A stretch of 64,000 bases of DNA from a bacterium (GTDB lineage Bacteria; Electryoneota; RPQS01). Shown piece after piece: positions 1 to 64,000 of this stretch; positions within the stretch are counted from its first letter, which is position 1, and each line of letters opens with the position of its first letter. The stretch is taken from assembly GCA_026394155.1 (NCBI GenBank), contig JAPKYT010000117.1, forward strand, positions 1,993 to 65,992, in the 5' to 3' direction. The position numbers and the translations under genes are program-made. The notes beneath the pieces are model-generated. The model was not told the DNA's origin. It saw only the letters and a list, made by a program, of their open reading frames with translations, and did no database searches.

Positions 1-59
1 CCCGCCATGAGCATCCAGGCCAGAACCGGTTTACGGACGCAGACTTCCGTCAGGTTCAT
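1..59 (-). CDS. Efflux RND transporter permease subunit, N-terminal fragment. The ATG at 59-57 overlaps the adaptor's stop, and the gene continues beyond the window start.
   Basis: Minus-strand translation from 59 reads MNLTEVCVRKPVLAWMLMAG, a typical AcrB-family N-terminus (MNxSxxxIRRPV...). It lies immediately downstream of the membrane-fusion adaptor gene. Confidence 0.5.
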   Translation of the reverse strand, partial: MNLTEVCVRKPVLAWMLMA

Positions 60-1213
60 GGCTTGGCTCCCGGCTTGGCGACCGTGGAGTCTGTTCCGCT
101 ACGGATGATGCGCACGGCGGCGCCCTCAGTCAGGGCCTCGGCGCCGCGCACCACCACGGTTTCGCCGGCGCGGATGCCGCTCTGCACTTCCACGTAACCG
201 TCCTCCGAGCGGAGTCCGAGGGACAGCACGCGCTCGCGCGCCACGCTATCCTCGACCACGTAGGCGAGGAACCCGCGTTCGCTGGGGCGAATGCACAGTA
301 GCGGAATCACGGGAAGCCGTTGAACCTCGCCTACGCGAACGGTGACCTCGGCGAAGGTCCCGGGACGCAGCTCCTGCCGCAGCGGATCAGTGACCTCCGA
401 GATCACATTGACCATGCGGGTGACCGGGTCCGCAAATTCCGTCACGGCGGTGATGAGCGCGTGAAATTCGTGATCCGACTCCCGAACCGTGAACACGACG
501 TCAAGATTCGCGCGCAGCCGCCGGGCATCCTCGTCGGGCACGGTGAAGCGCAGGAGCAACGGATCGCGGCGCACCATGGTGGCGACCACCGTTCCGGCCA
601 GCACATACTGACCGGTGCGCACCGTGCGGCTTTGAATAACGCCGGACACGGGAGCCGGGGCGTAGGCGTCGCGCAGATTGAGGCGGGCCAGAGCCAGATT
701 GGCCGACGCCTGCGCAGAGTCGGCCTGCGCCGACAATGCTCGTGTTTGCCAGTTCTCGAGATCCTCGGTGCTGACGAATCCGGGATTGCGGCCCTCGATG
801 TCCACCCGCCTCGTCAACCCGGACTGCGCCTCGCGCAGCGAGGCTTTCGCTTTTTCGAGCGCGGCATCGGCCGACTGGAGGGCCAGCCGGTAGCGCTCGG
901 GTTCGATCTCGATGAGCTGGGCGCCGGCTTTGACCGTTTCCCCTTCGCGGAAATGAACGCCCTGCACCACGCCCGGCACGCGAGCGGTGACCTGCACGAT
1001 TTCGAAGGCCTCCACCGAGCCAACGGCGTGCACCACCAAGTCCGCCTCGCGCGTGGAAACCGGCGCGACCTCCACCGGGAACTTGATTCCACCCCGGCGG
1101 GGCGCGGCCGAAGTGTCTTTCTTCGAGCAGCCGGCGGCGGCAACGGCCAGCATCGCGGTTAGAAGAAGCAGCCGGAAGAGTAGGCGTGTGATCTGTTGAG
1201 GGTTCATGGACAT
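56..1213 (-). CDS. Efflux RND transporter periplasmic adaptor subunit (membrane fusion protein, HlyD family); lipoprotein.
   Basis: The 403-aa ORF 56..1267 carries a lipoprotein signal (LLLLTAMLAVAAAGCS) shortly after the internal Met at 1213 (MSMNPQQ). It then shows membrane-fusion-protein-like coiled-coil and beta-barrel regions (VSGVIQSRTVRTGQYV, RVNVISEVTDP). Start chosen at 1213; 1207 is equally possible. Confidence 0.8.
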   Translation of the reverse strand: MSMNPQQITRLLFRLLLLTAMLAVAAAGCSKKDTSAAPRRGGIKFPVEVAPVSTREADLVVHAVGSVEAFEIVQVTARVPGVVQGVHFREGETVKAGAQLIEIEPERYRLALQSADAALEKAKASLREAQSGLTRRVDIEGRNPGFVSTEDLENWQTRALSAQADSAQASANLALARLNLRDAYAPAPVSGVIQSRTVRTGQYVLAGTVVATMVRRDPLLLRFTVPDEDARRLRANLDVVFTVRESDHEFHALITAVTEFADPVTRMVNVISEVTDPLRQELRPGTFAEVTVRVGEVQRLPVIPLLCIRPSERGFLAYVVEDSVARERVLSLGLRSEDGYVEVQSGIRAGETVVVRGAEALTEGAAVRIIRSGTDSTVAKPGAKP

Positions 1214-1479
1214 TGAATGGTGAAGCTGAAACAAAAGTTCCTGTCCGCGCGAGGCCATTTCGCGCACTTAAAGGTACGGCAGCACGCGGAATTTTTCAAG
1301 GCGGCCCGCGCCTCTGGCGTGCGAAGGCGCAGGACGCCTCCCGCAGGTGAACGCGTTGGTGCAGCAACCGCTTGAGTAGAATGGTCTTTCCCTATCCGCC
1401 GAGACCCGCAGGAGAAGGACGTCGGCATGGCGCGCTCACCAGATGCAAGTGTTCTGGCGGGAGAGATTCCAGAGGAGGA

Positions 1480-2016
1480 TCAAGAGGAAGGCGGGATCGG
1501 GCTGACCGGGAGGGCGAATTCGAAGACGGCTCCTTGACCTTCCGTCGAGCGCACGCGCACGGTTCCACCGTGAGCTTCGACAAAAGATCGCACCATCGCC
1601 AGCCCGAGGCCGGTGCCCTTTCCTTCGGGCTTGGTGGTGAAGTACGGCTGGAAAATGCGGTCCTGGAGGTGGCGCGGAATGCCGGGGCCGGTGTCTTCCA
1701 CGAAACCGACAACGGCACTCTGTTCCGAATCGTAGCGCGTGCCCACCGTGAGGCAGCCTCTTCCCTGCGGCTGCATGACGTCGGCGGCGTTCAGAATGAG
1801 ATTCATGAAGACCTGCAACAACAAGGCCGGGTCGGCGGACACCACCGGCAACTGCGACCGATCATCTGCGCGGAGCGCGCAATTTTCTCTCCCGACAGGG
1901 ATGCATTCTGCTGCATGGCGTGTTGGATGAGCTGCGCCTGTCCGAGCAGCGGCGAGAGCGCATTGTTGATCTCGTGGGCCACACCGCCGGCCAAATCCGC
2001 GGCCACCGCCCGGCAT
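1480..2016 (-). CDS. Sensor histidine kinase C-terminal ATPase (HATPase_c) fragment. It is out of frame with the upstream sensor/HisKA ORF.
   Basis: N-box LLLQVFMNLILNAADV, G1 box VEDTGPGIP and G2 box GKGTGLGLAMV are present. The ORF overlaps the 3' end of ORF 1803..3713 in another frame. Confidence 0.6.
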   Translation of the reverse strand: MPGGGRGFGRRCGPRDQQCALAAARTGAAHPTRHAAECIPVGRENCALRADDRSQLPVVSADPALLLQVFMNLILNAADVMQPQGRGCLTVGTRYDSEQSAVVGFVEDTGPGIPRHLQDRIFQPYFTTKPEGKGTGLGLAMVRSFVEAHGGTVRVRSTEGQGAVFEFALPVSPIPPSS

Positions 2017-3713
2017 TCTTGCGTGAGAATGGCCTGATGCAGTTCGTAATTCGCCAGCGCGGTACCGGCCAGAGAGGAGAGTGTGGCCAGGAGCCGCAGG
2101 TCGCGGGCGCTGTAGGGTGCGTTGCTGGATTTCCGCCCTAACAGCAGCCAGCCCGCAACCCGGTCGGCGAAGGCGAGCGGCACGATCACTTCATAGCCCA
2201 GCGAGGAGAGCCTGTCCTCCGGCCCAAGCGCGCGCGGCTCCAAGGCGGCAGTGGTTTCCAAGTCGCCGGAGTGCCATGCCGACGGCATTAGTGGAGCCGC
2301 CTGCGGAGGCGCAACCCACGCTCTACTTGCGTCGTGGATCAGCAGCGTGGCTCTCTCAAGGTGCAAGAGCGCCGGCAGCTCCGCCGTGAGAATGCGCACG
2401 ATATCGGTCTCAAACGCCGAACCGGAAAGCCGCCGCGAGAGGTTGCGGAGAGAGCGCTCGAAGTCGAACCAGTCACCATAATAGAGGTGATCCACCAGCC
2501 AGCGCACACGATCCACCAAGGCCGTAGCCGCGAGCAGCGCCAGAAAACCTGCGGCCAGACTGAGCACCACCAAAGAGACCGGGTCGCCATGCTTGAGGAA
2601 TCCTACGCCGACAGCAGTCATGACCGTGACCACACACATCAGAAGCACCGCCGTAATGGCATAGATGATGGTGCGCGACAACGTCCACTCTACTTTCAGC
2701 ATGCGGAAGGAAGTCACGGCCATCCCCCAGCCAATGGGCGCAATAAGCATGGCGGCCATGGCCGCCCCGACAGGCAGCAGCGGCGACCCGCCGAAAACCA
2801 CCGGCAGCTTGTAGAGGAAAATGAAAGGGCCGACACCCAGCAAGGTGCACTGCAGAAGCCAGCGGTTGCGCGTCTTCTCCGCGGTTCCCGCCGGGCGCAC
2901 CGCCATCCACGCCATCCACGTCACCGCCACCGCGACGTACACGACAAGGAGCGCCCCGAATCCCTCAAAAAAACCCTCGCTGAAAAGGGTGATCCAGAAA
3001 CGGCTGTGGGTGGCGCGGGCCATCACGTACGCAAAGGTCAACACCGCCCAGAGGAGAACGACCGGCACGCGCCAAGTCAGCGGCACGAAGCGGAGCGGCC
3101 GGTGGATAGCACGCGTCAGCCGCCACAGGAAATCGAGAAAGGCGGCGGGCACGAGCACATAGCTGCCCAGCCACACGAGAAGATAGGCGTCAGCCGCCAG
3201 CGGCGGCGTGAGAACGTTCTGTCCGTGATAGAGCAGAATGGAGATGCCCAGCGTCACGTTCAGGCGGAGAAAGGCGCGCACCGCCGCATTTTTCGGCGCG
3301 CGCCACCAGACAAAAAGACCCAGGACGATGAAGGCCAAGCCGACGATCTGATTGAGGAAAACCGTGCCCAGCGGAATGCGCGCCACCGTCTTCACGGGCG
3401 TCATCAGGATGGAGTCGGCCCGTCGCAATGTCAGGCTCAGCGTCTGTGCCGGTCTGACAAAAAGAGTCAGCCACCAGAGTTCGGCCGTGCCGGAGACCGC
3501 GTCAGGGCCGATTCGCACCAGCACATCTCCAGCCTGCACATCACCGGCTTCCGTCGCGAATCTCGGGTCAACAGCGGCCACGGTCACACCGGCGTGACGC
3601 TGCTCCCATCGAACGGGCAGATCGCGCCACCGCAGCAGATTCCAGGTGCCCGCCGCCAAAGCCGCCGCGGCGAGCGCGATCAGCCCCATGCGTGTGGCCC
3701 ACGGCTTGGACAC
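1803..3713 (-). CDS. Sensor histidine kinase N-terminal part: multi-TM sensor, GAF-like region and HisKA H-box. It is probably disrupted, see finding.
   Basis: About 10 predicted TM helices are followed by the H-box AGGVAHEINNALSPLLGQAQLI. The tail (RSCRWCPPTRPCCCRSS) is nonsense and consistent with a frameshift. Only about 33 codons separate the H-box from the N-box found in the other frame. Confidence 0.6.
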   Translation of the reverse strand: MSKPWATRMGLIALAAAALAAGTWNLLRWRDLPVRWEQRHAGVTVAAVDPRFATEAGDVQAGDVLVRIGPDAVSGTAELWWLTLFVRPAQTLSLTLRRADSILMTPVKTVARIPLGTVFLNQIVGLAFIVLGLFVWWRAPKNAAVRAFLRLNVTLGISILLYHGQNVLTPPLAADAYLLVWLGSYVLVPAAFLDFLWRLTRAIHRPLRFVPLTWRVPVVLLWAVLTFAYVMARATHSRFWITLFSEGFFEGFGALLVVYVAVAVTWMAWMAVRPAGTAEKTRNRWLLQCTLLGVGPFIFLYKLPVVFGGSPLLPVGAAMAAMLIAPIGWGMAVTSFRMLKVEWTLSRTIIYAITAVLLMCVVTVMTAVGVGFLKHGDPVSLVVLSLAAGFLALLAATALVDRVRWLVDHLYYGDWFDFERSLRNLSRRLSGSAFETDIVRILTAELPALLHLERATLLIHDASRAWVAPPQAAPLMPSAWHSGDLETTAALEPRALGPEDRLSSLGYEVIVPLAFADRVAGWLLLGRKSSNAPYSARDLRLLATLSSLAGTALANYELHQAILTQECRAVAADLAGGVAHEINNALSPLLGQAQLIQHAMQQNASLSGEKIARSAQMIGRSCRWCPPTRPCCCRSS

Positions 3714-3715
3714 CG

Positions 3716-5065
3716 CTATTTCCTTCCTTCGAACTCCGCCAAAATGCGGTTCAGGTGGGTGCGCTCAATGCCCAGCCGTTTGGCGGCCTCGGTCTGGTTG
3801 CCGGCGCAGCGGGCGAGCACGCCGAGAATATGCTCCTTGCGGAAAGAATCCACGGCGCTGCGCAGGTCCTCGCCTCTGTCGGTCTCCGCCGCGGGCGACG
3901 GAGGAAACGCAAACCACAGCGAACGCGGGATGCGCGCGCCGTCGGAGAGCAGCGCGGCGCGTTCCACGTGCTGCAGGCATTCGCGCACGTTTCCGGGCCA
4001 ACCATAGCTCCGCAGAGCCACCAGAATCTCCTCGTCGGCAGGCTCAAAATCGCGGCCGTACTTGCGGCGGCAGCGTTCCAGAGCAAGCGATACGTACAAG
4101 GGGATGTCCTCCGCTCGCTCGCGCAGGGGCGGCAGGCGCAGACGAAATCCGGCCAGGCGGAAGAAGAGATCGCGGCGAAACGATCCTCTTTGCATTTCCG
4201 CGTCCAGGCGGCGATTGGTGGCCGCAATGACCCGTCCTTCAAAGGTGAGCGGCCGCAGCCCGCCGACGCGTTCGTAAACGCGGTCTTCCACGGCCAGCAG
4301 CAGTTTGGCCTGACAATTGACGGGCAGCTCGCCGATTTCGTCGAGGAACAGGCTGCCTTTCCCCACCAATTCAAGCTTTCCCGGCTTGCGGCTCGACGCG
4401 CCGGTGAACGCGCCTTTTTCATGGCCGAAGAGTTCCGACTCGAAGAGCGTTTCGGTGATGGCGGCGCAGTTCACGGTGACAAACGGCTCGGCAACTTGCG
4501 GCGAGCGCGCGTGAATGAACCGCGCCAACACCTGTTTGCCGGTTCCCGTCTCGCCCTCGAGCAGGACCGGCTTGTCGCTGGTGGCGATCTTGGCGGCCTC
4601 GGCGAGCAACGACTTGACGACCGGACTTTCGCCGAGAAACTTCACCGGATCGCCTTGCGTGAGCGTGCGCAGGCGCACATTCTCCGCTTGCAGCCTGAGC
4701 GCGGTCACCGTACGCTGCAACACGGCCTGCAGCAGATCCATGTCAATGGGCTTGACGAGAAAATCCACGGCCCCCAACTTCATGGCCTCCACCGCCAGCG
4801 GAATGGTGGCCGAGCCGGAGATCATAATCACCGGCAGGTGCGGATGACGCTGTTTCCATTCCCGCAGCAGCTCGACACCGACGGTATCGGGCAGGGCGAG
4901 ATCGAGAAGCACCAGCGCGTACTCGGTTGTCTCGAGCATGCGGAGCGCGCCGGCGCCGGTGTACGCGGCATCGGCCTCGAATCCCAGAGCGCTTAGCTGC
5001 TGGGTGAGAGTTTGAGCGAGTTGGCGGTCATCGTCAACCACCAGAACCTGAAGAGCCATGCGCAT
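3716..5065 (-). CDS. Sigma-54-dependent Fis-family response regulator (NtrC-like: REC + AAA+ + HTH).
   Basis: REC domain (VLVVDDD ... LLDLALPD). AAA+ Walker A (GETGTGKQ), GAFTGA sigma-54 contact motif, Walker B (LFLDEIGEL). C-terminal Fis-type HTH (NQTEAAKRLGIERTHLNR). Confidence 0.9.
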   Translation of the reverse strand: MRMALQVLVVDDDRQLAQTLTQQLSALGFEADAAYTGAGALRMLETTEYALVLLDLALPDTVGVELLREWKQRHPHLPVIMISGSATIPLAVEAMKLGAVDFLVKPIDMDLLQAVLQRTVTALRLQAENVRLRTLTQGDPVKFLGESPVVKSLLAEAAKIATSDKPVLLEGETGTGKQVLARFIHARSPQVAEPFVTVNCAAITETLFESELFGHEKGAFTGASSRKPGKLELVGKGSLFLDEIGELPVNCQAKLLLAVEDRVYERVGGLRPLTFEGRVIAATNRRLDAEMQRGSFRRDLFFRLAGFRLRLPPLRERAEDIPLYVSLALERCRRKYGRDFEPADEEILVALRSYGWPGNVRECLQHVERAALLSDGARIPRSLWFAFPPSPAAETDRGEDLRSAVDSFRKEHILGVLARCAGNQTEAAKRLGIERTHLNRILAEFEGRK

Positions 5066-5184
5066 CCTCCCGACTGGCGGGTTTCACGCGGAACCGGTTG
5101 GGGTCTCTGTCACGTCCGCAATGTACGTTCCTGCCGAGAAAAAAGCAAGAAGGGGCGTGGGCCTCCCTGCCGGCAATCGCAGGT

Positions 5185-8100
5185 CTACCGGATCAAGACG
5201 GCCTTCATCACCGCGTGGAATCCGTCCGACTGCATCACCACCCAGTAGAGACCGCTGCTGCATGAAGAGCAGTCCCAGAGCACGGAGTGATGCCCCGCCG
5301 CTACCGTTGCATCCACAAGATCCGTTACGTGCCGGCCCAGTACGTCGAACACCGCCACCCGGACGCGAGAAGAATGCGGCACATCGAATTGAACAACGGT
5401 TGAGGGGTTGAAGGGATTCGGGCGGCAAGGATCGAGCGCGAACTCGTGGGGCATACCGCCGCGAGTTTCGGCGGCGTTGGCGGGCACATGAACGCTGACG
5501 GAGTCGGACGGCTGGCTTTCGCCGCCGTCATAGCCCGCCGTCACCCGATAAACGTAGTCACCGTCGGGGACCGAGACATCCGCAAAAAAAGTGTCTGACA
5601 AGCTGGTGATACGCGCGCCGTCACGCCATACGGAATAGTCGCGAAGAGCATCGAGATGAACTCGCGGAGCGCTCTCGGCCGGCGGACGCCAGTGCAGTTC
5701 CACGTCATGATCGGTGACCGACGCCGTCAGATCGCGCGGGGGATCGAGCCGCCAGATCGCGAAGCTGATGGTGGACACGCCGCCAGCCGAGATCACGGCT
5801 TGCAAAGTGTCGCGTTCGTATCCCGCCAGCGCCAGCCGCGGATGACAGGTGCCAGCGAGGAGCGAGTCCACAAGGAAATGTCCGCCGGCAGAAGGGTGAA
5901 TCACGCGGCCGCCGACCCACAGTTCTGCAACCGACAGGTCGGCCAGCGGAGGATGGGCCGTGATCTGACCGCTGAGCGAGCCGTATTGCGGCTGCGCCCA
6001 CGTCGAAAAACGTATGGCGGCGCCCGGACCGATTTGCCACGAGGCCGCATGATAGGCCCCATTATAGAGGAGCTGCAGGCCCACCGTTTCGGACGGATTC
6101 TCGATGCCCACCGTGCATAGTTCCGGGATGTCCACGCGACGATAGAAAAACACCACTTCGCAATCGCCGGTCGGCGTGGGACGCGCTTCGGTGGAGATGA
6201 TGTGCACTTGAAAATCCACGCCCATCGGGCCGGACGGCGCGAATTCGAGGTTGTGGTATTCGACGATCAGGCGGCCGCCCGCACTGTCATGCCAGTAACA
6301 CAGTTCGGCGGTCGCAGGATAAATGAGGTTGTCCCACAAGGGGGCCAGCATGCCGGACGGTCCGGAGGCGACGGGAATCGGAAAGTTGAAAAAGGTGTGA
6401 TCGTGGGAGATTCCGGGCGTGAGCCAGCCGTTCTCGTTGATAGTCAGGCTGTCGAAGGTCTGCCCGTAGTATCGGAACGGGAAAGGCATGGCAATGAAGG
6501 CGGAAGAATCGCGCGCCGGCAGCGACAAGCGGGTCCCGGGCCCGCCCAGAGAGGGCGCGATTTCGACCCAGTCCCAGCGAGTTGCATAGATCGAATCATA
6601 GCGGTCGAAACTGCGATAGCCGTAGCCGTCCGGCCCGCACGAGCCGATGCGCGGCGAGTGCAGCCGCAGGGTGAGCGACGCGGTCTGCCCGGTGGCGATG
6701 GGCACGAGCGTGTCAAGCCCCGCGTCATGATATGCCGCCTGTAAAGTGTAGGTCGTATCGCCCGGCACTTGTATGGAGAAACGGCCCGCGGAGTCCGTGT
6801 AGAAAGGCGCGACCGGCGTGTTCGGCAGGCTGATGGTCGCGTGTTCCACCGGAACCGAAACGCCCGTCAGAATCCAGCCCGAAATCGTGCCGGTCGGCGC
6901 GCTCGCGAGAGCGACATTGTGAAACGTCGTGTCGCCCACGGTGACCGTAACCGGCCAGATGATCGGCACGAAGCTGAAGGCGCTGAACTCCAAGTGCCAG
7001 AGCGAATCGGCGGGCAGCGTCAGAAAATACCGTCCTTGCCAGTTGCCGCGGATCGAGCGATCCAGTTCGACGATCCGCACATTGGCACCGGCGATGGGAT
7101 TTCCGGTCGCCTGCTCGCTGACGATGCCGGTCACGTATCCGCGGTTGGCCAGAAGCATTTGCACCGCCGCGAACGCATCCACCACGCCAAAACCGAAAGT
7201 GTTGTCGTTGCCGGCGTCGCCTTGGTCAACCGCCGAGCGCATGAGAACGGATTTTATTTCACGAACGTCCGCATCCGGGCTGGCCTCGCGCATGAGTGCC
7301 ACGATTCCGGCCACGTGCGGCGCGGCCATGGAGGTGCCGCTGAGAATGAAGTAGGTTCCGCCCGGCCCGCAGGAATAGACGTCCACTCCGGGAGCGCAGA
7401 CCTCCGGCTTGACGGCCGTGCCGGGAGGGCAACTGCTGGGTCCGCGGCTGGAGAAACTGGCGATATTGTACGGCGGAAGCGTGTCGTTGGTGGCGTCCAC
7501 CGCGCCCACGGCGAAGTTGGTAACGGAGTCGAGAGCGACGGTGGCCGGACTGCCCAGACCACTCGAACCCGAATTGCCCGCGGAGAAAAGCACCACGACT
7601 CCAGCCGCTTCGCAATTGATGATGACGTCATTCCAGAGGTTGAAGCACCACGTATAGGGCCCCACTGAAGGCGACACACCCCATGAATTGGAGACCACGT
7701 CGGGCACATCCTCGACGGTCTGGGGATTCTCGTCGGGATCAGCGAACCATTGGAAGGCGCGCAGCACGTCATTGTCGAGTTCGCTGCCGCCCGGCTGGTT
7801 AATGGCGTTGCAGGCAATCCACTGCGCGCCGGGGGCCACTCCGACCGAGTCGTTCGAGATTGTGGAGTTTCCGCAAATCGTCCCCATGGTGTGCGTGCCG
7901 TGACCATGCCCGTCGGTGGGCGTCACCGACGTTGTGAGCAGATCGAGCCAGCACTGCTCGCGGGGAGCGCTGAGTCCCCGCCAGCGCGCGGCCAGAGCGG
8001 GATGTCCGCCGTCCACACCCGTGTCCAGATTGGCGACCAGCCGGCCCGCGCCGGTGATGCCCAACTCGCGCCACACGCGGGGAGCATTGATGGCCCGCAC

Positions 8101-8604
8101 GCCGCGCGGTATGCCGTGGTTGAGATCGAGCGTGGATCGTTGGCGAATCTCCCGCGGCTGAACCGGCTCGATAAGCACCGGCTTGATGTCCACGTCCATG
8201 TACTGAACGTCGTCGTTCCGGCTCAGTTCAGACAGAAACGACGGCTGAGCCTGCACGACAAAGGCATTCACGATCCAATAGAAGCGGTATCCGCTCAGCC
8301 GCTTCGTGGTCGCGGCTTGGTCGAGATAATCCCGCAGGCGGGTCTGACTGCGCTCGGAGATCGCGCGGAGACTCTCGACGACAACGCGATGCCGGTGCGC
8401 CCGCGTGGCGCGGCTTTTACGAAGCTGCTGATCCAGAGCGGCGATATTCGCTTGTTCCTGAAAAAAAATAACGGCGGTGACGGATGCGTCCGCGGCACTG
8501 GCTTGGAGGCGCGCTTCCAAGCCCGGACTGAGTTTGTTCGTCCCGGCGGCGGCATCATGACAGCCGACCAGCAATGCCAAGGAAATCAAAGCAAGCACGA
8601 TCAT
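5185..8604 (-). CDS. S8 family subtilisin-like serine peptidase with CarboxypepD_reg-like and FN3-like modules and a T9SS C-terminal sorting domain; N-terminal lipobox.
   Basis: Catalytic triad motifs DTGVDGGHP, HGHGTHTMGT and GTSMAAPHVAGIVALM. C-terminus FALDPCRPNPFNPSTVVQFDVP...SGLYWVVMQ...AVLIR matches the Por/T9SS CTD. Signal peptide ends in the lipobox-like LLVGC. Confidence 0.85.
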   Translation of the reverse strand: MIVLALISLALLVGCHDAAAGTNKLSPGLEARLQASAADASVTAVIFFQEQANIAALDQQLRKSRATRAHRHRVVVESLRAISERSQTRLRDYLDQAATTKRLSGYRFYWIVNAFVVQAQPSFLSELSRNDDVQYMDVDIKPVLIEPVQPREIRQRSTLDLNHGIPRGVRAINAPRVWRELGITGAGRLVANLDTGVDGGHPALAARWRGLSAPREQCWLDLLTTSVTPTDGHGHGTHTMGTICGNSTISNDSVGVAPGAQWIACNAINQPGGSELDNDVLRAFQWFADPDENPQTVEDVPDVVSNSWGVSPSVGPYTWCFNLWNDVIINCEAAGVVVLFSAGNSGSSGLGSPATVALDSVTNFAVGAVDATNDTLPPYNIASFSSRGPSSCPPGTAVKPEVCAPGVDVYSCGPGGTYFILSGTSMAAPHVAGIVALMREASPDADVREIKSVLMRSAVDQGDAGNDNTFGFGVVDAFAAVQMLLANRGYVTGIVSEQATGNPIAGANVRIVELDRSIRGNWQGRYFLTLPADSLWHLEFSAFSFVPIIWPVTVTVGDTTFHNVALASAPTGTISGWILTGVSVPVEHATISLPNTPVAPFYTDSAGRFSIQVPGDTTYTLQAAYHDAGLDTLVPIATGQTASLTLRLHSPRIGSCGPDGYGYRSFDRYDSIYATRWDWVEIAPSLGGPGTRLSLPARDSSAFIAMPFPFRYYGQTFDSLTINENGWLTPGISHDHTFFNFPIPVASGPSGMLAPLWDNLIYPATAELCYWHDSAGGRLIVEYHNLEFAPSGPMGVDFQVHIISTEARPTPTGDCEVVFFYRRVDIPELCTVGIENPSETVGLQLLYNGAYHAASWQIGPGAAIRFSTWAQPQYGSLSGQITAHPPLADLSVAELWVGGRVIHPSAGGHFLVDSLLAGTCHPRLALAGYERDTLQAVISAGGVSTISFAIWRLDPPRDLTASVTDHDVELHWRPPAESAPRVHLDALRDYSVWRDGARITSLSDTFFADVSVPDGDYVYRVTAGYDGGESQPSDSVSVHVPANAAETRGGMPHEFALDPCRPNPFNPSTVVQFDVPHSSRVRVAVFDVLGRHVTDLVDATVAAGHHSVLWDCSSCSSGLYWVVMQSDGFHAVMKAVLIR

Positions 8605-8973
8605 TGCTGCACTCCTTTGCGGAAGGTTGACTACCCGTGGGGAAGTCCGGCGCGACTGAACTCAACGCACTGTCGCAGCGTTCGACCTCAAAGTTAAGTA
8701 TAGTCAATGTCCGGCAGGAACGCAACAACGCAACACTGACCCACGATTCCCCGTCCAAGTTTGTGGGGCGAAGAGCTTACCTGTTGTTTTCTTGATAGGT
8801 CAAGACGCACAGGCAACGGTTCTCAACGGACACGACGACGGCCGAGAATCTTGAGAGACTGAACAACAATCCTTGCTATCGGGACACGTAGTGACTATAT
8901 TAAATAGCTGTGATTTTGTCTTCGCGACAAGCGGACTATTTGCATCGGCAATAAGCCATTAAGAGAGGCAGCC

Positions 8974-11900
8974 ATGAAACGCACGCGATGGATGTTTGTT
9001 GTAAGCCTAATCGTCTTGCTGACTTCAGCGGCGTGGGCAGTGAACCTGGACGAGAGGTTTGACGAGACGCTCTTCCCGCCGGTGGCGTGGCAGAGTTTCG
9101 AAGACGGGGACGGCGTCACCGTATGGATACGCACCACGGGCAGCGCGTACCTCACCTTGGGAAAAGCCGAGACCACCAAAGAAACCCTTGTCAGCCCACA
9201 GGTGGCCCAGCGCTGGCTCATCACGCCTAAACTGGGCGTGAACAGCAGCGCCGACACGCTGGCTTTCTGGGTTCGCACTTATCTTACCGTCTCGAACGAC
9301 GATTCGCTTTACGTTCTCCTGAGCACAGGGGACTCGCTCGCTGCAAGTTTCACGAACGTTCTCGCTTCCTACAAGTTAGGAACAGGCGGGCAAATTGGGA
9401 CCACGTACGTCCGGTTTGCATTACCCCTTACCCCCTATGTGGGTCAGGACGTCTTTATCGCTTTTCTGCATCGCGACATAGGTGTCGGCGGAAGCGGCGT
9501 CTACCTTGATTCCCTGTCAGGGCCGGAATTGCTTGCACCACCGAAAGTAGCCAAGACGCCCAGCCCGGCGAACTTAGCCTACGGGGTTGCGGCGAGCGCG
9601 AACTTGGGCTGGGTGAACGGAATCGGAACGAGCACGGTTGACCTTTACCTCGCCCAAACGTACGATTCGGTCAACACCTCGAACGTGGACGCCAAGAAGC
9701 TTAGTGACAGCGCTCTGGCAACTTTGTACAACCCGCCGGACGATTTGATCGCGAACCAGCGGTACTATTGGAAGGTCGTCAACCGCAACGCCTATGGTGA
9801 AACCGTTGGGCCAATCTGGACATTCTGGGTCGCGGGAGATTCGCTAAGCGGATCCTATGACATTGGCGGAGGGGACAACGATTATGCAAGCTTCACCGAG
9901 GCCGTCGCGGCCCTCTACGGCAACGGCATTTCCGACGCCGTGACCTTCAATGTTTACGGCGGTGACTACAACGAACAGCTCAGGCTAATTGGCGCTGTCC
10001 CAGGAGCCAACGCGGGCGATACCATCAAGTTTCGTGACGCCTCGGGCACGGCGCGCCTGCGGGTTACTTCGCTGTTGGACGGTCAAGAAGGCGTGGTCCA
10101 AATGGACGCCGCCAGCTACTTCATTTTCGACGGGATTGATTTTTACCTTGATCAGGTCCATGACAGCACCTACAAGTGTTTTGTCATGAAGGGTGGTTCG
10201 AGCTATAACATCGTCCGCAATGCGGACATGCGTGGTGCCGGCTTCTCGGCATCCACCGTCAAGTACGTCTGTTACATGTGGGGAACCGCCAACACGAACA
10301 ACTTGTTTGACAACCTGACCTGCCATCGCCACAACACAGCCTTCTACATCACCGGGTCAAGCGCGAATCGGCACAGCAACAATGTGATCCGGAATTGCTC
10401 CTTTTACGACATCTGGAACGGGTTCTATCTAAGCTATACGACCGGAATCCGGATCTACGACAACGACATTCAGATCAACGGCGCAGGAGCCTCGAGCGGG
10501 TTTGGCATGGACGTGCAGGCGCAGGCATCCGGCGATACCGTTTACATCTACCGCAACAAGTTCCACAACATCGTTGCGAGCGGCAGCCCCTCGTTTGTCC
10601 ACGCGTACGGCGGAGCCGGAACGATCCTGAACGTTTACAACAACTGGCTCTACGATATTCAGACCACGGGAATAGCCAGTCCCTATGTCGCACTCTACGC
10701 AAACACAGCCGGAACGACCAACTTCAGCTTCAACAGCGTGCGGATCAACGATGTGGTTTCGTCCGGCACCGTTTGCGGAATTTATATGGCAGGCAGCACG
10801 GCGATCCTGAACATCCGCAACAACATCTTCTACTCCGCGGAAACGTCGGCCAACACGTATATTTTCAGCGGCATGTCCGCAGGGTACGTTCCGGCCAGTC
10901 TCGACTACAACGCCTACTACAACGCCGCCGGCAACTTGAACTATCAGGTTTACCGGGTCAGCTCGACCGGTTACACCACGCTGGCCGCTTTGCAGGCTGC
11001 TACGGCTTATGAAGACCACGGCGTGGAAGGCAATCCGGGCTTCACGAGCACGACCGATTTGCACATTCAGAACACCTTCAATCTGGTGAGCAACAACGGT
11101 CTTCCCATCGCGGGCATCGGGGATGATTTTGACGCCCAGGCCCGTTCGGGTTCGAATCCGGACATCGGCGCCGACGAGTACACGTATCTCGCTCCGGCGG
11201 CGGATTATGCCGTGACTGCGATGCTGAACGTGACGTATCTGAATCCAGAGCTGACGCTGATGCATCCCCGGGCGCGGGTTGTCAACCGCGGCAGCGCGGC
11301 GCAGACAAATGTTCCGGTCGTTTTGTTCTACAACGGCGCTTGGCAGGATACCGTGCTGGTATCGTTGGCGGTGGACTCAGTGGACACGATCACATTCGAC
11401 TGGACCACTCCGGCGGCTCCGCAGACGGGCACGCTGGAGGCTCAGTCCTTCCTCGACGGCGACGCTGATTTGACGAACGACAGCGTGTTGTTCGCGGTGC
11501 GAATCGTGGGTCAGCCGATGCACGACACCTATGACATCGGCGGCGGCGACAATGATTACAGCAACTTCACATCCGCCGTCGGAGACTTGACGCTGCGCGG
11601 AGTTGACGGCGCGGTGATCTTCGATGTGTACGGCACGACCTACACCGACTCGCTGGTCATGGGACCGATTACCGGCGCCACGGCCACCTACACGATCACG
11701 TTCCAAGAGCACGTGACCGCGCTGGATGAGCCGGTCAAGATCACTCACAACCGCGGGAGCGGCACCGTGAGACTGAATGGCGCCGACTATGTCACCATAG
11801 ACGGGATTGATATTGAGGCGACGGGCGCCACCAACCTTCGCGGCGTGTCTATTTCAGGCAACGCCGACTACAACACGATCAAGAACTGCACCATCACCGG

Positions 11901-14754
11901 TTCGGGCGTTTCCTTGACCACCACCTACGGCGTTTACGTTTCAGGGGGCGGCAACGATTACAACACGTTCGACCATCTGACCTTGAGCGGCGCGGGCTAC
12001 GGGATCTATCTTGCCGGCGTGACCGGGACGGTGGACATCGGAAATGAGGTGAAGAACTGCTCGGTGACGGAGGGTCGGTACGGACTGGCCACGACGTATC
12101 AGCGCGGCTGCCGCGTGCACGATTGCGACGTTCAGCCCGGCTGGACCGCGGGCAACCAGGATGTGTATGGACTCTATGCCCTCAGCCAAAATGCCCTTGA
12201 CACGGTGTTCTACTACAACAACCGGATTCACAACATTCGGACGAGTTCAAGTTCCGCCTTCGCGTCCAACGGTATCTACACCGTTGCCACCCCAGCCCGC
12301 TTCTACAACAACTTCATCTGGGACTTCCAAGCCACCGGTATCGGAGCAATCCACGGCATCCGGGTCTTCGGCGGCAGTCCGGAAATTTACTTCAACAGCG
12401 TGCACATCGGCGACGTAGCCACGACCGGCAACGCAGGACTCACCGCGCATATCAACGGCTTCTTTGAAATAACCGCTGGGAGTTCGGCCATCCTGAAGAA
12501 CAACATCTTCCAGATTGACGAACCGACCGACTCCTGTTTCGCCATTAACCGCAACGCCGGAACGCTGGTGAGCGACTACAACTGCGTGTACAGTTCCGGC
12601 CCGGGAGCGAAATACTTTATGGGCCGCGACGGAACGACCAACTACCTCACACTGGCGGCTTGGCAGGCGGGAACGATCTATGATGACAACTCGCTGGAAG
12701 GCAAACCGGGCTTCCTCTCGCCTGCCGATCTGCACATTGCCGCAACCTACAACTTGGTGGACGGCGTGGCCACGCCGATTGGCGGGATCGGGCTCGACAT
12801 TGACAACGAGGCGCGGGCGGGAGCGACGGACATCGGGGCCGACGAATACACCTACTCCACGTTTGACCACGACTACGGCGTGATCCGGTTCATCGGGCTG
12901 CTCCCCACCTACACCGGCACGACGCCCTACGTGATTCAGGCCGAGGTGAAAAACTGGGGCACAAACGACGAGACCGACGTGCCGGTTCGTCTGTACTACA
13001 ACAACGTGCAGCAGGATGTGGCACTGGTCAGCCTCTTGGCGGGCCAACTCGGCACCGTGAATCTCGACTGGACTCCCCCGAACGTGGGCTACGAGATCGG
13101 CGAGTTGAAGGCGAAGGCCTTCTGCCCGGGCGACGGCTACCCGCCGGACGACAGCCTGACGGCGGCGGTGATTGTGATCGGCCCCCCGATGAGCGGCACC
13201 TATGATCTGGGTGGCGGCGACATGGAATTTGCCACTTTTGCCCAAGCGATCGCTGCTGTTTACCTGCGCGGCATTGACGGCGAAGTCATCTTCGACGTGT
13301 ACGGCGGATCGTACACCGAAAACGTGATTCTTGTGGGTCCCATCACCGGAGCAAGTTTCACCGACCGGGTGATTTTCCGCGCGCATCAAAGCCCGCTGCT
13401 CGACGTCGTTACGCTGACATCCAACATCAACACGCCCTGCGCGCGGTTCAGCGGCGTGGACTACGTGACCTTTGACGGCCTTGACATGGTCGGAACGGTG
13501 GCGTGTGACACGGTCGTGTCCATCATCAACGATGCCGATTTCATTACGCTGAAGAATCTCCGCGTCACAGGCCGCGACAGCACACTTGTAAGCGTGAAAG
13601 GCATCAGAGTAGCGTTCAACGGCAATGACGACTGCCTGATCGACAACGTCACCATCACCGGCGTGTTCTACGGAATCCGCGGTGAGGGCGGCAGCGGGCA
13701 GAGCGACCGCCTCGAGGTCAAGAACTGCCATATCAGCGGAGCCAGCTACTGCGTCTATCTGGATGACCTGCACAATGCGCGCGTGCACGACAATGATCTG
13801 CAGCCCAAGGGTTACGCCAGCACCAGCGCCTACGGCGTGTACGTTTCCTCGCTGACGAGCGGCGACACGGCGTATGTGTACAACAATCGCATCCACAATC
13901 TGCGGCACACGGCCACCACCGCTTTCGCTACGGTGGCAGGAATCTACACCACTTCAGGCGCGATGGTGTACATCTTTAACAACTTCATCTGGGATTGGCA
14001 GACCGCGGGCCCGATCATGGCCGGAATCTATCTGAGCACGGGCACAAACTACTGCGGTTTCAATTCGATCCGGATGAACGACACGGAGAACCTCGTTGCC
14101 CAGAAGTCCGGCATCTACATCGCCGCGGGCACAGCCGTCGTCGGTAACAACATCATTGTGATCGAAGAAACCGCCGATACCTGCTATGGTATCTGGCGCG
14201 CGGGCGGAACACTGACGGCCAGCGACTACAACTGCTTCCGCGGCGTGAGCCCGTGGTATTGCGTCGGCCGCGACGGCACGACCCTCTACGCCACGCTGGC
14301 GGATTGGCAGGGAATCGGGTACGACCTCAACAGCGTGGCCGGTGATCCCGGGTTCATCAGCGCGTCCGACCTGCACATTGACTCGACCTACCTGCTGGTG
14401 AATGACGTCGGTTTCTACGTAGCCGAGGTCCAGACCGACATTGATGGCGACGTGCGCAACGATCCGCCGGACATCGGCGCCGACGAGTATCACGGTCTTA
14501 TCATGCCGGACGTGGTGGACAGTCTGACCATTTTCCCGGATGCCGCCACCGGCGACGTGCTGCTTCGCTGGACGCCCTCCGCGGAAGCCAACAGCTACAA
14601 GATCTACCGGGGCACCACCGTCGGATTCGTCATTGACGGCGGCACCTACGTGAATCAGACCGCCGCCACGACGTACACCGACGTCGGCGCTTTGAGTCTG
14701 GGCGTGCGGATATACTACGTGGTGATTGCCTCCACCGATCCTATCGCCCGTTAG
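8974..14754 (+). CDS. Giant (1926 aa) secreted right-handed parallel beta-helix repeat protein containing three ~557-aa tandem modules; C-terminal FN3-like module and no T9SS CTD.
   Basis: Sec signal MKRTRWMFVVSLIVLLTSAAWA. Each module opens with YD[IL]GGGD[NM][DE][YF][AS]xF and ends with NNRIHNIR / YNCV / GxPGF / DIGADEY motifs. The modules begin at about nt 9856, 11530 and 13201. RBS agagagg precedes the ATG, and a terminator hairpin follows the TAG stop. Confidence 0.85.
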   Translation: MKRTRWMFVVSLIVLLTSAAWAVNLDERFDETLFPPVAWQSFEDGDGVTVWIRTTGSAYLTLGKAETTKETLVSPQVAQRWLITPKLGVNSSADTLAFWVRTYLTVSNDDSLYVLLSTGDSLAASFTNVLASYKLGTGGQIGTTYVRFALPLTPYVGQDVFIAFLHRDIGVGGSGVYLDSLSGPELLAPPKVAKTPSPANLAYGVAASANLGWVNGIGTSTVDLYLAQTYDSVNTSNVDAKKLSDSALATLYNPPDDLIANQRYYWKVVNRNAYGETVGPIWTFWVAGDSLSGSYDIGGGDNDYASFTEAVAALYGNGISDAVTFNVYGGDYNEQLRLIGAVPGANAGDTIKFRDASGTARLRVTSLLDGQEGVVQMDAASYFIFDGIDFYLDQVHDSTYKCFVMKGGSSYNIVRNADMRGAGFSASTVKYVCYMWGTANTNNLFDNLTCHRHNTAFYITGSSANRHSNNVIRNCSFYDIWNGFYLSYTTGIRIYDNDIQINGAGASSGFGMDVQAQASGDTVYIYRNKFHNIVASGSPSFVHAYGGAGTILNVYNNWLYDIQTTGIASPYVALYANTAGTTNFSFNSVRINDVVSSGTVCGIYMAGSTAILNIRNNIFYSAETSANTYIFSGMSAGYVPASLDYNAYYNAAGNLNYQVYRVSSTGYTTLAALQAATAYEDHGVEGNPGFTSTTDLHIQNTFNLVSNNGLPIAGIGDDFDAQARSGSNPDIGADEYTYLAPAADYAVTAMLNVTYLNPELTLMHPRARVVNRGSAAQTNVPVVLFYNGAWQDTVLVSLAVDSVDTITFDWTTPAAPQTGTLEAQSFLDGDADLTNDSVLFAVRIVGQPMHDTYDIGGGDNDYSNFTSAVGDLTLRGVDGAVIFDVYGTTYTDSLVMGPITGATATYTITFQEHVTALDEPVKITHNRGSGTVRLNGADYVTIDGIDIEATGATNLRGVSISGNADYNTIKNCTITGSGVSLTTTYGVYVSGGGNDYNTFDHLTLSGAGYGIYLAGVTGTVDIGNEVKNCSVTEGRYGLATTYQRGCRVHDCDVQPGWTAGNQDVYGLYALSQNALDTVFYYNNRIHNIRTSSSSAFASNGIYTVATPARFYNNFIWDFQATGIGAIHGIRVFGGSPEIYFNSVHIGDVATTGNAGLTAHINGFFEITAGSSAILKNNIFQIDEPTDSCFAINRNAGTLVSDYNCVYSSGPGAKYFMGRDGTTNYLTLAAWQAGTIYDDNSLEGKPGFLSPADLHIAATYNLVDGVATPIGGIGLDIDNEARAGATDIGADEYTYSTFDHDYGVIRFIGLLPTYTGTTPYVIQAEVKNWGTNDETDVPVRLYYNNVQQDVALVSLLAGQLGTVNLDWTPPNVGYEIGELKAKAFCPGDGYPPDDSLTAAVIVIGPPMSGTYDLGGGDMEFATFAQAIAAVYLRGIDGEVIFDVYGGSYTENVILVGPITGASFTDRVIFRAHQSPLLDVVTLTSNINTPCARFSGVDYVTFDGLDMVGTVACDTVVSIINDADFITLKNLRVTGRDSTLVSVKGIRVAFNGNDDCLIDNVTITGVFYGIRGEGGSGQSDRLEVKNCHISGASYCVYLDDLHNARVHDNDLQPKGYASTSAYGVYVSSLTSGDTAYVYNNRIHNLRHTATTAFATVAGIYTTSGAMVYIFNNFIWDWQTAGPIMAGIYLSTGTNYCGFNSIRMNDTENLVAQKSGIYIAAGTAVVGNNIIVIEETADTCYGIWRAGGTLTASDYNCFRGVSPWYCVGRDGTTLYATLADWQGIGYDLNSVAGDPGFISASDLHIDSTYLLVNDVGFYVAEVQTDIDGDVRNDPPDIGADEYHGLIMPDVVDSLTIFPDAATGDVLLRWTPSAEANSYKIYRGTTVGFVIDGGTYVNQTAATTYTDVGALSLGVRIYYVVIASTDPIAR

Positions 14755-14809
14755 CGCCGCACCTTTCCCGGCACGCTGGTTCGTGCCGCCTCAATGGCCG
14801 TAACTTCAA

Positions 14810-14850
14810 GAGGGGATGCCGCACCCGCGGCATCCCCTCTCGCATTTTCC
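14810..14850 (+). terminator. Rho-independent terminator after the giant beta-helix gene.
   Basis: Perfect 13-bp stem gaggggatgccgc/gcggcatcccctc with loop acc, followed by UCGCAUUUUCC. Confidence 0.65.
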
Positions 14851-14899
14851 GCCGCCGGCGGGCGGCCGGGCGGGTGCCCTCCAGCCGTAACGGGTCAAC

Positions 14900-14928
14900 T
14901 TGACTTTTTGGCCGCCGGGTTGTATCCT
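14900..14928 (+). promoter_or_regulatory. Candidate sigma-70-type promoter: TTGACT, 17-nt spacer, TATCCT.
   Basis: Hexamers at 14900-14905 and 14923-14928, downstream of the terminator of the previous gene and about 60 nt upstream of the gggagg RBS and ATG at 14990. Confidence 0.3.
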
Positions 14929-14989
14929 GTGTACAAGTAACATTTCCGGCCCCGTGCCATCGGGCCTATTTTCGAACGGGAGGTCGTCA

Positions 14990-17950
14990 ATGAGAGGTTT
15001 TGCTTACCGAGTCTTGCTTCTGGCCGCCACCTGTCTCCTCGGCGCTGCGTCATGGGCCCAAGTGGTTGTCCATGAGATCCCGGCCCCGTCGGCGGACGCC
15101 ACGGGTCTGTGCTGGGACGGTTCGGCGCTGTGGGTCAGCGACTACTCGGCGAATGTGTACAAGGTGAATCCCTCCAGCGGGGCGGTGATGCGCAGCTTGA
15201 CCGGGCCGGTTGCCGGATCGCGCGGTTTAGCGTACGCGAACGGCTATCTGTGGACGATTTCGCGGGTGGACTCGCGGGTGCAGGTGTTCCGCGTGGACAC
15301 CCTCACCGGAGCCGCGGTGGACAGCATGCGCGATCCTACCGCCGCCCGGGCCGGAGGCGTCGCGTGGGACGGCGCAGCTTTGTGGTTTTCCGTCTACTAT
15401 CCCGTGCCCCGCGTCCTCCGGGTCAACCCGGCCGATGGCGACACGCTGGCCATGTTCAATACCTCGGCGGAAAAGCCACTTGGTGTCGGGTATGACGGAT
15501 CGAGTATCTGGATCAGCTCGGAGGATACCGGCGTGGAGAGGGTGTACCGCCTCAACCAAACGACCGGCGAAACCCTGTGGTCGTTTCCGTTGCCGGTGCA
15601 CACTCCGGACCCCGGCCGCCGGCCTCGGGGCGTGGCTTGGGACGGGCAGTTCCTGTGGGTGATCGCCTATGCGACAAACACCCACAATGTGAGGATTTTC
15701 AAATACGACGTGAGCAACGCCGTCAATCCTGACATCAGCTTGGCGGAAAACAGCCACGACTACGGCAGTCACGTGGTGGGCCATCCGGTGAACTGGAGCG
15801 TGAACGCAACCAACGTCGGCAACTCCAATTTGGTGATCAGCAGCGCGAGTTTCGTGTCCGGCGCGGCCTACAATCTGATGGCGCCGCTTACGTTTCCGGT
15901 GACGATCAATCCCTCGGCATCGGTGACCTTTACGGTGCGGTTCGACCCTCCGGCCGCGGGGGATTTCCGTGATACGCTGCGCCTTTTCTCGAATGATTCG
16001 GACGAGAATCCGTATCTCGTCACCTTGCGCGGCACGGGGCTTCCCGATGAAGGAGACGTGGATCCGCAGCCGTCGGAGCTTGAGTTCGGTCCCGTGCGAA
16101 TCACCAATCCGTTGCTTTCCAGCAGCCGCACACTGGAGCTGTACAACGCGGGCACCGGCACGCTGCACGTTACCGGGTTGGAAATCATCGGGGATACGGC
16201 GTTCACCATAGATGCGGTGAACTTGCCGGCGGCGATTGACTCGTTTGCGCACATCAATCTTCGGGTGTGGTTCGCTCCCCGGCGAGTTGTCACTTACAGC
16301 GCCTCGCTGCGGATTCATTCGGATGATCCCGACGAACCGGTGGTGAACGTGCCCCTGAGCGGCACGGGAGACGGCAGTGCGGCCACGGCCGGCGACGTAT
16401 TATGGTACTTCCAAGCGAGCGGAGGCACTCTGGATCACGACATCAATTCCGTGCAATGGATCGGCGACGTGAATCACGACGGCGTGGCCGATGCGCTCGC
16501 CGCCAGCGGCAACTATCTGGTCTATTGCCTCAACGGCAGTTCCACCGGACTGGCGGACACCTTGTGGACCTTCAACTGCCGCGCGAATCCCAATTATGCG
16601 GGGTACGTTTATTACGAGCGCGGCATGTGTTCCAGCCCGGACCTGACGGGCGACGACGTCGAGGACGTGATCATCGGCACGGCGGGCACCAGCCGTTCCG
16701 TTTATGCGCTGTCGGGCGTGGACGGCGCGCTTCTGTGGACGTTCGATACGCACTTCTTTGGCGGCGCCGGCGGAGCGGTGAACGAAGTGGCCTCGACCGG
16801 TGACTTGGACGGCGACCTCGTGCCGGACGTTTTAGGGGCAGCCGGTGATGACGGGTCAGGCACGGGTGCGCGGCGCGTGTTTGCTCTGAGCGGCGCAACG
16901 GGACAGCTCATTTGGCCGGGCACACCTGTGGCCACCTTCTACACCGTGCGTCCCATTCACGACGTGACCGGCGACAACGTGCCGGACGTGGTGGGAGGCA
17001 CCATCAGCGGCATCGCCGCCGCTTACAACGGGGCGAGCGGCACGGCGATCTGGACGGTTACAGTCGCCATAGGTTCGCCGATTTACTCGCTGCTTCCGAT
17101 GGGGAATGCGAATCCGGAGGTTACGATCAGCGAAGACGTGGTCGTGGCTGCCCGCTATAGCGGAGTCTATTGCCTCGACGGCAACAACGGCGCGCAGATT
17201 TGGGCCCATGGGGATCAGGGTTACGTAAATGAACTGGCCGTCGGCTCCGACATTACGGGAGACAACGTGCGCGAAGTCTACTATGGAACGGTGAGCGGAT
17301 GGGTGCGCTGTCTGGACGGAAGCTCGGGACAGATCATCCGGGAGGTGGTGGCCGATCCGTTCAGCGCCTCCAATGTATGGGGCATAGTGGCCATTCCCGA
17401 CGTGACCGGCGACGCCATCAGCGAAATCGCCTGCGGTACGCAAGGCGGCAACGTGGTGCTTCTCGACGGCTGGGACTTAATCCAGATTTGGGCGACTCCC
17501 GGCAACGGACCGAGTAGCCCGGTGGACGCCATTTCCGCCATGCCCGACGTGGACCGCAGCGGCTCGTGGGACGTTCTGGCCGGGCACCGCAGCGGTGTGG
17601 TGGAAGTCATCGCCGGCAGCGACGGCATTTATATTCCACCGGAACGGGCGGAACCGCGGCCGGACGTGATCTCCGAGTTCGCTCTCGGTTCGGCTTATCC
17701 CAATCCGTTCAACGCCACCACCACCATCTCCTACACGCTACCGCGCGAGAGCGAAGTCCGGTTGGAGATATTCGATCTTCTCGGCCGTCACGTCATCACG
17801 CTGATGGGCGCCGTGCAAGCGGCCGGAGTTCACGCGGCGGTGTGGGCCGGCGAAACCGCGAGCGGAACCGCGGCGGGCTCCGGCGTGTACTTCGTCCGCC
17901 TGCAGTGCGAGGCCTTCCGTCAAACGCACAAACTGGTGCTGATGAAATAG
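14990..17950 (+). CDS. T9SS-sorted surface protein. It has an N-terminal 5-repeat beta-propeller-like region, two choice-of-anchor-D-like Ig domains, an FG-GAP/VCBS-like propeller and a T9SS CTD.
   Basis: Signal MRGFAYRVLLLAATCLLGAASWAQ. Five repeats of G[VL][AC][WY]DGxxLW. Choice-of-anchor-D-like segments (LEFGPVRITNP...VNVPLSGTG). Repeats with GDxNxDGxxD motifs. CTD EFALGSAYPNPFNATTTISYTLP...SGVYFVRLQ...KLVLMK. The ORF-track start at 14900 is probably an N-terminal over-extension. Confidence 0.8.
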   Translation: MRGFAYRVLLLAATCLLGAASWAQVVVHEIPAPSADATGLCWDGSALWVSDYSANVYKVNPSSGAVMRSLTGPVAGSRGLAYANGYLWTISRVDSRVQVFRVDTLTGAAVDSMRDPTAARAGGVAWDGAALWFSVYYPVPRVLRVNPADGDTLAMFNTSAEKPLGVGYDGSSIWISSEDTGVERVYRLNQTTGETLWSFPLPVHTPDPGRRPRGVAWDGQFLWVIAYATNTHNVRIFKYDVSNAVNPDISLAENSHDYGSHVVGHPVNWSVNATNVGNSNLVISSASFVSGAAYNLMAPLTFPVTINPSASVTFTVRFDPPAAGDFRDTLRLFSNDSDENPYLVTLRGTGLPDEGDVDPQPSELEFGPVRITNPLLSSSRTLELYNAGTGTLHVTGLEIIGDTAFTIDAVNLPAAIDSFAHINLRVWFAPRRVVTYSASLRIHSDDPDEPVVNVPLSGTGDGSAATAGDVLWYFQASGGTLDHDINSVQWIGDVNHDGVADALAASGNYLVYCLNGSSTGLADTLWTFNCRANPNYAGYVYYERGMCSSPDLTGDDVEDVIIGTAGTSRSVYALSGVDGALLWTFDTHFFGGAGGAVNEVASTGDLDGDLVPDVLGAAGDDGSGTGARRVFALSGATGQLIWPGTPVATFYTVRPIHDVTGDNVPDVVGGTISGIAAAYNGASGTAIWTVTVAIGSPIYSLLPMGNANPEVTISEDVVVAARYSGVYCLDGNNGAQIWAHGDQGYVNELAVGSDITGDNVREVYYGTVSGWVRCLDGSSGQIIREVVADPFSASNVWGIVAIPDVTGDAISEIACGTQGGNVVLLDGWDLIQIWATPGNGPSSPVDAISAMPDVDRSGSWDVLAGHRSGVVEVIAGSDGIYIPPERAEPRPDVISEFALGSAYPNPFNATTTISYTLPRESEVRLEIFDLLGRHVITLMGAVQAAGVHAAVWAGETASGTAAGSGVYFVRLQCEAFRQTHKLVLMK

Positions 17951-18019
17951 CGAACCGGCGGCTGCCTGAACTGCTGCGCGAAAGACCGTATATTGGCCCG
18001 GTACAACGAGGTTCTCGTT

Positions 18020-20044
18020 ATGCGCGCGTTTCTTGGTGCTTTCTCCCTTCTGTGCGGACTCCTTACCCCCTTGACCGCGTCGGCTCAGCCCGACAGCCTG
18101 TGGTCCGTTCGTTTCTACGTCAACGACGGCGCCAACCTCATCAGCCCCACCATTTATGCCGCCTTAGAGATCGCCGACGGCGGTTTTGTGGTGGCGGGTG
18201 ATGCCGATCCCTCTGCCGGCTTCTCCGACGCGTTTGTGGCTCGAATCACCGCCGAGGGGGCTGTGAGTTGGTATCGCACCTTGGGCCGGTCCAACTCTGA
18301 CGAAGTCGCCACAGGGGTGGTCGAGACGCCCGGCGGGAATCTGATGGTCGTGGGCTATGGCGGCACGGGCGTCACTCCCAATCTGGTGATGATCTGGGGA
18401 GTCTCGCCGGTCGGCGACAGTCTCTGGAGCCGCTCCTACGGTTCTTCCGGCTGGACGCAGGGCAATGACATTTGTCTTTTGCCCGACGGAAACGTCGCTA
18501 TTGTGGGCTTCCGGCTCGGCGCGAATCTGGTGCGCTCCGACCTCTGGCTGCTGAAATGCACGCCGGCGGGCGACACGCTCTGGACCAAGACCATTGGAGG
18601 CTCCAACACGGACGTGGGTAATCGGGTTCTGGCCGGTCCGAACGGACAGCTGATCATCGGCGCGTCCAGCCGCACTTACGGTCAAGGTCACTACGACGTT
18701 TGGATCTTGCTGACCGACAGCGCGGGGCAGGTGCTCTCCAGCCACAGCTCAGGTACGGCAGTCATGGAACGCTGCTACGGCATGCTGGCCGATGACAGCA
18801 CAATTTATGTGGCTGGAATTGCCGGCGACACCTTGGGCAGCGAAAGCGACGGCTATCTGGTGAAGGCCGACACCAGCGGTCAGGTGATCCGGGCGCAGCC
18901 GTATTCGGCGGGTTTCACGAATGAGACCTTTCGCGGCTGCGCTCTGCGCTTCGATGGTGCGGTGCGCTGCGTGGGATGGGCGGGAAGCGGCGCCGCCAAT
19001 CCGCCGCAGCCCTGGATCGCCAATATTACTCCGGCGGGCATGCTCCAAGAATCCTGGGTCAACAACGGATTCCAGCAAGGGCAATTCTACGGGATCATCC
19101 CGGTCACTGATGGCGGACATCTGATCTTCGGCACCATCACGGAAGGCGGTCTGCACAAGGGCTATGTCTTTCGCATCGGCAACGGCGCGGGAATTGCCGG
19201 GACCGTGACCGAGGTGGAACTCGGAGAACCCCTCGCCGGGGTTCGCGTGGACGTCGAGGGCGGCGCACAGAGCGCTCTGACCGATGCTCTGGGCCGTTTC
19301 CATATGGAGATTCGGCCCGGCATCTACAGCTTGATCGTCTCCGGACCTTGCGTGAGCAGCGACACGACCGCTGACATCACCGTCATCGCCGATTCGACCG
19401 CTCAGGTGAATCTGACGGCGGGCGTGCCGCGCTATGAAGCGACCCAGACCTCGGTAAATATCGTGGCCCACAACCGGATTCCGAGCGGCGAGCCCTTCAC
19501 GATCTACAACCGCGGAAGCGGCGCGATGAGTTTTTCCGTCATTACGGAATCCGTATCGCCGGTGGGAAATTGGCTGTCGGCAAGTCCCGCGCAGGGGACC
19601 GTTCCGCCGCATGATTCGGCGGTGGTGGACGTGATCGTGACCGCCGACGAGCCGAACGGCGGCATCTACGACTACTACGGCTATCTCAGTGTACGCGCGC
19701 ACGCGTGTCCTGACAGCGCCGATCACGTGCCCGTCTTGGCCACGGTGTTAGATGCCTCGGAGCGCGGTGATGGACTGCCCACCGAATTTGCGCTGCCTGC
19801 GGCTTATCCGAATCCGTTCAACGCCGCGACCAGACTTTCCTATTCGCTGCCTCGCGCAACGCGGATTCGTTTGTCGGTGTACGATATCGCCGGACGGCTG
19901 GCCCGCGTCATAGACGAAGGCCGCCGGGAAGCGGGCCGCTATGAGTTTCTTTTTAGCGCCGCGGGCTGGCCCTCGGGCGTTTATCTGCTGAGTTTGGAAA
20001 GCGAAGCCTTCAGCGCCACACAGAAGTTGTTGCTGCTGAAGTGA
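18020..20044 (+). CDS. T9SS-sorted beta-propeller repeat protein with a CarboxypepD_reg-like domain and a T9SS CTD.
   Basis: Signal MRAFLGAFSLLCGLLTPLTASAQ. About 8 repeats containing DGG/DGN...VG motifs. GIAGTVTEVELGEPLAGVRVDVEGG (carboxypeptidase regulatory-like). CTD EFALPAAYPNPFNAATRLSYSLP...SGVYLLSLE...KLLLLK. Confidence 0.8.
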   Translation: MRAFLGAFSLLCGLLTPLTASAQPDSLWSVRFYVNDGANLISPTIYAALEIADGGFVVAGDADPSAGFSDAFVARITAEGAVSWYRTLGRSNSDEVATGVVETPGGNLMVVGYGGTGVTPNLVMIWGVSPVGDSLWSRSYGSSGWTQGNDICLLPDGNVAIVGFRLGANLVRSDLWLLKCTPAGDTLWTKTIGGSNTDVGNRVLAGPNGQLIIGASSRTYGQGHYDVWILLTDSAGQVLSSHSSGTAVMERCYGMLADDSTIYVAGIAGDTLGSESDGYLVKADTSGQVIRAQPYSAGFTNETFRGCALRFDGAVRCVGWAGSGAANPPQPWIANITPAGMLQESWVNNGFQQGQFYGIIPVTDGGHLIFGTITEGGLHKGYVFRIGNGAGIAGTVTEVELGEPLAGVRVDVEGGAQSALTDALGRFHMEIRPGIYSLIVSGPCVSSDTTADITVIADSTAQVNLTAGVPRYEATQTSVNIVAHNRIPSGEPFTIYNRGSGAMSFSVITESVSPVGNWLSASPAQGTVPPHDSAVVDVIVTADEPNGGIYDYYGYLSVRAHACPDSADHVPVLATVLDASERGDGLPTEFALPAAYPNPFNAATRLSYSLPRATRIRLSVYDIAGRLARVIDEGRREAGRYEFLFSAAGWPSGVYLLSLESEAFSATQKLLLLK

Positions 20045-20114
20045 ACACCATTCAAAACGACTTTTCAGCAGGCCGCGTTTTTTCGCCGCATCCCGCGGCC
20101 ACGCCGTACACAAA

Positions 20115-20157
20115 GAGACCGACTCGGAAGCACAGGAGTCGGCCTCTTGTCTTTGTC
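20115..20157 (+). terminator. Rho-independent terminator after the 18020..20044 gene.
   Basis: Stem CCGACTC/GAGTCGG with a 10-nt loop, followed by tcttgtctttgtc. Confidence 0.5.
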
Positions 20158-20193
20158 TAGTGCCGTTTCCATAAAGGTTGTCTCGTTCTGATA

Positions 20194-20250
20194 TAGGGCG
20201 GGGTCTGTGACCCGCTCTGGAAAGAGGTCGGTCGCAGACCCGACCCTACA
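20194..20250. repeat. REP/MITE-like double-hairpin palindromic element, copy A (reverse orientation relative to copies B and C).
   Basis: tagggCGGGGTCTGTGACCCGC tctggaaagag GTCGGTCGCAGACCCGAC cctaca. It is the reverse complement of the 39183..39239 copy and is related to the tandem pair at 54582..54698. Confidence 0.7.
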
Positions 20251-20266
20251 GGCATGGAAGCAGCAC

Positions 20267-20308
20267 TGGCAAACAAAAAGAGCCCGTGACCCCGGAGGTC
20301 ACAGGCTC
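20267..20308 (-). terminator. Rho-independent terminator on the minus strand.
   Basis: 12-bp stem (gagcccgtgacc / ggtcacaggctc, one mismatch) with loop ccgga, followed on the minus strand by CUUUUUGUUUGCC. Confidence 0.5.
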
Positions 20309-20327
20309 GCTCTTTACTGGATCGGGC

Positions 20328-20462
20328 TACGCCGCCATCACCGGCGCGAGTTCGGCGACGATGTTGCGGCCTTCGCGCAGCAGATTGTGAACGTGCACGT
20401 ACGCGAATGATGCCGACCGGCCCGTGATGCGCAAGTTTTCAAACTGCGCAAAATAGTCCATC
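20328..20462 (-). CDS. Possible small ORF (44 aa, MDYFAQFENLRITGRSASFAYVHVHNLLREGRNIVAELAPVMAA), ending just upstream of the minus-strand terminator.
   Basis: Strong G/C third-position bias consistent with coding, and its own downstream terminator. No recognisable domain and no clear RBS. Below the ORF-track length cutoff. Confidence 0.2.
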
Positions 20463-20546
20463 AGATTGCGCACGGCTGCCGCGTAGCCGATCTCGAGGAT
20501 GCAATGGCGCCATCGCGGGTTTGCAAACCCGAGTCGGGGACGAACG

Positions 20547-20930
20547 TTACTGCACTGCCCGCGGCCTTGCCATCAGGAGATAACCGAATCCCAAGGTGAA
20601 GAAAAGATAGACGGCAACGATGAACCAGCCGAGTGGATTCAGCGCGCCCGACAGCACCGCGAACAGGCTCACGACAAAGCCGATGGCGTCATAGACGAAG
20701 AGAGCCAGAATGATGGCGCGGCGCGCATCGGACTCGGCTGCATTCCTGGCAAACCACGTGAGCATGAGATTGCCGAAAAGAGCTGCCGCGTACTCCCTCG
20801 ATGTGAACGCTCCGCCCGGACTCAAGGCGGCTCCCAAAAAGCTGAGCAATGCGCCGGGTACCGAGATCAGGATGATGCCGAATACCAGGCATACGGCGGC
20901 CTTGATGACCATAATGTTCTTGTAGCTCAT
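20547..20930 (-). CDS. Small 4-TM membrane protein of unknown function.
   Basis: 127 aa with four hydrophobic helices (AAVCLVFGIILISV, LFVYDAIGFVVSLFAVL, WFIVAVYLFFTLGFGYLL). No recognisable catalytic motif. Confidence 0.55.
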   Translation of the reverse strand: MSYKNIMVIKAAVCLVFGIILISVPGALLSFLGAALSPGGAFTSREYAAALFGNLMLTWFARNAAESDARRAIILALFVYDAIGFVVSLFAVLSGALNPLGWFIVAVYLFFTLGFGYLLMARPRAVQ

Positions 20931-21330
20931 GAGTGTTCCTCCTCAATCTGCGACTCGCCTGCGTGCAGAAAAGGACCGAGTATGCACTGCCCGCGGGACC
21001 TGCGGCCGTGCAAGGTGCTTTGTTCCACTTTCCCGGATGATGTGCGACGTGGCATGTCTCGCCCGTCAGTCACTGAACCATCACTACCCTGCGACAAGAT
21101 AGTACAAATACAGCCTTGTTTCAAGCGAACTTTTGCGGATGGGAGGCACCGGCAGGCCGTGAGGGGTGAGATTCCGCCCTTGTGGCCGGTAGCTGAAGCC
21201 ATGACACAGGCCGACCTTTAGCGACTCCTCAAGTCCGCTGAGAACCGCCCGGCCACTCGGTAATATAAATAAAAATAACTTGATCCTATTGAGTCCAGTC
21301 GAAACCGACTTGCGGGTGACGGACGTCAAA

Positions 21331-21470
21331 GAGCCAAGGATTGCCCTTGGCTCTTTGCAGATCCACTATCCCACACTCTCCCGGGTGTGGGATTCTTGTC
21401 GCGGCGGTGAATCTCCAGATTCACCCCGCCGAAAACGCTCGGATTGCGGGCACCCGAGGACGGGTGCCTC
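21331..21470. other. Cluster of four tandem perfect or near-perfect stem-loops downstream of cysK, adjacent to an unusual AT-rich tract (21255-21290).
   Basis: caaagagccaagg-attgc-ccttggctctttg; tcccacac-tctcccgg-gtgtggga; ggtgaatct-cc-agattcacc; gcacccg-agga-cgggtgc. None is followed by a classical U-tract. Confidence 0.4.
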
Positions 21471-21488
21471 GGCGAACAAGGGAAGTCC

Positions 21489-22406
21489 TCAGGCGCTCCA
21501 GAGATTGTCCAAAGAAAGGTAGCGCTCGCCGGTGTCGTAGGCGAAGGTGAGCACCCGGCTGCCTGCTGGCATTTCTTCCGATTTCTTCGCCACCGCGGCC
21601 AGCGCCGCCCCCGAAGAGATTCCCACCAGCACCCCTTCCTCCTTGGCCATGCGCCGCGTGAAATCAAAAGCCTCTTCGTTGGCGACCTGAATCACCCCGT
21701 CAACATGTTCCCTTCTGAAATTCTTAGGCACAAAGCCGGCGCCGATGCCCTGGATGGGATGCGGCCCGGGCGCGCCCCCGCTGATCACGGGCGAGAGAGC
21801 CGGCTCCACGGCGAAGACTTTGAGATTCGGGAAACGCTTTTTGAGCACTTCGCCGCAAGCTGAGATGTGGCCGCCGGTGCCGACGCCGGTAATCAGATAA
21901 TCCAAGCCGTTCGGAAAGTCGCGCAGAATCTCCTGCGCCGTATGCTCTCGGTGGGCCCGGATATTTGCTTCGTTCTCAAACTGCTGCGGCATCCACGCAT
22001 TCGGCATCCGCGCCAGCAACTCGCCGGCGCGTTCGATGGCCCCGCGCATGCCCTTCTCACGGGGCGTGAGATCGAAACGCGCTCCATAGGCCGCCATGAG
22101 TTTGCGCCTTTCGATGGACATGGATTCCGGCATGACCAACAGCAGATCATAGCCCTTCACCGCGGCCACCATAGCTAACCCGACACCGGTGTTGCCGGAG
22201 GTCGGTTCGATAATGGTCATGCCGCGGCGAAGCGCGCCGTTCCGCTCGGCGTCCTCGATCATCGAGAGGGCAATGCGATCCTTGATGCTTCCGCCGGGGT
22301 TGGCCCGCTCCAATTTGACCCAAACCTCGAGATCGGGGCGGAACAGGCGCTTGAGCCTCAAATGCGGCGTGTTGCCGATGGTCTCGAGAATGGACTCAGC
22401 TTTCAT
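21489..22406 (-). CDS. cysK: Cysteine synthase A (O-acetylserine sulfhydrylase).
   Basis: PLP lysine motif NPGGSIKDR, glycine loop GTGGHI, and full-length similarity to CysK (305 aa). Confidence 0.93.
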
Positions 22407-23223
22407 CGCCGTTCCTCAAGCTGATATCGCTCTTGCGGTAGACGGTGGAAAAGGGCGGAACACTGACGGTCAGCCAGACGTTCCCGCCCACCACGCTGTC
22501 GTGTCCGATGACGGTGTTGCCTCCCAAAATCGTGGCATTCGAGTACACCACCACTCGATCCTCGATGGTAGGGTGGCGCTTCCTGCTGGCTTGATCCTTC
22601 TGCACACTGAGCGCGCCGAGCGTGACTCCCTGATAGAGTTTGACGTTGTTGCCGATTTCAGTGGTTTCTCCCACCACCACACCGGTTCCGTGGTCAATGC
22701 AGAACGAGTCGCCGATTTCGGCGCCGGGGTGAATGTCAATCCCGGTGTACTGGTGAGCAAGTTCGGTCAACAGGCGCGGGAAAACGGGAACCTGCAGGTC
22801 ATAGAACCGGTGAGCGATGCGATAGACGGCAATGGCGTAGAAACCGGGATACGCGACAATGACTTCCTCGAGGCTGGTGGCCGCGGGATCACCCGCAAAG
22901 ATGGCCTCCGCGTCTTTGAGCATCTTGGAGAAGATGTCGGGAAGGGAAGGCATGAAATCCTCGATCAATGCGGGGAACGGGCGCGGCAAGCGGCTGCCAA
23001 ACGGAGTGAGGAGTTCGCCCAACTGAATCTCCAAGCCCGCCAGGCTCAGCGGAAGCGAGGACACCCGCAGGCCTTCTTCTTCCTTGAACTGCGGAAACAT
23101 CAGGCTCAGAGTGGAATGGACGAAATGCCGCACCAGATGGCGTGAAGGCAGTGTTCCGTGCGGAATGGACTTCAACCCCTGCAGCTGCCTCGCCAGCTCT
23201 TCGTGCCTGTCGTGATGAATCAT
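22396..23223 (-). CDS. cysE: Serine O-acetyltransferase.
   Basis: SATase N-terminal helical domain plus left-handed beta-helix hexapeptide repeats ([41 protein letters not shown]). It overlaps cysK by 11 nt, forming a cysE-cysK operon. Confidence 0.9.
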
Positions 23224-23380
23224 CGGGTATTTATCTCCTGTACGTGATCATCCCGTCCGGTGCAACTTGTATGACATTCGGCGAGCCGACCGCCAAAGCC
23301 CGCGCCAGCTTGTCACAAGCTCATGCCGCTCATCTTCCTTTTCAAGCGTTCCGACCCACAGACGCGATTTAGAAGCAGAA

Positions 23381-23412
23381 AACGGGTTAGACTTGTCGCT
23401 AACCCGTTGTTC
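23381..23412 (-). terminator. Candidate terminator hairpin between the S1 peptidase gene and cysE.
   Basis: Stem aacgggtta/taacccgtt (9 bp) with a 10-nt loop. U-rich flanks on both strands (minus: UUCUGCUUCUAAAUC). Confidence 0.35.
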
Positions 23413-23696
23413 TTGTGCACCACTCAGGGGAGCCGTCTCTGTGGGTGGAATGTGAGACCGGATGTCAAGTCTTTGTCAACAAGTGTAATAACTCGCAGAG
23501 GGCGTCGGCAAGTTCCCGCGACTTACTGTCAGCATCGCGACCTCGCGCCGGCATCTTGCGACGATTTTCGCAATCTCCCCGCCGCGTCTGCGCTATCGGA
23601 TCAGCACCAACTTCTGCGCTTGCGTCGCGCCTCCCGTTTTCATCCGGGCTTGGAGTATCTGCGAGGCGGTTCTCCTCGACACCCACTCGGCGCAGG

Positions 23697-26144
23697 TCAG
23701 CGGGGCGAAATCTTGGGTTCGCCGGCCGGACTCTTGCTCCGCCCCGGCATGGAGACTCCCTCGGGCGGTTCCGCGGCCGTGACCGCGTAGAAGGATCTGG
23801 CACGGGGCAGAATCAGGGCCTGCGTGTCCACGAACAGGGTGTCGGAAGTGCCACCGATCCAGTTGGCGGGTGACGGCACAAAACTCGCCGTCGAATCACG
23901 ATAGACGCTGTAGCCGGCCACCCCTTCAACGCGTTCCCAATTCAGTTGAATCACCGGTGGAGACGCCCGCACGACCAGCTTCTGCGGCGTCGGCTGCACA
24001 TGGACGTCGAGCCGGTACGGCCCCGCGCTGTTGGCGAACCCGTGCACGATGAAATAGTAGGTCAGTCCGGAAGTGGCTCGAAAGGTGATGCGGCTGTTCA
24101 AGGTATCCAGACAGGCGTCATCGTCGTTGCAGGCCACCTGCGAATCCCCCGGGCATTCTCCGCCGGTTCGCACTTCCAGTCCCGTGTCGTAGTCCGAGCC
24201 GCAGAGAGACACCACCACAAACTGTGTCTGCGTGGCCGTGAAATTGTACACCTCGTCTCGCGAGAGCGGTCCTGCACAGTTGCTGTAGTTGTGAACGGCA
24301 CATCTCGTGTCCCCGATGTTCAGGTAAGGAAGACTCGCGATGGTTTCTCCGGGGCACGAATCCGCCGGAATGTGGTTCACGCCGGTCACCGTCAGCGAGA
24401 AGTCGCCTCTGGCCAACTGCGCTCCGTGGACGTCTATCAGATAGCGCACGTTGGCGGTCGCCTCAAAGGTCAGTCGGCTGTGCGAACTGTCCGGACAGGC
24501 CGGGCTGTTGTCATTGCAGGCCACTATCATGGGGAACAACTGACAGTTTCCGAACGTGAGCGACAGCACTTCCAGTCCCGTGTCATAGCTCGATCCGCAC
24601 AAGGAAACCGTGATCGTCATGTCGCAGGGAGGCGTGTAGTTGTAGAACACGTCCTGCGAGTAGGGACCGACGCAATTGACGAAGTCGTTGCGCGCGGAAA
24701 AAGTCGAACCGGAGGTCGAATAGGGCAGCGAAGCGATGGTGAATCCGGGACAGGCGTCGTTTTCCGGGGCGTAGAAATACGCTCCCGGCATCGAGTTTAT
24801 CATCAAGCTGTCCGGATCGAGCCAATCCTTGAGCCGGGTGGTCGGAGTTCCGCCTCCCTCCCACGAACTGAACAACTTGCCGAAATAGCTGGAGCACGCG
24901 CTGCAGTCGCAGAACGGTCCCATGTATCCGCGAAGCTGGCCGGTGATGAGACCCGAGTGTGCATCGAGCAAGGGCGAACCCGATGATCCGCTTTCCGTCG
25001 TGCCCACTTCCCAGTGATTCACGCGCCAATAATTTCGTCCGTTGGCGCCGGACCACTGCGCGCTATCGGGCGGATTGTTGTCGAAACTGATCTTCTTGAT
25101 GTCGCCCTGCGGATGGTGGATGCAGACCGAACTGTCGGCCGGCACATCCTCTCGATACCAGCCGTTGAGGTAAAGATTGTAGGCCACGGGCGGCGGGGAA
25201 GAAAGTTGATAGAGAGCGAAATCCGAGGTGGCCCAGCGCGCGATCAGTCGGGCGTTGGCCATCGTCTGGTTCAAAGGCCCGTTCTGATTGGGACATCCGG
25301 GGCTTTCGTAGTTGAAATAGAATATCCAGAGACTGTCGCCTGAATGATAGCAGTGGTTGGCGGTCAGGAGATAGGGGAAGGCCGTGAAGTAAGGCGTGAA
25401 CGGATTAATCAGCGATCCCGAGCACTGGGTGGTGTTGGCGTGGATAATCATCGCTACCCCGCGCTTCTCGTCCTGCCACGGCGCGCCTTCCGGACAGTTG
25501 ACGTTGCGCTCGCAACCCAGAGACTGACCGTAGCTGTCCAGTGAACGTTTGCCGAAGAGGTTCCGGTAAGCGTGACAGACTTGGTAGATCGAGAGCCGGC
25601 TGCGGCCTGCAATCGAAGCGGGTTCGAAGTATTCGAGCGTGGTTGCGTCGCCAGCCACGTGTTGCGTGATGTTCTTTCCATACTCCCAATTGTTGAAGCT
25701 GGTCAATGCGCCGATGACCATGCTGTGGTCATCGTTGTAGATGAAAAGCTGACCGCCCTTGGGAATATACCAGTCGTCGTAGAGCAGCCCGATGGAGAAT
25801 GCGCCGGGCGAAGAAATCCGCAGCCGCCACAACCGGTCGCCGCCGGGAAGCGTCTCCCACCGGCCCGAGTTCTTGAGGTTCAGGGCCACGTCAATCGCCG
25901 CCGCGAATCGGTACGGATCATTTCCGGTTTGTTCGTCCTCCGCAATCAGGGCCGGCACATCCACGCGAGGCATCTCAATCGTGGGTGGCGAACCCGGCAG
26001 ATTGAGGGAGAAACTGGGCGGTGTTCCTCCCGCGCTGATCTGCGCCATCACCTGTTGCTGGGCACCGTTGATGATCAGGCCGAGAGCCAGAAGGTGCGCG
26101 AAAAGGCCGGCGCATCTCTTGAGAAACGTGCATTTCACACCCAT
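23697..26144 (-). CDS. Secreted trypsin-like (V8/Glu-endopeptidase-type S1) serine peptidase with two PPC (pre-peptidase C-terminal) domains and a C-terminal FN3 module.
   Basis: Signal peptide. Active-site-like TESGSSGSPLL (compare GNSGSP of V8 protease). PPC-like cysteine-rich modules (CPGFTIASLPYSTSG...SLCGSSYDTGLEV, repeated). FN3-like C-terminus. No PNPFNP CTD. Confidence 0.7.
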   Translation of the reverse strand: MGVKCTFLKRCAGLFAHLLALGLIINGAQQQVMAQISAGGTPPSFSLNLPGSPPTIEMPRVDVPALIAEDEQTGNDPYRFAAAIDVALNLKNSGRWETLPGGDRLWRLRISSPGAFSIGLLYDDWYIPKGGQLFIYNDDHSMVIGALTSFNNWEYGKNITQHVAGDATTLEYFEPASIAGRSRLSIYQVCHAYRNLFGKRSLDSYGQSLGCERNVNCPEGAPWQDEKRGVAMIIHANTTQCSGSLINPFTPYFTAFPYLLTANHCYHSGDSLWIFYFNYESPGCPNQNGPLNQTMANARLIARWATSDFALYQLSSPPPVAYNLYLNGWYREDVPADSSVCIHHPQGDIKKISFDNNPPDSAQWSGANGRNYWRVNHWEVGTTESGSSGSPLLDAHSGLITGQLRGYMGPFCDCSACSSYFGKLFSSWEGGGTPTTRLKDWLDPDSLMINSMPGAYFYAPENDACPGFTIASLPYSTSGSTFSARNDFVNCVGPYSQDVFYNYTPPCDMTITVSLCGSSYDTGLEVLSLTFGNCQLFPMIVACNDNSPACPDSSHSRLTFEATANVRYLIDVHGAQLARGDFSLTVTGVNHIPADSCPGETIASLPYLNIGDTRCAVHNYSNCAGPLSRDEVYNFTATQTQFVVVSLCGSDYDTGLEVRTGGECPGDSQVACNDDDACLDTLNSRITFRATSGLTYYFIVHGFANSAGPYRLDVHVQPTPQKLVVRASPPVIQLNWERVEGVAGYSVYRDSTASFVPSPANWIGGTSDTLFVDTQALILPRARSFYAVTAAEPPEGVSMPGRSKSPAGEPKISPR

Positions 26145-26658
26145 GGAATTCTCCTTCGTGCTTCTGGTGTATCCGGCAGCGCGATCTCACGGCGCAGGCA
26201 CCAAGGCCGGGGAGAAATCAAAGGCCCGAATGCCATATGACTCGCGAATGAATTCTCCGTCGCCCGTGCCCGCCTCAGGGACAAGAAAACGAGCGAACCC
26301 TGCCATTTCGCGGCGGAAGATTCGCTCGTCACCAAGATGCACAGCGGGAATGAACCCTCGGCCGCGATGTCCGTGTTTTAAGTTACTGAATCACAAGGGC
26401 GATGTCAACGATTTCGGTTGGGTTCAGGTAAAATTATCACTTATTATACCTCGTTGATTATCCACAACATACTGTCGCGAGCATCCGCCGGCATCTCAGG
26501 CCAACCGGCGTGCGAAGAAGAGGCACGTCCGCCGCACAGCCAAGTGAATCCGTCCCTGCGCACTCTTTGATCTTCGGCCTGCGTTTCCCGCGAGACACCT
26601 TGATTTTGACTCGCGGGTGCGGACAAGACGCACGCGATCACCGGCACAATTCCACAGC

Positions 26659-26692
26659 AAAAAAAACGGGTCAGCCTTGTCAGCTGACCCGT
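26659..26692 (-). terminator. Strong rho-independent terminator after the RRM-protein gene.
   Basis: Stem acgggtcagc/gctgacccgt with loop cttgtca, followed on the minus strand by U8. A second GC hairpin (ggggggacctcgtgtccccc) lies just upstream. Confidence 0.7.
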
Positions 26693-26745
26693 TGTGGTAA
26701 GGGGGACACGAGGTCCCCCCATCTCAAGCTTCTGCTCTGACGATC

Positions 26746-27018
26746 TTAGTAGCGATCGCGGCGAGGGCGTTCCGCTTTGGGCCTGGCCTCGTTGACGAGC
26801 AACTTGCGGCCGTCCATGTCTTTGTCGTTCAACGTGCTGATGGCCGCTTTCGCTTCGGCGTCGTTGGGCATTTCCACAAAACCAAAGCCCTTGCTGCGGC
26901 CCGTCATGCGATCCGTGACCACGCTGGCGCGGTCCACCTTGCCATGCGCCTCGAACATGGTTCTCAGATCGTCTTCCGTCGTGTTGTAGGACAGATTGCC
27001 TACGTAAATGTTTACCAT
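26746..27018 (-). CDS. RNA-binding protein with a single RRM domain (Rbp/glycine-rich RNA-binding protein family).
   Basis: RNP-2 IYVGNLSY and RNP-1 KGFGFVEM motifs. Start taken at the Met of MVNIYVGNL (27018) rather than the ORF-track start at 27057. Confidence 0.85.
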   Translation of the reverse strand: MVNIYVGNLSYNTTEDDLRTMFEAHGKVDRASVVTDRMTGRSKGFGFVEMPNDAEAKAAISTLNDKDMDGRKLLVNEARPKAERPRRDRY

Positions 27019-27595
27019 CGTTGAATCCTTTTCAACTTGCGGGGATGGTGTCCCCATACTGCCACCTGCTTACCCATCGCCAAGCCGAAGAAGGACAAGT
27101 AAACCCGAACCTTCTCGTGACACAGGCCTGCGAAGTGCTCCTCATGGAGCGATTATCAAAGCATGTGGTCAAGGAACGAACGTTCCGCAATCACATGTAA
27201 GACCAATATACCGAAATATGACTCGTGATGCAACAAAGAATCAGAGAAAAGAAAGGAGCGTCAAGTGACGATAAAGTTCACCGGAACGCTGGAAAAAATC
27301 GCATTTCATATTGTTTACACTGTACTTACATGCCGCTCGGAATCTGGGATTCTCGCCTCCAGCTTTCACCCCACCCCTCTTGCCCAGCGACCGCTCGACC
27401 CGGAGTGCATTCAGACGGCAGGGCTCCGCAGTGGGGCACGGCCGCCTCGCCGGAATCCACCGTCTCTTTGTGAAATATCTCGCGATGTGTGATTCTTCCA
27501 CAGACGGCCTTGATCCACTTGACTCTGGCCGCACAAACAAGCTAATTATGCCCGTGCGGACCGCGGAAAAAAACTGGAGGCTGAGTATCCCTGCG

Positions 27596-28060
27596 ATGAA
27601 CGATCCGACATCTTCGCTCGAAAACGACAAGATAACACGGCGTCATTTTCTGGATGCCGCCATTGGGTTGGGGGGTGTGGCGCTGGTGGCGAGCGTGGCC
27701 TATCCCATCGCCAAGTACCTCGTTCCGCCTCCGCAAGCGGAAGCCTCCCCCGCGTCGGTGAACGTCGGCAAAGTGGACGATTTCCAGCCGGACACGGGAA
27801 CGATCTTCAAGATGGGGAATAAGCCCGGGATTCTGGTGCGCTCCAAGGACGGCGAATTCCACGCCTTCCTCGCGGTGTGCACGCATCTCGGATGCACCGT
27901 TCAGTACCGTCCCGATCTGGGGGTGATTTGGTGTGCATGCCACAGCGGCCGGTTCGACCTGAACGGGATCAATATCGCAGGCCCGCCGCCACGGCCGCTC
28001 ACGCCGCTGGACGTGAACATTCGCGATGGTCAGGTGTTCGTATCCCGCGAGGAGGCCTGA
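27596..28060 (+). CDS. Rieske [2Fe-2S] iron-sulfur subunit of a cytochrome bc-type complex (PetC/QcrA-like), Tat-exported.
   Basis: Twin-arginine signal TRRHFLDAAIGLGG. Rieske boxes CTHLGC and CACHSGRF. Its stop codon is immediately followed by the cytochrome b start. Confidence 0.85.
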   Translation: MNDPTSSLENDKITRRHFLDAAIGLGGVALVASVAYPIAKYLVPPPQAEASPASVNVGKVDDFQPDTGTIFKMGNKPGILVRSKDGEFHAFLAVCTHLGCTVQYRPDLGVIWCACHSGRFDLNGINIAGPPPRPLTPLDVNIRDGQVFVSREEA

Positions 28061-28061
28061 C

Positions 28062-29153
28062 ATGGCGGAGCGAACGACATCCAAGGCGCCGCCGGGAGGC
28101 CTGAAACGGTGGTTCGAGGAGCGCTACGGTCTGTCGAAAGTGCGCGAATGGGCGAGCCACAAGACCGTGCCCGTGCATCGCGGTTCCGTCTGGTACTATT
28201 TCGGCGGAGTGTCGCTTTTTCTGTTCATCGTGCAGGTGGTCACGGGAGTGCTGCTGCTTCTCTATTACCGCGTGGGCGTGGAGAGCAGCTACGAGAGCGT
28301 GCGCTTCATCATCACCAAAGTTCCCTTCGGCTGGCTGATTCGCTCGATTCACAGTTGGGGAGCGAACCTGATGATTCTGGCGGCCATGATTCACATGTTC
28401 TCGGTTTTTTTCGAGCGGGCCTATGTCAAGCCGCGGGAACTCACCTGGGTGAGCGGTTTTTTGCTGCTGCTGCTGGCGATGGGCTTCGGGTTCTCCGGCT
28501 ACCTTCTGCCGTGGAACAAGCTCTCCTATTTCGCCACCAAGGTGGGAACGGATATTGCCGGAGTCTTGCCGTGGGCGGGCGGTTTTCTGCTGCGGTTCTT
28601 GCGCGGATCGGAGGACGTGACAGGCGCCACCTTGTCGCGCTTCTTCGGATTCCACGCGGCCATTCTGCCCGCGATCTTCACGGTCATTCTCACGGTGCAT
28701 CTGCTCTTCGTTCAAGTGCAGGGAATGAGCCAGCCGCACCTGAAAAAACCGTCCACCAAGCCGCCCATGCCGTTCTTTCCCAACTTCGTGCTGCGGGATC
28801 TCTTGTTGTGGCTCATGGTTCTCAATCTGCTGGCTCTGTTAGCGGTTTTCTTCCCGTGGGAATTGGGGGATAAGGCCGATCCCTTCGCCTCGGCTCCCGC
28901 CGGGATCAAGCCTGAGTGGTATTTTCTCGGCGCCTTCGCTGTGCTGCGGCTTCTGCCCGCCCATATTCTGGGAATTGCCGGCGATCTTCTCGGTGTGATC
29001 GGCATCGGCTTGGGACTCGTGTTTTGGGCCTTGTTTCCGTGGTGGGACCGCCACGCACCGGAAGGCGGACGGAAGGCTTGGGCGGTGGCTATCGGAGTGA
29101 TCGTTCTTCTCAGCTTCTCCCTGCTCACTTATTGGGGATGGCGGGCATCATGA
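28062..29153 (+). CDS. Cytochrome b (fused cytochrome b6 + subunit IV type) of the bc complex.
   Basis: Conserved haem-ligand and Qo-region motifs (SIHSWGANLMILAAMIHMF, GYLLPWNKLSYFATKVGTDI, PEWYFL). Start at 28062 (MAERTTSK), one nt after the Rieske stop. Confidence 0.9.
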   Translation: MAERTTSKAPPGGLKRWFEERYGLSKVREWASHKTVPVHRGSVWYYFGGVSLFLFIVQVVTGVLLLLYYRVGVESSYESVRFIITKVPFGWLIRSIHSWGANLMILAAMIHMFSVFFERAYVKPRELTWVSGFLLLLLAMGFGFSGYLLPWNKLSYFATKVGTDIAGVLPWAGGFLLRFLRGSEDVTGATLSRFFGFHAAILPAIFTVILTVHLLFVQVQGMSQPHLKKPSTKPPMPFFPNFVLRDLLLWLMVLNLLALLAVFFPWELGDKADPFASAPAGIKPEWYFLGAFAVLRLLPAHILGIAGDLLGVIGIGLGLVFWALFPWWDRHAPEGGRKAWAVAIGVIVLLSFSLLTYWGWRAS

Positions 29154-30418
29154 AGACAACACTCCTCATTTTGTCGCTCGCCTTGACTGCGACCGTGCCG
29201 GCGACCGGGCAAGTCGCGCGCAAGTCCGATTCCGGCAGTTGTGCGGCCTGCCACGCGGGACTTGATGCCAAGAACCGCGCCATCGTAAGAGGCTATGAAA
29301 AGGACGTGCATTTCGAGCGCGGCCTGCTGTGCTCCGACTGTCACGGCGGCGACCCGGCCGTCAAAGATGAAGACGCTATGGATCCGGCCAAGGGCTTTGT
29401 GGGCACGCCCGAATGGAGCAAGATTCCCGAGTTCTGCGCCCGCTGCCACTCCAATCCCGCCTACATGCGGCATTTCAATCCGCTCGGGAATGTGGATCAA
29501 TTAGAGAAATACCGCACCAGCCGGCACGGAATCCTGCTCGCCAAAGGAGACAAGAAGGTGGCCGTCTGCACGTCCTGCCACGGGGTGCACGGCACGCTGG
29601 CGGTGGACAATCCGAACTCGCCCGTCTACCGGCAGAACATACCGCAGACCTGCAACCGCTGTCACGGAGATGCGGCCTACATGGCTCCCTACCGCATTCC
29701 CACCGACCAGTACGGGAAATATGCGCGGAGCGTGCACGGGGTGGCGCTGCTGGAAAAACATACCAAGGGCGCGCCGGCCTGCAACGACTGCCACGGCAAT
29801 CACGGCGCGGTGCCGCCCGGAGTGAACGACATCGAGGCCGTGTGCGTGATTTGCCACAGTATCAACGGCGAGCTCTATGATCAGAGTCCGCACCGGGACG
29901 CTTTCAAAGCGGCGGGATTCAAGCAATGTGCACAGTGCCACGACCATCATCTGGTTTTTCATCCCACGGACGCGATGCTCGGAGTGGGAGAGGGCGCGAC
30001 GTGCGTCGAGTGTCACTCGCCGGGAGAAGCAGGTTATGTTGCGGCGGCGCGGATGAGGCAGTTTCTGGACAGTCTCGAAATCCGGCAGACACAGGCGAAG
30101 AGCCTTCTGGACAGTGCCCGCGTGCTCGACATGGACGTGGCCGACGGGGAGGCACTGGTGGAGGCGATTCGGCAGAACCTGATTGAAGCGCGCACCGCCA
30201 CCCACGCCTTCTCGGATAAGCACTTGGCCGAGGTGGGAAGCAAGGGGCTGGTGGCGGCCCAGAAAGCCGACAGTCTGGCGCGGGCGGCGATCTTCGAACA
30301 CAAATTCCGCCGCCTCGGATTCGGGGTCGCGACCTTGATTATCACCGGCACGGCGCTGCTGCTGTTCCTGAAAATCCGCCAGATTGAACGGCGGAAACGA
30401 AAACCGCCCGCCCGCTAA
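29150..30418 (+). CDS. Multihaem c-type cytochrome (about 9 CxxCH motifs) with a C-terminal TM anchor; third gene of the bc operon.
   Basis: Signal MKTTLLILSLALTATVPATGQ. Haem-binding motifs CAACH, CSDCH, CARCH, CTSCH, CNRCH, CNDCH, CVICH, CAQCH, CVECH. C-terminal helix VATLIITGTALLLFL. The ATG overlaps the cytochrome b TGA (ATGA). Confidence 0.85.
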   Translation: MKTTLLILSLALTATVPATGQVARKSDSGSCAACHAGLDAKNRAIVRGYEKDVHFERGLLCSDCHGGDPAVKDEDAMDPAKGFVGTPEWSKIPEFCARCHSNPAYMRHFNPLGNVDQLEKYRTSRHGILLAKGDKKVAVCTSCHGVHGTLAVDNPNSPVYRQNIPQTCNRCHGDAAYMAPYRIPTDQYGKYARSVHGVALLEKHTKGAPACNDCHGNHGAVPPGVNDIEAVCVICHSINGELYDQSPHRDAFKAAGFKQCAQCHDHHLVFHPTDAMLGVGEGATCVECHSPGEAGYVAAARMRQFLDSLEIRQTQAKSLLDSARVLDMDVADGEALVEAIRQNLIEARTATHAFSDKHLAEVGSKGLVAAQKADSLARAAIFEHKFRRLGFGVATLIITGTALLLFLKIRQIERRKRKPPAR

Positions 30419-30459
30419 TGACCATCTTGTGAACCTGTTGTCTTCGTCGGAACACTGAC

Positions 30460-30505
30460 ACAGAACAGGCTCCCCATCGCTGAGGAGCCTGTTCTCTTTG
30501 GATTC
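30460..30505 (+). terminator. Terminator hairpin between the convergent cytochrome c and giant T9SS genes.
   Basis: 12-bp perfect stem agaacaggctcc/ggagcctgttct with a 10-nt loop, followed by CUUUGGAUU. Confidence 0.5.
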
Positions 30506-30514
30506 CCACGCCGG

Positions 30515-33500
30515 TTATTTCATCAACAGAATCTTGCGCAACAGAGTGCGGTCACCGGCTTGGAGCCGGACAAGGTACATGCCGGTCGGGCAAGCGGAGC
30601 AATCCCAAACCACGGTGTGCACGCCGGGCCGGTAGAACCCGCGGATGACGCTGCCTGCCCGGCGGCCCAGGACATCGAACACCTCGATGGTTACGTTGGC
30701 CTCGCGCGGCAGGCCGAACCGCAACGTCGTTAACGGATTGAAGGGATTGGGGAAGTTCTGATCGAGGAAGAAATCGCCGGGAATTGCGCCGGCAACTTCA
30801 TCTGCGGACAGAGCACAGGAATCCACCGTGAACGGATCACTGACAACCGTGTCGCTGCGCGTGTCGCGCCAGATGACAATCATCAGCCGTGAGTCGGGCT
30901 GTCGAGGTCCGGAGTTGCGGATAGGTACGGTCTCTTGCGATACGGGAGGAGTATGTCCGCCGACGGGAAGGTACGCGCCGCCGTCGAGCTGCAGGTAGAT
31001 CGAATCCCCCTCGACACCGCTGCAAAGATCGAGCTGCAAGACGACGTCCGTGGAGCAGGGCAGGATCTCGGGCAGAACCGTCACCAGCGCGACCAGTTTG
31101 CGCAGGTGGCCCGAAACCGGCGACGTGAACGCGCTGGTATCGCAGAACGGATTGTAAGCGGCCACGGTATATCCGTGGTTCAGCGTATCGTCCACGCCGT
31201 GATCGGTAAAGGATGTTGACGTGACCGTGTCAATCGGAGCGCCATCGCGGCGAACCACATAGCCCGAAACCTCGCCGCCGCCGTCGGTCCACGTCATTCG
31301 GATCGAGTCGCAGACCGCGGGCGAAACGAAGGTCAGGCCGGTGGGCGTGTTTGCGCCTGCATGACCGGTTCCGGTAGCCGGTGTGCTCACCGGGCTGTTC
31401 CCGCACTCGCTGCTGTGCGCGCGCAGCGTGTACGAATGGGTGCCAGAGACGGTGTCCGTGAAAGCAAGCGTGCTCGCATTAACGCTGGCGATCTGTGCGA
31501 GATCACGGAAGACTCTGAATGAGTCTATGTCACCGCCCGCCGAAGTCCACCCTACTGCAATTTCCCCGCACAGGTTACTCGAAGCCGTCACGTTGGTCGG
31601 CGTTCCCGGCACGGCCAGACGGGTTCCGGAGGCCGGGGCGGAGACCGCGCCTGAGCCGCACCAGTTCTCCGCGCGTACTGTGTAGCTGAAGGTGCCGGCT
31701 GCGGGGACATCCGCGAATCGGGTCACATCGGCCGCCGTTGTGCCGGCCTCGGTTCCGTTGCGGAAGATGCGGTACAGTGTTTCGTTGGCCACGTCCTGCC
31801 AGGTGATGATGACGCTGTCGCAGCGACTTGATGTGGCGTTGACTCCCGTAACCTGAGCGGGAACGTGCCAACTTGCGCCGTTGTCGGGAGCGCTGCGCGG
31901 TCCGGTGCCGCACACATTGTGACCATACACCGCGTAGCTGTAGACCGTGTAAGGAACGGCGGTGAGATCCGCAAATGCCGGAAGCGTGCTTCCGCCGATC
32001 AGCGTATCGTTGCGATACACATGGAAGCTGTCAACGCGAAGCGTATAGCTCCACGTCAGTGAGACTTGATCGCACAACGTATCGGAAGCGGCGAGATTGC
32101 TGACGGTCGGCAGCACCGAGAAGCCCACCGTGATGGGCGGCGACTGCGGGCCTTCGCCGCACGCGTTGAAAGCCGCCACGGTCAGCTGATGTTGTTGCGG
32201 TGCGGCCAAGTCGCTGTAGCACAGAGTTCCCGCGGAAACAGAGTCAATGACACTCCCGCTTCGCCGGATGGTGTAACCATCGGCATCCGGCACACTCGCC
32301 CAGCAGATGTTGAACGAAGCGCAGGAGTCGGGGACAATGGGATTGGGAGCCTGTTGCGGCGCAGTCAGGCACATGCCCAAATCGCATCCGCTCGTGTCGC
32401 CGGCGCCGCACTCGTTGTAAGCCACCACGCAGTAAAGACGGCTGACACCGGGCACACACGTTGTGTCCGTGTAGGCGTGAGTACTCGATCCCACCTGACC
32501 GATGGACTGGCCGGCGCGGCGGATCAGGAATGTGTACGGGCCGGCCGGATACGACCACGTGATGAGCACGGAGTCGCAGCGGTTGTCGGTGGCGGAGACA
32601 GACGTGACAGCCGATGGAACAGCCAGCCTCGTGCCTTGATCCGAACCGGTGGTGTCGCCGGCGCCGCAGGCGTTGTAACCAACCACGCGGTAGGTGTAGG
32701 TGACGCCGGGAACGGCCGTTTCATCGAAGAAGAAGCTCGTGATTGCAGGAGTGCTCCCGAGGCGCACTCCGTTGCGCCGAACCTGGAAGCTGTCCGGAAA
32801 AAGAGAGTTCGACCATATCACCAGCACCCGCGTGCAACTCGTGTCGCTGGCGGCCACGCCAGTCACCGCACCCAGCGGAACCACGCGCGTTCCCGAGTCG
32901 GGAGCCGACAGCGTTTCGCAGCCGGGATTGAAGGCGGCAACCGCGTAGCTGTAAGCCGTGCCGGACAAGGCGGTCACGTCATGGTAACTCGTCGTGTTCG
33001 CAGCCAGATCGGTGCCGACCTGAACACTGTTCCTCAGAACACGGTAGCCCGTCTCATCGGCCACGTCAAACCACGTAATCAGGACGTCGTTGCAGCGATT
33101 CTCGCTCGCGGCCACGCCGGTCACCTGCGACGGCGGTGACAGTAGATTCCCCTGAGCGGTAAGGGAAACCGAACTCCATCCGCATCCGTTGACCGCGAAG
33201 AGGTAATAGCCGTGCTGTCCGGCGGCAGGCACATCCGCGAAGCGAATCGTGTTTGCCGTCAGTATCCAGCCCTCTGTGTTGTCTCTGACGAGTTCGTAAA
33301 TCTGCTCGTCGGCCTGATCGTTCCATGTGACAATGATGCTGTCGCAGCGGTCGCTTGTGGCACTCACCCCTGTGACTTGAACGGGCAGCGGCCCGGCGGG
33401 CTGCACATTCAGAACGAAGGGCCCTGACAAAGAGGGTGAGAACCCCTCGATCAGCGCGTAGTAGGCGCCGGCTACGGGAAGATTCACGCACAGTGACGAT

Positions 33501-36500
33501 TGCCCGGACCACATGTTGTTGCAGGGAAGGTCGTCGTTCCAAGCAACGGAGTCTCCGCAACAGTCCAGAGTGAGGTACAAGTAGGTGTCGTAGCTCGAGC
33601 CGCACAGGGAGAAGCTCCAATCCCCCGCCGAGGGAATCAGGACCTTGACCACCACGTCCTCGGATGACCGAGCCGCGCAATCATTGCCGGCTCCCAGAGT
33701 ATTTCCGCTGATCTGGCCCGGCGCCGTGAGTGTCGTATCCCAGCACGGGCAGCGGGCGGGATTCGTGCAGGCTGCGCCGTCGTCGGAAACATCCAGCCGG
33801 AAATCGCCCATCGAGTTGAATTCCGGGTACACGAGCAGCCAATAGACCTCTCCCGCGCGCGAGCACCAACTGAGCTGAGCGTGGGCAGCCGCACCGCAGT
33901 AGTCACCGTCGCTCGCTTCGCAATGGAGGCTCGTGCATCCGCAAGTGAACAGCGAGAGCCTGCTGTCCCAGGCGGTGGCGGTGCTGCAAAGGCTGGCGGT
34001 AATCGTATTCCCCGTGCCGACGATCTGATACCACACACCGAGGGCTTCGGTGGTGCCCGGACAATCGGGAATCGTGTCCAGCGTGGCGCACTTGGTGGTG
34101 CCGTAGGTCGTGGAGGGAACCATGACCACCGCGGCATTCGCGCAATGGTCGTTCACCGGCACTGTCGCAGCCGTTATGGAAAGATCAAACTCGGGAATGC
34201 AATCCGGGTCCGGCCACGTGTCTATCATAATGTAGTACGTGCCCGGCGTCAGGTGCTGGCAGGCGATGCCGTGCGAGAAATCGTCGCCGCTGATGTGCCA
34301 GGCGATGCAATCGGTTGTGTCGGGCGGGCAGTGGTCATCGAGCAGGATTCCGCTCCAGCCCGAATCGTGCGGATTCAGCCAAAGGGTGTAATCCGCCTCC
34401 TGGGTGACCGTCCAGCGGTAGATAATGTCTTCGCCCAAGCTGAAGGAGCCTAAGCAGCTATTCTCGTAGTCATGCCCGAGGCCGCAGGTCGTCTGATTGA
34501 GAAGGGTCGTGTCATCGCTGATCGAGATGGCATTGGCGCAATCCTCTCCGGGGGTGCCGCACGGCAGGCAGGTCATGGTCATGCGGTAATCCGCCGGATC
34601 AGGAATGCCTCCGAAAACAGACGGACCGGCCCACAGCACGTAGGCTCCGGTGTCGAGACAGGCGGTCGTCAACTCGAGCGTGCTGCATGCCTGGGCGAAG
34701 CCGCTGTACAGAATCGTGAGAGTGCAACTGTCGTTCAGCAGCCGAACGATGAGAACCTGAAGCGGGAACTCCGCCGAAGCGCTGACGTGCACGCTCTCGG
34801 GCGCGGTCACGTCGAAGCGGAACCAGTCCGTGTCGCGAAACTGTGATCCTTGTACCACGTAGGTGAAGCAGCGTCCGGCGATGGTTTGCCCGCAGGCGAT
34901 GCTATCGAACGTTCTGTCCGGCACATTGCAACCCCCGTCGCAATCCAGACGCGCATGGGAAGTATCCACAATCTCGGCGCATTCCACCACATCTCCCTGC
35001 TGCGGAATCACGCAGGTATAGCACGGCGCGGTGATGAGGTCGAAGTTCGGAATGAAGTTGGGCGAAGGATAGGTGTCCACCATGATGTAGTATTCGCCCG
35101 CCGTAAGATGGCGGCAAGCTATCCCATGCGGGGCGGCCGCCGAGCTGGTGTGGGTGGCAATGCATCCCGTAACGTCCGGCGGGCAGTTGTCGTCGAGGAG
35201 AATTCCTGTCCATGTTGTGGAGTAAGGATTGAGCTTAACCTTGTAATCGCCCTCCTCCGTGACCGTCCACTTGTAGATAATGTCCTCGCCGCCGTCATAG
35301 TTGATGAGACAGGTGTTGCTGTAGTCGTTCACCTTTCCCAGCGTCGTCTGGGCCGGAACGGTTGCAGCATCCGTGATGTCAATGGGCGAGTTGCAGTCCT
35401 GACCGGGCGGGCAGGGTCCGCAATGCAGCCACACGCGATAGTCCAGAGGATAAGGAATGCCTACAAAGACGGAAGGGGCAACAAAGATGGCATAAGTGCC
35501 GGGTTCGAGACATGTGTCGGCAACGCTGGCCGTATCACAGGCGGCGACAAGCTCATAAGCCAGTGACGTCACAGAACAACCGGTGTCAATCCGAAGCAAA
35601 CTCAACTGCAGCGGGAATTCACCCACGGCGTGCACTCGCACCGTGTCATATTCCCACAAGGTGAATTCATACCAATCCGTGTCGCGGTAAGTCGAGCCTC
35701 GGCGTACGTAAGTGAACGCCTTGCCACAGACCGTGTCGCCGCAGACGATTGCCCCGAAGGTGTTTTCCGCGTTGTTGCAACCGCCGTCACAGTCGAGCAA
35801 GGCATTGGTGCTGTCCACCGTTTCCTCGCACTCGATGCGGTCCAACGGCTGACAGGTCACGCAGGAATAGACTCGTCCTAAAGCAAAATCAAACTCCGGA
35901 ATACAGATTGGTTCAGCCCACGTATCCATCATCAGGTAGTATGTTCCGGCAGTGAGGTGTTGTGAGAGCACGCCATATGGTAAAGAGCCGATGTTTGTGT
36001 AGGTGGCAATGCACGCGCCGGGTCCATCCGGCGGGCAGTGGTCATCCAATAGAAATCCTGTCCAGCTTGTGCCGCGGGGATCCATCCAGAAGGCGTAATC
36101 ACCTGTTTGACTCAATGTCAGGCTATAGACAATATCCTCACCGTTATCATAGTTTCCCAGACAGGTGGTGTTGTAGTCAGCGCCGTACCAGCAGGTGGTC
36201 TGCGATGCCATTGTGACATATTGAGAGCTTAACACCACCGGATCGCTGCAATCCACACCGTCGGGACACGGTTCGCAGTCCAGTACCACCCGGTAGGTCA
36301 GCGGCACAGGAATGCCGTTGAAATCCGATGGTGCGACCCAAAGCGTGTAAGTTCCGGCGTCAATACAGACAACGCTGAGTTCGGTCGTATCGCAGGCGAA
36401 ACCGGATGTCGAATACAGAACCGATGCCGGACAGACGGCGTTCAGAATATAGACGGAAACGTTGAACTCGGCATACACCGTTGCTTTTATCCGCGAGCGT

Positions 36501-38569
36501 TCGCTGAGCGTGAAACGGTACCAGTCCGTGTCGCGGTAAGTCGAGCCTTGGCGCACGTACGTGAATCCCAAGCCGCACACGGTATCGCCACATTGAATAG
36601 TGTCGTAGGACGCGACTCCTCCCGGTCCGACGTTGTTGCACCCGCCGTCGCAGTCGAGGCGGCTGTGTGATGTATCCGGGTTTTCTGTGCATTCGATGGT
36701 GTCCGTCCCCAAGCAAGTCAGCGTGCACGGCGGGCAGATTCCCGCTTCCAGCACGTAATCGCCGCAGGCGCCGCCATATCCGTCCACGACAATGTAGTAC
36801 GTGTGACCGGCCTGAAGAGATACGCAGCGAAGAAGTGATCGAAGAGAACTATTGGCTCCCGGGCAGGTAGCCGTAGGCACATCGTCGTTGCAGACCATCG
36901 GCGTGCCCCCGCACGAATCATCATAGACATAGATTTTGGTGTCAAAGCTCGAACGGCACAAGCTGAATGTCACCTGTTGCGCCACCGGGGGGGTGTACCG
37001 GTAGGCGATGTCACGGCCGCCCTGTCCGCCTGTGTAGGGTGGACAGGCATAGAAATAGTCGTCCAGCGCGTAACACGTGTTGCCCGTGTACGTGCCCGGA
37101 ACACTCATGGTGATGGCATTTCCGCAAGAGTCACCCACGAGCGGCGCGCGGATCTGCAAGCGCCAGCGGCGCAGATAGCCGTCACCGTTGTCCTCGTCGC
37201 TGCACACGCGCAGCCGCCAGACGCCGTTCGGATTCTCACCGTCAAAGGTGGACAGAGCTTCCTCGGGGTGGAAGCTGCCGGTGAATGGCGCTGTGTTGCA
37301 CCCGGCACTGCCGATGATGCATGCCGCATCATCATCGAACCGAGTGTTGTAGTAGTTGTCGCCTGTTCCGCCGTTATCGGTGCTGAGCGTGCACGTGTCG
37401 CCCGCCGGACTGATAAGGTAGATGTCCAGATCGGTGTCATAAGAGAACGTCAGTGTATCAATCTGCACTTCCACGTCCGTAATCTGTGGCCCAAGATTGC
37501 TAACCGTAATCGAGTCCGCAACGCACGAGTAGTGCCAGATGTATCGCGGTGCATGGGACGAGTAGAACGTCACTCCTCCGTTATCGTCGAGAGTCTCGCG
37601 GCCGCGGTGAGTCAGCTCGCCCAGGCGGGTGTCAATATCCGAAAAGTCGCGTCCGGCAATCTCCAGTTCCTTGCGCTGCTCAAGAAGTGAGTTGATTTCG
37701 TCGCGATCAGGGTCGTAGGGCGCAACGACTTCCGACTCGACGACTTCACCGCTGAAGGCTTCGGTGGTCATTGCCTCTGCTGCAACTCCGGCGCCGGACT
37801 GTGCCTTTGATGCCGTACTTTTGCCCTGAGAAAGGAGTTCGATGATGCGGTTCTTGATCGGAGTGACGTCGCCTCCGGAGGCGTGAACCTCGTCCGCTTG
37901 CCTCTGGAGGGACTGTATCTCCGCCCAAGTGGACTCGTCCAACTTGGGCTGCGGCGGCTCCGAGAGGCGTCGCGAAGCCGTCCTGTCGCCTTGCAGCGTA
38001 CCGGCAGATGCAGACAGGGAGACTCCCGGCGGCAGCGCGACCGAAGAGGACTTCGCGGATGGGCCGGATGCGTTTCGACCCGCCGCCGTGCGGCGATCCG
38101 GCTGGACGGGCGCCTGCGCGCCGGTACCGCCCAACTCCCGGAGCGCTGAGCTGTCGGCAAGCGGCGCCCGGCTCTTGCGGGCGGAAACCGCAGCGACTTT
38201 GCGTTGCGGCGCGCTCCGTCCCAAAAGCTCATCTATCCGCATCTTGATCTGGCTGGCATCCAGCCCGCGTCTGACTCGCACAGCAAGCTCATCCATGAGC
38301 GCCCTGACTTGCGCCTTGAGCGCGTCGAACGGCTCGACCTGCTTCGCCGCGTGCCCGGCAGGGAGTGGCTCGACTCGCGCGGGGTCAATTGGCCCGGCGA
38401 GACCAACCGTGTCCGGTTCCATCTTCGCCCCTGTCTTGACCGCGTCGCCGGAGGCGGAACGGAACGGGCTTGGCTTTCCGGTCTGAATCCTGTCTACGGA
38501 CCAGGCGGCGGCCAGACCCAAAAAACAAAGCGCGGCGCACGCGCAGACAACAAGTAAAGTCCTTTTCAC
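30515..38569 (-). CDS. Giant (2684 aa) T9SS-sorted surface protein. It has an N-terminal low-complexity/coiled region, a proprotein-convertase P-domain, arrays of PPC-type domains, about 9 FN3-like domains and a T9SS CTD.
   Basis: GTG start with signal MKRTLLVVCACAALCFLGLAAAWS. P-domain-like segment (DLDIYLISPAGDTCTL...NPNGVWRLRVCSDEDNGDGYLRRWRLQI). Repeated cysteine-rich modules with RDTDWY[RE]F (PPC hallmark) alternating with modules containing GEDI[IV]Y.W.T...GDY. Nine VTGV[SA]A[ST]...C...[IL]TW FN3-like units. CTD FFLDQNFPNPFNPLTTLRFGLP...GMYLVRLQ...KILLMK. Confidence 0.85.
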   Translation of the reverse strand: MKRTLLVVCACAALCFLGLAAAWSVDRIQTGKPSPFRSASGDAVKTGAKMEPDTVGLAGPIDPARVEPLPAGHAAKQVEPFDALKAQVRALMDELAVRVRRGLDASQIKMRIDELLGRSAPQRKVAAVSARKSRAPLADSSALRELGGTGAQAPVQPDRRTAAGRNASGPSAKSSSVALPPGVSLSASAGTLQGDRTASRRLSEPPQPKLDESTWAEIQSLQRQADEVHASGGDVTPIKNRIIELLSQGKSTASKAQSGAGVAAEAMTTEAFSGEVVESEVVAPYDPDRDEINSLLEQRKELEIAGRDFSDIDTRLGELTHRGRETLDDNGGVTFYSSHAPRYIWHYSCVADSITVSNLGPQITDVEVQIDTLTFSYDTDLDIYLISPAGDTCTLSTDNGGTGDNYYNTRFDDDAACIIGSAGCNTAPFTGSFHPEEALSTFDGENPNGVWRLRVCSDEDNGDGYLRRWRLQIRAPLVGDSCGNAITMSVPGTYTGNTCYALDDYFYACPPYTGGQGGRDIAYRYTPPVAQQVTFSLCRSSFDTKIYVYDDSCGGTPMVCNDDVPTATCPGANSSLRSLLRCVSLQAGHTYYIVVDGYGGACGDYVLEAGICPPCTLTCLGTDTIECTENPDTSHSRLDCDGGCNNVGPGGVASYDTIQCGDTVCGLGFTYVRQGSTYRDTDWYRFTLSERSRIKATVYAEFNVSVYILNAVCPASVLYSTSGFACDTTELSVVCIDAGTYTLWVAPSDFNGIPVPLTYRVVLDCEPCPDGVDCSDPVVLSSQYVTMASQTTCWYGADYNTTCLGNYDNGEDIVYSLTLSQTGDYAFWMDPRGTSWTGFLLDDHCPPDGPGACIATYTNIGSLPYGVLSQHLTAGTYYLMMDTWAEPICIPEFDFALGRVYSCVTCQPLDRIECEETVDSTNALLDCDGGCNNAENTFGAIVCGDTVCGKAFTYVRRGSTYRDTDWYEFTLWEYDTVRVHAVGEFPLQLSLLRIDTGCSVTSLAYELVAACDTASVADTCLEPGTYAIFVAPSVFVGIPYPLDYRVWLHCGPCPPGQDCNSPIDITDAATVPAQTTLGKVNDYSNTCLINYDGGEDIIYKWTVTEEGDYKVKLNPYSTTWTGILLDDNCPPDVTGCIATHTSSAAAPHGIACRHLTAGEYYIMVDTYPSPNFIPNFDLITAPCYTCVIPQQGDVVECAEIVDTSHARLDCDGGCNVPDRTFDSIACGQTIAGRCFTYVVQGSQFRDTDWFRFDVTAPESVHVSASAEFPLQVLIVRLLNDSCTLTILYSGFAQACSTLELTTACLDTGAYVLWAGPSVFGGIPDPADYRMTMTCLPCGTPGEDCANAISISDDTTLLNQTTCGLGHDYENSCLGSFSLGEDIIYRWTVTQEADYTLWLNPHDSGWSGILLDDHCPPDTTDCIAWHISGDDFSHGIACQHLTPGTYYIMIDTWPDPDCIPEFDLSITAATVPVNDHCANAAVVMVPSTTYGTTKCATLDTIPDCPGTTEALGVWYQIVGTGNTITASLCSTATAWDSRLSLFTCGCTSLHCEASDGDYCGAAAHAQLSWCSRAGEVYWLLVYPEFNSMGDFRLDVSDDGAACTNPARCPCWDTTLTAPGQISGNTLGAGNDCAARSSEDVVVKVLIPSAGDWSFSLCGSSYDTYLYLTLDCCGDSVAWNDDLPCNNMWSGQSSLCVNLPVAGAYYALIEGFSPSLSGPFVLNVQPAGPLPVQVTGVSATSDRCDSIIVTWNDQADEQIYELVRDNTEGWILTANTIRFADVPAAGQHGYYLFAVNGCGWSSVSLTAQGNLLSPPSQVTGVAASENRCNDVLITWFDVADETGYRVLRNSVQVGTDLAANTTSYHDVTALSGTAYSYAVAAFNPGCETLSAPDSGTRVVPLGAVTGVAASDTSCTRVLVIWSNSLFPDSFQVRRNGVRLGSTPAITSFFFDETAVPGVTYTYRVVGYNACGAGDTTGSDQGTRLAVPSAVTSVSATDNRCDSVLITWSYPAGPYTFLIRRAGQSIGQVGSSTHAYTDTTCVPGVSRLYCVVAYNECGAGDTSGCDLGMCLTAPQQAPNPIVPDSCASFNICWASVPDADGYTIRRSGSVIDSVSAGTLCYSDLAAPQQHQLTVAAFNACGEGPQSPPITVGFSVLPTVSNLAASDTLCDQVSLTWSYTLRVDSFHVYRNDTLIGGSTLPAFADLTAVPYTVYSYAVYGHNVCGTGPRSAPDNGASWHVPAQVTGVNATSSRCDSVIITWQDVANETLYRIFRNGTEAGTTAADVTRFADVPAAGTFSYTVRAENWCGSGAVSAPASGTRLAVPGTPTNVTASSNLCGEIAVGWTSAGGDIDSFRVFRDLAQIASVNASTLAFTDTVSGTHSYTLRAHSSECGNSPVSTPATGTGHAGANTPTGLTFVSPAVCDSIRMTWTDGGGEVSGYVVRRDGAPIDTVTSTSFTDHGVDDTLNHGYTVAAYNPFCDTSAFTSPVSGHLRKLVALVTVLPEILPCSTDVVLQLDLCSGVEGDSIYLQLDGGAYLPVGGHTPPVSQETVPIRNSGPRQPDSRLMIVIWRDTRSDTVVSDPFTVDSCALSADEVAGAIPGDFFLDQNFPNPFNPLTTLRFGLPREANVTIEVFDVLGRRAGSVIRGFYRPGVHTVVWDCSACPTGMYLVRLQAGDRTLLRKILLMK

Positions 38570-39182
38570 GGTGAGCCTTTCTGCTTAGTCGTGGAAGCGT
38601 GCTGGTGTGAAGTCACGTTCGGGATCATTTTTTTAATGTGCCTATTCTCTTGCATAAAGTCAAGGCCGTTCAGGTTTCACCATCTTTCTCGCCCCTTGCG
38701 CTGCATAGAGTAATGTGTTTTTGGAACATGCGCCGAATCGCATCAGGCCGACGTGTCTGTCAGCATGGTCACTGTCTCGATTGAGGTCACGGTGCGTCGT
38801 CTGAATAAGCAATCCTGCTTGCATGCCGACAATGGCGATGGAGTTGGCGGCGCCAGACAACTCACGACGGCGCTTCGCGCTCGCAGGAACTCGCCTTCTT
38901 GAACTCCATAGAGCTGTGGTCAACCTGCCGGACTGTACGTCATCAGAACAAACGGCATACCTTGCGCTACGGTATTGGGGTGTAGTTTGGGTTCGTAAGT
39001 TGCGGATTTTCCGTAGTTTTTGATGGTTTTCAGATTGGCCCGTTTGCGGGCCTTTTTTGCTTGGGTTTGCAGCCGTTTTGCTGCTGCAGGATCGAGCCAA
39101 GTATCATCCCTGCTGTGATAGTGATGAAAGCGGCGGCAGGCGATTCTCGGGCTCGTGCCGTTTCCATTAAGGTCTGCGCGCT

Positions 39183-39239
39183 TGTAGGGTCGGTCTGCGA
39201 CCGACTCTTTCCAGAGCGGGTCACAGACCCCGCCCTACA
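39183..39239. repeat. REP/MITE-like double-hairpin palindromic element, copy B.
   Basis: gtagggTCGGTCTGCGACCGA ctctttccaga GCGGGTCACAGACCCCGC cctaca. It sits in the divergent intergenic region between the giant T9SS gene and the GT2 gene. Confidence 0.7.
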
Positions 39240-39608
39240 CGGAACGGGAGGACATTTTTACGAAACGGCACTAGAGTTGAAGAGTCACAAGGCCGCGTCG
39301 CGGCGGCGGGACGCGACTGACCAGAGCAGCAGCGTCAGAATCGTAAAGTAGATGGTGTCCAACACGTGCTCGAAATAGTGGGATGTCAACAGATAGAGCA
39401 CACTGAGAGTGGCGAATGGGGTCCCGCCGAGCCGGGTTAAGTCGTCGCAACCCGGCCGGAATTCCTGCTCCTTGTGTCATCCTGAAGGTCGCTCTTCCTG
39501 GCTTGCGGCCTGAAGGATCACCAAGAGTTTCCGAATTCGACTTTCTGTGATCCTTCACCCCCGTCGAAGACTTCGGGGGTTCAGGATGACGTGACCGCCG
39601 AGTAAACT

Positions 39609-40568
39609 ATGCCTGAATACTGTTACCCCTTCAGCCTTTCCATCGTGATTCCCGTTTACAACGATGAGGAAGTCTTGCCGGAGCTTCACCGACGGCTGGT
39701 GCCCGTGCTCAGCGAACTTGCGGCCGACTGGGAGATCGTCTTCGTGGACGACGGCAGCCGCGACGGCTCACTGCGCGTGCTGCGCGATGCGCAAAACACT
39801 GATCCGCACGTTCGCATTGTGCGGCTGGCGCGCAACTTCGGGCAGGCCAACGCCGTCACTGCCGGACTCGATCATGCGCGCAACGAGGTGGTGGTGATCA
39901 TGGATTCCGATTTGCAGGACCGGCCCGAGGACATTCACCGGCTGGTGGACGCGATGGTGGAGAAGGACGTCCCCGTAGCCATCGCCCGCTGGATTTCACG
40001 TCAGGACAGCGCGTTCAAGCTGGCCGTGTCACGCCTTTTCTACGTCGTCACCGATCGCATCACCAGTCTCAAGCGCGAGCCTCGGCTCGGCGTGTTTCGC
40101 GCCATGAAGCGCGTGGTGGTGGATGAGCTCAAGGCCATTCCCGAGAAAACGGCTGACACCATCAGCCTGATGTTGTGGCTCGGCTTCGAATATGTCCCGG
40201 TGGATCTGCATCGCGATCCGCGCTACGCCGGCACCAGCGGCTACACGCTGACCAAGATGCTGAAACTGTCGTTCGATCTGATCTTCTCCTTCTCGCTCTT
40301 TCCCATCCGTGTGGCGAGTGTCTTGGGCGTGATTCTGAGCATCGCCGGCGTGCTGCTCGCCGCCTATTTTGTGATTCAGAAGCTCTTCTTGCGCAACGTG
40401 GTTCCCGGCTGGACATCACTGGTCGTCATCGTCCTCTTTCTTTTTGGAGTGACGTTCTCGTTCTTGGGCATAATCGGCGAGTATATGGGTCGCATCTTCA
40501 TGGAGACGAAAAGGCGGCCCAAGTACGTGGTGGGGAAGGTGTATGAACCAACCAAGGAAAAACCGTGA
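39609..40568 (+). CDS. Family 2 glycosyltransferase, polyprenyl-phosphate sugar transferase type (ArnC/DPM1-like) with two C-terminal TM helices.
   Basis: GT2 motifs: SIVIPVYNDEE, VFVDDGSRDGS, DSDLQD (DxD). C-terminal TM helices characteristic of ArnC/GtrB-like enzymes. Confidence 0.85.
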   Translation: MPEYCYPFSLSIVIPVYNDEEVLPELHRRLVPVLSELAADWEIVFVDDGSRDGSLRVLRDAQNTDPHVRIVRLARNFGQANAVTAGLDHARNEVVVIMDSDLQDRPEDIHRLVDAMVEKDVPVAIARWISRQDSAFKLAVSRLFYVVTDRITSLKREPRLGVFRAMKRVVVDELKAIPEKTADTISLMLWLGFEYVPVDLHRDPRYAGTSGYTLTKMLKLSFDLIFSFSLFPIRVASVLGVILSIAGVLLAAYFVIQKLFLRNVVPGWTSLVVIVLFLFGVTFSFLGIIGEYMGRIFMETKRRPKYVVGKVYEPTKEKP

Positions 40569-41236
40569 CCGCAAAGAAAATCATCTTGCTCGGCGGATTG
40601 GGTAATGCTACGGTGATCGCCGCAGACGTTAAGGATGCACGCCGGCGGGGATTTGATGAGTGGGATGTGGCCGGCTATCTCAATGACCGCATGCAGGTCG
40701 GTGAGGATCTGGAGGGTCTGCCCGTTCTGGGCGCGCTCAAGGACGTGCCGCGTTTCCTCGATCAAGGCTTCTATTTCATCAACACCATTTACCGCATTGA
40801 CGGGCAGGATTTGCGCATCGCCCTCTTCGAGAAGCTGGGCATTCCCGACGAGCGCTTGGCCACCTTCGTGCACCCCTTGGCCTACGTAGCGGGCAATTCC
40901 GTGCTCGGTCCCGGCACCGTCGTCATGCCGCATGCCTCCATAGCGTCGGGAACCCGGATCGGACGTTGCTGTCTAATCGCATATAATGTACTCATCGGCC
41001 ACAACGATGTCATCGGCGATTATTGTGACGTTGCGTCCCAAGCCTGCGTGGGCTCGTATCTGAAGATTGGCCGCGGCGTACACATCGGCCTGAATTCGAC
41101 CATTCGCGAGAACCTTACTCTGGGTGACTGCTGCGCACTGGGTATGGGTGCGGCACTTCTGAACGACATGAAAGATTACGAGATTTGGGCGGGAGTGCCG
41201 GCCAAGTTCCTGCGCATGGCCAGGAGGGAGCTGTGA
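40565..41236 (+). CDS. Sugar N-acetyltransferase of the NeuD/PglD hexapeptide-repeat family.
   Basis: N-terminal Rossmann-like KIILLGGLGNA, then left-handed beta-helix repeats (IGRCCLIAYNVLIGHNDVIGDYCDVASQACVG...). GTG start overlapping the GT2 stop. Confidence 0.8.
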   Translation: MTAKKIILLGGLGNATVIAADVKDARRRGFDEWDVAGYLNDRMQVGEDLEGLPVLGALKDVPRFLDQGFYFINTIYRIDGQDLRIALFEKLGIPDERLATFVHPLAYVAGNSVLGPGTVVMPHASIASGTRIGRCCLIAYNVLIGHNDVIGDYCDVASQACVGSYLKIGRGVHIGLNSTIRENLTLGDCCALGMGAALLNDMKDYEIWAGVPAKFLRMARREL

Positions 41237-41328
41237 TGACCTTGATGACCGCCGGATACGGATCGCTTGAGAATCATGGTGCTTTTGTTGCAGGGTAGTT
41301 CACCCGACACATGCCATAGCGGAGAAAT

Positions 41329-42490
41329 ATGCACGAGACGATTCCCAAATCATTCATTCCCTTCAACCGGCCGTTCATCGTCGGCAAAGAGCTTTTTTTA
41401 CATTTCGCAGGCGGTGCTGGGCGGCAAACTCGCCGGTGACGGCCTGTTCACAAAACGCTGCAATCAGTGGCTCGAAAAAAAATTCAATGCGCGGAAGGTG
41501 CTGCTCACGACTTCATGCACTACGGCCACGGAAATGTGCGCGATCCTGGCCGAAGTGGGACCCGGTCACGAAATTATCATGCCTTCCTTCACCTTTGTCT
41601 CCACGGCCAACGCCTTCGTGCTGCGCGGTGCGCGCATCCGCTTTGTGGACATCCGGCCCGACACGCTGAACATGGACGAGACGCTGATCGAAGCCGCCGT
41701 CACGCCCCGCACCAAAGCCATCGTCCCGATGCACTACGCCGGCGTGGCCTGCGAAATGGACACGATTCTCGACATCGGGCGTCGTCACAACCTCTTGGTG
41801 ATCGAGGACGCGGCGCAGGGCGTGAACGCCACCTACAAGGGACGGTTTCTGGGAACTCTGGGCCAGCTTTCGGCCTACAGCTTCCACGAAACGAAGAACT
41901 TCATCAGCGGCGAGGGCGGGGCCATTATCATCAACGAGGAACGCTTCATCGAGCGGGCCGAGATCATTCGCGAAAAGGGCACCGACCGCAGCAAGTTCTT
42001 CCGCGGCGAAGTGGACAAATATACGTGGGTGGACATTGGTTCTTCGTATCTGCCGTCGGAAATCATCGCCGCCTTTCTCTACGCGCAGCTTGAGGAGGCG
42101 GACGTCATCACCCGCAAGCGCTGGGCGATTTTCAACTACTATGCGCAGCAATTGCAGCCCTTGCAGGATCGCGAATTTCTGCGGCTGCCGCACTGTCCCG
42201 TCGAATGCCACCACAACGCGCATTTGTTTTACATCATCATGCCCACGGCACATGACCGCGACCGGCTGATCCCGTTTATGGCGGCGCGCGGCGTACAAGT
42301 GGTGTTCCATTATATCCCGCTGCACACGTCGCCCATGGGACGAAAGATCGGCCACAGCGACGGCGACCTGCCCGTGACCGAGGATTTGGCTCCGCGACTG
42401 CTGCGCCTGCCCTGCTATTTCGAACTGGAGAAAAGCGATCAGGACCGAGTGGTGACGGCGATTGAGGAATATTTTCAGTCGCGACGCTGA
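41329..42490 (+). CDS. DegT/DnrJ/EryC1-family sugar aminotransferase (WecE/ArnB-like). The reading frame is broken by a +1 T in a T7 homopolymer at 41393-41399.
   Basis: N-terminal MHETIPKSFIPFNRPFIVGKELF is in frame 1. After the T7 run the homologous sequence continues in the ORF-track frame (YISQAVLGGKLAGDGLFTKRC...SFTFVSTANAF...HYAGV...SFHETKN...). Removing one T restores a continuous WecE-like protein. Confidence 0.75.
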
Positions 42491-42520
42491 CGAACCCTGG
42501 TTGCGGGCAAAGGAGATGGT

Positions 42521-43486
42521 GTGAAACGGAGCCACGTTTTTGTCTTTCTGCTGACGGCCACGCTGCTGGCGACCTTCCATATTGGAGTTCGTTTTGCGGT
42601 CATTGACCAGCAGGTGCAGCTTCCGGGCATCTACCGGCGGCTGGACCCGACGCTGTTCAGCCGCGATTTCGTGTATCAGGGGAGTCCCGCTTTCGGCCCG
42701 CGCTTCGTTGTGAACACGGCGCTCACCGCTCTTGCCCGGCTCTTTCCGATGGATGCGCTGTCGCTGGTGGGCGTGCTCCTCATCAATTTCCTGATGCTGT
42801 GGGTTACCTACCGGGTCACCGAAGAGCTGTTTCCGGAGGCGCGACTGGCTCCGCTCATTGCGGTGGTGCTGGTGGGGGCGCTGGGCCTGAGCGTGATTCC
42901 TCTGGGCAATCTCATCGTGCAGGAAATGGATCCGCGCGCGATGGCGATGCCGGTGGCGATGTTCTGCCTTTGGCTGGCGCTGCGCGGAAAGCCGGTCTGG
43001 TGTTCGATCGTGGCCCTGATCGGGTCGCTCATTCATCCCATCCTGCTCATCAACGCTATGCTGATCGCGCTGGCCGGCATGGGAACTTCATGGATCGCCG
43101 GAGCGCTTACCAAAGGGCGGGTCGGCGAGGACAGGCCGCGGCGCGCTTTTGTTTTTCTGGCCATCGGCGGCGGACTTTTCGTCGCGGTCTCCTATCTCCT
43201 TTGGATGGTGGCCTTCAGCATGAGGGCCGTGACCGACAAGACGCTGTTTGACATGCTGCAATTCCGCGGGCCGCGCTACTATCACCTGCTTGCTTTCTGG
43301 GGGATCAAGCCGTTTGTTCTCTTCGCGGTGTTCACGTTGGCAGCTCTCTGGGCATGGCTTTGGTGGTATCCGCAGGCGCGTGGCGGCAAGCGCGCGGCGT
43401 TTACGGCTCTCGGATTGATTCTCGGCACCGGCGTCCTGCTGGCCGGGGCGGTGGTGTTCGTGGAATTCATTCCCAGCCGCACGTAG
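42521..43486 (+). CDS. Polytopic membrane protein (about 9 TM), possibly the N-terminal part of a GT-C-fold glycosyltransferase. It is terminated by an in-frame TAG that is immediately followed, in the same frame, by the next ORF.
   Basis: Hydrophobic profile only; no strong motif. Same frame as 43487..44428 with a single TAG between them. Confidence 0.55.
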   Translation: MKRSHVFVFLLTATLLATFHIGVRFAVIDQQVQLPGIYRRLDPTLFSRDFVYQGSPAFGPRFVVNTALTALARLFPMDALSLVGVLLINFLMLWVTYRVTEELFPEARLAPLIAVVLVGALGLSVIPLGNLIVQEMDPRAMAMPVAMFCLWLALRGKPVWCSIVALIGSLIHPILLINAMLIALAGMGTSWIAGALTKGRVGEDRPRRAFVFLAIGGGLFVAVSYLLWMVAFSMRAVTDKTLFDMLQFRGPRYYHLLAFWGIKPFVLFAVFTLAALWAWLWWYPQARGGKRAAFTALGLILGTGVLLAGAVVFVEFIPSRT

Positions 43487-44428
43487 TTGTCGCTGGACGC
43501 CAGCAGCGGGATCTTCGCCGCGCGTTGGATGGGATTGCTCCTGATTGCGCGTTCCATCAGTGTGCTCGTCGAGGCTTCGGTGAGCGGGCAGCCGGGCGCG
43601 GTGGGTAGCGCGGCCATTCTGCTTGCGGGTACGGGACCCGCCATGCCGTTCACCGCGCTTTGGGGCCATCTTGTGGAATGGCTGCGGCGCCGGTTCGCGT
43701 CCTCACTTGCGCCGCTCGCGTTGCATTTCGGAGTGCTTCTCTCCATCGTGTTCGCGGTTCTGCTGTGGATCCGGTCGGGGTCTGTTTCTGAGACTGTGGC
43801 CCTGGTCCTGCTGGCTGCGCTGGCCTTCTGGTTTGCCGCTGTCGGCGAGCGCCCGCTGCGAGTTATCGTCCCGCTCCTTGCTTCGGCGTTTCTTTTGATT
43901 GTTGTTTTCTCCTTGAACGGCCGTGTGCCTTCGGAAAAGGTCTACCGGTTCACATCGCTGTTTCATCAGGTCATCACTCTCAAGGATGCGCGCGTTCTGC
44001 CGGGAGAGGGCGAGAGGCTTGCCGCTATGGCCGATGTCGCGGCTTACGCGCGCCGGGCAACGCCCAAGGACGCTCTCTTCCTCACGCCGCCGGTGGGAGC
44101 GTTCTTCCGCCTCACGGCCCTGCGCTCGGTCCTGGTGGATTTCAAGGGTATGCCCGACCATAGTGAAGGCATGCTCGAGTGGCGTGGCCGTCTCGAAAAC
44201 TGCTACGGCGGCACAACCAAGTTCGGCTATGACGCGGTGGACGAGATGGACCGCTGTTATCATGCCATGACCGCGGAAAGGCTGGTTTCGATCCGCTCTC
44301 TGTATGGCGCAGACTACGCGCTTCTCTACGCCGACACGCCGGATGTAGGACTGCCCGTGCTGTACGCAAACTCCCAGTACGTTCTCGTTGACCTGAAACC
44401 GCTGGACGGGTTGGCCACGCCGAACTGA
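43487..44428 (+). CDS. Membrane protein with 4-5 TM helices and a C-terminal soluble domain. It may be the continuation of the 42521..43486 ORF, or a separate gene starting at TTG 43487 or ATG 43526.
   Basis: TM helices followed by a roughly 150-aa soluble C-terminal domain (DFKGMPDHSEGMLEWRGRLENCYGG...). A strong terminator follows. Confidence 0.5.
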   Translation: MSLDASSGIFAARWMGLLLIARSISVLVEASVSGQPGAVGSAAILLAGTGPAMPFTALWGHLVEWLRRRFASSLAPLALHFGVLLSIVFAVLLWIRSGSVSETVALVLLAALAFWFAAVGERPLRVIVPLLASAFLLIVVFSLNGRVPSEKVYRFTSLFHQVITLKDARVLPGEGERLAAMADVAAYARRATPKDALFLTPPVGAFFRLTALRSVLVDFKGMPDHSEGMLEWRGRLENCYGGTTKFGYDAVDEMDRCYHAMTAERLVSIRSLYGADYALLYADTPDVGLPVLYANSQYVLVDLKPLDGLATPN

Positions 44429-44458
44429 CGGAGACACGCTCGATCCACAGAGTAGAAG

Positions 44459-44492
44459 CAGGCGGACCCATTCGAGTCCGCCTGTTTTTTTC
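44459..44492 (+). terminator. Strong rho-independent terminator.
   Basis: Stem caggcggac/gtccgcctg (9 bp) with loop ccattcga, then T7. Confidence 0.75.
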
Positions 44493-44529
44493 TGCCGGCG
44501 CGAATCCGGTTTATTTCCATAGCGGCAGC

Positions 44530-44883
44530 TCAGGAACGAACAAAGTGCGGCATCTCCCACGGAATTTCCAGCGACAGCTCGACAAAGCCGCTATACGCGC
44601 CGTCATCGTGCCACGGAACCTGATAGATCAGTTTTCGCACGCCGTCTTTTTCAATCGTATATATGTTGGCCGTGCCCTCTTCCAGCATGCGGCGCAGCCT
44701 GCTGCGCGCCGGCTCGGGGTGACAGTCCAATAGGTTCGATCCGACAAGTTTTTCGCCGCCGTCGGCGGCAAAAATCTCGCAAGCACGATCATTCATGTAC
44801 TGAATGATTCCGTCCCGGTCGCAAACCGTAACCGCGAAAGGGGCGGCGCAAAGCCACACCGGCAGTGAAGGGCGGGAGATCAT
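44530..44883 (-). CDS. Small stand-alone PAS-domain protein, translationally coupled to cstA.
   Basis: PAS-like core (PFAVTVCDRDGIIQYMNDRACEIFAADGGEKLVGSNLLDCHPE). The ATG at 44883 overlaps the cstA TGA (ATGA). The upstream part of ORF 44530..45306 overlaps cstA and is rejected. Confidence 0.65.
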   Translation of the reverse strand: MISRPSLPVWLCAAPFAVTVCDRDGIIQYMNDRACEIFAADGGEKLVGSNLLDCHPEPARSRLRRMLEEGTANIYTIEKDGVRKLIYQVPWHDDGAYSGFVELSLEIPWEMPHFVRS

Positions 44884-46646
44884 GGCGTGCTTCCTCGTTT
44901 CTCCGACAGCGACGCGCGCGCCGATGCCGGTCTGAAGAATGTGCGCACCACCAGCACGGTCACTCCCACGGACAAGACGAGCAGCAACACGTCCGTGACC
45001 ATCAGCAGCACATTGCGCTGCTCGATATACTTGCGGAGCAGGATGAAAAGCGACGCAAGTGTGGTCAGAATCATGAACAGCGCCGGCAGCAGGGCGAAGG
45101 CGTACTTCTTTCCCCGCAGCAGCAGCCAAGCCGACACCGCCAAAAGACCCAGCGCGGCCAAGAGCTGATTGGCCGTGCCGAAAATCGGCCACAGCGCACT
45201 GAACGCGTTGGCATAAGCCAGCACCCACATCAACGCCACCGATAGGCCGGCATTGAACCAGTGATGGCGAAGCAACGCTGGCGGGTTTTTGAACAGAATC
45301 GCCCACAGCTCCTCAAACAAATAACGGTTGAGACGAACTGCCGCGTCCAGCGTCGTCACCACGAATCCCTCCACGAGAAGAATGCCGAACACCGTGCCCA
45401 GCGCCGTCGGGATGCCCAAGCTGTGATGAAAGAGCTGCCCGGCGGCCAGTGAGAAACCCAGAATCGGATTCGATTTCACGCCCGGATCGGTCGGCCAGAC
45501 CACCGATTTGTAGTCGGCGAAGCTCAGAGCCGCGCCGATGGTGAGCAGCACACAGACGGCCAGGAGCGATTCGAGCAGCATGGCGTTGAAACCCACCTTG
45601 CGCGCGTCCGTCTCTTGCGAGAGTTGTTTTCCCGTCGTCCCGCCCGCCACCAGCGAATGAAAGCCCGAGATGGCCCCGCAAGCGATGGTGATGAACATCA
45701 TCGGCCAGATCAAGCCGAGGTTCTGCATGCCCTCGCTGAGGTTGAATTGCGGCACCGACACGGACAAACCGCCCAGCCCTCCGACCACCAGCGATACCAC
45801 CATGAGAAGGATGCCGCCGTAAAGAATCTGCACGTTGATGAAGTCGCGGGGCTGCAAGATCACCCACACCGGTGTGCCCGCCGCGAACAACACGTAGATC
45901 GAAATCAGAATCATCCACACCCGGGGTTCAAGAGTCACCGGGCAGGCTATGCCTAACAGAACCGATGCCACACAGATTACAGCGGCCAGCGCATAGGCCG
46001 CGGGGAGTCGAATGCCGCGGCGATAGAGGAGCCAGCCGAGAAGCGGCGAGCACAGCGTAATGACAATCACCGACATGGAGGCGATGCCGCCGATGCGGCC
46101 CATCACCACGCCATCCTTCACCACCGTCTTCAGAAACGTCCCGCCTTCGACCGCTCCGATCTTGGCCAGCGGCCAGAGCGAGGTCAGCGAAATGGCCGTG
46201 GCACTGAGAAACGACGAGGTGACGAGCACGATCATCACAATCGTGAAGCCGATGAACAGGTTGAACCCCGCGGGTCCCAGCGTGCGGCGCGCGACCTCCG
46301 CCATGGACTTGCCGCCCTCGCGCATGCTGATGAAGAGCGTCGTGAAATCGTGCACGGCGCCGATAAAGATGCCGCCCAAAACCACCCACAGCCAGGCCGG
46401 CAAAAAGCCGTAGAGCGCGGCCATGGTCGGCCCCAGAATCGGTCCCGCGCCGGCGATGGCCGAAAAATGATGCGCGAAAACCACGTGCCGCTTGGTGGGA
46501 ACGTAGTCGCGGCCGTCGTTGTACTGCACGGCGGGTGTGGGCCGCTTCGGATCTTCACCAAGGGAGCGCGCAATGTAGCGTGCGTAGGTGCGCGTCGCCA
46601 CCCAGAATGCCACCACCGCCAGTGATAGAAAGACCAGAACGTTCAT
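44880..46646 (-). CDS. cstA: Carbon starvation protein A (peptide/pyruvate transporter family).
   Basis: Full-length 588-aa polytopic protein with the conserved CstA N-terminus (VVFAHHFSAIAGAGPILGPT...AVHDF). Confidence 0.9.
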   Translation of the reverse strand: MNVLVFLSLAVVAFWVATRTYARYIARSLGEDPKRPTPAVQYNDGRDYVPTKRHVVFAHHFSAIAGAGPILGPTMAALYGFLPAWLWVVLGGIFIGAVHDFTTLFISMREGGKSMAEVARRTLGPAGFNLFIGFTIVMIVLVTSSFLSATAISLTSLWPLAKIGAVEGGTFLKTVVKDGVVMGRIGGIASMSVIVITLCSPLLGWLLYRRGIRLPAAYALAAVICVASVLLGIACPVTLEPRVWMILISIYVLFAAGTPVWVILQPRDFINVQILYGGILLMVVSLVVGGLGGLSVSVPQFNLSEGMQNLGLIWPMMFITIACGAISGFHSLVAGGTTGKQLSQETDARKVGFNAMLLESLLAVCVLLTIGAALSFADYKSVVWPTDPGVKSNPILGFSLAAGQLFHHSLGIPTALGTVFGILLVEGFVVTTLDAAVRLNRYLFEELWAILFKNPPALLRHHWFNAGLSVALMWVLAYANAFSALWPIFGTANQLLAALGLLAVSAWLLLRGKKYAFALLPALFMILTTLASLFILLRKYIEQRNVLLMVTDVLLLVLSVGVTVLVVRTFFRPASARASLSEKRGSTP

Positions 46647-46680
46647 CCTGTCATCCCCGTCATCTTGAACACTCGTTTGC

Positions 46681-47433
46681 TCAATGCGCCGTGAACAGTA
46701 ATTTCGCCGCCGCCAGAAGCAGCACCACCGCTAACAGCCGCCGCAGTAGGCTGCCGGAAAACTTGTTGGCTCCCAGATGCGAACCGAGAAGTCCGCCCGC
46801 AAAAGCCGCAAGCAGCGGGACAAGAACCGGCATGACGTCCAGCGTCCCGCGCACCGCCCTTCCGGCGATCCCCGCCAGCGAATTCGCCACGATGAAAATG
46901 GCGGCCACGGCCGCGGCCTGCTTGGCGGTGGCCCAGCGCGCAAGGATGAGAATGGGACTGAGCAACACGCCTCCCCCGATGCCGATCATACCCGAAAAAA
47001 GGCCAATGGTTCCACCCAGAGGAAAGGCCGCTGCGAGCGGGAGCGTTCGAGTCGGTTCATGCGGGTTCCTCAGCGGCATGAGCCCAAGCCTGAGCGCCGC
47101 CGCCAACAGACCGACGGCGAGCAGAACGAAATACAAGCGATCTGTAACCTTCAGGTAACCGCCAAGAAAAGCCGCCGGCGCCGATACGAAAACGAAGGGC
47201 CACAAAAGTCGTCCGATCAAGTGATGCGCACGCCCAAATGCGATCGCAGCCATCCCCGCCACCAGCACATTGAGCATGAGCGCGGTTCCCGACATCTGCG
47301 CCGGCGCAACAGCGAAGAAAGACAAGACGGCAAGATAGCCCGACGCGCCGCCATGCCCTACGGACGAGTAGAGCAGCGCCACCACAAAGAGCAGGGCGGA
47401 CACGAGCAGCGTGGATGGCCAAGACCACTCCAT
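46681..47433 (-). CDS. Sulfite exporter TauE/SafE family membrane protein.
   Basis: About 8 TM helices with the duplicated TauE motif (SSVGHGGASGY and GIGGGVLLSPIL). Confidence 0.85.
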   Translation of the reverse strand: MEWSWPSTLLVSALLFVVALLYSSVGHGGASGYLAVLSFFAVAPAQMSGTALMLNVLVAGMAAIAFGRAHHLIGRLLWPFVFVSAPAAFLGGYLKVTDRLYFVLLAVGLLAAALRLGLMPLRNPHEPTRTLPLAAAFPLGGTIGLFSGMIGIGGGVLLSPILILARWATAKQAAAVAAIFIVANSLAGIAGRAVRGTLDVMPVLVPLLAAFAGGLLGSHLGANKFSGSLLRRLLAVVLLLAAAKLLFTAH

Positions 47434-47440
47434 GTGGCTC

Positions 47441-47908
47441 TTACCCGTGTTGCGATGCGGCGCTCACCGCCGTCATCGCCTCGACTCCATCGCCAACGCG
47501 GATCGTCCCTCCGCAAACCACGCGCGCAAACAAGCCTTCGCGCGGCATGACGCAGTCGCCCACGCGGGCGTAGATCGAGCAACGCGCGTGACACACCTTT
47601 CCGATTTGAGTAATCTCCAATTTGCAGTCGCCGACGACAAGCTCATCACCTATGTGCAATGCGGTAAGATCAATGTCCTGAGTTGTAATATTCTCAGCAA
47701 AATCGCCCGGCCGCACGTCCAGACCGAGTGCGCGGATGGTGGCGATGCTCTCTACGGCCAGCAGGCTGATTTGCCGGTGCCACGTCCCCGCGTGAGCGTC
47801 GCCTTCGATGCCCCAGTTCTCGATCAGACGCGCATGGGTCACATTCGTCTTCGGCACGCCCTTTTCCGTGCTGACGGATATGGCGGCGATTTTGCCGCGG
47901 CCTACCAT
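47441..47908 (-). CDS. MOSC (MoCo sulfurase C-terminal) domain protein.
   Basis: MOSC-like segment ENWGIEGDAHAG...RQISLL...PGDFAENITT with a conserved Cys near the C-terminus. Start at MVGRGKIAAI (47908), 3 nt after the moeA stop. Confidence 0.7.
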   Translation of the reverse strand: MVGRGKIAAISVSTEKGVPKTNVTHARLIENWGIEGDAHAGTWHRQISLLAVESIATIRALGLDVRPGDFAENITTQDIDLTALHIGDELVVGDCKLEITQIGKVCHARCSIYARVGDCVMPREGLFARVVCGGTIRVGDGVEAMTAVSAASQHG

Positions 47909-49176
47909 GACAACAGCTCCACCGTAACCGGTTCGTCCTTGTCCAGCTTGACCGCCTCGGCAGGGAAGTGAACAAGACATTGCGCCGCGCAGAGTCCGCC
48001 TAACATGTGCGAATCCTGTCCGCCCGTGGGATAGGCAATGACACCGCCCTCTTCATAAGCTAATGTCGCGCGCACAAATTCGAGTCTGCCCGCGCGTTTT
48101 CGCAGCGGAGTGCCCATTCGCGCGGAAACCAGCAATGGCGAAACCTCTCGGGCGCCCATCAGAAGGAGCAGCGCCGGTCGCACGAAATGATGAAACGACA
48201 CGAGAGCGGACACCGGATTACCCGGCAAGCCGAAAAGCAAGCGAGTCTTTCCGCTCGCATCTTGGGCCGGCGCGGTCGCAAAGACATTGGGTTTGCCGGG
48301 CTTCATCGCCACTCTCGTAAAGTGCGTGTGTGCACCAACAGCCGCCAGCGCATCGCGCACAAAATCATAATCGCCAACCGACACTCCTCCGACGGTAATG
48401 ACCACGTCCGCTTCACTCACCGCCTGCCGCAGCACTTCAATCACGGCCTCGAGCTTGTCGGACACGTGACGCACGGAGCGCTCGCGAACACCCAAAGCAT
48501 GACAGGCAGCGGCCAGCGCCACCGAGTTGCCGTCATAGACGCCCGCTTCTCCTAACTCGCCTCCCGGCGCTACTAACTCGTCACCGGTCGAGATAATCGC
48601 CACGCGAGGCCGGGCATGAACAGCCACGCCCGTCATGCCCAAGCTAACAAGCTGCCCAAGAACGGGAGGCGAGCAGCGCGTGCCCGCACTCAAAACGGTC
48701 TGACCTTGACGATATTCACCGCCCGCGCGGCGAATGTTCTCGCCCGCTTGCGCGGAGCGATGCACGGTTACGGTTCCGCTCGACTCTTCGCAGAACTCGC
48801 GCATGACCGCGGCTTCCGTTCCCTGGGGAACGGGAGCGCCGGTCATGATCTTCACGGCTTCGCCCGCGCCCGGTCCGCGGCCTCCGGCCTCCCCCGCGCG
48901 AATAGTTCCCGCCAGACGGAGCGCAACCGGAGTCTCGTTGCTTGCCTTCTCAACGTCGGCCAAGCGAACGCAAAAACCGTCCACCGCCGAGTTGTCGAAA
49001 CGGGGCATGTCGAACGGGGCTTTGATTTCTTCGGCCAGAAACCGTCCCGCCGCCTCCTCCAACGCCACCGTCGCAATCGGCAGCGGATGCGCATGTTCGA
49101 TGACGAGTGATCGCGCCGCTTCAAACGAAATCACCGCTGGCGTTTCTCCTGTGCTGATGGATGACCTCCGCCCCAC
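47902..49176 (-). CDS. moeA: Molybdopterin molybdenumtransferase.
   Basis: MoeA domains with motifs FDNSAVDGF, GMTGV, ISTGDEL, ITVGGVSVGDYDF, FGLPGNPVSA. Confidence 0.9.
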   Translation of the reverse strand: MGRRSSISTGETPAVISFEAARSLVIEHAHPLPIATVALEEAAGRFLAEEIKAPFDMPRFDNSAVDGFCVRLADVEKASNETPVALRLAGTIRAGEAGGRGPGAGEAVKIMTGAPVPQGTEAAVMREFCEESSGTVTVHRSAQAGENIRRAGGEYRQGQTVLSAGTRCSPPVLGQLVSLGMTGVAVHARPRVAIISTGDELVAPGGELGEAGVYDGNSVALAAACHALGVRERSVRHVSDKLEAVIEVLRQAVSEADVVITVGGVSVGDYDFVRDALAAVGAHTHFTRVAMKPGKPNVFATAPAQDASGKTRLLFGLPGNPVSALVSFHHFVRPALLLLMGAREVSPLLVSARMGTPLRKRAGRLEFVRATLAYEEGGVIAYPTGGQDSHMLGGLCAAQCLVHFPAEAVKLDKDEPVTVELLSW

Positions 49177-50066
49177 AGCATGGCGAAGGCATGCCGAAGT
49201 CCCGGAAACAGCGCGTCCAGAGATTCAGCTGCGCCGCGCTTAGAGCCGGGCAAGTTGATGATGATGGTGCGCCCGCGTAGGCCCGCCTTGCCGCGCGAAA
49301 GCATGGCGAACGGTGTTCGTTCCTGCCCATAAGACCGCAACACCTCGGGAATGCCCGGGATCTCGCGCTCGATGACGTGCATCATCGCTTCCGGCGTCGT
49401 GTCGCGCGGGCCGAAACCGGTGCCGCCGGTGGTGACGACCAGATCAAGATGCATCGTATCGGCGTAGCGAATCAGCGTATCGCGAATCTGCGCGGCATCG
49501 TCGGGAATAACACGGTAATCTTCGACCGCAAATCCCTCCGCCTTAAGCCGCTGCTCGATGAGCCGTCCTGAAAGATCATCATTCTTTCCGGCGGCAATCG
49601 TATCCGACATCACTAACACGGCAGCGCGCAAGGGTTTCTCGAACTCTTCGCGGTAATCCGATTTTCCGCCCTTCTTATCAATAAGTTTCACCGCGCGAAT
49701 CTCCAGCGTATCATCCAGCATCTTCAGCATGTCGTAGAGAGTCAGCGCCGCCACCGAGGCGGCGGTCAGCGCCTCCATTTCCACGCCGGTCTTGTAGATC
49801 GCCTTGACCGTAGCGGAAATCACGATCTCCTTTTCGCCTAACTCAAATTCTACACCCACAAAATCCACCGGCAGCGGATGACAGAAGGGAATAATCTGCC
49901 ACGCGCACTTGGCCGCCTGAATCGCCGCCACCCTCGCGACCTCGAGCGGATTGCCCTTGGGAACGTCGTTCCGCTGGATGCGACCCAGCGTTTCCGGTCT
50001 CATCGTGACCGTTGCTTGCGCGACCGCCGTGCGAAACGTCTTTGTTTTCCTCGAAATGTCCAGCAT
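49131..50066 (-). CDS. moaC: Bifunctional fusion of cyclic pyranopterin monophosphate synthase MoaC and MoaB/MogA-type molybdopterin adenylyltransferase.
   Basis: N-terminal MoaC (GNPLEVARVAAIQAAK...FCHPLP...EMEALTAASVAALTLYDM) fused to a MogA/MoaB domain (AAVLVMSDT...GGTGFGPRDTTPEA...INLPGSKRGA). Start at MLDISRK (50066); the ORF-track extension overlapping moaA is rejected. Confidence 0.88.
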   Translation of the reverse strand: MLDISRKTKTFRTAVAQATVTMRPETLGRIQRNDVPKGNPLEVARVAAIQAAKCAWQIIPFCHPLPVDFVGVEFELGEKEIVISATVKAIYKTGVEMEALTAASVAALTLYDMLKMLDDTLEIRAVKLIDKKGGKSDYREEFEKPLRAAVLVMSDTIAAGKNDDLSGRLIEQRLKAEGFAVEDYRVIPDDAAQIRDTLIRYADTMHLDLVVTTGGTGFGPRDTTPEAMMHVIEREIPGIPEVLRSYGQERTPFAMLSRGKAGLRGRTIIINLPGSKRGAAESLDALFPGLRHAFAMLWGGGHPSAQEKRQR

Positions 50067-50068
50067 CG

Positions 50069-51046
50069 TCAACCTCCGATAGCGGTCATGCAGCGGTTCT
50101 CGACTTCGGCCAGATCGCATTCCGGCGGATGGGCGAAATCTTTCCCGGCCAGCGCCGAGCGAACCAGTTCAGCCAAGGTGTCTTCGCCGGCCCCGGCGCG
50201 CAGCGCGTCACGCAAGCTCACTTCCGCGCCGCGCAGCAGGCAGGACTTGATGGCGCCGTCGGCTGTCAGCCGCACCCGGTTGCAGCCGCCGCAGAATTGT
50301 GCGGTCAAGGGCGAGATGAAACTGATCCAGCCGGCGGCGTCCGGCAAATCGAAGTCGCGCGCCACGTCGCTGCTCCCGTTCGCGCGCGGCGTCAGCGCAT
50401 GGTGCTCTTCGATGATGCTCTTGGCCGTGCTCCACGGCACCACCCGCTCGCGCTGCCACCCGTTTCCGGTGAACGGCATAAACTCGATGAAGCGCACGTT
50501 GACCGGCTTGGCGCGCGCCAGCTGTGCGAAATCGCAGAGTTCGTCGTCGTTCACGCCCTTCAGCACGACCACGTTAATCTTCAGCGGCCGAAAGCCCGCA
50601 TCAATCGCCGTGTCTATCCCGGCCAGAACATCCGCCAGACGGTCGCGCTTGGTGATTTCGATGAAGCGATTCGGGCGCAGTGTGTCCAAGCTCACGTTCA
50701 GCGCCTGCAACCCCGCGGCGCGCAACGCGTGCGCCTTTTCCCGCAGGCGCGCGCCGTTGGTGGTCATGCCGAGTGTTTTCAATCCCGGAAGCCGTGCTAA
50801 CTTCGCCACCAGCCACTCGATATTGTCGCGCACGGTGGGTTCGCCGCCGGTAAGACGGACTTTTTCGATGCCCAGCCCCACCATCAGGCCGGCGATGCGC
50901 ACAATCTCCTCCAGAGAGAGAATCTCCGGCCGCGGCCGCCAGCGAAAATCCACCGCCGGCATGCAATACACGCAGCGCAGATTGCAGCGATCCGTCACCG
51001 CGATGCGCAGATAAGTGTGCCGCCGGCCGAATCCGTCAGTGAGCAT
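50069..51046 (-). CDS. moaA: GTP 3',8-cyclase (radical SAM).
   Basis: CNLRCVYC radical-SAM motif, GGEPT, and C-terminal Cys cluster CGGCNRVRLTADG. Confidence 0.92.
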   Translation of the reverse strand: MLTDGFGRRHTYLRIAVTDRCNLRCVYCMPAVDFRWRPRPEILSLEEIVRIAGLMVGLGIEKVRLTGGEPTVRDNIEWLVAKLARLPGLKTLGMTTNGARLREKAHALRAAGLQALNVSLDTLRPNRFIEITKRDRLADVLAGIDTAIDAGFRPLKINVVVLKGVNDDELCDFAQLARAKPVNVRFIEFMPFTGNGWQRERVVPWSTAKSIIEEHHALTPRANGSSDVARDFDLPDAAGWISFISPLTAQFCGGCNRVRLTADGAIKSCLLRGAEVSLRDALRAGAGEDTLAELVRSALAGKDFAHPPECDLAEVENRCMTAIGG

Positions 51047-51677
51047 GGCCGCGCTCCCGCATGCGCCGATTGAGTTCGGCCAGTTCCGACGGAGTGTTCA
51101 CGCTGGTCAATAGCTTCTCTTCTTCAACGGCGATTTCGATCCACTGCGGAGACACCGCCGCCATGAGCGCGCGCAGCGAGCGGTCGGGCGAGGCCAGAAT
51201 GCGTTGTACGTCTTCAAGCAGAGAGGCGGGAAGATGAGCGGGCAGTGGCAAAACCGAACTGATGCGCGCCGCCCGGAAAAAATGCGGTCGCTGTGCGTCA
51301 CCCTCCACCAGGCGGCGCAGCAGCATCACGCTGAGCAGCGGCTGATCGCAGGCGGCCACGATGTAGCGGTTGTCAAGGCCGCTGGCCAGCAGTGCCTCTA
51401 TTCCGGACAGCGGTCCCAGTCCCCCTTTTCGGTCAGGAATCCGAACCACGCGCGCACCGGCTTGCAGGCTAAGTGAACTGTCCGCTCCCACCACGACCAC
51501 CCGCGGACAGACTGTTAGCAGTGTGTCCAGCAGGTGCTCGATCATGGTGCGACCGTCCCAAAGCCGCACGGCCGCCTTGGGCTTTCCCATCCGCGCGCTC
51601 TGTCCTCCGGCCAAAATCGCCCCGCTGGGAAAGCTCGCCTGATCCGAAACCTGTTGATTCGCCGTCACTAAGCCCAT
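51036..51677 (-). CDS. mobA: Molybdenum cofactor guanylyltransferase.
   Basis: GAILAGGQSARMG (nucleotide-binding loop) and MobA-like fold. Overlaps moaA by 11 nt. Confidence 0.8.
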   Translation of the reverse strand: MGLVTANQQVSDQASFPSGAILAGGQSARMGKPKAAVRLWDGRTMIEHLLDTLLTVCPRVVVVGADSSLSLQAGARVVRIPDRKGGLGPLSGIEALLASGLDNRYIVAACDQPLLSVMLLRRLVEGDAQRPHFFRAARISSVLPLPAHLPASLLEDVQRILASPDRSLRALMAAVSPQWIEIAVEEEKLLTSVNTPSELAELNRRMRERGHAH

Positions 51678-51819
51678 GCCCTCGGTATCCAGAACTAACT
51701 AACCAATGTACAACAACGATTTATCAAGGTCAACGACCGGCAACCCCTTGCCAATCCGCGAATCTTTCCACATATTGACGTGACCGAAAGCCCCGCACTG
51801 CACCGATCACAGCCCGTCC

Positions 51820-54021
51820 ATGAATCCCATCACCCGCCGCCGGTTCCTGAAAATCACCGGAACATCTCTCGGCGCGGCCGCCGCCGCCAAGACGCTGAGT
51901 GTCCTGCCCGGAACTGCCCACGCGCTGGAAAAGGCCGCCGCGCCTTCCGGCGTGCAGGTGATTCCTACTTTCTGCGACGTTTGCTTCTGGAAGTGCGGCG
52001 CGCTCGCCTACGTGCGAGACGGCAAACTGTGGAAGGTGGAGGGCAATCCCGAAGATCCTCTGAGCCGCGGCCGTCTGTGCCCGCGCGGCACCGGCGGCAT
52101 CGGCGCGCATTATGATCCGGACCGCCTCACCTCGCCACTTCTCCGCCGCAGTTCGCGCGGCAAAGAGGAGTGGGTGGAGGTCACTTGGGATGAAGCCCTC
52201 GACTATATTGCCGAGCGCATGCAAGCCATCAAGGCGAAGTACGGCCCCGAGTCCGTTGCGCTTTTCACTCACGGCATCGGCGGCAATTTCCTCAGGCACG
52301 CGGTGCGCGCCTACGGTTCACCGAATATCGCCGCGCCATCTTTTGCCCAGTGCCGCGGCCCGCGCGACGTGGGATTCCGGCTCACCTTCGGCGAAGACGT
52401 CGGTTCGCCCGAGCGCACCGATATCGCCAACGCGCGCTGCATCGTTCTCATCGGCTCGCACCTCGGCGAGAACATGCACAACACGCAGGTTCAGGAGTTT
52501 TCGGAGGCGATGGCCGCCGGTGCGAGCCTCATCGTGGTGGATCCGCGGCTTTCCGTCGCCGCCGGCAAGGCCAAGTGGTACCTGCCCATCAAACCCGGCA
52601 CCGACATGGCTCTCCTCTTGGCGTGGATGAATGTCTTGCTGCGCGAGAATCTCTACGACAGGGAATACGTGGCGGCTCACGGGTTCGGCTTCGAGCAGTT
52701 TGCCGCCGGGATCGTGGATTTCACGCCCGAGTGGGCTTATCCCGAAACGGGAATTCCGCCGGAGGTCATTCGCGAAACCGCGCGCGAGATGGCCCGCTAT
52801 CGTCCGGCCACGCTCGTTCACCCCGGCCGGCATGTCACGTGGTACGGCGACGATGCCCAGCGCAGTCGGGCCATTGCGCTCCTCAACGCGCTGCTCGGCA
52901 GTTGGGGCCGCAAGGGCGGATTCTACTATCCGCAGAGTATGGACGTGCCCGCCTACCCGTATCCGCCTTACCCGAAATCCGAGAAAGGCAAGGTGGACAA
53001 TCCCAATAATAAATATCCGTTCGCCGACGAAACCCTCACCACGGGCATTCGCGAGGCCACCATCAGCGGCAAACCTTACCCGGTGAAGGGCTGGCTGGTT
53101 TACGCCACCAATCTCATCCATGCGTTGCCCAACGAAGCGGAAACGATCTGCGCCCTGCAGGAACTCGATCTGCTCGCAGTGGTGGATGTCATTCCCAGTG
53201 AAATCGCCGGCTGGGCGGATGTGGTGCTGCCCGAGTCCATCTACCTCGAACGCTATGATGATCTGAACGTGGAGTGGTTCCGCCAGCCGTTCATTGCGCT
53301 GCGCCAGCCTGTGGTGAACTCGCCGCACAACCAAAAACCCAACTGGTGGATTGCCAGGAAACTCGCCGACAAACTCGGTCTCGGCGAGTACTTTCCGTGG
53401 AAAGACATCGAGGAATACCTGCAATACCGCTTGGACAAAGCGGGCTACAGCTTCGATGAGCTGAAACGCAAGGGCATCATCCGAGGCGAGAAACAGCCCA
53501 TCTATTTCGATGAGGGCGTGCCCGCCGAGTTCGCCACACCCTCGGGCAAGATCGAATTCTACAGCCTGCAACTCGCGCAGGCCGGATTCGATCCGGTTCC
53601 CCAATACGCACGTCCCGCCGAGCCGCCGCCGGGCTACTTCCGCCTGCTTTACGGCCGCGCTCCCGTGCACTCGTTCAGCCGCACGCAATCGAATCGGCTG
53701 CTCATGGACATGCTGCCCGAAAACGATGTGTGGGTCAACGCCGATGTGGCCGCCCGCCGGGGTTTGAAGAGCGGAGACTACGTGCGACTGAAGAATCAGG
53801 ACGGCGTGCTGAGCAACCGCATTCGCGTCAAGGCTACGCAGCGCATCCGGCCCGATTGTGTCTATATGGTGCACGGCTTCGGCCATACCGCCAAGGGCTT
53901 GCGTTTCGCCCGCGACAAAGGAGCCAGCGATGCACAGCTTCTCACCCGCTATCAGACCGATCCTCTCATGGGCGGCACCGGGATGAACGTCAACTTCGTG
54001 ACTTTCGAGCTTGAGGCATAG
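51820..54021 (+). CDS. psrA: Molybdopterin oxidoreductase catalytic subunit, polysulfide/thiosulfate/tetrathionate-reductase-like (PsrA/PhsA-type), Tat-exported.
   Basis: Tat signal MNPITRRRFLKITGTSLGAAAAAKT. 4Fe-4S motif CDVCFWKCG...C. Molybdopterin-binding domains. 733 aa, typical of the Psr/Phs/Ttr clade. Substrate not determinable from sequence. Confidence 0.8.
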   Translation: MNPITRRRFLKITGTSLGAAAAAKTLSVLPGTAHALEKAAAPSGVQVIPTFCDVCFWKCGALAYVRDGKLWKVEGNPEDPLSRGRLCPRGTGGIGAHYDPDRLTSPLLRRSSRGKEEWVEVTWDEALDYIAERMQAIKAKYGPESVALFTHGIGGNFLRHAVRAYGSPNIAAPSFAQCRGPRDVGFRLTFGEDVGSPERTDIANARCIVLIGSHLGENMHNTQVQEFSEAMAAGASLIVVDPRLSVAAGKAKWYLPIKPGTDMALLLAWMNVLLRENLYDREYVAAHGFGFEQFAAGIVDFTPEWAYPETGIPPEVIRETAREMARYRPATLVHPGRHVTWYGDDAQRSRAIALLNALLGSWGRKGGFYYPQSMDVPAYPYPPYPKSEKGKVDNPNNKYPFADETLTTGIREATISGKPYPVKGWLVYATNLIHALPNEAETICALQELDLLAVVDVIPSEIAGWADVVLPESIYLERYDDLNVEWFRQPFIALRQPVVNSPHNQKPNWWIARKLADKLGLGEYFPWKDIEEYLQYRLDKAGYSFDELKRKGIIRGEKQPIYFDEGVPAEFATPSGKIEFYSLQLAQAGFDPVPQYARPAEPPPGYFRLLYGRAPVHSFSRTQSNRLLMDMLPENDVWVNADVAARRGLKSGDYVRLKNQDGVLSNRIRVKATQRIRPDCVYMVHGFGHTAKGLRFARDKGASDAQLLTRYQTDPLMGGTGMNVNFVTFELEA

Positions 54022-54023
54022 GC

Positions 54024-54563
54024 ATGGCGCGCTTCGCCATGGTCATTGACACCCGCCAATGCGTCGGCTGCATGGACTGTGTGGTCGCCTGCAAGACCGA
54101 AAACGGCGTGCCCGAGGGCTTCAATCGCGACTGGATTGTGCAGGATGTGAACGGCATTTATCCCACGCTGCACATGGAAATTCGCAGCGAGCGCTGTAAT
54201 CACTGCGACAATCCTCCCTGCGTCTACTGCTGTCCGACGGGAGCCAGCCACGTGCACGATCTGGGCGGCGTGGTGCTGGTGCATCACGAAAAGTGCATCG
54301 GCTGCAAGGCCTGCCTCGCCGCTTGTCCCTATGATGCGCGCTTTGTCCATCCCGAAGGTTACGCCGACAAATGCACTTTCTGCATTCATCGCGTGGAGAA
54401 GGGACTTCAGCCGTCGTGCGTGGCCGTGTGCCCCACCTACTGCATGTATTTCGGCGATCTCGATGATCCCTTGAGCGAAGTCAGTCTGCTTCTAACCTCG
54501 CGGAAATATCACCTGCTGCTTCCCGAAACCGGAACCCAGCCGCACATCTACTATCTCACCTAA
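54024..54563 (+). CDS. psrB: 4Fe-4S ferredoxin-type electron-transfer subunit (PsrB/DmsB-like).
   Basis: Four Cys clusters: CVGCMDCVVAC, CNHCDNPPCVYCCP, CIGCKACLAACP, CTFC...C. Confidence 0.88.
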   Translation: MARFAMVIDTRQCVGCMDCVVACKTENGVPEGFNRDWIVQDVNGIYPTLHMEIRSERCNHCDNPPCVYCCPTGASHVHDLGGVVLVHHEKCIGCKACLAACPYDARFVHPEGYADKCTFCIHRVEKGLQPSCVAVCPTYCMYFGDLDDPLSEVSLLLTSRKYHLLLPETGTQPHIYYLT

Positions 54564-54581
54564 GCCGTTATTGCCGAGGTC

Positions 54582-54698
54582 GTAGGGTCGGTCTGTGACC
54601 GATGCCTCAAGACGCGGGTCGCAGACGGCGCGATTGCCGGGGTGGTAGGGTCGGTCTGCGACCGACGCCTCGAGACGCGGGTCGCAGACCCGCCCTAC
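54582..54698. repeat. Tandem pair of REP/MITE-like double-hairpin elements, copy C.
   Basis: Two units of gtagggTCGGTCTG[T/C]GACCGA-spacer-GCGGGTCGCAGAC(CCGC)cctac. Each arm is a perfect hairpin (TCGGTC-TGC-GACCGA; GCGGGTC-GCA-GACCCGC). They lie between psrB and the BNR T9SS gene. Confidence 0.75.
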
Positions 54699-54723
54699 TC
54701 AACCCCAAAGAAAAGGGGCATGT

Positions 54724-56862
54724 ATGAAACCGTCTGTGCTCTCTTGGAGTCTGTCGGCTCTGCTCGCACTTTCGCTGCACGCAGGGGCGGAAGTCTGGGA
54801 ATGGCAAAACCCTCTGCCGGCAGGAAACAATCTGGAAGGCGTGGCCTTCACGGATTCGCTGACAGGGTGGATGGTCGGGGGATACGGCACCGTGTTCCAC
54901 ACGACCGACGGCGGTGTCACGTGGAACACGTGGAGTGTGCCCACGCTGGCGCATCTTCAAGCCGTCTCCTTTGCCGACGCTCGCAACGGCTGGATTGCCG
55001 GCTGGGACTGGGCCACGCAGCGCGGGATTATCCTTCACACCACCAACGGCGGCGCTTCGTGGACAACGCGCTCCTCGCAGTGGGATCCGTGGTGGGAAAA
55101 AGTCGTCTGCGTGGACAGTCTCTCGGCGTGGGCCTGCGGATGGGGAACCATTCTGCAAACCACCAACGGCGGAGCCACGTGGCTGACACGTTTCGATGAT
55201 CTCTACTTGTCTTTCTATGGGATGACGGTGGTTGACGACTCCAACGTATGGGTCGCCGGCTACGATGCGCTCTCTTCCGAAGGCTGCGTGCTGCGCACGA
55301 CCGACGGCGGAGTGAATTGGGATGTGCTCTGGCCGTCCGGCGCCACGTATCTTTGGGATGCCGCCTTTGTGAGTGCCGACACGGGCTTTGTCGTCAGCTT
55401 CTATGGACAACTTTTTCGAACCGGCGATGCTGGTCAAACATGGTCTGCCAGCGTGCCCGGATCGGGCGGCACTCTGGTCAGTGTGTGCTTTGCCGATTCC
55501 CGCAACGGTTGGCTCACTGGCACCAATGGCCGCGTGCTGCACACCACGGATGGGGGCGAGAGCTGGGCACAAACTTCCGTCGGCACGCATTGCTTCCTCA
55601 CCGATATCTGTTTCACCGATTCCACGCGCGGCTGGGCCTGCGGCGAGGGAAGCGGCCGCTTCCGTTCCACCGACGGTGGCCAAACGTGGTCTCGCTTCGG
55701 CAGCGGAGTTGACGCCACGCTCACGGGCGTTTCCTTTGCGGATGCATTCAACGGCTGGGCCGTCGGAGGCTACGGCGTGATCCTCCACACCACCAACGGC
55801 GGCCAAGCTTGGCAGCAGCAGGTCAGCGGCCTTCAAACTTGGATTTCCGATGTCGCCTTCGTGAATACTCTGACCGGTTGGGCCGTGGCCTATGGAACCA
55901 TCATTCACACCTCCGATGGGGGCGGTTCGTGGCAGGCTCAAATCAGCGGATTGAACGCCTCATTCAGCACTGTGGACTTCGCCGACACTCTTTCCGGATG
56001 GGCTGTCACCTACGACGCGACCATCTTCCACACGAGCGATGGCGGCGCGGTCTGGACTCCGCAAGCGAGCGGCGTCACGACGGAACTCTGGAACGTGGAT
56101 GCCGTGGACTCGCTGAATGCGTGGGCCGTTGGTTACGGTGGCACTTGGCCGTACACGGGATACCTGCTGCGAACCACCAACGGCGGCCAGGACTGGTCGG
56201 TTCAATCCACCCGCAACAACGTCTACTGGTTGGGTGTGAGTTTCGCCGAAAACGGCCACGGCTACATCGTCGGTGCCGACAATCAAAGAGGAAGTGGGGA
56301 GATCTGGCAAACTTACGACAACGGTCTGCATTGGTCCGCGATGCAATTGAACGCTCCCGGAACCGTCCTCTACAATGTGAAATGCCGCGGGGAAACCGCT
56401 GTGGTCGTCGGGCAATGGGGTTTCATTAAGCGAACGGCAGACGGCGGCGTGAACTGGTCGCGGGATACGAGCTACACGGACAACCTGCTGGAGGATGTGG
56501 CTCTCGCCGATGGCGGTCACGCCTGGGTCGTCGGCGAGGGAGGAACGATCCTGCACAGCCTTTCACCCAGCGCAGCGGAGTATCTCCCTCCCGCGGTGGC
56601 AAGCTCCTACGAACTGCGCGCCTTTCCCAATCCGTTCAACCCGCTGACCACCGTCACGGTGAGCCTGCCCGCTTCAGGCCGGGCCCGCGTGGATGTCTTC
56701 GACGTCACCGGCCGCCTGCGGCGAACACTGGTCAACACAGCGCTCTCCGGCGGCACGCACACCTTTGTCTTTGACGCGTCCGATTGGCCCAGCGGTGTTT
56801 ACTTCGCCCGTCTCACTGCCGGAGAGCGATCCCGCACGCTCAGGCTTCATCTCCTGAAGTAA
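54724..56862 (+). CDS. T9SS-sorted BNR/Ycf48-like beta-propeller repeat protein, inserted between psrB and psrC.
   Basis: Signal peptide. About 11 repeats of the [IVL][LF][HR]T[TS][DN]GGxxW[ST] type (BNR/Asp-box, Ycf48-like). CTD YELRAFPNPFNPLTTVTVSLP...SGVYFARLT...RLHLLK. Confidence 0.8.
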   Translation: MKPSVLSWSLSALLALSLHAGAEVWEWQNPLPAGNNLEGVAFTDSLTGWMVGGYGTVFHTTDGGVTWNTWSVPTLAHLQAVSFADARNGWIAGWDWATQRGIILHTTNGGASWTTRSSQWDPWWEKVVCVDSLSAWACGWGTILQTTNGGATWLTRFDDLYLSFYGMTVVDDSNVWVAGYDALSSEGCVLRTTDGGVNWDVLWPSGATYLWDAAFVSADTGFVVSFYGQLFRTGDAGQTWSASVPGSGGTLVSVCFADSRNGWLTGTNGRVLHTTDGGESWAQTSVGTHCFLTDICFTDSTRGWACGEGSGRFRSTDGGQTWSRFGSGVDATLTGVSFADAFNGWAVGGYGVILHTTNGGQAWQQQVSGLQTWISDVAFVNTLTGWAVAYGTIIHTSDGGGSWQAQISGLNASFSTVDFADTLSGWAVTYDATIFHTSDGGAVWTPQASGVTTELWNVDAVDSLNAWAVGYGGTWPYTGYLLRTTNGGQDWSVQSTRNNVYWLGVSFAENGHGYIVGADNQRGSGEIWQTYDNGLHWSAMQLNAPGTVLYNVKCRGETAVVVGQWGFIKRTADGGVNWSRDTSYTDNLLEDVALADGGHAWVVGEGGTILHSLSPSAAEYLPPAVASSYELRAFPNPFNPLTTVTVSLPASGRARVDVFDVTGRLRRTLVNTALSGGTHTFVFDASDWPSGVYFARLTAGERSRTLRLHLLK

Positions 56863-56879
56863 CGACACGCAAACCCGCC

Positions 56880-57854
56880 ATGCTCGAACTGACCACCACG
56901 CGGCACAACCCGATGATTGATCCCACCCTGCACGTCTGGGGGTGGGAGATTCCCGTCTATCTCTTTCTGGGCGGCATGGTGGCGGGAATCATGATCATTT
57001 CCGGCTACTTCCTCTTCAGTGGCCGTCATCGGGCGAGCACGCAATGCTCCTGTTTTCAAGTGCCGCTGGTGGGTATCGCTCTGCTCACGCTCGGCATGCT
57101 CGCTCTCTTCCTCGATCTTGAGCACAAACCATTCACTTGGCGGCTCTACACCACCTTCGAGATCAAATCGCCCATGTCGTGGGGTGCGTGGATTCTCGTC
57201 TTGGTCTATCCCGCGCTGGCCGCCGTGGCCGCACTGCGCATTCCCGAATCGTGGCGGATCGCTTTCAAAGGCCGGCTTGCACGTCTCGTCTTGTTCTCCG
57301 AGCGAATCCGCGGGAGCGCTGCTGCCACCAAAACCATCGGCATCGTCAACATGTTGCTGGGCGGGCTCTTGGGCATCTACACCGGTGTGCTTCTGAGCGC
57401 TCTGGGCGCGCGGCCTCTGTGGAGCAGTTCCATTCTGTGGCTGCTGTTTGTCGTGTCGGGACTCTCATCCGCCGCCGCCTTCGCGCACATGATCGCCCGC
57501 GACCCGTACGAGCGCGTGCTGCTGGCGAAAGCGGACAACGGTTTTCTGATTTTCGAGCTGTTCGTTTTCGCGCTGTTTTTCATCGGTCTGGCAAGCACGA
57601 GTGAGGCTCACCTGCGCGCGGCGCAGCTTCTGCTCGGCGGCGCGTTCGCACCGGCCTTCTGGGTTTTTGTGATCGGGCTCGGCATTATCATTCCGCTCAT
57701 TGTGCAGCTCATGGCCGTGAATGGCAAAATTCCCCACACTCCGATGGCACCGATTCTGGTCATGGGCGGCGGACTCGCTCTGCGCTTTGTGATCGTCTCC
57801 GCCGGCCAGTTCAGTCACTGGATGAACGCGCACGGCCTGCCCCTGCCGTTCTAA
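56880..57854 (+). CDS. psrC: Polysulfide reductase NrfD/PsrC-type integral membrane anchor subunit.
   Basis: 8-TM NrfD-like profile with the N-terminal segment HVWGWEIPVYLFLGGMVAG. Start at MLELTTT (56880), 18 nt after the BNR-protein stop. Confidence 0.8.
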   Translation: MLELTTTRHNPMIDPTLHVWGWEIPVYLFLGGMVAGIMIISGYFLFSGRHRASTQCSCFQVPLVGIALLTLGMLALFLDLEHKPFTWRLYTTFEIKSPMSWGAWILVLVYPALAAVAALRIPESWRIAFKGRLARLVLFSERIRGSAAATKTIGIVNMLLGGLLGIYTGVLLSALGARPLWSSSILWLLFVVSGLSSAAAFAHMIARDPYERVLLAKADNGFLIFELFVFALFFIGLASTSEAHLRAAQLLLGGAFAPAFWVFVIGLGIIIPLIVQLMAVNGKIPHTPMAPILVMGGGLALRFVIVSAGQFSHWMNAHGLPLPF

Positions 57855-57928
57855 ACTCGCTATGATAAGCAATGAACGCCGTGGTGGCTCTCCCGAGCCG
57901 CAATGGCGGATTCGAGGAAGGTCCTGAA

Positions 57929-58489
57929 ATGTCCATATTGTCGAGTGCGGCGGCGATTGCGGATCACGCGCTGCACAAGGAACGTCCCTACTGGCACCCG
58001 TACGCCGCCGGAATCGGTCTGGGTCTCGTCCTTCTCCTTGCCTTCGTGATTGTGGGCCGCGGCCTCGGTGCGTCGGGCGCGTTCTCGTCGCTGGTGGCCA
58101 CCGTGGTGCACGCGGTTGCGCCCGCGCACGCAGAGAGCAATGCGTTCTACGGCGAATATCTGGGCGACGGCTCGAAAAGTCCGCTTCTCGATTGGCTTGT
58201 GTTTGAGGTCATGGGCGTGTTTGCCGGTGGATTCTTGTCGGGAGCGCTGGCCGGTCGCCTTCGCATCACCGTGGAAAAGGGCCCGCGCATTTCGACGCCG
58301 GGTCGCCTGATGCTCGCCTTCCTCGGCGGATTCATCATGGGCGTGGGTGCGAAGCTGGCGCGCGGTTGCACCAGCGGACAGGGGCTAACCGGCGGCGCTC
58401 TGCTCAGCGTGGGTGGTTGGGCCTTTATGCTCTGTGTTTTCGCCGGAGCCTATGCGACGGCTTACTTCGTGCGGAGGCAGTGGATATGA
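57929..58489 (+). CDS. YeeE/YedE family sulfur-compound transporter, first half-size gene.
   Basis: Conserved YeeE/YedE motif GCTSGQGLTGGALLSVGGW. An alternative upstream start lies at 57872. Confidence 0.75.
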   Translation: MSILSSAAAIADHALHKERPYWHPYAAGIGLGLVLLLAFVIVGRGLGASGAFSSLVATVVHAVAPAHAESNAFYGEYLGDGSKSPLLDWLVFEVMGVFAGGFLSGALAGRLRITVEKGPRISTPGRLMLAFLGGFIMGVGAKLARGCTSGQGLTGGALLSVGGWAFMLCVFAGAYATAYFVRRQWI

Positions 58490-59082
58490 GCGCGCCCTTC
58501 TACAAGTATGGTCTCTTCGGCGATGAAATCAGCCTCGTCATGGCTTTCCTCATCGGCATCGGCTTCGGTTTCTTTCTCGAACGCGCCGGTTTCGGCAATG
58601 CGCGCAAGCTGGCCGCGCAGTTCTACCTTTACGACATGACCGTCTTCAAAGTCATGTTCACGGCCATCGTCACCGCTATGATCGGGCTCTATTATCTCTC
58701 CGTTCTCGGGTTTGTGGACCTGTCTCTGGTTTACCTCAGCCCGACTTTCCTCTTGCCGCAAGTGATCGGCGGCCTCATTCTCGGTGTCGGTTTCGCGGTG
58801 GGAGGTTACTGTCCCGGAACTTCGGCGGTCTCGGCGGCCACCGGCAGACTCGACGGCATGGTGTTCCTGCTTGGAATCGTTGCGGGCATCTTCTTTTTCG
58901 GTGAGGTCTTTCCCGCTATCGAGTCGTTCTACACGACGACGCCTATGGGATCCGTCACCTTGCCACAGCTCTTCGGTGTTTCCTACGGTTTGATCCTCTT
59001 TCTTGTCGTGCTCATGGCGCTCGGCGGTTTCCTGCTTGCAAGCTGGGCGGAAAAGAAGTTCGCACACCTTCGGCCGGAGTGA
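58486..59082 (+). CDS. YeeE/YedE family sulfur-compound transporter, second half-size gene.
   Basis: Motif GGYCPGTSAVSAATG. The ATG overlaps the upstream TGA (ATGA), i.e. translationally coupled halves. Confidence 0.75.
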   Translation: MSAPFYKYGLFGDEISLVMAFLIGIGFGFFLERAGFGNARKLAAQFYLYDMTVFKVMFTAIVTAMIGLYYLSVLGFVDLSLVYLSPTFLLPQVIGGLILGVGFAVGGYCPGTSAVSAATGRLDGMVFLLGIVAGIFFFGEVFPAIESFYTTTPMGSVTLPQLFGVSYGLILFLVVLMALGGFLLASWAEKKFAHLRPE

Positions 59083-59085
59083 GCA

Positions 59086-59742
59086 ATGAAGAATCCGCTG
59101 ACCAATCTGAACTGGAAACAGCGCATCGCTCTACTTGCGCTCGTGCTGGGTCTGATCGCGCTCTTCGCCGGCAGTCCCTACGGTGGCAGCCGCGTGAGTC
59201 TCGACACCAAGGAACTGGCGCTGATGGTGCAAAACGAGCGCGATCATGTGAGCGTCGAGCAGCTTGCCGACTGGATCATTCAAGGTCGCTCCGGCTATCG
59301 GCTGCTGGATTGCCGAAGTGAGAAAGAATTCAACGAGTATCATATTCCCTCCGCCGAGTCCGCCCCGCTTTCATCCTTAAGCGATTATCCAATTCAGCGC
59401 AACGAGAAGATCATCCTCTATTCCGAAGGCGGCATTCACGCCTCGCAAGCATGGTTCCTGTTGGCGGCAAAGGGTTACAAGCATGTGTACCTGCTCACCG
59501 GGGGACTTGATGAGTGGCGCGAGAAAATCCTCTTTCCGGCAATTCCCGAAAACGCCGCCGCCGAACAACAAGCGCAGTTCACCAAGATGAAAGAGGTCAG
59601 CCGCTTCTTCGGCGGCACACCGCAAACCGGAGCGGCTTCCGAGCAGACAGCAGTGAAAAAAGAAATGCCCAAGCTCCCCGCCACTTCCGCCGGGACTCCT
59701 GCGCCGACCACGGGAGGCAAGAGGAAAAAGGAAGGCTGCTGA
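59086..59742 (+). CDS. Membrane-anchored rhodanese-like sulfurtransferase domain protein.
   Basis: N-terminal TM helix. Rhodanese fold with active-site loop ILYSEGGIHASQAWFLL (a Cys-less variant cannot be excluded; the region has CRSEKE upstream). Low-complexity C-terminal tail. Confidence 0.7.
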   Translation: MKNPLTNLNWKQRIALLALVLGLIALFAGSPYGGSRVSLDTKELALMVQNERDHVSVEQLADWIIQGRSGYRLLDCRSEKEFNEYHIPSAESAPLSSLSDYPIQRNEKIILYSEGGIHASQAWFLLAAKGYKHVYLLTGGLDEWREKILFPAIPENAAAEQQAQFTKMKEVSRFFGGTPQTGAASEQTAVKKEMPKLPATSAGTPAPTTGGKRKKEGC

Positions 59743-59819
59743 GCGCGACAAGTGAGAAACGGAAAGGGTCGGGAGATTCTCCCGCCCGTCAGGCTGTTGA
59801 CAAAGTCCTCGCATTTTGC

Positions 59820-60672
59820 GGGGGCTTTTGTTATGTTGGGGCATGGTATTGTAGTGGAGTTTAGCCGAGGTTCAGATGCTGAAGAAGCAGGGTGGCAAGC
59901 CGACGGAACTGGAGTTTGTGTCGGTAGATGAGCTGGTTCCGGGCGATCATTTGCTGCGCAAGGTTGAGCGGGCGGTGGATTTTTCGTTCATTCGGGAACG
60001 GGTGGCCAGCGTCTACTGCGCGGACAACGGGCGTCCGACGATTGATCCGGTCATCCTGTTCAAGATGCTGTTCATCGGCTATCACCGCCCGACGCACCGC
60101 AAGGGCTATTTTTATAAGCGGGACTACACGTATTACCGGAAGTCCGATCATTACGTGTGTCCGGCGGGACAGGTCTTAACCTACTCAACCACGAACCGTT
60201 GGGGGTACCGCGAGTATAAATCGGATCCGGACTTGTGTCAATACTGTCCGTTGCTGGAGCAGTGCACGCAAAGCGCGAACCATGTCAAGGTGATCACCCG
60301 CCACGTGTGGGAACGCAGCAAGGAACGGATCGGCAAGCACCGACTGATGGAGCGCGGGAAAACCCTTTATCAGCATCGCAAAGAAACGGTGGAACGAAGC
60401 TTTGCCGACGCCAAAGAGCTGCACGGACATCGCTACGCCAAGATGCGCGGACTCCGCAAAGTCCAAGAGCAATCACTGCTGTGCGCCATCTGCCAAAACA
60501 TCAAGAAGATCGCCCTGATCGCGGGCGGTTCCTTGAAAAACCGTCTCGCGCGGCTTCTCAAAACCCTCTTTTCTGCTTTCCAACTCTACCCCTGCCTCTT
60601 ACCGGTCACGATCAGACCGCTTCCATCGCCCGACATCCCGTAAGAGCCTATGCCACTCCCAAAACAAACCCC
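59820..60672 (+). mobile_element. IS1182-family insertion-sequence remnant (deletion derivative) with imperfect ~26-bp terminal inverted repeats.
   Basis: Left end GGGGCTTTTGTTATGTTGGGGCATGG. The reverse complement of the right end is GGGGTTTGTTTTGGGAGTGGCATAGG, about 17 of 26 positions identical. It encloses a half-length transposase ORF. Confidence 0.45.
59876..60643 (+). CDS. Truncated IS1182/IS5-type transposase (InsH N-terminal domain + zinc ribbon + C-terminal DDE_Tnp_1_6 tail; the catalytic core is missing).
   Basis: N-terminus ELVPGDHLLRKVERAVDFSFIRERVASVYCADNGRPTIDPVILFKMLFIGY (DUF772). CPAGQVL...CQYCPLLEQCTQS zinc ribbon. C-terminus YQHRKETVERSFADAKELHGHRYAKMRGLRKVQEQSLLCAICQNIKKIA. 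Only 255 aa versus about 450-500 aa for intact family members. Confidence 0.75.
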   Translation: MLKKQGGKPTELEFVSVDELVPGDHLLRKVERAVDFSFIRERVASVYCADNGRPTIDPVILFKMLFIGYHRPTHRKGYFYKRDYTYYRKSDHYVCPAGQVLTYSTTNRWGYREYKSDPDLCQYCPLLEQCTQSANHVKVITRHVWERSKERIGKHRLMERGKTLYQHRKETVERSFADAKELHGHRYAKMRGLRKVQEQSLLCAICQNIKKIALIAGGSLKNRLARLLKTLFSAFQLYPCLLPVTIRPLPSPDIP

Positions 60673-60895
60673 GCCTTCACAGACGGGGTTTGTCAGCAAT
60701 CTGGGGCGACCCTCGCGGGCCGCCTCTTTGTTTCCGATTTCTCCCCCCGTTCACGGGGGGACAAAAGGGGGGTCTTATCTGTCATTCCGGACACCGCGTG
60801 CTCTTCGGTCTTGCGTGCGGGCGTCCGGAATCTCTACTCGGATCAGCGATCCCGCACGGCGGAAAAGGAAAGAGATGCCTGACTGGTGTCGAGTT

Positions 60896-61279
60896 CTATG
60901 GCCGGAACAACCGCTTCAAGTTATCCCAATTCCACCGGTAAAGCTGTCCCGCCCCTGGAACAGGCGTGGGATTCGCGTCTCGATAACCGATGATCTGGTA
61001 GACAGGTTTCTTCTCTTCTTGCGCTATCTTCACTTCCTTGATGACTCCTGGTGCTTTGTGGGTGGAGCCTCCGACCATAATGATCACAATGTCGGATCGC
61101 TTAATGCGCTCGCGTGCCTCGTCTTGCCAACTTCTTTGAGGCGCCGCTTCCTTCATTGACCAGTCCGCAACCTCGAAAGGCGAGTCCGGGAGTCTCGATT
61201 GGCCGATGATGAAATCCTTGAGGGCTTTGTCATTGTCGAAGTCAAAGCTGACAAAGACCTTCTTGCGTTCAACTGGCAT
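60896..61279 (-). CDS. TIR-like domain protein (DUF1863/ThsB-type).
   Basis: Start at MPVERKKVFVSFDFDNDKALKDF (61279). Downstream WS...W.DEARERIKRSDIVIIMVGGSTHKAPGVIKEVKIAQEEKKPVYQI fits the TIR-like (PF08937-type) pattern. 127 aa. The ORF-track N-terminal extension is rejected. Confidence 0.65.
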   Translation of the reverse strand: MPVERKKVFVSFDFDNDKALKDFIIGQSRLPDSPFEVADWSMKEAAPQRSWQDEARERIKRSDIVIIMVGGSTHKAPGVIKEVKIAQEEKKPVYQIIGYRDANPTPVPGAGQLYRWNWDNLKRLFRP

Positions 61280-61296
61280 TGTCTGTCTCCTGTGGC

Positions 61297-61782
61297 TTAC
61301 TTGCAGAGGAATGCAATCAGAGTGACGAGGATGATCGTTCCGGCGATGGGCCCGTAGATCCATCCGATTGTCTTGGACCAGCACGTGCTCAACCACGACT
61401 CAACCTGTTGTTCCTCATCCGCCAGTGTCTCTGGGAAGTCAGGGAAGGTGAACGGCAACGTGTCCATCGAGAATGGATTGTTGAGGAGTTCTTCTGGGTC
61501 GAGTGCGCGAACTGTGTCATAGAGCTTGCGGAACAAGCGCTCTTGCCGCAGGTAATAGGCGTCGAGCCCCCAGAACGTGAGGGCCGGAATCAGTGCAATC
61601 AGGAAATACCACTGATTTGCACCTTTTGCCGACAGAGCGAAGATTGCCGCGACCAGCGTGACAGCCCATCCTCGCAGTGCAAATGAATTCTGGGCGAGCC
61701 GTGAAATCACAGCTTGGATGAGTTCCAGATGTTTTACTTTCTCGTCCAACGGATTAGCCTCCTTGTCTTCGAGACCTCCCAT
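61297..61782 (-). CDS. Small membrane protein: two TM helices in the N-terminal half and one C-terminal TM; no known domain.
   Basis: 161 aa from the ATG at 61782 (MGGLEDKEAN...). Helices WAVTLVAAIFALS, YFLIALIPALTFWGL, IYGPIAGTIILVTLIAFL. It lies 17 nt upstream of the TIR-like gene and 38 nt downstream of the DUF4041 gene. Confidence 0.55.
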   Translation of the reverse strand: MGGLEDKEANPLDEKVKHLELIQAVISRLAQNSFALRGWAVTLVAAIFALSAKGANQWYFLIALIPALTFWGLDAYYLRQERLFRKLYDTVRALDPEELLNNPFSMDTLPFTFPDFPETLADEEQQVESWLSTCWSKTIGWIYGPIAGTIILVTLIAFLCK

Positions 61783-61820
61783 AGACCCTGGCGGGGTTGG
61801 CCGTCCCGCGTGACGTGTAG

Positions 61821-63212
61821 TCAACTTAGCGAAGTTGGAAATCTGTCAGGCTCTTTCACCACTTCTTGTCCTGTTTGCTGTGCCGCTTGCTTCGCCCGAG
61901 CTTCTCTAATGGACTGGGTGGTTCTGTATTCTCTGGCTTCGGGAATCTTCGACAATTGAGTGTTTGGGTTCAGCTCATTCACAATTGCTTCAATCTCATC
62001 GATAGAAACACCAAAGAACTCATCTCTTGGATTCACCAAGTTCATCCGGCAATGCTCGAGTCGCTTATGCAATGCACTTTCAAGTTCCGGGGCATTTTCA
62101 GAGTAGATCATGGCATGCACATCAAAGTCGAACGGCACCGAAGCATCGCCAAGTTCGTTGACTCTCTCAAGTGGCTCTAATCGTCTTGTCATGCCTATCT
62201 TGTAGACGTGGTCACCAAAAGAGCCGATATTGGAGATGATGTAAATGTGGCCTAACTTAGTCAGTTGTGCTTGGGAGATGGCTCTCTCTTTTCGCTCGCT
62301 CGCCTTTTGAAGACTCTCCTCAAGCGCCTTGATCTTTTCATTCAGCGCATCGAGTTCCTTCCCCGTTGTGTTAGCAACCTCTGCTTTCGCTCTCTCCAAC
62401 GCCTTGTCATATCTTTCTTCCTCGTCCTCTGCCTCCTTTCGCGCTTTTTCCATTTCACGCAGTGCTTTTTCCTCTTCGCGCATTTGCTCCCTGATTCTTC
62501 TCTGCTCTTCTTTCTCTTGGTGAAGTTTCTCCTCAAGCTCGAATTCAAGCCTCAGCTCTTCTACCTTGAGATTGTAGTATTCCTTAGTCAGCACTATTTG
62601 ATGCGTCGTCCCCAGCTTGTTGAAGGCATCATACGCTCTTTCGATTCTCGCTTCCATGTTACCGATATTGCTCCAACTTACTTTCGCAATTGCCGCATCA
62701 CATTCTCCGTTAAACGCACGAAGCATCAACTTCGAGTAGTGCTTCGTCATCTTTGTCCCTTCCCCCTTGCTGTCACTCACTGTCCATTTCACTGCGCAGT
62801 ACGTAGCCATGTCATTCTTGATGAGCTGCTTCTGGCGTTCCCTTATGGCTTCGATGTTCTTCTTGAACTCATCCGAAGTACCGAAGTCGTAGTGGGGTTT
62901 GTAGAGGCCATATGAAATGTTCTCCAAGTTCTCTTCGAGTACTGAAATCTCCGCGAGTAAGTTCTCATAGATAACTCGCTTGTTTGAGTAATCTTGATTT
63001 AGCTGCGCTTTCTGTGTCTCATGATCCGCCTTAAGCCGCTCTATGGTCTGGTTAGTGCTTGCGAGCTCATCATTTCGTCTTGCCAAGGCGGCGTCAATAT
63101 CAATGATATCTTTGTACTCGTCTTTGAGTTTCTTTGCTTGCAGAGTCTGCTTGATGGATAGGAATAGGAGCAAGCCGATCAGCGCTGCTGAGAAGACAAG
63201 AGCTATTGTCAT
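61821..63212 (-). CDS. DUF4041 + T5orf172 (GIY-YIG-like) domain protein with an N-terminal TM helix and a long coiled-coil.
   Basis: N-terminal TM (IALVFSAALIGLLLFLSI). DUF4041-like block (CAVKWTVSDSKGEGTKMTKHYSKLMLRAFNGECDAAIAKVSWSNIGNMEARIERAYDAFNKLG). Glu/Lys/Arg-rich coiled-coil. T5orf172-like block (GHIYIISNIGSFGDHVYKIGMTRRLEPLERVNELGDASVPFDFDVHAMIYSENAPELESALHKRL...FFGVSIDEI). GGAGG RBS 8 nt upstream. Confidence 0.8.
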   Translation of the reverse strand: MTIALVFSAALIGLLLFLSIKQTLQAKKLKDEYKDIIDIDAALARRNDELASTNQTIERLKADHETQKAQLNQDYSNKRVIYENLLAEISVLEENLENISYGLYKPHYDFGTSDEFKKNIEAIRERQKQLIKNDMATYCAVKWTVSDSKGEGTKMTKHYSKLMLRAFNGECDAAIAKVSWSNIGNMEARIERAYDAFNKLGTTHQIVLTKEYYNLKVEELRLEFELEEKLHQEKEEQRRIREQMREEEKALREMEKARKEAEDEEERYDKALERAKAEVANTTGKELDALNEKIKALEESLQKASERKERAISQAQLTKLGHIYIISNIGSFGDHVYKIGMTRRLEPLERVNELGDASVPFDFDVHAMIYSENAPELESALHKRLEHCRMNLVNPRDEFFGVSIDEIEAIVNELNPNTQLSKIPEAREYRTTQSIREARAKQAAQQTGQEVVKEPDRFPTSLS

Positions 63213-63248
63213 TGTGTGAATCCTCCGACCGCAGATTTGCCTCGCACT

Positions 63249-63290
63249 AAAAAAGGCCAGAGTTCTGCACTCTGACCTTTATTCAGTCTT
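63249..63290. terminator. Bidirectional rho-independent terminator.
   Basis: A6, then stem ggccagagt/actctgacc (one mismatch) with loop tctgc, then UUUAUUCAGUCUU. The A-tract gives a U-tract on the opposite strand. Confidence 0.55.
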
Positions 63291-63552
63291 GGCGAGTCTG
63301 GAAGAAAATGCTGAAAGTCTGAGAGACAGATGGAAGATCTGCGCTCATGATTTGTTCCCGCGGTCCTTGGGCAGACGATGCAACGTGCAGCTTGGCCGCG
63401 TTTTCGGACGAGCTTCCCACCCAGATGTCGAGGTCTTTCGTGAATCGCGGCTCGCCGTACTTCATGACCGCGTATCCCCCCACGATCAGATACTCAACGC
63501 CCGCCTCGTTTAAGCACTGTAACGGTTCTTTGAAAGGCGGGCTTTCTTCCAT
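63283..63552 (-). CDS. Small nucleotidyltransferase-like protein (possible toxin-antitoxin/defence-associated NTase).
   Basis: LNEAGVEYLIVGGYAVMKYGEPRFTKDLDIWV resembles the core of small minimal nucleotidyltransferase proteins. 89 aa. Confidence 0.4.
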   Translation of the reverse strand: MEESPPFKEPLQCLNEAGVEYLIVGGYAVMKYGEPRFTKDLDIWVGSSSENAAKLHVASSAQGPREQIMSADLPSVSQTFSIFFQTRQD

Positions 63553-63778
63553 GTTTGAGTTCCTCGGTCACGACCACCATTTCCCATGCGGCGCGAAAGA
63601 TCGCTTCGTCACCCTGTTCCTGCCAGAAGGCAATGTCAAAATCCCGGTCGGGAAAACTGCCCTTGACCAGCCGGGTTTTCCAAACGGGTTTCTGATCGTT
63701 CTTCACAAGGGAGCGTCCGTTTTTCATCAAATTCACAGTGTCAGTCATCAATATACTCAAGGACAAAGGGATTGTCAA
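63494..63778 (-). CDS. Hypothetical small protein upstream of, and overlapping, the NTase-like gene.
   Basis: 94-aa ORF (…DFDIAFWQEQGDEAIFRAAWEMVVVTEELKHGRKPAFQRTVTVLKRGGR). No domain recognised. It overlaps the next ORF by about 59 nt. Confidence 0.25.
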   Translation of the reverse strand: MTIPLSLSILMTDTVNLMKNGRSLVKNDQKPVWKTRLVKGSFPDRDFDIAFWQEQGDEAIFRAAWEMVVVTEELKHGRKPAFQRTVTVLKRGGR

Positions 63779-63856
63779 GGATGAACCCCGCCCCCCATCT
63801 AACTTCCCCCACAGAGTGCACTACTGTCCAAATGTAAAGTGTCGAGGGTCGAGGGG

Positions 63857-64000
63857 TTAGGTTGGAGCCTGCTGGGGGCCATCCAGCATTTGGGTCAGGG
63901 CGAGCGGATCAAACAGATACAGTCCCAACCGGTTGTGCAGATCGCGTAAGGAAAGCGTCCAGGCGTTTTCGAACTTGAGCAGGGCCAGCAGCAGATACAG
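63857..64000 (-). CDS. 3' end of a gene that extends beyond the window (C-terminal fragment, unknown function).
   Basis: Minus-strand translation reads ...LYLLLALLKFENAWTLSLRDLHNRLGLYLFDPLALTQMLDGPQQAPT, with TAA at 63857-63859. Host-like high GC. Confidence 0.3.
   Translation of the reverse strand: MYLLLALLKFENAWTLSLRDLHNRLGLYLFDPLALTQMLDGPQQAPT

Follow-up and report, generated by a model that had tools for sequence, protein, structure and literature searches.

The window, a 64-kb stretch of DNA, contains a molybdoenzyme operon in which the gene for a beta-propeller protein lies between the genes for the ferredoxin subunit and the membrane anchor. The genes psrA, psrB, the propeller gene, and psrC are all on the plus strand and run in one direction (Table 1). 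Their Pfam domains confirm the four-gene order proposed by an earlier sequence-only reading of this DNA. PsrA has a twin-arginine motif at its N-terminus (TRRRFLK, residues 5-11, read from the translation). Its best NCBIfam match is PhsA (NF012032; 505.8 bits, cut-off 694). This is below the equivalog level, so the protein can only be named Psr/Phs-like, with no choice made between polysulfide, thiosulfate, or another substrate. The start of psrC is placed at the ATG at 56880, which gives a protein of the same length as in the orthologs, while a mechanical open reading frame call gives TTG at 56784. With this start the propeller stop is separated from psrC by 17 nt. The 18 nt first given for this junction was one too many.

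Together with two YeeE/TsuA-like transporter halves and a rhodanese gene, psrA, psrB, and psrC form a six-gene sulfur-reduction cassette that is widely transferred. The rhodanese gene is kept at the same cassette position in about 60 loci, and PsrC is 95.7% identical to that of a close relative (contig L001) and 50-70% identical to those of 72 other loci. The cassette resembles the PsrABC and PhsABC operons of the complex iron-sulfur molybdoenzyme family (Wolinella Psr, Salmonella Phs, and Thermus PsrABC), which have a common A-B-C order. The Tat-exported Mo-bisPGD subunit, the four-cluster ferredoxin, and the NrfD-type membrane subunit are all present, and the likeness extends to the linked rhodanese and YeeE/TsuA-like sulfur transporter and to the molybdenum cofactor (Moco) biosynthesis cluster alongside. 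The window differs from these operons in that a gene of 2.1 kb, coding for a T9SS-secreted protein, lies between B and C. A DDE transposase and a low-GC island are found just 3' of the operon.

The genes upstream of psrA are divergent and include an accessory cluster at 46681..51677. The order of mobA, moaA, and moaC is also found in three contigs of the lineage (L006, L090, and L091), and the spacer between mobA and psrA has a constant length of 142 nt and is 84-94% identical across the window lineage. Beyond the cluster lies cstA, whose product is 78.5% identical over 596 residues to the CstA of a sister locus, L099; cstA is a synteny anchor common to both loci.

Table 1. Features of the psr locus and its upstream flank, in window positions.
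Feature	Position	Strand	Description
cstA, carbon-starvation/pyruvate transporter family	44880..46661	-	NCBIfam CstA, E 5e-61
TauE/SafE	46681..47433	-	Pfam/NCBIfam match; divergent accessory cluster
MOSC	47441..47980	-	Pfam/NCBIfam match; divergent accessory cluster
moeA	47902..49176	-	Pfam/NCBIfam match; divergent accessory cluster
moaC-moaB fusion	49131..50120	-	Pfam/NCBIfam match; divergent accessory cluster
moaA	50069..51046	-	Pfam/NCBIfam match; divergent accessory cluster
mobA-like	51036..51677	-	Pfam/NCBIfam match; divergent accessory cluster
Promoter-like site 5' of psrA	51748..51776	+	TTGCCA-17-CATATT; consensus scan only
psrA/phsA-like Mo-bisPGD catalytic subunit	51820..54021	+	733 aa; Pfam PF04879 Molybdop_Fe4S4, PF00384 Molybdopterin, PF01568 Molydop_binding; Tat signal
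psrB, four-cluster ferredoxin subunit	54024..54563	+	179 aa; Pfam Fer4_11, E 8e-25
Tandem REP-like palindromic element	54570..54698		partial copy 54570-54626 and full copy 54633-54698
T9SS-sorted tandem double 7-bladed Ycf48/BNR-like beta-propeller gene	54724..56862	+	712 aa; Pfam PSII_BNR, BNR, Por_Secre_tail
Promoter-like site within propeller gene, candidate internal psrC promoter	56347..56376	+	TTGAAC-18-TACAAT; consensus scan, weak
Spacer between propeller stop and psrC start	56863..56879	+	17 nt; 15 of 17 nt identical in L001
psrC, NrfD-type membrane anchor	56880..57854	+	324 aa; Pfam NrfD, E 1e-37
Split YeeE/YedE (TsuA-like) sulfur transporter	57872..58489 and 58486..59082	+	Pfam Sulf_transp; NCBIfam TsuA/YedE; halves overlap by ATGA
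Rhodanese-domain protein, final cassette gene	59086..59742	+	Pfam Rhodanese, E 1e-16
Terminator-like hairpin and T run, likely operon end	59802..59828	+	12-pair stem; best terminator-like site of the region

The interruption of the psr operon by the propeller gene is an unusual variant, beyond what is expected by chance. The comparison set consisted of 72 other distinct loci that have the cassette of psrABC, split sulfur transporter, and rhodanese, with PsrA 68-83% identical to that of the window. In these loci psrB and psrC are adjacent, with a median gap of 13 nt and none above 638 nt, compared with 2316 nt in the window, and in none of the 72 does a propeller gene lie between the two. The nearest psr relatives (L007/L008 and L009, PsrA 80% identical) have gaps of 60 and 53 nt and no propeller. 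Ten other loci have gaps of 110-638 nt. In L015 and L047 the gap is occupied by a small nuclease-type gene (PDDEXK_3 and GIY-YIG, respectively), showing that the junction tolerates inserts in other lineages. Small selfish genes of the GIY-YIG and PD-(D/E)XK 'GxxExxY' types are known from operon spacers, and those in L047 and L015 share the psrB-psrC site with the propeller gene, whereas the window insert encodes a large secreted structural or enzymatic protein. As an operon variant the arrangement is ordinary to moderately interesting.

The propeller protein is predicted to be exported beyond the periplasm. It consists of a signal peptide (residues 1-22), the propellers (about 26-613), and a C-terminal sorting domain (about 630-710). 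Read by eye, the N-terminus, MKPSVLSWSLSALLALSLHAGA/EV, has the features of a Sec signal, and residues 2-18 form a helix in the AF2 model; the signal peptide has no cysteine and hence no lipobox. The sorting domain scores 29.4 bits with Por_Secre_tail (PF18962, cut-off 27) and 34.8 bits with TIGR04183 (cut-off 23), and the profile of the propeller family matches a solved T9SS C-terminal domain, 8glj_D (E 4e-5). The window encodes at least four other proteins that end in such a domain. PSII_BNR matches five stretches of the protein (E 2e-48). The description of the gene as a T9SS-sorted, BNR/Ycf48-like propeller is therefore upheld, and the combination of a Sec signal with a T9SS type A C-terminal domain suggests export to the cell surface or into the medium. 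The AF2 model (pLDDT 89.4) has about 14 blades in two propellers, followed by a C-terminal beta-sandwich at 630-710. The family, labelled 'YCF48-related', is huge, with 6331 of 8000 scored candidates at E <= 0.001.

Taken singly, the propellers resemble Ycf48 and HCF136, which are seven-bladed propellers built from the same repeat of roughly 40 residues. The similarity is significant in both sequence and fold: each propeller matches Ycf48 with a profile E of 3e-45 and a Foldseek TM of 0.75-0.79 normalised to Ycf48. This similarity, and the position of the gene between those for the soluble subunits and that for the membrane subunit, would be expected of a factor dedicated to assembling or stabilising PsrAB in the periplasm, comparable to Ycf48 for photosystem II, as the sequence-only reading had suggested. 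However, Ycf48/HCF136 is a single propeller of about 330 aa and a lipoprotein of the thylakoid lumen, whereas the window protein is a tandem double propeller with a T9SS domain, lacks the lipobox cysteine, and has the cell surface as its predicted destination. Its score with the Ycf48 equivalog (NF010237) is 177.6 bits, spread over six stretches, against a cut-off of 326, and no photosystem II genes were seen among the genes examined in the window. The sorting domain is predicted to direct the protein out of the periplasm, the 72 homologous operons do not need it, and a homolog is retained at a locus that has no psr genes. T9SS export and persistence without psr argue against a Ycf48-like role in Psr assembly, which is extremely unlikely.

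As a whole chain, the protein is most similar to GH74 xyloglucanases, in which two seven-bladed propellers form a cleft (5fkq, 6mgl, and 2cn3). The best Foldseek matches are 5fkq, 6mgl, and 6mgj, with TM of 0.52-0.55, and the modelled protein appears to have the same two-propeller cleft. The sequence identity to these enzymes is just 12-15%, however, and the score with the NCBIfam glycosylhydrolase model F510_1955 falls far short of the cut-off. No sulfur-related domain was found in this protein with its GH74- and Ycf48-like fold.

The palindromic element after psrB is real and is present in two copies, as had been claimed. The stretches 54570-54626 and 54633-54689 are 91% identical, and the second copy contains the full 54-nt palindrome (54645-54698). 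The RNA of the spacer between psrB and the propeller gene has a folding energy of -82 kcal/mol (z = -3.9). No U-tract follows the element, so it is not a canonical terminator. Its core is also found at 20195-20250 and 39185-39239, giving four matches where 0.17 are expected by chance. The element resembles REP/MITE-like intergenic palindromes in that it is about 55 nt long, imperfect, multi-copy, sometimes tandem, and stably folded. It differs from them in that the family is absent from Rfam and changes quickly at this particular site, and no transposase could be linked to it.

The sequence-only reading also proposed, as one of two possibilities, that the propeller gene was inserted by an event mediated by this repeat. 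A recent insertion of a foreign gene would be consistent with the tandem palindrome immediately 3' of psrB, with the dispersal of the element family in the genome, with a left-arm-like fragment of the element directly at the psrB stop in the related contig L091, and with the transposase and low-GC island beyond the operon. The other relatives do not fit this proposal. L001 and L006 have the propeller gene but lack the tandem palindrome in the spacer, and L091 has just the fragment. Since two relatives carry the propeller without the palindrome, the element was not the agent of insertion. The spacer itself is hypervariable in the lineage, with lengths of 160, 202, 228, or 254 nt, of which 47-56% can be aligned. 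The psrC side shows neither the element nor a remnant of it, apart from a 7-of-8 match of the kind that chance alone would give. The gene has no flanking direct repeats or target-site duplication. Its composition is host-like (GC 0.619, GC3 0.724, RSCU correlation 0.86 with a reference gene set), its synonymous divergence equals that of its flanks, and its closest outside homolog is already in the same chromosomal neighbourhood of a sister lineage. Repeat-mediated recent insertion is very unlikely and is largely refuted. The sequence comparisons indicate that the palindrome belongs to a dispersed REP-like family with rapid turnover in the spacer and is incidental to the insertion.

The propeller gene has been in the operon since before the strains of the window lineage diverged. 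This lineage, defined by PsrA 92-100% identical, includes three further metagenome contigs (L001, L006, and L091) with the propeller gene 3' of psrB. In L001 the gene (93% identical) lies between psrB and psrC, while L006 and L091 contain psrB, the spacer, and the start of the propeller gene and end before psrC. Between the window and L001, dS is 0.232 for psrB, 0.237 for the propeller gene, and 0.264 for psrC. Because the dS of the propeller gene equals that of its flanks, the embedding predates the divergence of the strains. The corresponding dN/dS values are 0.015, 0.154, and 0.080, which indicate that the propeller gene is under purifying selection. By these measures it is not a recent foreign insert.

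The closest homolog outside the lineage is found beside the same cstA gene in a related organism. It is 47-49% identical and is encoded at locus L099 (the same as L002 and L100), where cstA on the minus strand is followed by a 243-nt spacer, a MarR gene, the propeller gene (49% identical), and a terminator; the locus has no psr or Moco genes. Leaving aside their own lineages, the window and L099 propellers are each other's best match among the 120 top matches of the window's search against 5.8 billion proteins. The L099 MarR is 60% identical to a MarR encoded 22 nt upstream of psrA in L007 and 46% identical to one upstream of psrA in L013; the label 'psr-type' for it rests on these two lineages (L007/L008 and L013), because the homologs P0244 and P0248 are not linked to psr. 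The L099 spacer holds GVEMENLTAAAASAQTLFD, in which 13 of 19 residues match residues 112-130 of the window MoaC on the same strand. When the spacer was compared with 13 window proteins, the MoaC score was reached by none of 3000 dinucleotide shuffles, and the match appears to be a short moaC relic of 19-20 residues. Relics of psrA, psrB, and psrC flanking the L099 propeller were not found. The presence of a homolog beside the same cstA without psr suggests that the propeller gene is an old resident that persists without adjacent psr genes. The sequence-only reading had considered that relatives might always carry the propeller in the same place. This holds for the window lineage, between psrB and psrC in L001 and 3' of psrB in L006 and L091. 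It does not hold for psr loci outside the lineage, which never have the gene there, and the sister lineage keeps it in the same neighbourhood without psr.

Another explanation for these associations is functional recruitment, with placement in the operon selected for co-expression. The propeller would then be an outer-surface protein of the sulfur-respiration regulon. Its task could be, for instance, to bind or mobilise elemental sulfur or polysulfide outside the cell, or to remodel the surface under sulfur-respiring conditions. Two architectures connect the propeller subfamily to psr-type regulation, one inside the psr operon of the window lineage and the other behind the MarR of L099/L002, and the purifying selection on the gene and its tight, conserved junction with psrC are in keeping with recruitment. 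On the other hand, 72 other psr loci, drawn from many phyla, lack the gene, the sister locus keeps it without psr or Moco genes, and a third member of the subfamily (P0004, 42% identical) is surrounded by unrelated T9SS cargo genes, with psr, MarR, and cstA all missing from its vicinity. The protein has no sulfur-related domain, and full-text literature searches on Ycf48 with T9SS and on polysulfide reductase with type IX secretion did not turn up this gene arrangement. Recruitment is therefore considered unlikely. It is quite improbable that the T9SS-exported double-propeller subfamily is an outer-surface part, restricted to a few lineages, of a regulon for polysulfide/thiosulfate respiration, co-expressed with PsrABC and, for instance, capturing or processing extracellular sulfur substrates; if true, sulfur respiration would be tied to type IX secretion. 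The purifying selection, the 17-nt junction, and the MarR link would also be expected from a real functional tie to sulfur respiration.

On balance it appears, with somewhat better than an even chance, that the propeller gene is a long-standing neighbour embedded in the psrB-psrC spacer of one narrow lineage, where it rides along as a passenger in the psr transcript or, at most, shares its regulation. It would be neither a Psr subunit nor an assembly factor, and the palindrome would be incidental. In the most likely history, the common ancestor would already have carried the propeller gene next to a psr/Moco locus headed by MarR. In the window lineage it would have been moved into the permissive psrB-psrC spacer by a local rearrangement, and the sister lineage would later have lost the psr and Moco genes and kept MarR and the propeller. 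The ancestral gene may have lain just outside the operon or already between psrB and psrC. PsrAB would reach the periplasm via Tat and dock on PsrC. The propeller protein would be exported by Sec and T9SS to the cell surface and act there independently; its most plausible role would be that of a surface protein that binds glycans or is GH74-like. Separate predicted export and independent action would make it a passenger, or at most a co-regulated gene.

The operon is probably transcribed as a unit. A single transcript would start upstream of psrA and extend through psrB, the REP-like hairpins (which have no U-tract), the propeller gene, psrC, the transporter halves, and the rhodanese gene, ending at 59802-59828. 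Because psrC starts so close behind the propeller stop, its expression would need either transcription through the propeller gene or a promoter inside it. The 46 nt surrounding the promoter-like site within the propeller gene are identical in L001.

The propeller-interrupted psr operon of the window belongs to a known operon type, of which it is a variant specific to one lineage. Seven co-directional genes occupy 51.8-59.8 kb of the plus strand (see table), and the divergent genes upstream of psrA are mobA, moaA, moaC-moaB, moeA, a MOSC gene, a TauE gene and cstA. The sequence-only reading described the genes and their coordinates correctly, apart from the psrC start, which is the ATG at 56880, and the gap between the propeller stop codon and that start, which is 17 nt and not 18. 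The best terminator-like site of the region lies 3' of the rhodanese gene. One transcript would run from the psrA promoter to this terminator, and expression of psrC would need read-through of the propeller gene or a candidate promoter within it. Rfam searches of the whole window at the gathering threshold and of 51000-57200 at E <= 1 found no Moco riboswitch and no family for the palindromic element on the psrB side of the propeller gene. Directly 3' of the operon terminator is a DDE transposase gene, followed by sequence of low GC content (46-53% versus about 62%) that includes a DUF4041/T5orf172 gene; the transposase gene and the low-GC segment probably make up a mobile island that adjoins the psr cassette.

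Features of the psr operon, the window and the compared loci
Feature	Sequence	Position	Strand	Remark
psrA	window	51820-54021	+	Mo-bisPGD enzyme; Fe4S4, molybdopterin and dinucleotide-binding domains; TRRRFLK Tat motif
psrB	window	54024-54563	+	four-cluster ferredoxin
tandem palindrome (element)	window	54570-54698
further element copies	window	20195-20250; 39185-39239
copies with preceding motif	window	20160-20250; 39158-39239
propeller gene	window	54724-56862	+	712 aa
psrC	window	56880-57854	+	NrfD type
transporter, first half	window	57872-58489	+	YeeE/TsuA-like
transporter, second half	window	58486-59082	+	YeeE/TsuA-like
rhodanese	window	59086-59742	+	rhodanese domain
promoter-like site	window	51748-51776	+	5' of psrA
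candidate internal promoter-like site	window	56347-56376	+	inside propeller gene; identical in L001
terminator-like hairpin	window	59802-59828	+
probable mobile island	window	59876-63212
DDE transposase	window	59876-60643		DDE_Tnp_1_6
DUF4041/T5orf172 gene	window	61821-63212	-
T9SS sorting-domain genes	window	5185-8604; 30515-38569	-
T9SS sorting-domain genes	window	14900-17950; 17993-20044
500-aa ORF	window	28916-30418		paired CXXCH
MoaC-like relic	L099 (L100)	3205-3261 (724-780)	-
heading regulator	L007/L008	9443-9979		MarR
heading regulator	L013	7538-7969		MarR
heading regulator	L009	9490-9966		MerR
heading regulator	L059	2456-2941		MerR
propeller gene	L059	1-1899	-	26% identical to window protein; divergent
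propeller gene	L009	6951-8519		BNR_2 protein with sorting domain; other family than the window's
PDDEXK_3 (PD-(D/E)XK) gene	L015	10945-11322		E 9e-44
GIY-YIG gene	L047	10899-11204		E 3e-17

The distribution of the propeller gene shows that its position is peculiar to the window lineage. Retrieval with PsrA yielded metagenome contigs and 80 genome loci, and both psrB and psrC were visible in 72 distinct loci from Ignavibacteriota, Bacteroidota, Acidobacteriota, Opitutales, Gemmatimonadota and Proteobacteria. The cassette order is kept across these 72 loci, the psrB-psrC gap being 13 nt at the median and at most 638 nt; in the nearest psr relatives (PsrA 80% identical) the gap is 53-60 nt. None of the 72 has a propeller gene there, so the interruption is indeed as unusual as had been proposed. 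That relatives might carry the gene in the same place holds, as far as the contigs reach, within the window lineage, whose PsrA proteins are 92-100% identical: it lies between psrB and psrC in L001, a metagenome contig with a 93% identical propeller, and downstream of psrB and a spacer in L006 and L091, two contigs that stop at the propeller start. It does not hold for the 72 other loci. Clustering of PsrC at 90% places 13 members (P0250-P0261) with the lineage, among them proteins from contigs of 72,465, 26,263 and 9,974 bp.

The psrB-psrC junction is permissive. Gaps of 110-638 nt are found in ten loci, and two of these contain small nuclease-type genes that resemble selfish elements (L015 and L047), so the junction tolerates inserts; in the other eight the spacer, 110-430 nt long, is unexplained, with hairpins in some of them (L014 and L019). 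The junction seems to be a recurrent landing site. The locus shows which junction of the operon accepts inserts, and it is a clean natural case of a tight respiratory operon that has absorbed an unrelated gene and still works. Across loci L010-L089 the PsrA proteins of the six-gene cassette are 68-83% identical, and the metagenome-assembled genomes are labelled Ignavibacteriota, Bacteroidota, Acidobacteriota, Opitutales, Gemmatimonadota, Proteobacteria and Bacillota, although some bins may be mis-assigned. This suggests that the psr-transporter-rhodanese cassette has spread widely by horizontal transfer.

The propeller gene has diverged together with its neighbors. Between the window and L001, dS is 0.232 for psrB, 0.237 for the propeller gene and 0.264 for psrC, while dN/dS is 0.015, 0.154 and 0.080, respectively. 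The dS like that of the flanking genes and the dN/dS of 0.154 indicate that the propeller gene co-diverged with them and, judging from these substitution rates, is functional and under purifying selection. Its GC content, GC3 and codon usage are host-like.

The palindromic element is probably not how the gene arrived. The element is real and has a strong predicted fold, but it lacks a U-tract and does not qualify as a canonical terminator; its family is dispersed, with two further copies in the window. Insertion of the propeller gene by a repeat-mediated event had been suggested from the position of the element at the junction. However, the element is entirely missing from the psrB-propeller spacers of L001 and L006, and no target-site duplications or direct repeats were found around the gene, where only internal blade repeats and the tandem palindrome were seen. 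The element is therefore a later, incidental occupant, and repeat-mediated insertion is poorly supported. The right end of the element matches the 17-nt psrC-proximal spacer at 7 of 8 positions, which is chance level (about 0.4 such matches expected by our estimate). The psrB-propeller spacer is hypervariable in the lineage, with lengths of 160, 202, 228 or 254 nt of which only 47-56% is alignable, and each member holds different small palindromes. Conservation is limited to the last 25 nt or so, which bear a purine-rich GGGGG motif. In the same lineage the mobA-psrA spacer always measures 142 nt and is 84-94% identical. A local rearrangement may instead have moved the propeller gene, an old neighbor, into the permissive psrB-psrC spacer. 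Both other copies of the element lie just 3' of a conserved motif, GTGCCGTTTCCAT[T/A]AAGGT, suggesting that motif and palindrome form a larger composite repeat unit or that the motif is a conserved gene-end signal beside a landing site.

The propeller protein has the features of type IX secretion cargo. A cleavable signal peptide that lacks a lipobox cysteine is followed by about fourteen 40-residue blades and then by a T9SS type A sorting domain, which scores above both curated cut-offs. An AlphaFold model (35 homologs; pLDDT 89.4, pTM 0.81) consists of two seven-bladed propellers and a C-terminal beta-sandwich. Over the whole chain its structural neighbors are GH74 xyloglucanases (TM 0.52-0.55, 12-15% identity). 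Each single propeller resembles Ycf48 (TM 0.75-0.79 normalised to Ycf48, 21% identity), but the protein scores 177.6 against a Ycf48 equivalog cut-off of 326, and the proposal that it is a Psr accessory or assembly factor analogous to Ycf48 is thus poorly supported. PsrAB would be exported to the periplasm, and the propeller protein would go to the cell surface and act there independently. For annotators, "Ycf48-like" here denotes a fold repeat and not a photosystem II-type assembly function, and location within an operon alone is no evidence of a common complex. No relevant publications came up in literature searches on Ycf48 with T9SS or on polysulfide reductase with type IX secretion. True co-regulation of this propeller subfamily with sulfur respiration is unlikely; if the protein is a surface component regulated in this way, T9SS cargo would be newly linked to anaerobic respiration.

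The family of the propeller protein is very large and consists of "YCF48-related" T9SS proteins (6331 of 8000 scored candidates with E <= 0.001). The exact window sequence (54724-56859) is absent from a collection of 15 billion proteins, which does contain two other proteins of the same NCBI contig, PsrA (MCX6601533.1) and PsrC (MCX6601536.1). The gap in accessions between them (…534, …535) suggests that the NCBI record annotates the propeller with a different start. At least four other T9SS sorting-domain proteins are encoded in the window, and the genome appears to be rich in such cargo. The products of these large genes include an S8 peptidase, a PQQ/Ig-repeat protein and a 2684-aa protein. 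Elsewhere in the window, a 500-aa ORF with similarity to DmsE-like decaheme cytochromes may encode a protein that takes part in electron transfer outside the cell or in the periplasm.

BNR-type T9SS propeller genes close to the psr regulator gene, within about 1-1.5 kb on its upstream side, are found only in L059 and L009, two cassette loci outside the lineage. A general enrichment near psr loci was considered and rejected, since genomes of the FCB group (Fibrobacterota-Chlorobiota-Bacteroidota) are rich in such genes and two cases are at about chance level.

A sister locus suggests that the association of the propeller gene with this region is old. Outside the window lineage the best homolog is P0002/P0262 (47-49% identical), encoded on L099, a locus that L002 and L100 sample as well; it and the window propeller are mutual best hits among the best 120 matches of the window's search. 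The order in L099 is cstA (minus strand), a 243-nt spacer, MarR and propeller genes (plus strand), a strong terminator and unrelated convergent genes. Its cstA is 78.5% identical to that of the window, 8 kb upstream of the window propeller, and both have a GC content of 61%. In L007/L008 a MarR gene lies 22 nt upstream of psrA, and its product shares 60% identity with the L099 MarR; for the MarR upstream of psrA in L013 the figure is 46%. Some other homologs of this MarR type are not psr-linked. The cstA-MarR spacer contains a MoaC-like 19-residue relic, GVEMENLTAAAASAQTLFD, which agrees at 13 of 19 positions with the window moaC in its most conserved MoaC motif; its score was reached by none of 3000 dinucleotide shuffles of the spacer, compared against 13 window proteins. 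This putative relic indicates a trace of a deleted Moco gene cluster.

No relics of psrA, psrB, psrC, transporter or rhodanese genes were found around the L099 propeller, and a search of the mobA-psrA and psrB-propeller spacers of the window lineage for a MarR relic gave no significant match. Two palindromes upstream in L099, TTCACTAAGTGAA and ATGCTGAGTAGCAT, considered as a MarR operator common to these loci, are absent upstream of MarR/psrA in the window, L007 and L013. On the simplest reading, the L099 locus formerly contained Moco genes, probably with psr genes, like the window; it lost them and kept the regulator and the propeller. The linkage of the propeller to the locus would therefore be older than the window lineage, and the gene would have been maintained without adjacent psr genes. 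L099 looks like a later stage of such an insertion history, in which the enzyme and cofactor genes are lost, a MoaC relic remains and the regulator and passenger are kept. The window and sister loci would together make up an erosion series.

Other relatives are more distant. A third subfamily member (P0004, 42%) lies on L003 in an unrelated cluster of T9SS cargo genes, and synteny with the window was rejected there, the shared similarity being limited to the propeller and C-terminal domain. A metagenome scan with the propeller gave only L001 again and distant homologs at 23-37%. The regulators heading psr cassettes vary: L007 and L013 have MarR, L009 and L059 have MerR, and the window lineage has none. 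The sequence AATTCACTTGACAA is common to the MarR promoters of L007 and L013.

What the first reader, a model, noticed from the sequence alone, without database searches (positions are those of the whole stretch)
54582..54698. Novel family of ~55-bp double-hairpin palindromic elements (REP/MITE-like) at three intergenic loci
The unit is GTAGGG-[TCGGTC TGC GACCGA]-spacer of ~10-[GCGGGTC GCA GACCCGC]-CCTAC. Each half is a perfect 6-7-bp hairpin, and the two halves are near inverted copies of one another. Copies occur at 20194-20250 (reverse orientation), 39183-39239 and as a tandem pair at 54582-54698. All are intergenic and lie next to large T9SS genes or at operon junctions. Such elements can act as transcription attenuators, mRNA stabilisers, recombination hot-spots or IS targets.
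Basis: seen in the sequence. Interest (0 to 1): 0.6.

Follow-up and report, generated by a model that had tools for sequence, protein, structure and literature searches.

The report
REP/REPIN-type palindromic repeats, not novel kind
The double hairpins are real and are inverted pairs of GTAG-tagged repetitive extragenic palindromes (REPIN-like miniature mobile DNA), a well-known kind of bacterial repeat, found here in an uncultured bacterium, where they mark hypervariable spots in the genome.

Summary
Copies lie at 20193-20249 (-), 39184-39238 (+), and as a 63-nt tandem at 54570-54698. None are expected by chance.

Each half is an unpaired 5' GTAG(GG) tag followed by a 6-7-bp stem and a 3-nt loop. 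The two halves face each other with the GTAG tags outside. That is the published definition of a head-to-head dimer of GTAG-tagged REPs, also called a REPIN.

The same REP superfamily is abundant in metagenomes, with more than 120 loci found. Its stems co-vary: 134 of 139 hits keep both variable pairs. In several loci these REPs directly flank REP-associated tyrosine transposase (RAYT) genes.

Related genomes at 85-93% nucleotide identity differ in presence or absence at orthologous sites:
- The window's tandem, together with a secreted-protein gene, is a 2.3-kb insert inside a psrABC-like operon.
- One relative has eight 48-nt REP units at that site.
- Another relative has an IS4-family element between two REP heads at that site.
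- Two others have nothing there.

- The repeated unit is longer, about 115-125 nt, with outer inverted flanks.
- The first tandem unit is truncated.
- The thermodynamically favoured fold is one long hairpin.

I could not test whether this genome carries its own RAYT, nor its genome-wide copy number. Verdict: a new member of a known kind, of modest interest.

The parts
39184..39238 (+). Copy B core, a complete REPIN-like head-to-head heterodimer. Left REP 39184-39205 (GTAGGG + TCGGTC TGC GACCGA + C), spacer 39206-39215, right REP 39216-39238 (reverse complement GTAGGGCGGGGTCTGTGACCCGC).
39151..39276 (+). Copy B extended unit. Outer inverted flanks (GCTCGTGCCGTTTCCAT ... TACGAAACGGCACTAGA) enclose the core and form an outer stem.
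   Evidence: 3 hits against 0.16 expected; blastn to L015, L120 and L127 over 96-122 nt.
20193..20249 (-). Copy A core, the same heterodimer in reverse orientation. The CG-arm tag has decayed to ATAG (20193-20196).
   Evidence: (33-nt perfect inverted match to copy B).
20156..20269 (-). Copy A extended unit (TCTAGTGCCGTTTCCAT ... ATGGAAGCAGCACTGG). It lies between two convergent terminator-like hairpins, the + strand one at 20132-20150 and the - strand one at 20308-20280.
   Evidence: 88.6% identity to L127 13383-13493.
54570..54632 (+). Tandem unit 1: 12-nt flank ATTGCCGAGGTC, complete TC-arm REP (54582-54603), spacer, and a CG-arm truncated after GCAGAC (54614-54626).
   Evidence: (family D5).
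54633..54698 (+). Tandem unit 2: flank ATTGCCGGGGTG plus a complete heterodimer at 54645-54698.
   Evidence: (I18).
54567..56878 (+). 2.3-kb segment: the REP tandem plus the BNR/YCF48-like Por_Secre_tail gene (54724-56862). It is inserted between the psrB-like gene (54024-54563) and the NrfD/psrC-like gene (start 56879). It is absent from relatives L125/L127 and L126 and from an Ignavibacteriales outgroup.
56867..56878 (+). Possible REP remnant at the right junction of the insert. CGCAAACCCGCC matches the REP arm CGCAGACCCGCC at 11 of 12 positions. This is weak evidence.
   Evidence: by inspection only.

Best explanation
These are GTAG-tagged repetitive extragenic palindromes (REPs) arranged as head-to-head heterodimers, which are REPIN-type non-autonomous mobile elements.

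Shown:
- Each arm is an unpaired 5' GTAG(GG) tag followed by a 6-7-bp stem and a 3-nt loop.
- The two arms (stem types TCGGTC/GACCGA and CGGGTC/GACCCG) are inverted with the tags outside. They are separated by 10-11 nt and carry conserved outer flanks.
- The elements are dispersed, and they differ in presence and copy number between closely related genomes.
- REPs of the same superfamily flank RAYT genes in other organisms. One of these is 21/22 identical to the window's CG-arm.

Inferred: a single-copy REP-associated tyrosine (HUH/Y1) transposase encoded elsewhere in this genome recognises the REP hairpins in single-stranded DNA. It cuts at or near the GTAG tag and copies or moves the dimers in trans.

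Once in place the elements have side effects:
- They expand and contract as tandem arrays (2 x 63 nt here, 8 x 48 nt in a relative).
- They receive IS insertions.
- They sit at rearrangement and gene-insertion junctions.
- When transcribed they would form a very stable 3' hairpin, which could shield the upstream psrAB-like message or attenuate read-through into the inserted gene. This last effect is not tested.
For: Anatomy:
- The GTAG tag plus stem-loop is visible in the sequence.
- As single-stranded DNA a single arm folds with GTAGG unpaired, a 7-bp stem and a 3-nt loop.
- The whole dimer folds as a long hairpin with z -4.5 to -7.5.

Non-randomness.

Superfamily:
- 134 of 139 hits keep both variable stem pairs Watson-Crick across four stem types, where the pattern allowed 16 combinations and only 4 are complementary.
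- 88 of 130 hits have an inverted partner within 170 nt.
- The TC/GA + CG/CG heterodimer of 53-55 nt is a recurrent subfamily, 14 of 45 strict dimers.
- Within heterodimers each arm stays self-complementary while the arms mismatch each other. This points to selection on the individual REP hairpins.

Transposase link:
- RAYT genes directly abut these REPs in L067 (NCBIfam NF047646, 204 bits against a cutoff of 80, with a REPIN on both sides) and L118 (85.7 bits, a REPIN on both sides).
- L115 scores 78.6 bits and L082 is a partial gene. L009 (61.7 bits) also carries a Y1 transposase gene, but its only REP hit lies about 2.2 kb away.
- L067's REP GTAGGGCGGGTCTGTGACCCGC differs from the window's arm at 54698(-) by one loop base.

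Mobility and dynamics:
- L127 (about 89% nt identity) carries a full extended element after its rhodanese gene. The window and L128 have an empty site there.
- The psrB/psrC junction is empty in L125/L127, L126 and the outgroup L131. It holds 2 units in the window, 8 units in L128, and an IS4 element between REP heads in L030.
- L030 has an extra solitary REP in a 615-bp insert.
- Short-read contigs break inside the repeat.

Literature: every one of these features is described for GTAG REPs and REPINs (PMC3733652; abstracts).
Against: - No RAYT or Y1 transposase gene lies in the 64-kb window or in the closest relatives' contigs. The RAYT-flanked REPINs found are homodimers from other organisms, not this heterodimer subfamily.
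- Only three loci are seen.
- Filled-versus-empty comparison did not give clean element boundaries, so excision, insertion and ordinary deletion cannot be told apart.
- Locus B lies in a region between divergently oriented genes, which is less typical for REPs.
Confidence: 0.82

Rival explanations
1. The elements are MITEs derived from a DDE insertion sequence. The arms would be the terminal inverted repeats of the IS4-family element seen in L030, and the 55-bp units would be internally deleted copies mobilised by that transposase.
For: In L030 a 1.28-kb IS4-family element (NF033592, 223 bits; DDE_Tnp_1) is bounded on both sides by inverted GTAGGGTCGGTCTGYGACC heads, with no direct target duplication. 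A short derivative of that IS also exists in L030.
Against: The IS's own ends (AGTAGTGTCTMACTGT) are absent from the window, even at 3 mismatches, and from the dimers. The IS-derived MITE in L030 has its own ends, has an 11-bp direct duplication (CCCGTGAAYGG), and is not bounded by REP heads. The window's arms are complete hairpins with two different stem types, whereas L030's flanks stop mid-hairpin. The same REPs flank Y1/RAYT genes, not DDE genes, in at least four other loci. The L030 structure is better explained by IS insertion into REP hairpins followed by IS-mediated rearrangement, since synteny ends there.
Confidence: 0.05
2. They are host cis-regulatory hairpins (terminators, attenuators or mRNA 3' stabilisers) kept by selection for that role. 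On this view they are not mobile, and their similarity reflects convergence or local duplication.
For: The hairpins are very stable. Locus C starts 19 nt after a stop codon in a co-directional gene pair, and in L128 the tag even supplies the stop codon. GTAG REPs are reported to lie mostly downstream of coding regions (PMC3733652 abstract).
Against: No T-run follows any copy, and the terminator scan calls none of them. Copy A lies between, and outside, two convergent terminator-like hairpins, so it is probably poorly transcribed. Near-identical 115-nt units sit at non-orthologous sites, and presence or absence differs among genomes 85-93% identical. The association with RAYT genes also argues against this view. 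A regulatory side effect is still compatible with the main explanation.
Confidence: 0.08
3. The tandem at 54570-54698, and the 8-unit array in L128, is a degenerate CRISPR-like array or a plain minisatellite unrelated to the dispersed copies.
For: The repeats are short, palindromic and regularly spaced, with periods of 63 and 48 nt.
Against: The 'spacers' are the same sequence in every unit (98% matches in L128). The repeat is the same REP as at the dispersed loci. Tandem reiteration of REPs together with flanking DNA is a described REP cluster type (PMC3733652).
Confidence: 0.01

Closest known systems
GTAG-tagged REP families, head-to-head (HH) heterodimers (Di Nocera, De Gregorio and Rocco 2013, BMC Genomics 14:522; PMC3733652)
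   Same: - An unpaired terminal GTAG tag.
- A 6-7-bp stem and 3-nt loop, within the published ranges of 6-13 bp and 2-3 nt.
- Dimers with the tags outside.
- Partners with different stems, as in P. aeruginosa GTAG-24.
- A conserved spacer.
- Dimers reiterated in tandem together with flanking DNA.
- Dimers nested in longer palindromes, as in A. variabilis GTAG-15.
- Location mostly downstream of genes.
   Different: The stem and loop sequence (GGG + YSGGTC TGY GACCSR) was not found in that paper's text or supplements, so it is not assignable to one of its 24 families from what I could read. The host is an unclassified MAG with T9SS-type genes rather than a proteobacterium. The spacer is very short at 10-11 nt.
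REPIN-RAYT systems (Bertels and Rainey 2011, PLoS Genet 7:e1002132; RAREFAN preprint 10.1101/2022.05.22.493013)
   Same: Two inverted REPs with a short spacer form one long hairpin. Copies are dispersed and extragenic. Presence and absence vary between relatives. RAYT genes are flanked by the same kind of REPs in related metagenomic loci.
   Different: The cognate RAYT and a genome-wide population of copies, which are part of the REPIN concept, could not be examined for this genome. Here the two arms are systematically different (a heterodimer), so the long hairpin carries four mismatched positions.
E. coli REP/BIME clusters and the RAYT TnpA-REP (Ton-Hoang 2012 and Messing 2012, PMC3479197, as summarised in PMC3733652)
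   Same: GTAG-tagged hairpins occur in clusters of alternating or tandem units. The proposed cleavage is of single-stranded REP DNA at the tag.
   Different: There is no sequence similarity. Binding by IHF, gyrase or Pol I, which defines BIME subclasses, is not testable here.
REP-targeting insertion sequences (for example ISPpu9 in Pseudomonas putida KT2440, PMC8450116 abstract)
   Same: An IS sits inside REP sequence at the orthologous site in relative L030.
   Different: The L030 element is an IS4-family DDE transposon (NF033592). It is bounded by inverted REP heads without a direct duplication, which suggests a secondary rearrangement. Target specificity rests on a single case.

Membership tests
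GTAG-tagged REP (REP superfamily) | An unpaired GTAG-type tetranucleotide at one end of a short palindrome (stem 6-13 bp, short loop). | tested here: met
   Sequence. The single-stranded DNA fold leaves GTAGG unpaired, with a 7-bp stem and a 3-nt loop. One arm of copy A has ATAG.
GTAG-tagged REP (REP superfamily) | Repeated and extragenic in the genome. | tested here: inconclusive
   There are 7 REP arms at 3 intergenic loci in 64 kb, against 0 expected by chance. More copies occur at other sites in relatives. The genome-wide count is not obtainable.
GTAG-tagged REP (REP superfamily) | The stem is maintained by complementary changes among subfamilies. | tested here: met
   134 of 139 pattern hits keep both variable pairs Watson-Crick across four stem types, against 25% if the positions were unconstrained.
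REPIN | Two REPs in inverted orientation separated by a short spacer, able to form one long hairpin. | tested here: met
   (I18).
REPIN | A cognate RAYT (Y1/HUH transposase) in the same genome, itself flanked by the REPs. | not testable with these tools
Indirect support: RAYT genes flanked by REPINs of the same superfamily in L067 and L118.
REPIN | Evidence of movement or turnover: insertion polymorphism between related genomes. | tested here: met
   The site after the rhodanese gene is filled in L127 and empty in the window and L128. The psrB/psrC junction is empty, holds 2 units, holds 8 units or is IS-interrupted in different relatives.
MITE of a DDE transposon | Terminal inverted repeats matching an autonomous IS, and flanking target-site duplications. 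| tested here: not met
   The ends of the IS4-family element are absent from the window. No direct duplication is seen around any copy.
Intrinsic (Rho-independent) terminator | A GC-rich hairpin immediately followed by a T/U run. | tested here: not met
   The scans call other hairpins nearby but none of the elements.
CRISPR array | Direct repeats separated by unique spacers, usually with cas genes nearby. | tested here: not met
   The inter-repeat sequences are identical between units. No cas-like Pfam hit was found among the flanking genes scanned.
Any Rfam RNA family | A covariance-model match at the gathering score. | tested here: not met
   The whole window gives 0 matches at gathering. 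At E<=1 the only hit is a chance mir-642 match of 22 bits against a gathering score of 90.

The most novel reading that the evidence does not exclude
The REP array at the psrB/psrC junction may be more than a passenger. It could act as a recombination or integration landing pad through which a complete T9SS-cargo gene (the BNR/YCF48-like gene at 54724-56862) was captured into a conserved polysulfide-reductase-like operon. The same pad later received an IS4 element in a sister lineage. If so, REP/REPIN clusters in this uncultured lineage would behave as hotspots that shuttle accessory secreted-protein genes. A possible REP remnant at the right junction (11/12 match) hints at a REP-bounded cassette.
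Probability: 0.12. Interest if true: 0.5.

Novelty: new member of a known kind. Interest (0 to 1): 0.27.

Why it matters
REP/REPIN-RAYT systems have been studied mainly in Proteobacteria. This finding adds a well-defined heterodimeric REPIN subfamily in an unclassified, T9SS-bearing MAG. It also shows that its REP superfamily (GTAGGG-NNGGTC-TGY-GACCNN) is very common in sediment, soil and peat metagenomes, with RAYT genes attached.

Practical consequences:
- These repeats break short-read assemblies at predictable points.
- They mark hypervariable junctions: variable tandem arrays, IS insertion, and gene insertion into an operon.
- They could serve as strain markers.

The finding does not change what is known about how such elements work.

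Tried and rejected
- Species-representative genomes. The exact 21-mer gave only 3 hits: a Calditrichaeota MAG with a REPIN-like pair, plus two single hairpins. The source genome is not in that set, so genome-wide counting was impossible.
- Rfam. Gathering on the whole window and E<=1 on two loci gave nothing real.
- Plasmid database and viral contigs: no match.
- Literature. A full-text search for the 12-mers returned only unrelated primer coincidences. The supplements of Di Nocera 2013 do not hold these sequences.
- RAYT search. I ran tblastn with a RAYT-like probe written from memory, used only as bait, and then with the four RAYTs it recovered. There was no hit in the window, L030, L127, L128 or the other close loci.
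- Reaching the NCBI contig (72,761 bp; proteins MCX6601513, MCX6601533 and MCX6601534). Exact-protein look-ups failed or returned only short Logan contigs.
- Defining exact element ends from filled versus empty sites. The alignment is ambiguous because the empty site already contains a GAAACGG-like stretch. I therefore make no claim about a target sequence.
- Taxonomy. The PsrB-like protein is about 80% identical across several phyla, and the Calditrichaeota contig is only about 60% identical at protein level. The phylum is left open.
- Special association with T9SS genes. I considered and rejected this: it holds for the three loci, but the window holds at least five such genes.

Full report

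Yes. The sequence at the three loci shows the following.
- Copy B, 39184-39238: GTAGGG-TCGGTC-TGC-GACCGA-C / TCTTTCCAGA / GCGGGTC-ACA-GACCCCGC-CCTAC.
- Copy A, 20193-20249: the same element on the other strand. A 33-nt stretch is a perfect inverted match to copy B (I1). One tag has decayed to ATAG.
- Locus C, 54570-54698: a 63-nt direct duplication (D5; TRF 1.9 copies, 91% identity).

The 21-mer of the TC-arm gives 3 hits at up to 3 mismatches, against 0.00 expected. The CG-arm is likewise non-random. A structural scan for GTAG followed by a perfect hairpin finds no other member of this family in the 64 kb.

- The duplication at locus C includes 12 nt of flank, and its first unit has a truncated right arm (54614-54626).
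- The right arm of copies A and B has a one-base bulge.
- The repeated unit is longer than 55 bp.

An extension of about 40 nt (…GAACGrGACAAC…ATGGAAACGGCACTAG) follows the CG-arm in copies A and B and in metagenomic relatives. An inverted, diverged copy precedes the TC-arm. The full units are therefore nested palindromes at 39151-39276 and 20156-20269. The outer motif gives 3 hits against 0.16 expected, and one search shows the outer stem.

**2. Structure**

As single strands, the dimers fold best as one long hairpin. The RNA energies are -33 to -38 kcal/mol (z -5.2 to -7.3). The DNA energies are -16 to -20 kcal/mol (z about -4.7).

A single arm as DNA folds with GTAGG unpaired, a 7-bp stem and a 3-nt loop. 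This is exactly a 'tagged' REP.

The two arms differ systematically. One has stem TCGGTC/GACCGA and the other CGGGTC/GACCCG. Each arm is self-complementary, but the long hairpin has four mismatched positions.

**3. Relatives elsewhere**

The exact 21-mer occurs only 3 times in one genome per species. One hit is a REPIN-like pair in a Calditrichaeota MAG.

- 134 of 139 hits keep both variable stem pairs Watson-Crick, using four different stem types (CC/GG 73, CG/CG 39, TC/GA 17, TG/CA 5). The pattern allowed 16 combinations, of which 4 are complementary.
- 88 of 130 hits have an inverted partner within 170 nt.
- Among strictly defined dimers, the TC/GA + CG/CG heterodimer of 53-55 nt recurs 14 times out of 45. 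It appears in the window and in L127, L040, L049, L080 and L107.

The hairpin of each REP is therefore under selection, and the window's element belongs to a defined subfamily of a very widespread superfamily.

**4. Link to a transposase**

I used a RAYT-like probe written from memory, only as bait. It recovered Y1-transposase genes in five of the 123 loci, and curated models confirmed them:
- L067: NF047646 'REP-associated tyrosine transposase', 204 bits against a cutoff of 80.
- L118: 85.7 bits.
- L115: 78.6 bits.
- L009: 61.7 bits, with Pfam Y1_Tnp at 46 bits.
- L082: a partial gene.

In L067 and L118 the gene is bracketed by a REPIN on each side. In L115 and L082 a REP abuts the stop codon. 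In L009 the only REP hit lies about 2.2 kb from the gene.

L067's REP (GTAGGGCGGGTCTGTGACCCGC) differs from the window's CG-arm at 54698(-) by one loop base.

No such gene lies in the window or in the closest relatives' contigs. The RAYT link is therefore shown for the superfamily and inferred for this genome.

**5. Comparative genomics of locus C (the finding's own coordinates)**

The gene upstream is a PsrB-like 4Fe-4S subunit, preceded by a molybdopterin oxidoreductase. Its 90% cluster led to contigs of related genomes. The state of the psrB/psrC junction in each is as follows.

| Contig | Nucleotide identity to window | State of the psrB/psrC junction |
|---|---|---|
| L125/L127 and L126 | about 89-91% | psrB TAA-GCCCTC-ATG nrfD/psrC, only 6 nt apart |
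| L131 (Ignavibacteriales outgroup) | about 80% PsrB protein identity | operon uninterrupted (psrA-psrB-nrfD-Sulf_transp x2-rhodanese) |
| Window | - | 54567-56878 inserted: the REP tandem plus the 712-aa BNR/YCF48-like Por_Secre_tail gene |
| L128 | 91% | same insert with an identical right junction, but eight direct REP heads with a 48-nt period (98% matches) |
| L129 and the Logan contig of the window's own strain | - | assembly breaks inside the repeat |
| L030 | 85-88% | same left junction, then GTAGGGTCGGTCTGTGACC \| 1.28-kb IS4-family element \| GGTCGCAGACCGACCCTAC, after which synteny ends |

Supporting calls are 56, 57, 59 and 63 for L125/L127 and L126, and for L131. Searches cover L128, the broken contigs, and searches cover L030.

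The window's insert is therefore derived. In L128 the TAG of the first tag serves as the psrB stop codon. The L030 element scores 223 bits to NF033592.

The IS ends are flanked by inverted REP heads rather than a direct duplication. This fits insertion into REP hairpins followed by IS-mediated rearrangement, but it rests on one case.

Two further polymorphisms were seen:
- L127 has a complete extended element (88.6% identical to copy A) between the rhodanese stop codon and its terminator. The window and L128 have an empty site there, and L127's synteny with the window ends at that element.
- L030 has a 615-bp insert with a solitary REP and an IS-derived MITE bounded by an 11-bp duplication.

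**6. Local context of the other loci**

Copy A lies downstream of a Por_Secre_tail gene, between two convergent terminator-like hairpins. It is probably outside the main transcripts, which favours a DNA-level element over a selected RNA.

Copy B lies in a region of about 1 kb between a giant minus-strand gene and a plus-strand family-2 glycosyltransferase. That region also holds two other small structured repeats.

None of the copies is followed by a T-run.

**7. Mechanism**

Most likely (0.82): these are GTAG-REP head-to-head heterodimers, meaning REPIN-type non-autonomous elements.

Their spread is inferred to depend on a RAYT acting on single-stranded REP hairpins and cutting at the tag. 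This follows the E. coli enzyme as summarised in PMC3733652.

The observed consequences are variable tandem arrays, an IS insertion and breakpoint association. Effects on the psrAB message are plausible but untested.

The rivals fail specific tests:
- DDE-type MITE: no matching IS ends and no target duplication.
- Dedicated terminator or regulatory hairpin: no T-run, and the presence/absence polymorphism argues against it.
- CRISPR-like array: the 'spacers' are identical in every unit.

**8. Comparison with the known, and novelty**

Every anatomical feature is in Di Nocera et al. 2013:
- the GTAG tag;
- stem and loop sizes;
- HH dimers;
- heterodimers with different stems;
- conserved spacers in HH dimers;
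- tandem reiteration with flanking DNA;
- dimers nested in longer palindromes;
- RAYT genes flanked by REPs.

The REPIN concept is from Bertels and Rainey. IS insertion into REPs is also known, for example ISPpu9.

What is new is only this particular sequence family and its host, an unclassified MAG labelled '[bacterium]' with 60% G+C and many T9SS-type genes. The locus history described above is a neat illustration. I therefore call it a new member of a known kind and score its interest at 0.27.

The most novel reading not excluded is that the REP array served as a landing pad for capture of the T9SS-cargo gene (probability about 0.12).

Noticed in passing
window 54567-56878 (compare L127 10541-10546, L128 10541-13219): A complete BNR/YCF48-like gene with a T9SS sorting domain, preceded by the REP array, is inserted between the psrB-like and nrfD/psrC-like genes of an otherwise conserved operon. 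The operon is uninterrupted in two close relatives and in an Ignavibacteriales outgroup.
   Followed up: yes
L030 9745-11060: A 1.28-kb IS4-family insertion sequence (383-aa DDE transposase with a DUF4372 N-terminus) lies between two inverted REP heads at the site orthologous to window 54582. It has no direct target duplication, and synteny with the window ends there.
   Followed up: partly
L030 6293-6919: A 615-bp insert is absent from the window (51735-51743) and from L127. It holds a solitary REP and a roughly 190-bp MITE-like derivative of the IS4-family element, bounded by an 11-bp direct repeat CCCGTGAAYGG.
   Followed up: partly
L128 10536-10915: At the same junction a relative has eight direct (head-to-tail) REP units with a 48-nt period and identical inter-repeat sequence. 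The TAG inside the first GTAG tag is used as the stop codon of the psrB-like gene.
   Followed up: yes
window 39431-39462: A second small palindromic repeat family (GCCGGGTT..GTC.TCG.AACCCGGCCGGAAT). It is 92% identical to sequences next to REPIN arrays in L040 and L107, and a similar copy lies in L128. It is unrelated to the GTAG REP.
   Followed up: partly
window 39476-39590: A roughly 115-nt element closed by GTCATCCTGAA…TTCAGGATGAC, with three internal hairpins (RNA -60.6 kcal/mol, z -5.4). It ends just upstream of the glycosyltransferase start at 39609 and has no Rfam match. GTCATCCTGA…GAAGGATC-like motifs also appear in L003 and L096.
   Followed up: partly
L127 about 13540-13575; L128 about 10960-10995 and 16260-16300: A third repeat, CCCCCCACTTCGTGGGGGGACAAAAGGGGGG, recurs in the relatives' intergenic regions but is absent from the window at up to 3 mismatches.
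   Followed up: partly
L040 478-768; L080 2994-3327; L107 740-831: Other metagenome contigs carry three heterodimers of the same subfamily in tandem, with periods of 119-140 nt. Conserved inter-dimer sequence separates them, giving BIME-like clusters.
   Followed up: no
L085 and L088 (around 780-1100); L017; L083: In another lineage a CC/GG homodimer REPIN is nested inside a longer element with terminal inverted repeats GGGTGTGAGACAAATTTC…GAAATTTGTCTCACACCC. This is another case of REP dimers embedded in larger palindromes.
   Followed up: no
window 61821-63212 (-) and neighbours, via L130: The 463-aa protein carries SNIPE, T5orf172 and MUG113 nuclease-type domains. In the matching Logan contig a neighbouring gene has a weak ThsB_TIR hit. 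This may be a small defence-gene cluster at the end of the window.
   Followed up: no
window 8974-14754 and 30515-38569: Two giant genes (1926 and 2684 aa) contain long internal direct repeats, with periods of about 1670 nt and about 850 nt respectively.
   Followed up: no
L124 (SRR20698646) and L129 (SRR35360741): Short-read Logan contigs of the same or closely related strains end inside the REP array. These repeats therefore fragment assemblies at this locus.
   Followed up: yes

Follow-up and report, generated by a model that had tools for sequence, protein, structure and literature searches.

The question raised by this locus is whether three closely spaced genes make up a single anti-phage system of a new kind, as the initial annotation proposed, or whether they belong to systems that are already described. 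Within the window, the whole 64,000-nucleotide stretch of bacterial DNA that was analysed, positions 60896-63212 hold three intact ORFs, all on the minus strand in the ORF listing of the window. In the order in which they would be read, gene 1 codes for a SNIPE homologue, gene 2 for a ThsF-like protein, and gene 3 for a TIR protein. The genes and their immediate flanks are as follows.

59876..60643, plus strand: fragment of an IS1182-family transposase, one edge of the island (NCBIfam, Pfam)
60896..61279, minus strand: gene 3, thsB, short ThsB-type TIR, 127 aa from ATG (Pfam, PADLOC)
61297..61782, minus strand: gene 2, thsF-like effector gene, 161 aa from ATG (homology, PADLOC PDC-M50A)
61821..63212, minus strand: gene 1, SNIPE / PD-lambda-1 homologue, 463 aa (PADLOC, Pfam)
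63283..63778, minus strand: remnants of a DUF2204-type nucleotidyltransferase gene and of its small upstream partner (Pfam)

With ATG starts, the gaps measure 38 nt between genes 1 and 2 and 17 nt between genes 2 and 3, exactly as first described; the mechanical ORFs are longer, with gene 2 reaching TTG 61824 and gene 3 reaching GTG 61396. For each of the three proteins, homologues at E below 1e-20 number in the hundreds to thousands, and the genes are therefore not chance ORFs. No NCBIfam model matched any of the three proteins. The island that holds SNIPE and thsF-thsB is flanked by IS fragments and is AT-richer, as had been noticed from codon usage, with GC contents of 0.47 (SNIPE gene), 0.54 (thsF), and 0.53 (thsB) versus 0.61 for positions 1-59800 of the window. 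The IS remnant and the NTase-like pair initially seen beside the block were also recovered. The former is an IS1182 fragment, which scores 218 bits against NCBIfam transpos_IS1182, under the 270-bit cut-off, with its best stretch at profile positions 347-486 of 488, and which matches Pfam DDE_Tnp_1_6 (E 7.5e-27). The latter contains a disrupted DUF2204-type nucleotidyltransferase gene: about 257 nt that are present in two related loci (L001 and L160) are missing from the window at about 63385-63388, and the remaining 89-aa ORF reaches only 18.4 bits for DUF2204, compared with 24.4 bits (cut-off 20.3) for the intact 155-aa gene of L001. This remnant is context and is part of neither SNIPE nor Thoeris.

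Homology identifies gene 1 as a full-length homologue of SNIPE/PD-lambda-1, a single-gene system. SNIPE was characterised experimentally and defends E. coli as a single gene (Saxton et al., Nature 2026, PMC13190303). The window protein matches the PADLOC model PDLC03976 with an E of 1.1e-165 and 550 bits, its residues 28-446 covering profile positions 48-483 of 491, and it matches PDLC03977 with an E of 1.6e-160. The transmembrane helix, the DUF4041 block, and the T5orf172 domain that had been read from the letters were all borne out.

61971..62252, minus strand: T5orf172 / GIY-YIG-type nuclease domain of SNIPE, residues 321-414 (Pfam PF10544, PF13455)
62565..62732, minus strand: DUF4041 domain of SNIPE, residues 161-216 (Pfam PF13250)
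63153..63209, minus strand: N-terminal transmembrane helix of SNIPE, residues 2-20, TIALVFSAALIGLLLFLSI (hydropathy)

The helix has a Kyte-Doolittle mean of 2.57 across its 19 residues and is the sole such segment in the protein; one transmembrane helix within the first 70 residues is reported for 59% of SNIPE homologues (PMC13190303). [quoted passage not shown] The C-terminus scores above the Pfam cut-offs for both T5orf172 (PF10544, E 1.1e-16, 61.5 bits) and MUG113 (PF13455, E 5.2e-18, 65.8 bits), and the residues of the nuclease domain that are invariant in 32 homologues are G321, Y324, K338, G340, R343, R344, E353, E378, N391, and E398. E378 would be the catalytic Glu and would correspond to E414 of the E. 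coli protein, going by the profile offset only. The family is large, with at least 7998 homologues at E <= 1e-20 that have the same three Pfam domains. Similar to E. coli SNIPE, the window protein combines a single-pass N-terminal transmembrane helix, DUF4041, a long helix, and a C-terminal GIY-YIG/T5orf172 nuclease, and it has the conserved nuclease residues. Unlike E. coli SNIPE, it is encoded by an uncultured bacterium of ~61% GC; its N-terminal region, where SNIPE proteins vary most (PMC13190303), is short.

[quoted passage not shown] The reference for this assignment, located by an exact-sequence contig look-up of the validated ThsB, is a Bacillus protein of 141 aa. Its gene comes 13 nt after the gene of a ThsB that has 100% identity to the validated type V ThsB of B. 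thuringiensis DAR 81934. Residues 13-160 of the window protein are 44% identical to this effector (E 9e-40). A tblastn search of plasmids with the B. thuringiensis ThsB gave two best matches, in B. cereus and Priestia, without a transmembrane gene beside the TIR. The window ThsF matches all four PADLOC PDC-M50A models (best E 1.4e-44), and the Bacillus reference effector matches the same four in the same order. PDC-M50 is a computational candidate of PADLOC-DB v2.0.0, and a literature search found no mention of it by name; since the validated ThsF matches the same models, PDC-M50 corresponds to type V Thoeris.

The source paper labels the type V effector as Pfam PF10028, or DUF2270 (bioRxiv 10.64898/2025.12.03.692087). 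In our hmmscan, DUF2270 reached 14 bits on the window ThsF versus a cut-off of 25, and 22 of 46 family members gave weak matches (best E 0.0022). The reference Bacillus effector gave no DUF2270 match with hmmscan, and the label is therefore unusable as a criterion; it probably goes back to a cluster representative that was annotated with a more sensitive method. The ThsF family is currently not captured by Pfam.

The size first given for gene 2, 161 aa, holds for the ATG. However, the start is probably the TTG at 61749, which has AAGGAGG 8 nt upstream and gives a 150-aa product whose N-terminus agrees with the family consensus and with the public gene call; the gap to SNIPE is then 71 nt. The transmembrane nature of the protein was confirmed as three hydrophobic helices. 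Its AF2 monomer model (pLDDT 88.7) has three long helices at 11-54, 64-93, and 137-160, and the hydrophobic segments lie at about 39-55, 59-75, and 144-160. The residues conserved in the family are H18, R28, K37, R79, R82, R85, and R92, and the Arg and Lys residues among them are compatible with positively charged inter-protomer pockets of a ring. An insertion of ~12 residues (about 111-123), not found in the Bacillus effector, is common only to the closest relatives. In one-genome-per-species data, 308 ThsF relatives were found in bacteria and archaea, and ThsF homologues pair with at least 7 different TIR clades.

Gene 3 is predicted to encode a ThsB-type TIR that generates an NAD+-derived signal, in agreement with the initial annotation. 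The protein scores 31.5 bits for Pfam ThsB_TIR (PF08937, cut-off 21.2), so that the HMM check suggested at the outset placed both the TIR and the T5orf172 assignments above the Pfam cut-offs. It also matches ThsB in PADLOC (E 1.3e-07) and, weakly and below the ThsB models, PDC-M50B (E 6.6e-4). Its identity is 53% (E 9e-45) with IMG 2658236858, a TIR that Table S1 (bioRxiv 10.64898/2025.12.03.692087) carries as 'DUF2270 - Type V', and 37% with the ThsB of Pseudomonas sp. 1-7, a validated type IV protein. The thsB ATG has AGGAG 7 nt upstream.

61034..61036, minus strand: codon of ThsB Glu82, the predicted catalytic glutamate (alignment A3)

Alignment A3 of ThsB relatives has three invariant columns, F9, S41, and E82. 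E82 aligns with the Glu of WVRYEI in the ThsB of B. cereus MSX-D12 and with the Glu of KWEIQ in that of Pseudomonas sp. 1-7. The latter is E79 by residue count on the fragment in Table S1, and the E79Q substitution abolished defence by the Pseudomonas sp. 1-7 system. The single-sequence AF2 model of ThsB had a pLDDT of 48.6, and a search against PDB sequences gave only a weak TIR match, 8wcf (E 0.002).

Based on their sequences and arrangement, genes 2 and 3 are a type V Thoeris pair. In the window, thsF and thsB lie on one strand with a Shine-Dalgarno sequence ahead of thsB. At least 43 of 79 ThsF loci of bacterial and archaeal genomes have a TIR on the same strand no more than 600 nt away, ThsF adjoins the TIR in 41 of the 71 metagenome loci of the window's TIR clade, and the pair also occurs on plasmids of Priestia, Terribacillus, and Klebsiella. 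The type V Thoeris of B. thuringiensis DAR 81934 likewise consists of a same-strand TIR and a three-transmembrane protein of ~140-150 aa (Yirmiya et al., bioRxiv 10.64898/2025.12.03.692087), and Table S1 of that paper already pairs a ThsF effector with TIRs of the clade to which the window protein belongs. The two loci differ in gene order, as the effector precedes the TIR in the window and follows it in Bacillus, both orders being found in the family. They also differ in their TIRs, the 127-aa window protein belonging to another clade than the 252-aa Bacillus ThsB.

The proposal that the three genes form one module was not upheld by the comparison of loci. SNIPE was found in none of the 79 other ThsF loci (within 8 kb or less) and in none of the 71 loci of the window's TIR clade (within 5 kb or less). 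Conversely, two SNIPE relatives, L161 (85% identity) and L162 (72%), occur without the ThsF-ThsB pair; the DNA homology of L161 to the window ends at 61837, 16 nt before the SNIPE stop codon, and its SNIPE gene is frameshifted. Two unannotated genes of 175 aa each come after the SNIPE gene of a relative with 75% identity (P0243), which might count against the separation of SNIPE from its neighbours. Conservation of the trio as a neighbourhood in other genomes, which the single-module reading would predict, came down to one metagenome contig, L160, in which the block is 92.5% nucleotide-identical and the downstream flanks are different. Because L160 carries a near-identical copy of the same island, its trio reflects shared ancestry and not independent conservation. 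All three L160 proteins have 92-97% amino-acid identity to those of the window, despite ~7.5% nucleotide difference.

The homology, the domains, the conserved catalytic residues, the repeated occurrence of the ThsF-TIR pair, and the lack of SNIPE at the 79 ThsF and 71 TIR-clade loci are observations. On these grounds we consider it very probable that SNIPE and type V Thoeris, both described before, are independent anti-phage systems that lie side by side in this region. The mechanism of each can be outlined from the cited experiments on homologues. As in E. coli, the N-terminal helix would anchor SNIPE in the inner membrane, its DUF4041 would engage the incoming phage DNA and tape-measure complex, and its GIY-YIG domain would cut the phage DNA during genome injection, a defence that would be direct and non-abortive. 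ThsB, with Glu82 as its catalytic residue, would sense infection and make an isomer of cyclic ADP-ribose from NAD+. ThsF, which probably assembles into a ring-shaped homo-oligomer, would take up this signal in positively charged pockets and, once bound to it, would breach the membrane, so that abortive infection would stop phage replication.

This logic of a TIR signal generator and a small transmembrane effector had been put forward from the sequence and agrees with findings made since on the homologous system. A small-molecule signal that triggers a membrane-disrupting effector is also the scheme of the TM-Macro proteins of type II Thoeris, the SLATT proteins of type VII Thoeris, and the transmembrane effectors of CBASS and Pycsar. 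Unlike the type II and type VII effectors, neither gene 2 nor the 46 family members have a Macro or SLATT domain; no SLATT family was among the Pfam matches at E <= 1 for the window protein and its 46 homologues, and a SLATT or Macro relationship of ThsF was rejected. Unlike CBASS and Pycsar, the block has no cyclase gene, and gene 2 has sequence homology to ThsF only.

The three genes share a strand and a simple scan of the minus strand found no terminator-like site between them; they may thus be co-transcribed, which would imply some functional coupling. A stronger version of this idea is that they work as one integrated co-transcribed system, with SNIPE, for instance, as a sensor or second effector of the TIR signal. 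The short gaps, the shared strand, the result of the terminator scan, and the retention of the whole block at 92.5% nucleotide identity in front of different downstream flanks in L160 all fit this reading. We nevertheless regard it as very unlikely, as SNIPE by itself defends E. coli (PMC13190303) and ThsB and ThsF alone defend B. subtilis (bioRxiv 10.64898/2025.12.03.692087). In addition, the 79 ThsF loci and the 71 TIR-clade loci are devoid of SNIPE, the pair is missing beside the 85% and 72% SNIPE relatives, the GC of the SNIPE gene (0.47) differs from that of the pair (0.53-0.54), and the sole other trio locus carries the same island in nearly identical form. It is conceivable, though doubtful, that SNIPE and Thoeris are transcribed together and act as a layered unit, with cleavage at phage entry and abortive infection as a backup.

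Genes 2 and 3 could also be read as non-signalling, with the TIR as a toxic NAD+-depleting effector and the transmembrane protein as a membrane sensor or anchor. The authors of the Thoeris survey allow for NADase-effector TIRs in non-verified configurations, and no sensor domain is evident in the TIR of gene 3, a stand-alone protein of 127 aa. However, the TIR of B. thuringiensis alone makes 3'cADPR upon infection, and external 3'cADPR is toxic only to cells with the B. thuringiensis system. The association of ThsF with at least 7 TIR clades is typical of an effector of a diffusible signal and not of a specific protein partner, and its conserved Arg, Lys, and His residues fit nucleotide binding; we give this reading little chance of being correct. 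Finally, the island could be decaying cargo whose intact ORFs are non-functional or unexpressed in the host. The ~257-nt deletion in the adjacent nucleotidyltransferase gene, the IS fragments that border the block, the frameshift in the related SNIPE gene of L161, and the failure to find a convincing sigma-70-like promoter directly upstream of SNIPE all point that way. Yet all three ORFs are full length and keep every family-invariant residue, thsF and thsB have canonical Shine-Dalgarno sequences, and the 92-97% protein identity of L160 at ~7.5% nucleotide difference is consistent with purifying selection, which makes decay highly improbable.

If SNIPE and type V Thoeris are taken as separate neighbours, the main value of the analysis lies in correct annotation, an apparent new three-gene system resolving into two known ones. 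All three proteins remain anti-phage defence proteins, by homology to SNIPE, ThsF, and ThsB, and the original interpretation thus stands for the defence genes and their domains but not for a single new system. The genes are further members of two described systems: the claim of an undescribed system is contradicted by the matches to the PD-Lambda-1 and PDC-M50A models, by the identity of gene 2 to the type V effector, and by the 'Type V' label that related TIRs carry in Table S1. The analysis also documents that PDC-M50 corresponds to type V Thoeris and that the ThsF family is widespread and associated with at least 7 TIR clades.

Among the two validated type V systems, activation by 3'cADPR was shown for that of B. 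thuringiensis only (bioRxiv 10.64898/2025.12.03.692087). The ThsB clade of the window is otherwise found in type IV (caspase) Thoeris, whose validated members signal by N7-cADPR, and the signal of the window Thoeris is therefore uncertain. The window ThsB is the same kind of short TIR as the one in the type IV system of Pseudomonas sp. 1-7 (Rousset et al., bioRxiv 10.1101/2024.10.24.620036). The two have the GQ..DSPFE, S.KE, and catalytic Glu motifs in common, and the window ThsB is 46% identical to another TIR listed under type IV. Unlike in type IV Thoeris, the partner of the window ThsB is the membrane protein ThsF, and the block has no gene for a caspase-like protease. It is conceivable, though rather doubtful, that the window ThsB makes N7-cADPR or another isomer and not 3'cADPR, its sub-clade being a distinct signalling variant of type V. 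If so, channels of the ThsF family would have evolved to respond to several of the signals that TIRs make. The sub-clade concerned is marked by the cytoplasmic insertion of ~12 residues in ThsF.

The three adjacent minus-strand genes that the initial annotation had put forward as a single undescribed anti-phage module are members of two known systems, SNIPE and type V Thoeris. The ORFs lie exactly where they had been noted, with gaps of 38 nt (genes 1-2) and 17 nt (genes 2-3) when ATG starts are used, and the module is AT-richer, as described (GC of 0.47, 0.54, and 0.53 for genes 1, 2, and 3 vs 0.61 for window 1-59800). The setting beside an insertion sequence remnant and nucleotidyltransferase-like sequence was also borne out.

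Features of the island and its borders
59876-60643: IS1182-family transposase fragment, one border of the block
60896-61279 (from ATG), minus strand: gene 3, thsB, 127-aa ORF
61297-61782 (from ATG), minus strand: gene 2, thsF-like, 161-aa ORF
61821-63212, minus strand: gene 1, SNIPE homologue, 463-aa ORF
within 63283-63778, minus strand: disrupted DUF2204-type nucleotidyltransferase gene, the other border

An alternative start for gene 2, TTG at 61749, has AAGGAGG 8 nt upstream and gives a 150-aa product whose N-terminus agrees with the family consensus and with the start that public annotation assigns on an identical contig. Because this start fits the Shine-Dalgarno spacing, the consensus, and the gene call, the gap between genes 1 and 2 is probably 71 nt. 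The thsB ATG is preceded by AGGAG 7 nt upstream. A minus-strand scan detected no terminator-like site between the three genes, so their co-transcription is possible; a hairpin with a T-run lies on the same strand between the nucleotidyltransferase remnant and SNIPE.

Gene 1 matches both PADLOC PD-Lambda-1 profiles over almost their whole length (E 1.1e-165 and 1.6e-160) and carries the Pfam domains DUF4041 (82.4 bits), T5orf172 (61.5 bits), and MUG113 (65.8 bits), a combination found in at least 7998 homologues with E <= 1e-20. A single hydrophobic helix spans residues 2-20, and the GIY-YIG-type residues Y324, K338, G340, R343, R344, E378, and N391 are invariant among 32 homologues of 54-92% identity. 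These features identify gene 1 as a SNIPE homologue. PD-lambda-1 is the former name of SNIPE, which was characterised in E. coli, where one gene suffices for direct, non-abortive defence; variability within the family is greatest in the N-terminal region (PMC13190303).

Gene 3 scores above the Pfam ThsB_TIR threshold (31.5 vs 21.2 bits) and matches the PADLOC ThsB models. An alignment to validated ThsBs has three invariant positions, among them E82, which falls opposite the catalytic Glu in the ThsB of B. cereus MSX-D12 and opposite the KWEIQ-motif Glu in that of Pseudomonas sp. 1-7. By our residue count from the Table S1 fragment (supplement of Yirmiya et al., bioRxiv 10.64898/2025.12.03.692087), the latter is E79, and an E79Q mutation in this protein abolishes defence. 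Gene 3 shares 37% identity with the type IV ThsB of Pseudomonas and 46% with a second TIR catalogued as type IV. It falls within a clade of short TIRs (cluster 2635319349) that is also entered many times as ‘DUF2270 - Type V’ in Table S1 (bioRxiv 10.64898/2025.12.03.692087), and one such entry there is 53% identical to gene 3 (E 9e-45). On these sequence grounds, gene 3 is a ThsB.

Type V Thoeris is defined as ThsB plus a three-TM effector, ThsF (Yirmiya et al., bioRxiv 10.64898/2025.12.03.692087). No Pfam model reached threshold for gene 2 (DUF2270, 14 bits vs a cut-off of 25), and weak DUF2270 matches occur in 22 of 46 members of its family; PADLOC places it in the candidate defence system PDC-M50A (E 1.4e-44). 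A reference effector was reached through the ThsB of the validated B. thuringiensis DAR 81934 type V system (bioRxiv 10.64898/2025.12.03.692087), by following its sequence, as given in Table S1, to a 100%-identical protein (P0121), its contigs, and the adjacent gene. The 141-aa protein encoded 13 nt downstream is 44% identical to gene 2 residues 13-160 (E 9e-40) and matches, in identical order, the four PDC-M50A models that gene 2 matches. The AF2 model of gene 2 (pLDDT 88.7, pTM 0.80) has three long helices coinciding with the hydrophobic segments. Gene 2 is thus a ThsF homologue. ThsF has been modelled as a channel-like ring of seven copies whose pockets are positively charged (bioRxiv 10.64898/2025.12.03.692087). 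The invariant or near-invariant residues of the gene 2 family include H18, R28, K37, the FWGLD motif at 70-74, R79, R82, R85, and R92, and would be compatible with a nucleotide-binding surface. The reference effector itself (L087 4773-5195) gave no DUF2270 match by hmmscan, though the paper labels it Pfam DUF2270; the sole match, with PF24838 (‘8xMP, octameric membrane protein family’), was weak (E 0.012). Plasmid-borne ThsF members are labelled ‘hypothetical protein’ by PGAP, and the family is in effect outside Pfam coverage.

The ThsF-TIR pair recurs widely. With one genome per species, we took the best 80 loci of 308 relatives and recovered the ThsF ORF in 79, at least 43 of which have a same-strand TIR ORF within 600 nt, usually in the order ThsF then TIR (38 vs 5). 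These TIRs belong to seven different clades. Of 66 proteins scanned (the window ThsB and 65 ORFs downstream of ThsF), 38 pass as ThsB_TIR, others pass as TIR_2, and two are nucleoside deoxyribosyltransferase-like. At the two loci of the last kind, in a cyanobacterium (L038 6946-7389) and a poribacterium (L049 8506-8967), the TIR is replaced by a nucleoside 2-deoxyribosyltransferase-like downstream partner, which may be an alternative signal-generating partner of ThsF. From the TIR side, ThsF adjoins the TIR, in either order, in 41 of 71 metagenome loci encoding relatives of the window ThsB, mostly 52-75% identical to it over most of its length. In others of these loci the neighbours are SIR2-SLOG (type I), extra TIRs, or a methylase. 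Some relatives of the window ThsB are followed by a second protein (L017 8438-9694; L094 4992-6092) in which a canonical TIR_2 is fused to a C-terminal ThsB TIR of the window type; these are multi-TIR Thoeris loci. The pair is also found on Priestia, Terribacillus, and Klebsiella plasmids, where the TIRs are relatives of the Bacillus type V ThsB.

A three-gene system would predict that SNIPE travels with this pair, but phmmer found it in 0/79 ThsF loci and 0/71 TIR-clade metagenome loci. Among the closest SNIPE relatives, the trio is kept only in the metagenome contig L160 (SNIPE 92%, ThsF 94%, and ThsB 97% amino-acid identity). L160 shares 92.5% nucleotide identity with window 60840-63387 and has different downstream flanks; it represents recent copying of this island rather than independent conservation. 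An 85% SNIPE relative (L161) is homologous to the window at the DNA level across 63317-61837 only, with neither thsF nor thsB at the locus. This gene (1842-3232) is frameshifted near its 3′ end, with three reading frames aligning to the window protein near the C-terminus, and is probably a pseudogene; it adjoins T9SS-sorted proteins resembling those in the window. Unrelated genes come after a 72% relative (L162), and two unannotated 175-aa genes after a 75% relative. Across the loci compared, SNIPE lies outside the conserved context of the pair. The initial proposal therefore holds for the presence of defence genes and for the TIR-plus-TM-effector logic, but not for a single or an undescribed system.

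By analogy with the cited experiments on homologues, SNIPE would be a first-line nuclease cutting phage DNA at entry, and the adjoining thsF-thsB pair would provide abortive-infection signalling, in which ThsB would convert NAD+ to a cyclic ADPR isomer that opens or assembles a ThsF membrane oligomer. In the B. thuringiensis system, the TIR makes 3′cADPR on infection, this molecule poisons cells that carry the system, and Tad1, a sponge protein binding 3′cADPR, substantially reduces defence (bioRxiv 10.64898/2025.12.03.692087). However, whether 3′cADPR is the signal of the window ThsB is uncertain, because a second validated type V system is not activated by it (bioRxiv 10.64898/2025.12.03.692087) and the short-TIR clade also serves type IV Thoeris, where N7-cADPR is the signal.

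Compared with L160 and with L001, a Logan contig otherwise identical, the window is without ~257 nt inside the nucleotidyltransferase gene at ~63385-63388, leaving two ORFs of 89 and 94 aa vs 155 aa; either a deletion at strain level or a difference in assembly could account for this. A C-terminal fragment of a DDE_Tnp_1 transposase lies at L001 2-331, just past the window end (beyond 64000), so that IS fragments bracket on both sides a ~4-kb island of nucleotidyltransferase, SNIPE, thsF, and thsB. Outside it, 54724-59742 (~60% GC) encodes multi-pass membrane proteins, a ~218-aa protein (59086-59742), and a 712-aa protein that is rich in repeats and looks secreted; these look like ordinary host genes, which would make the visible defence island only ~4 kb. 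On L160, 39 nt (3602-3640) in the region downstream of the copied island match a distant part of the window (39424-39462) at 97% identity and may be a short dispersed repeat.
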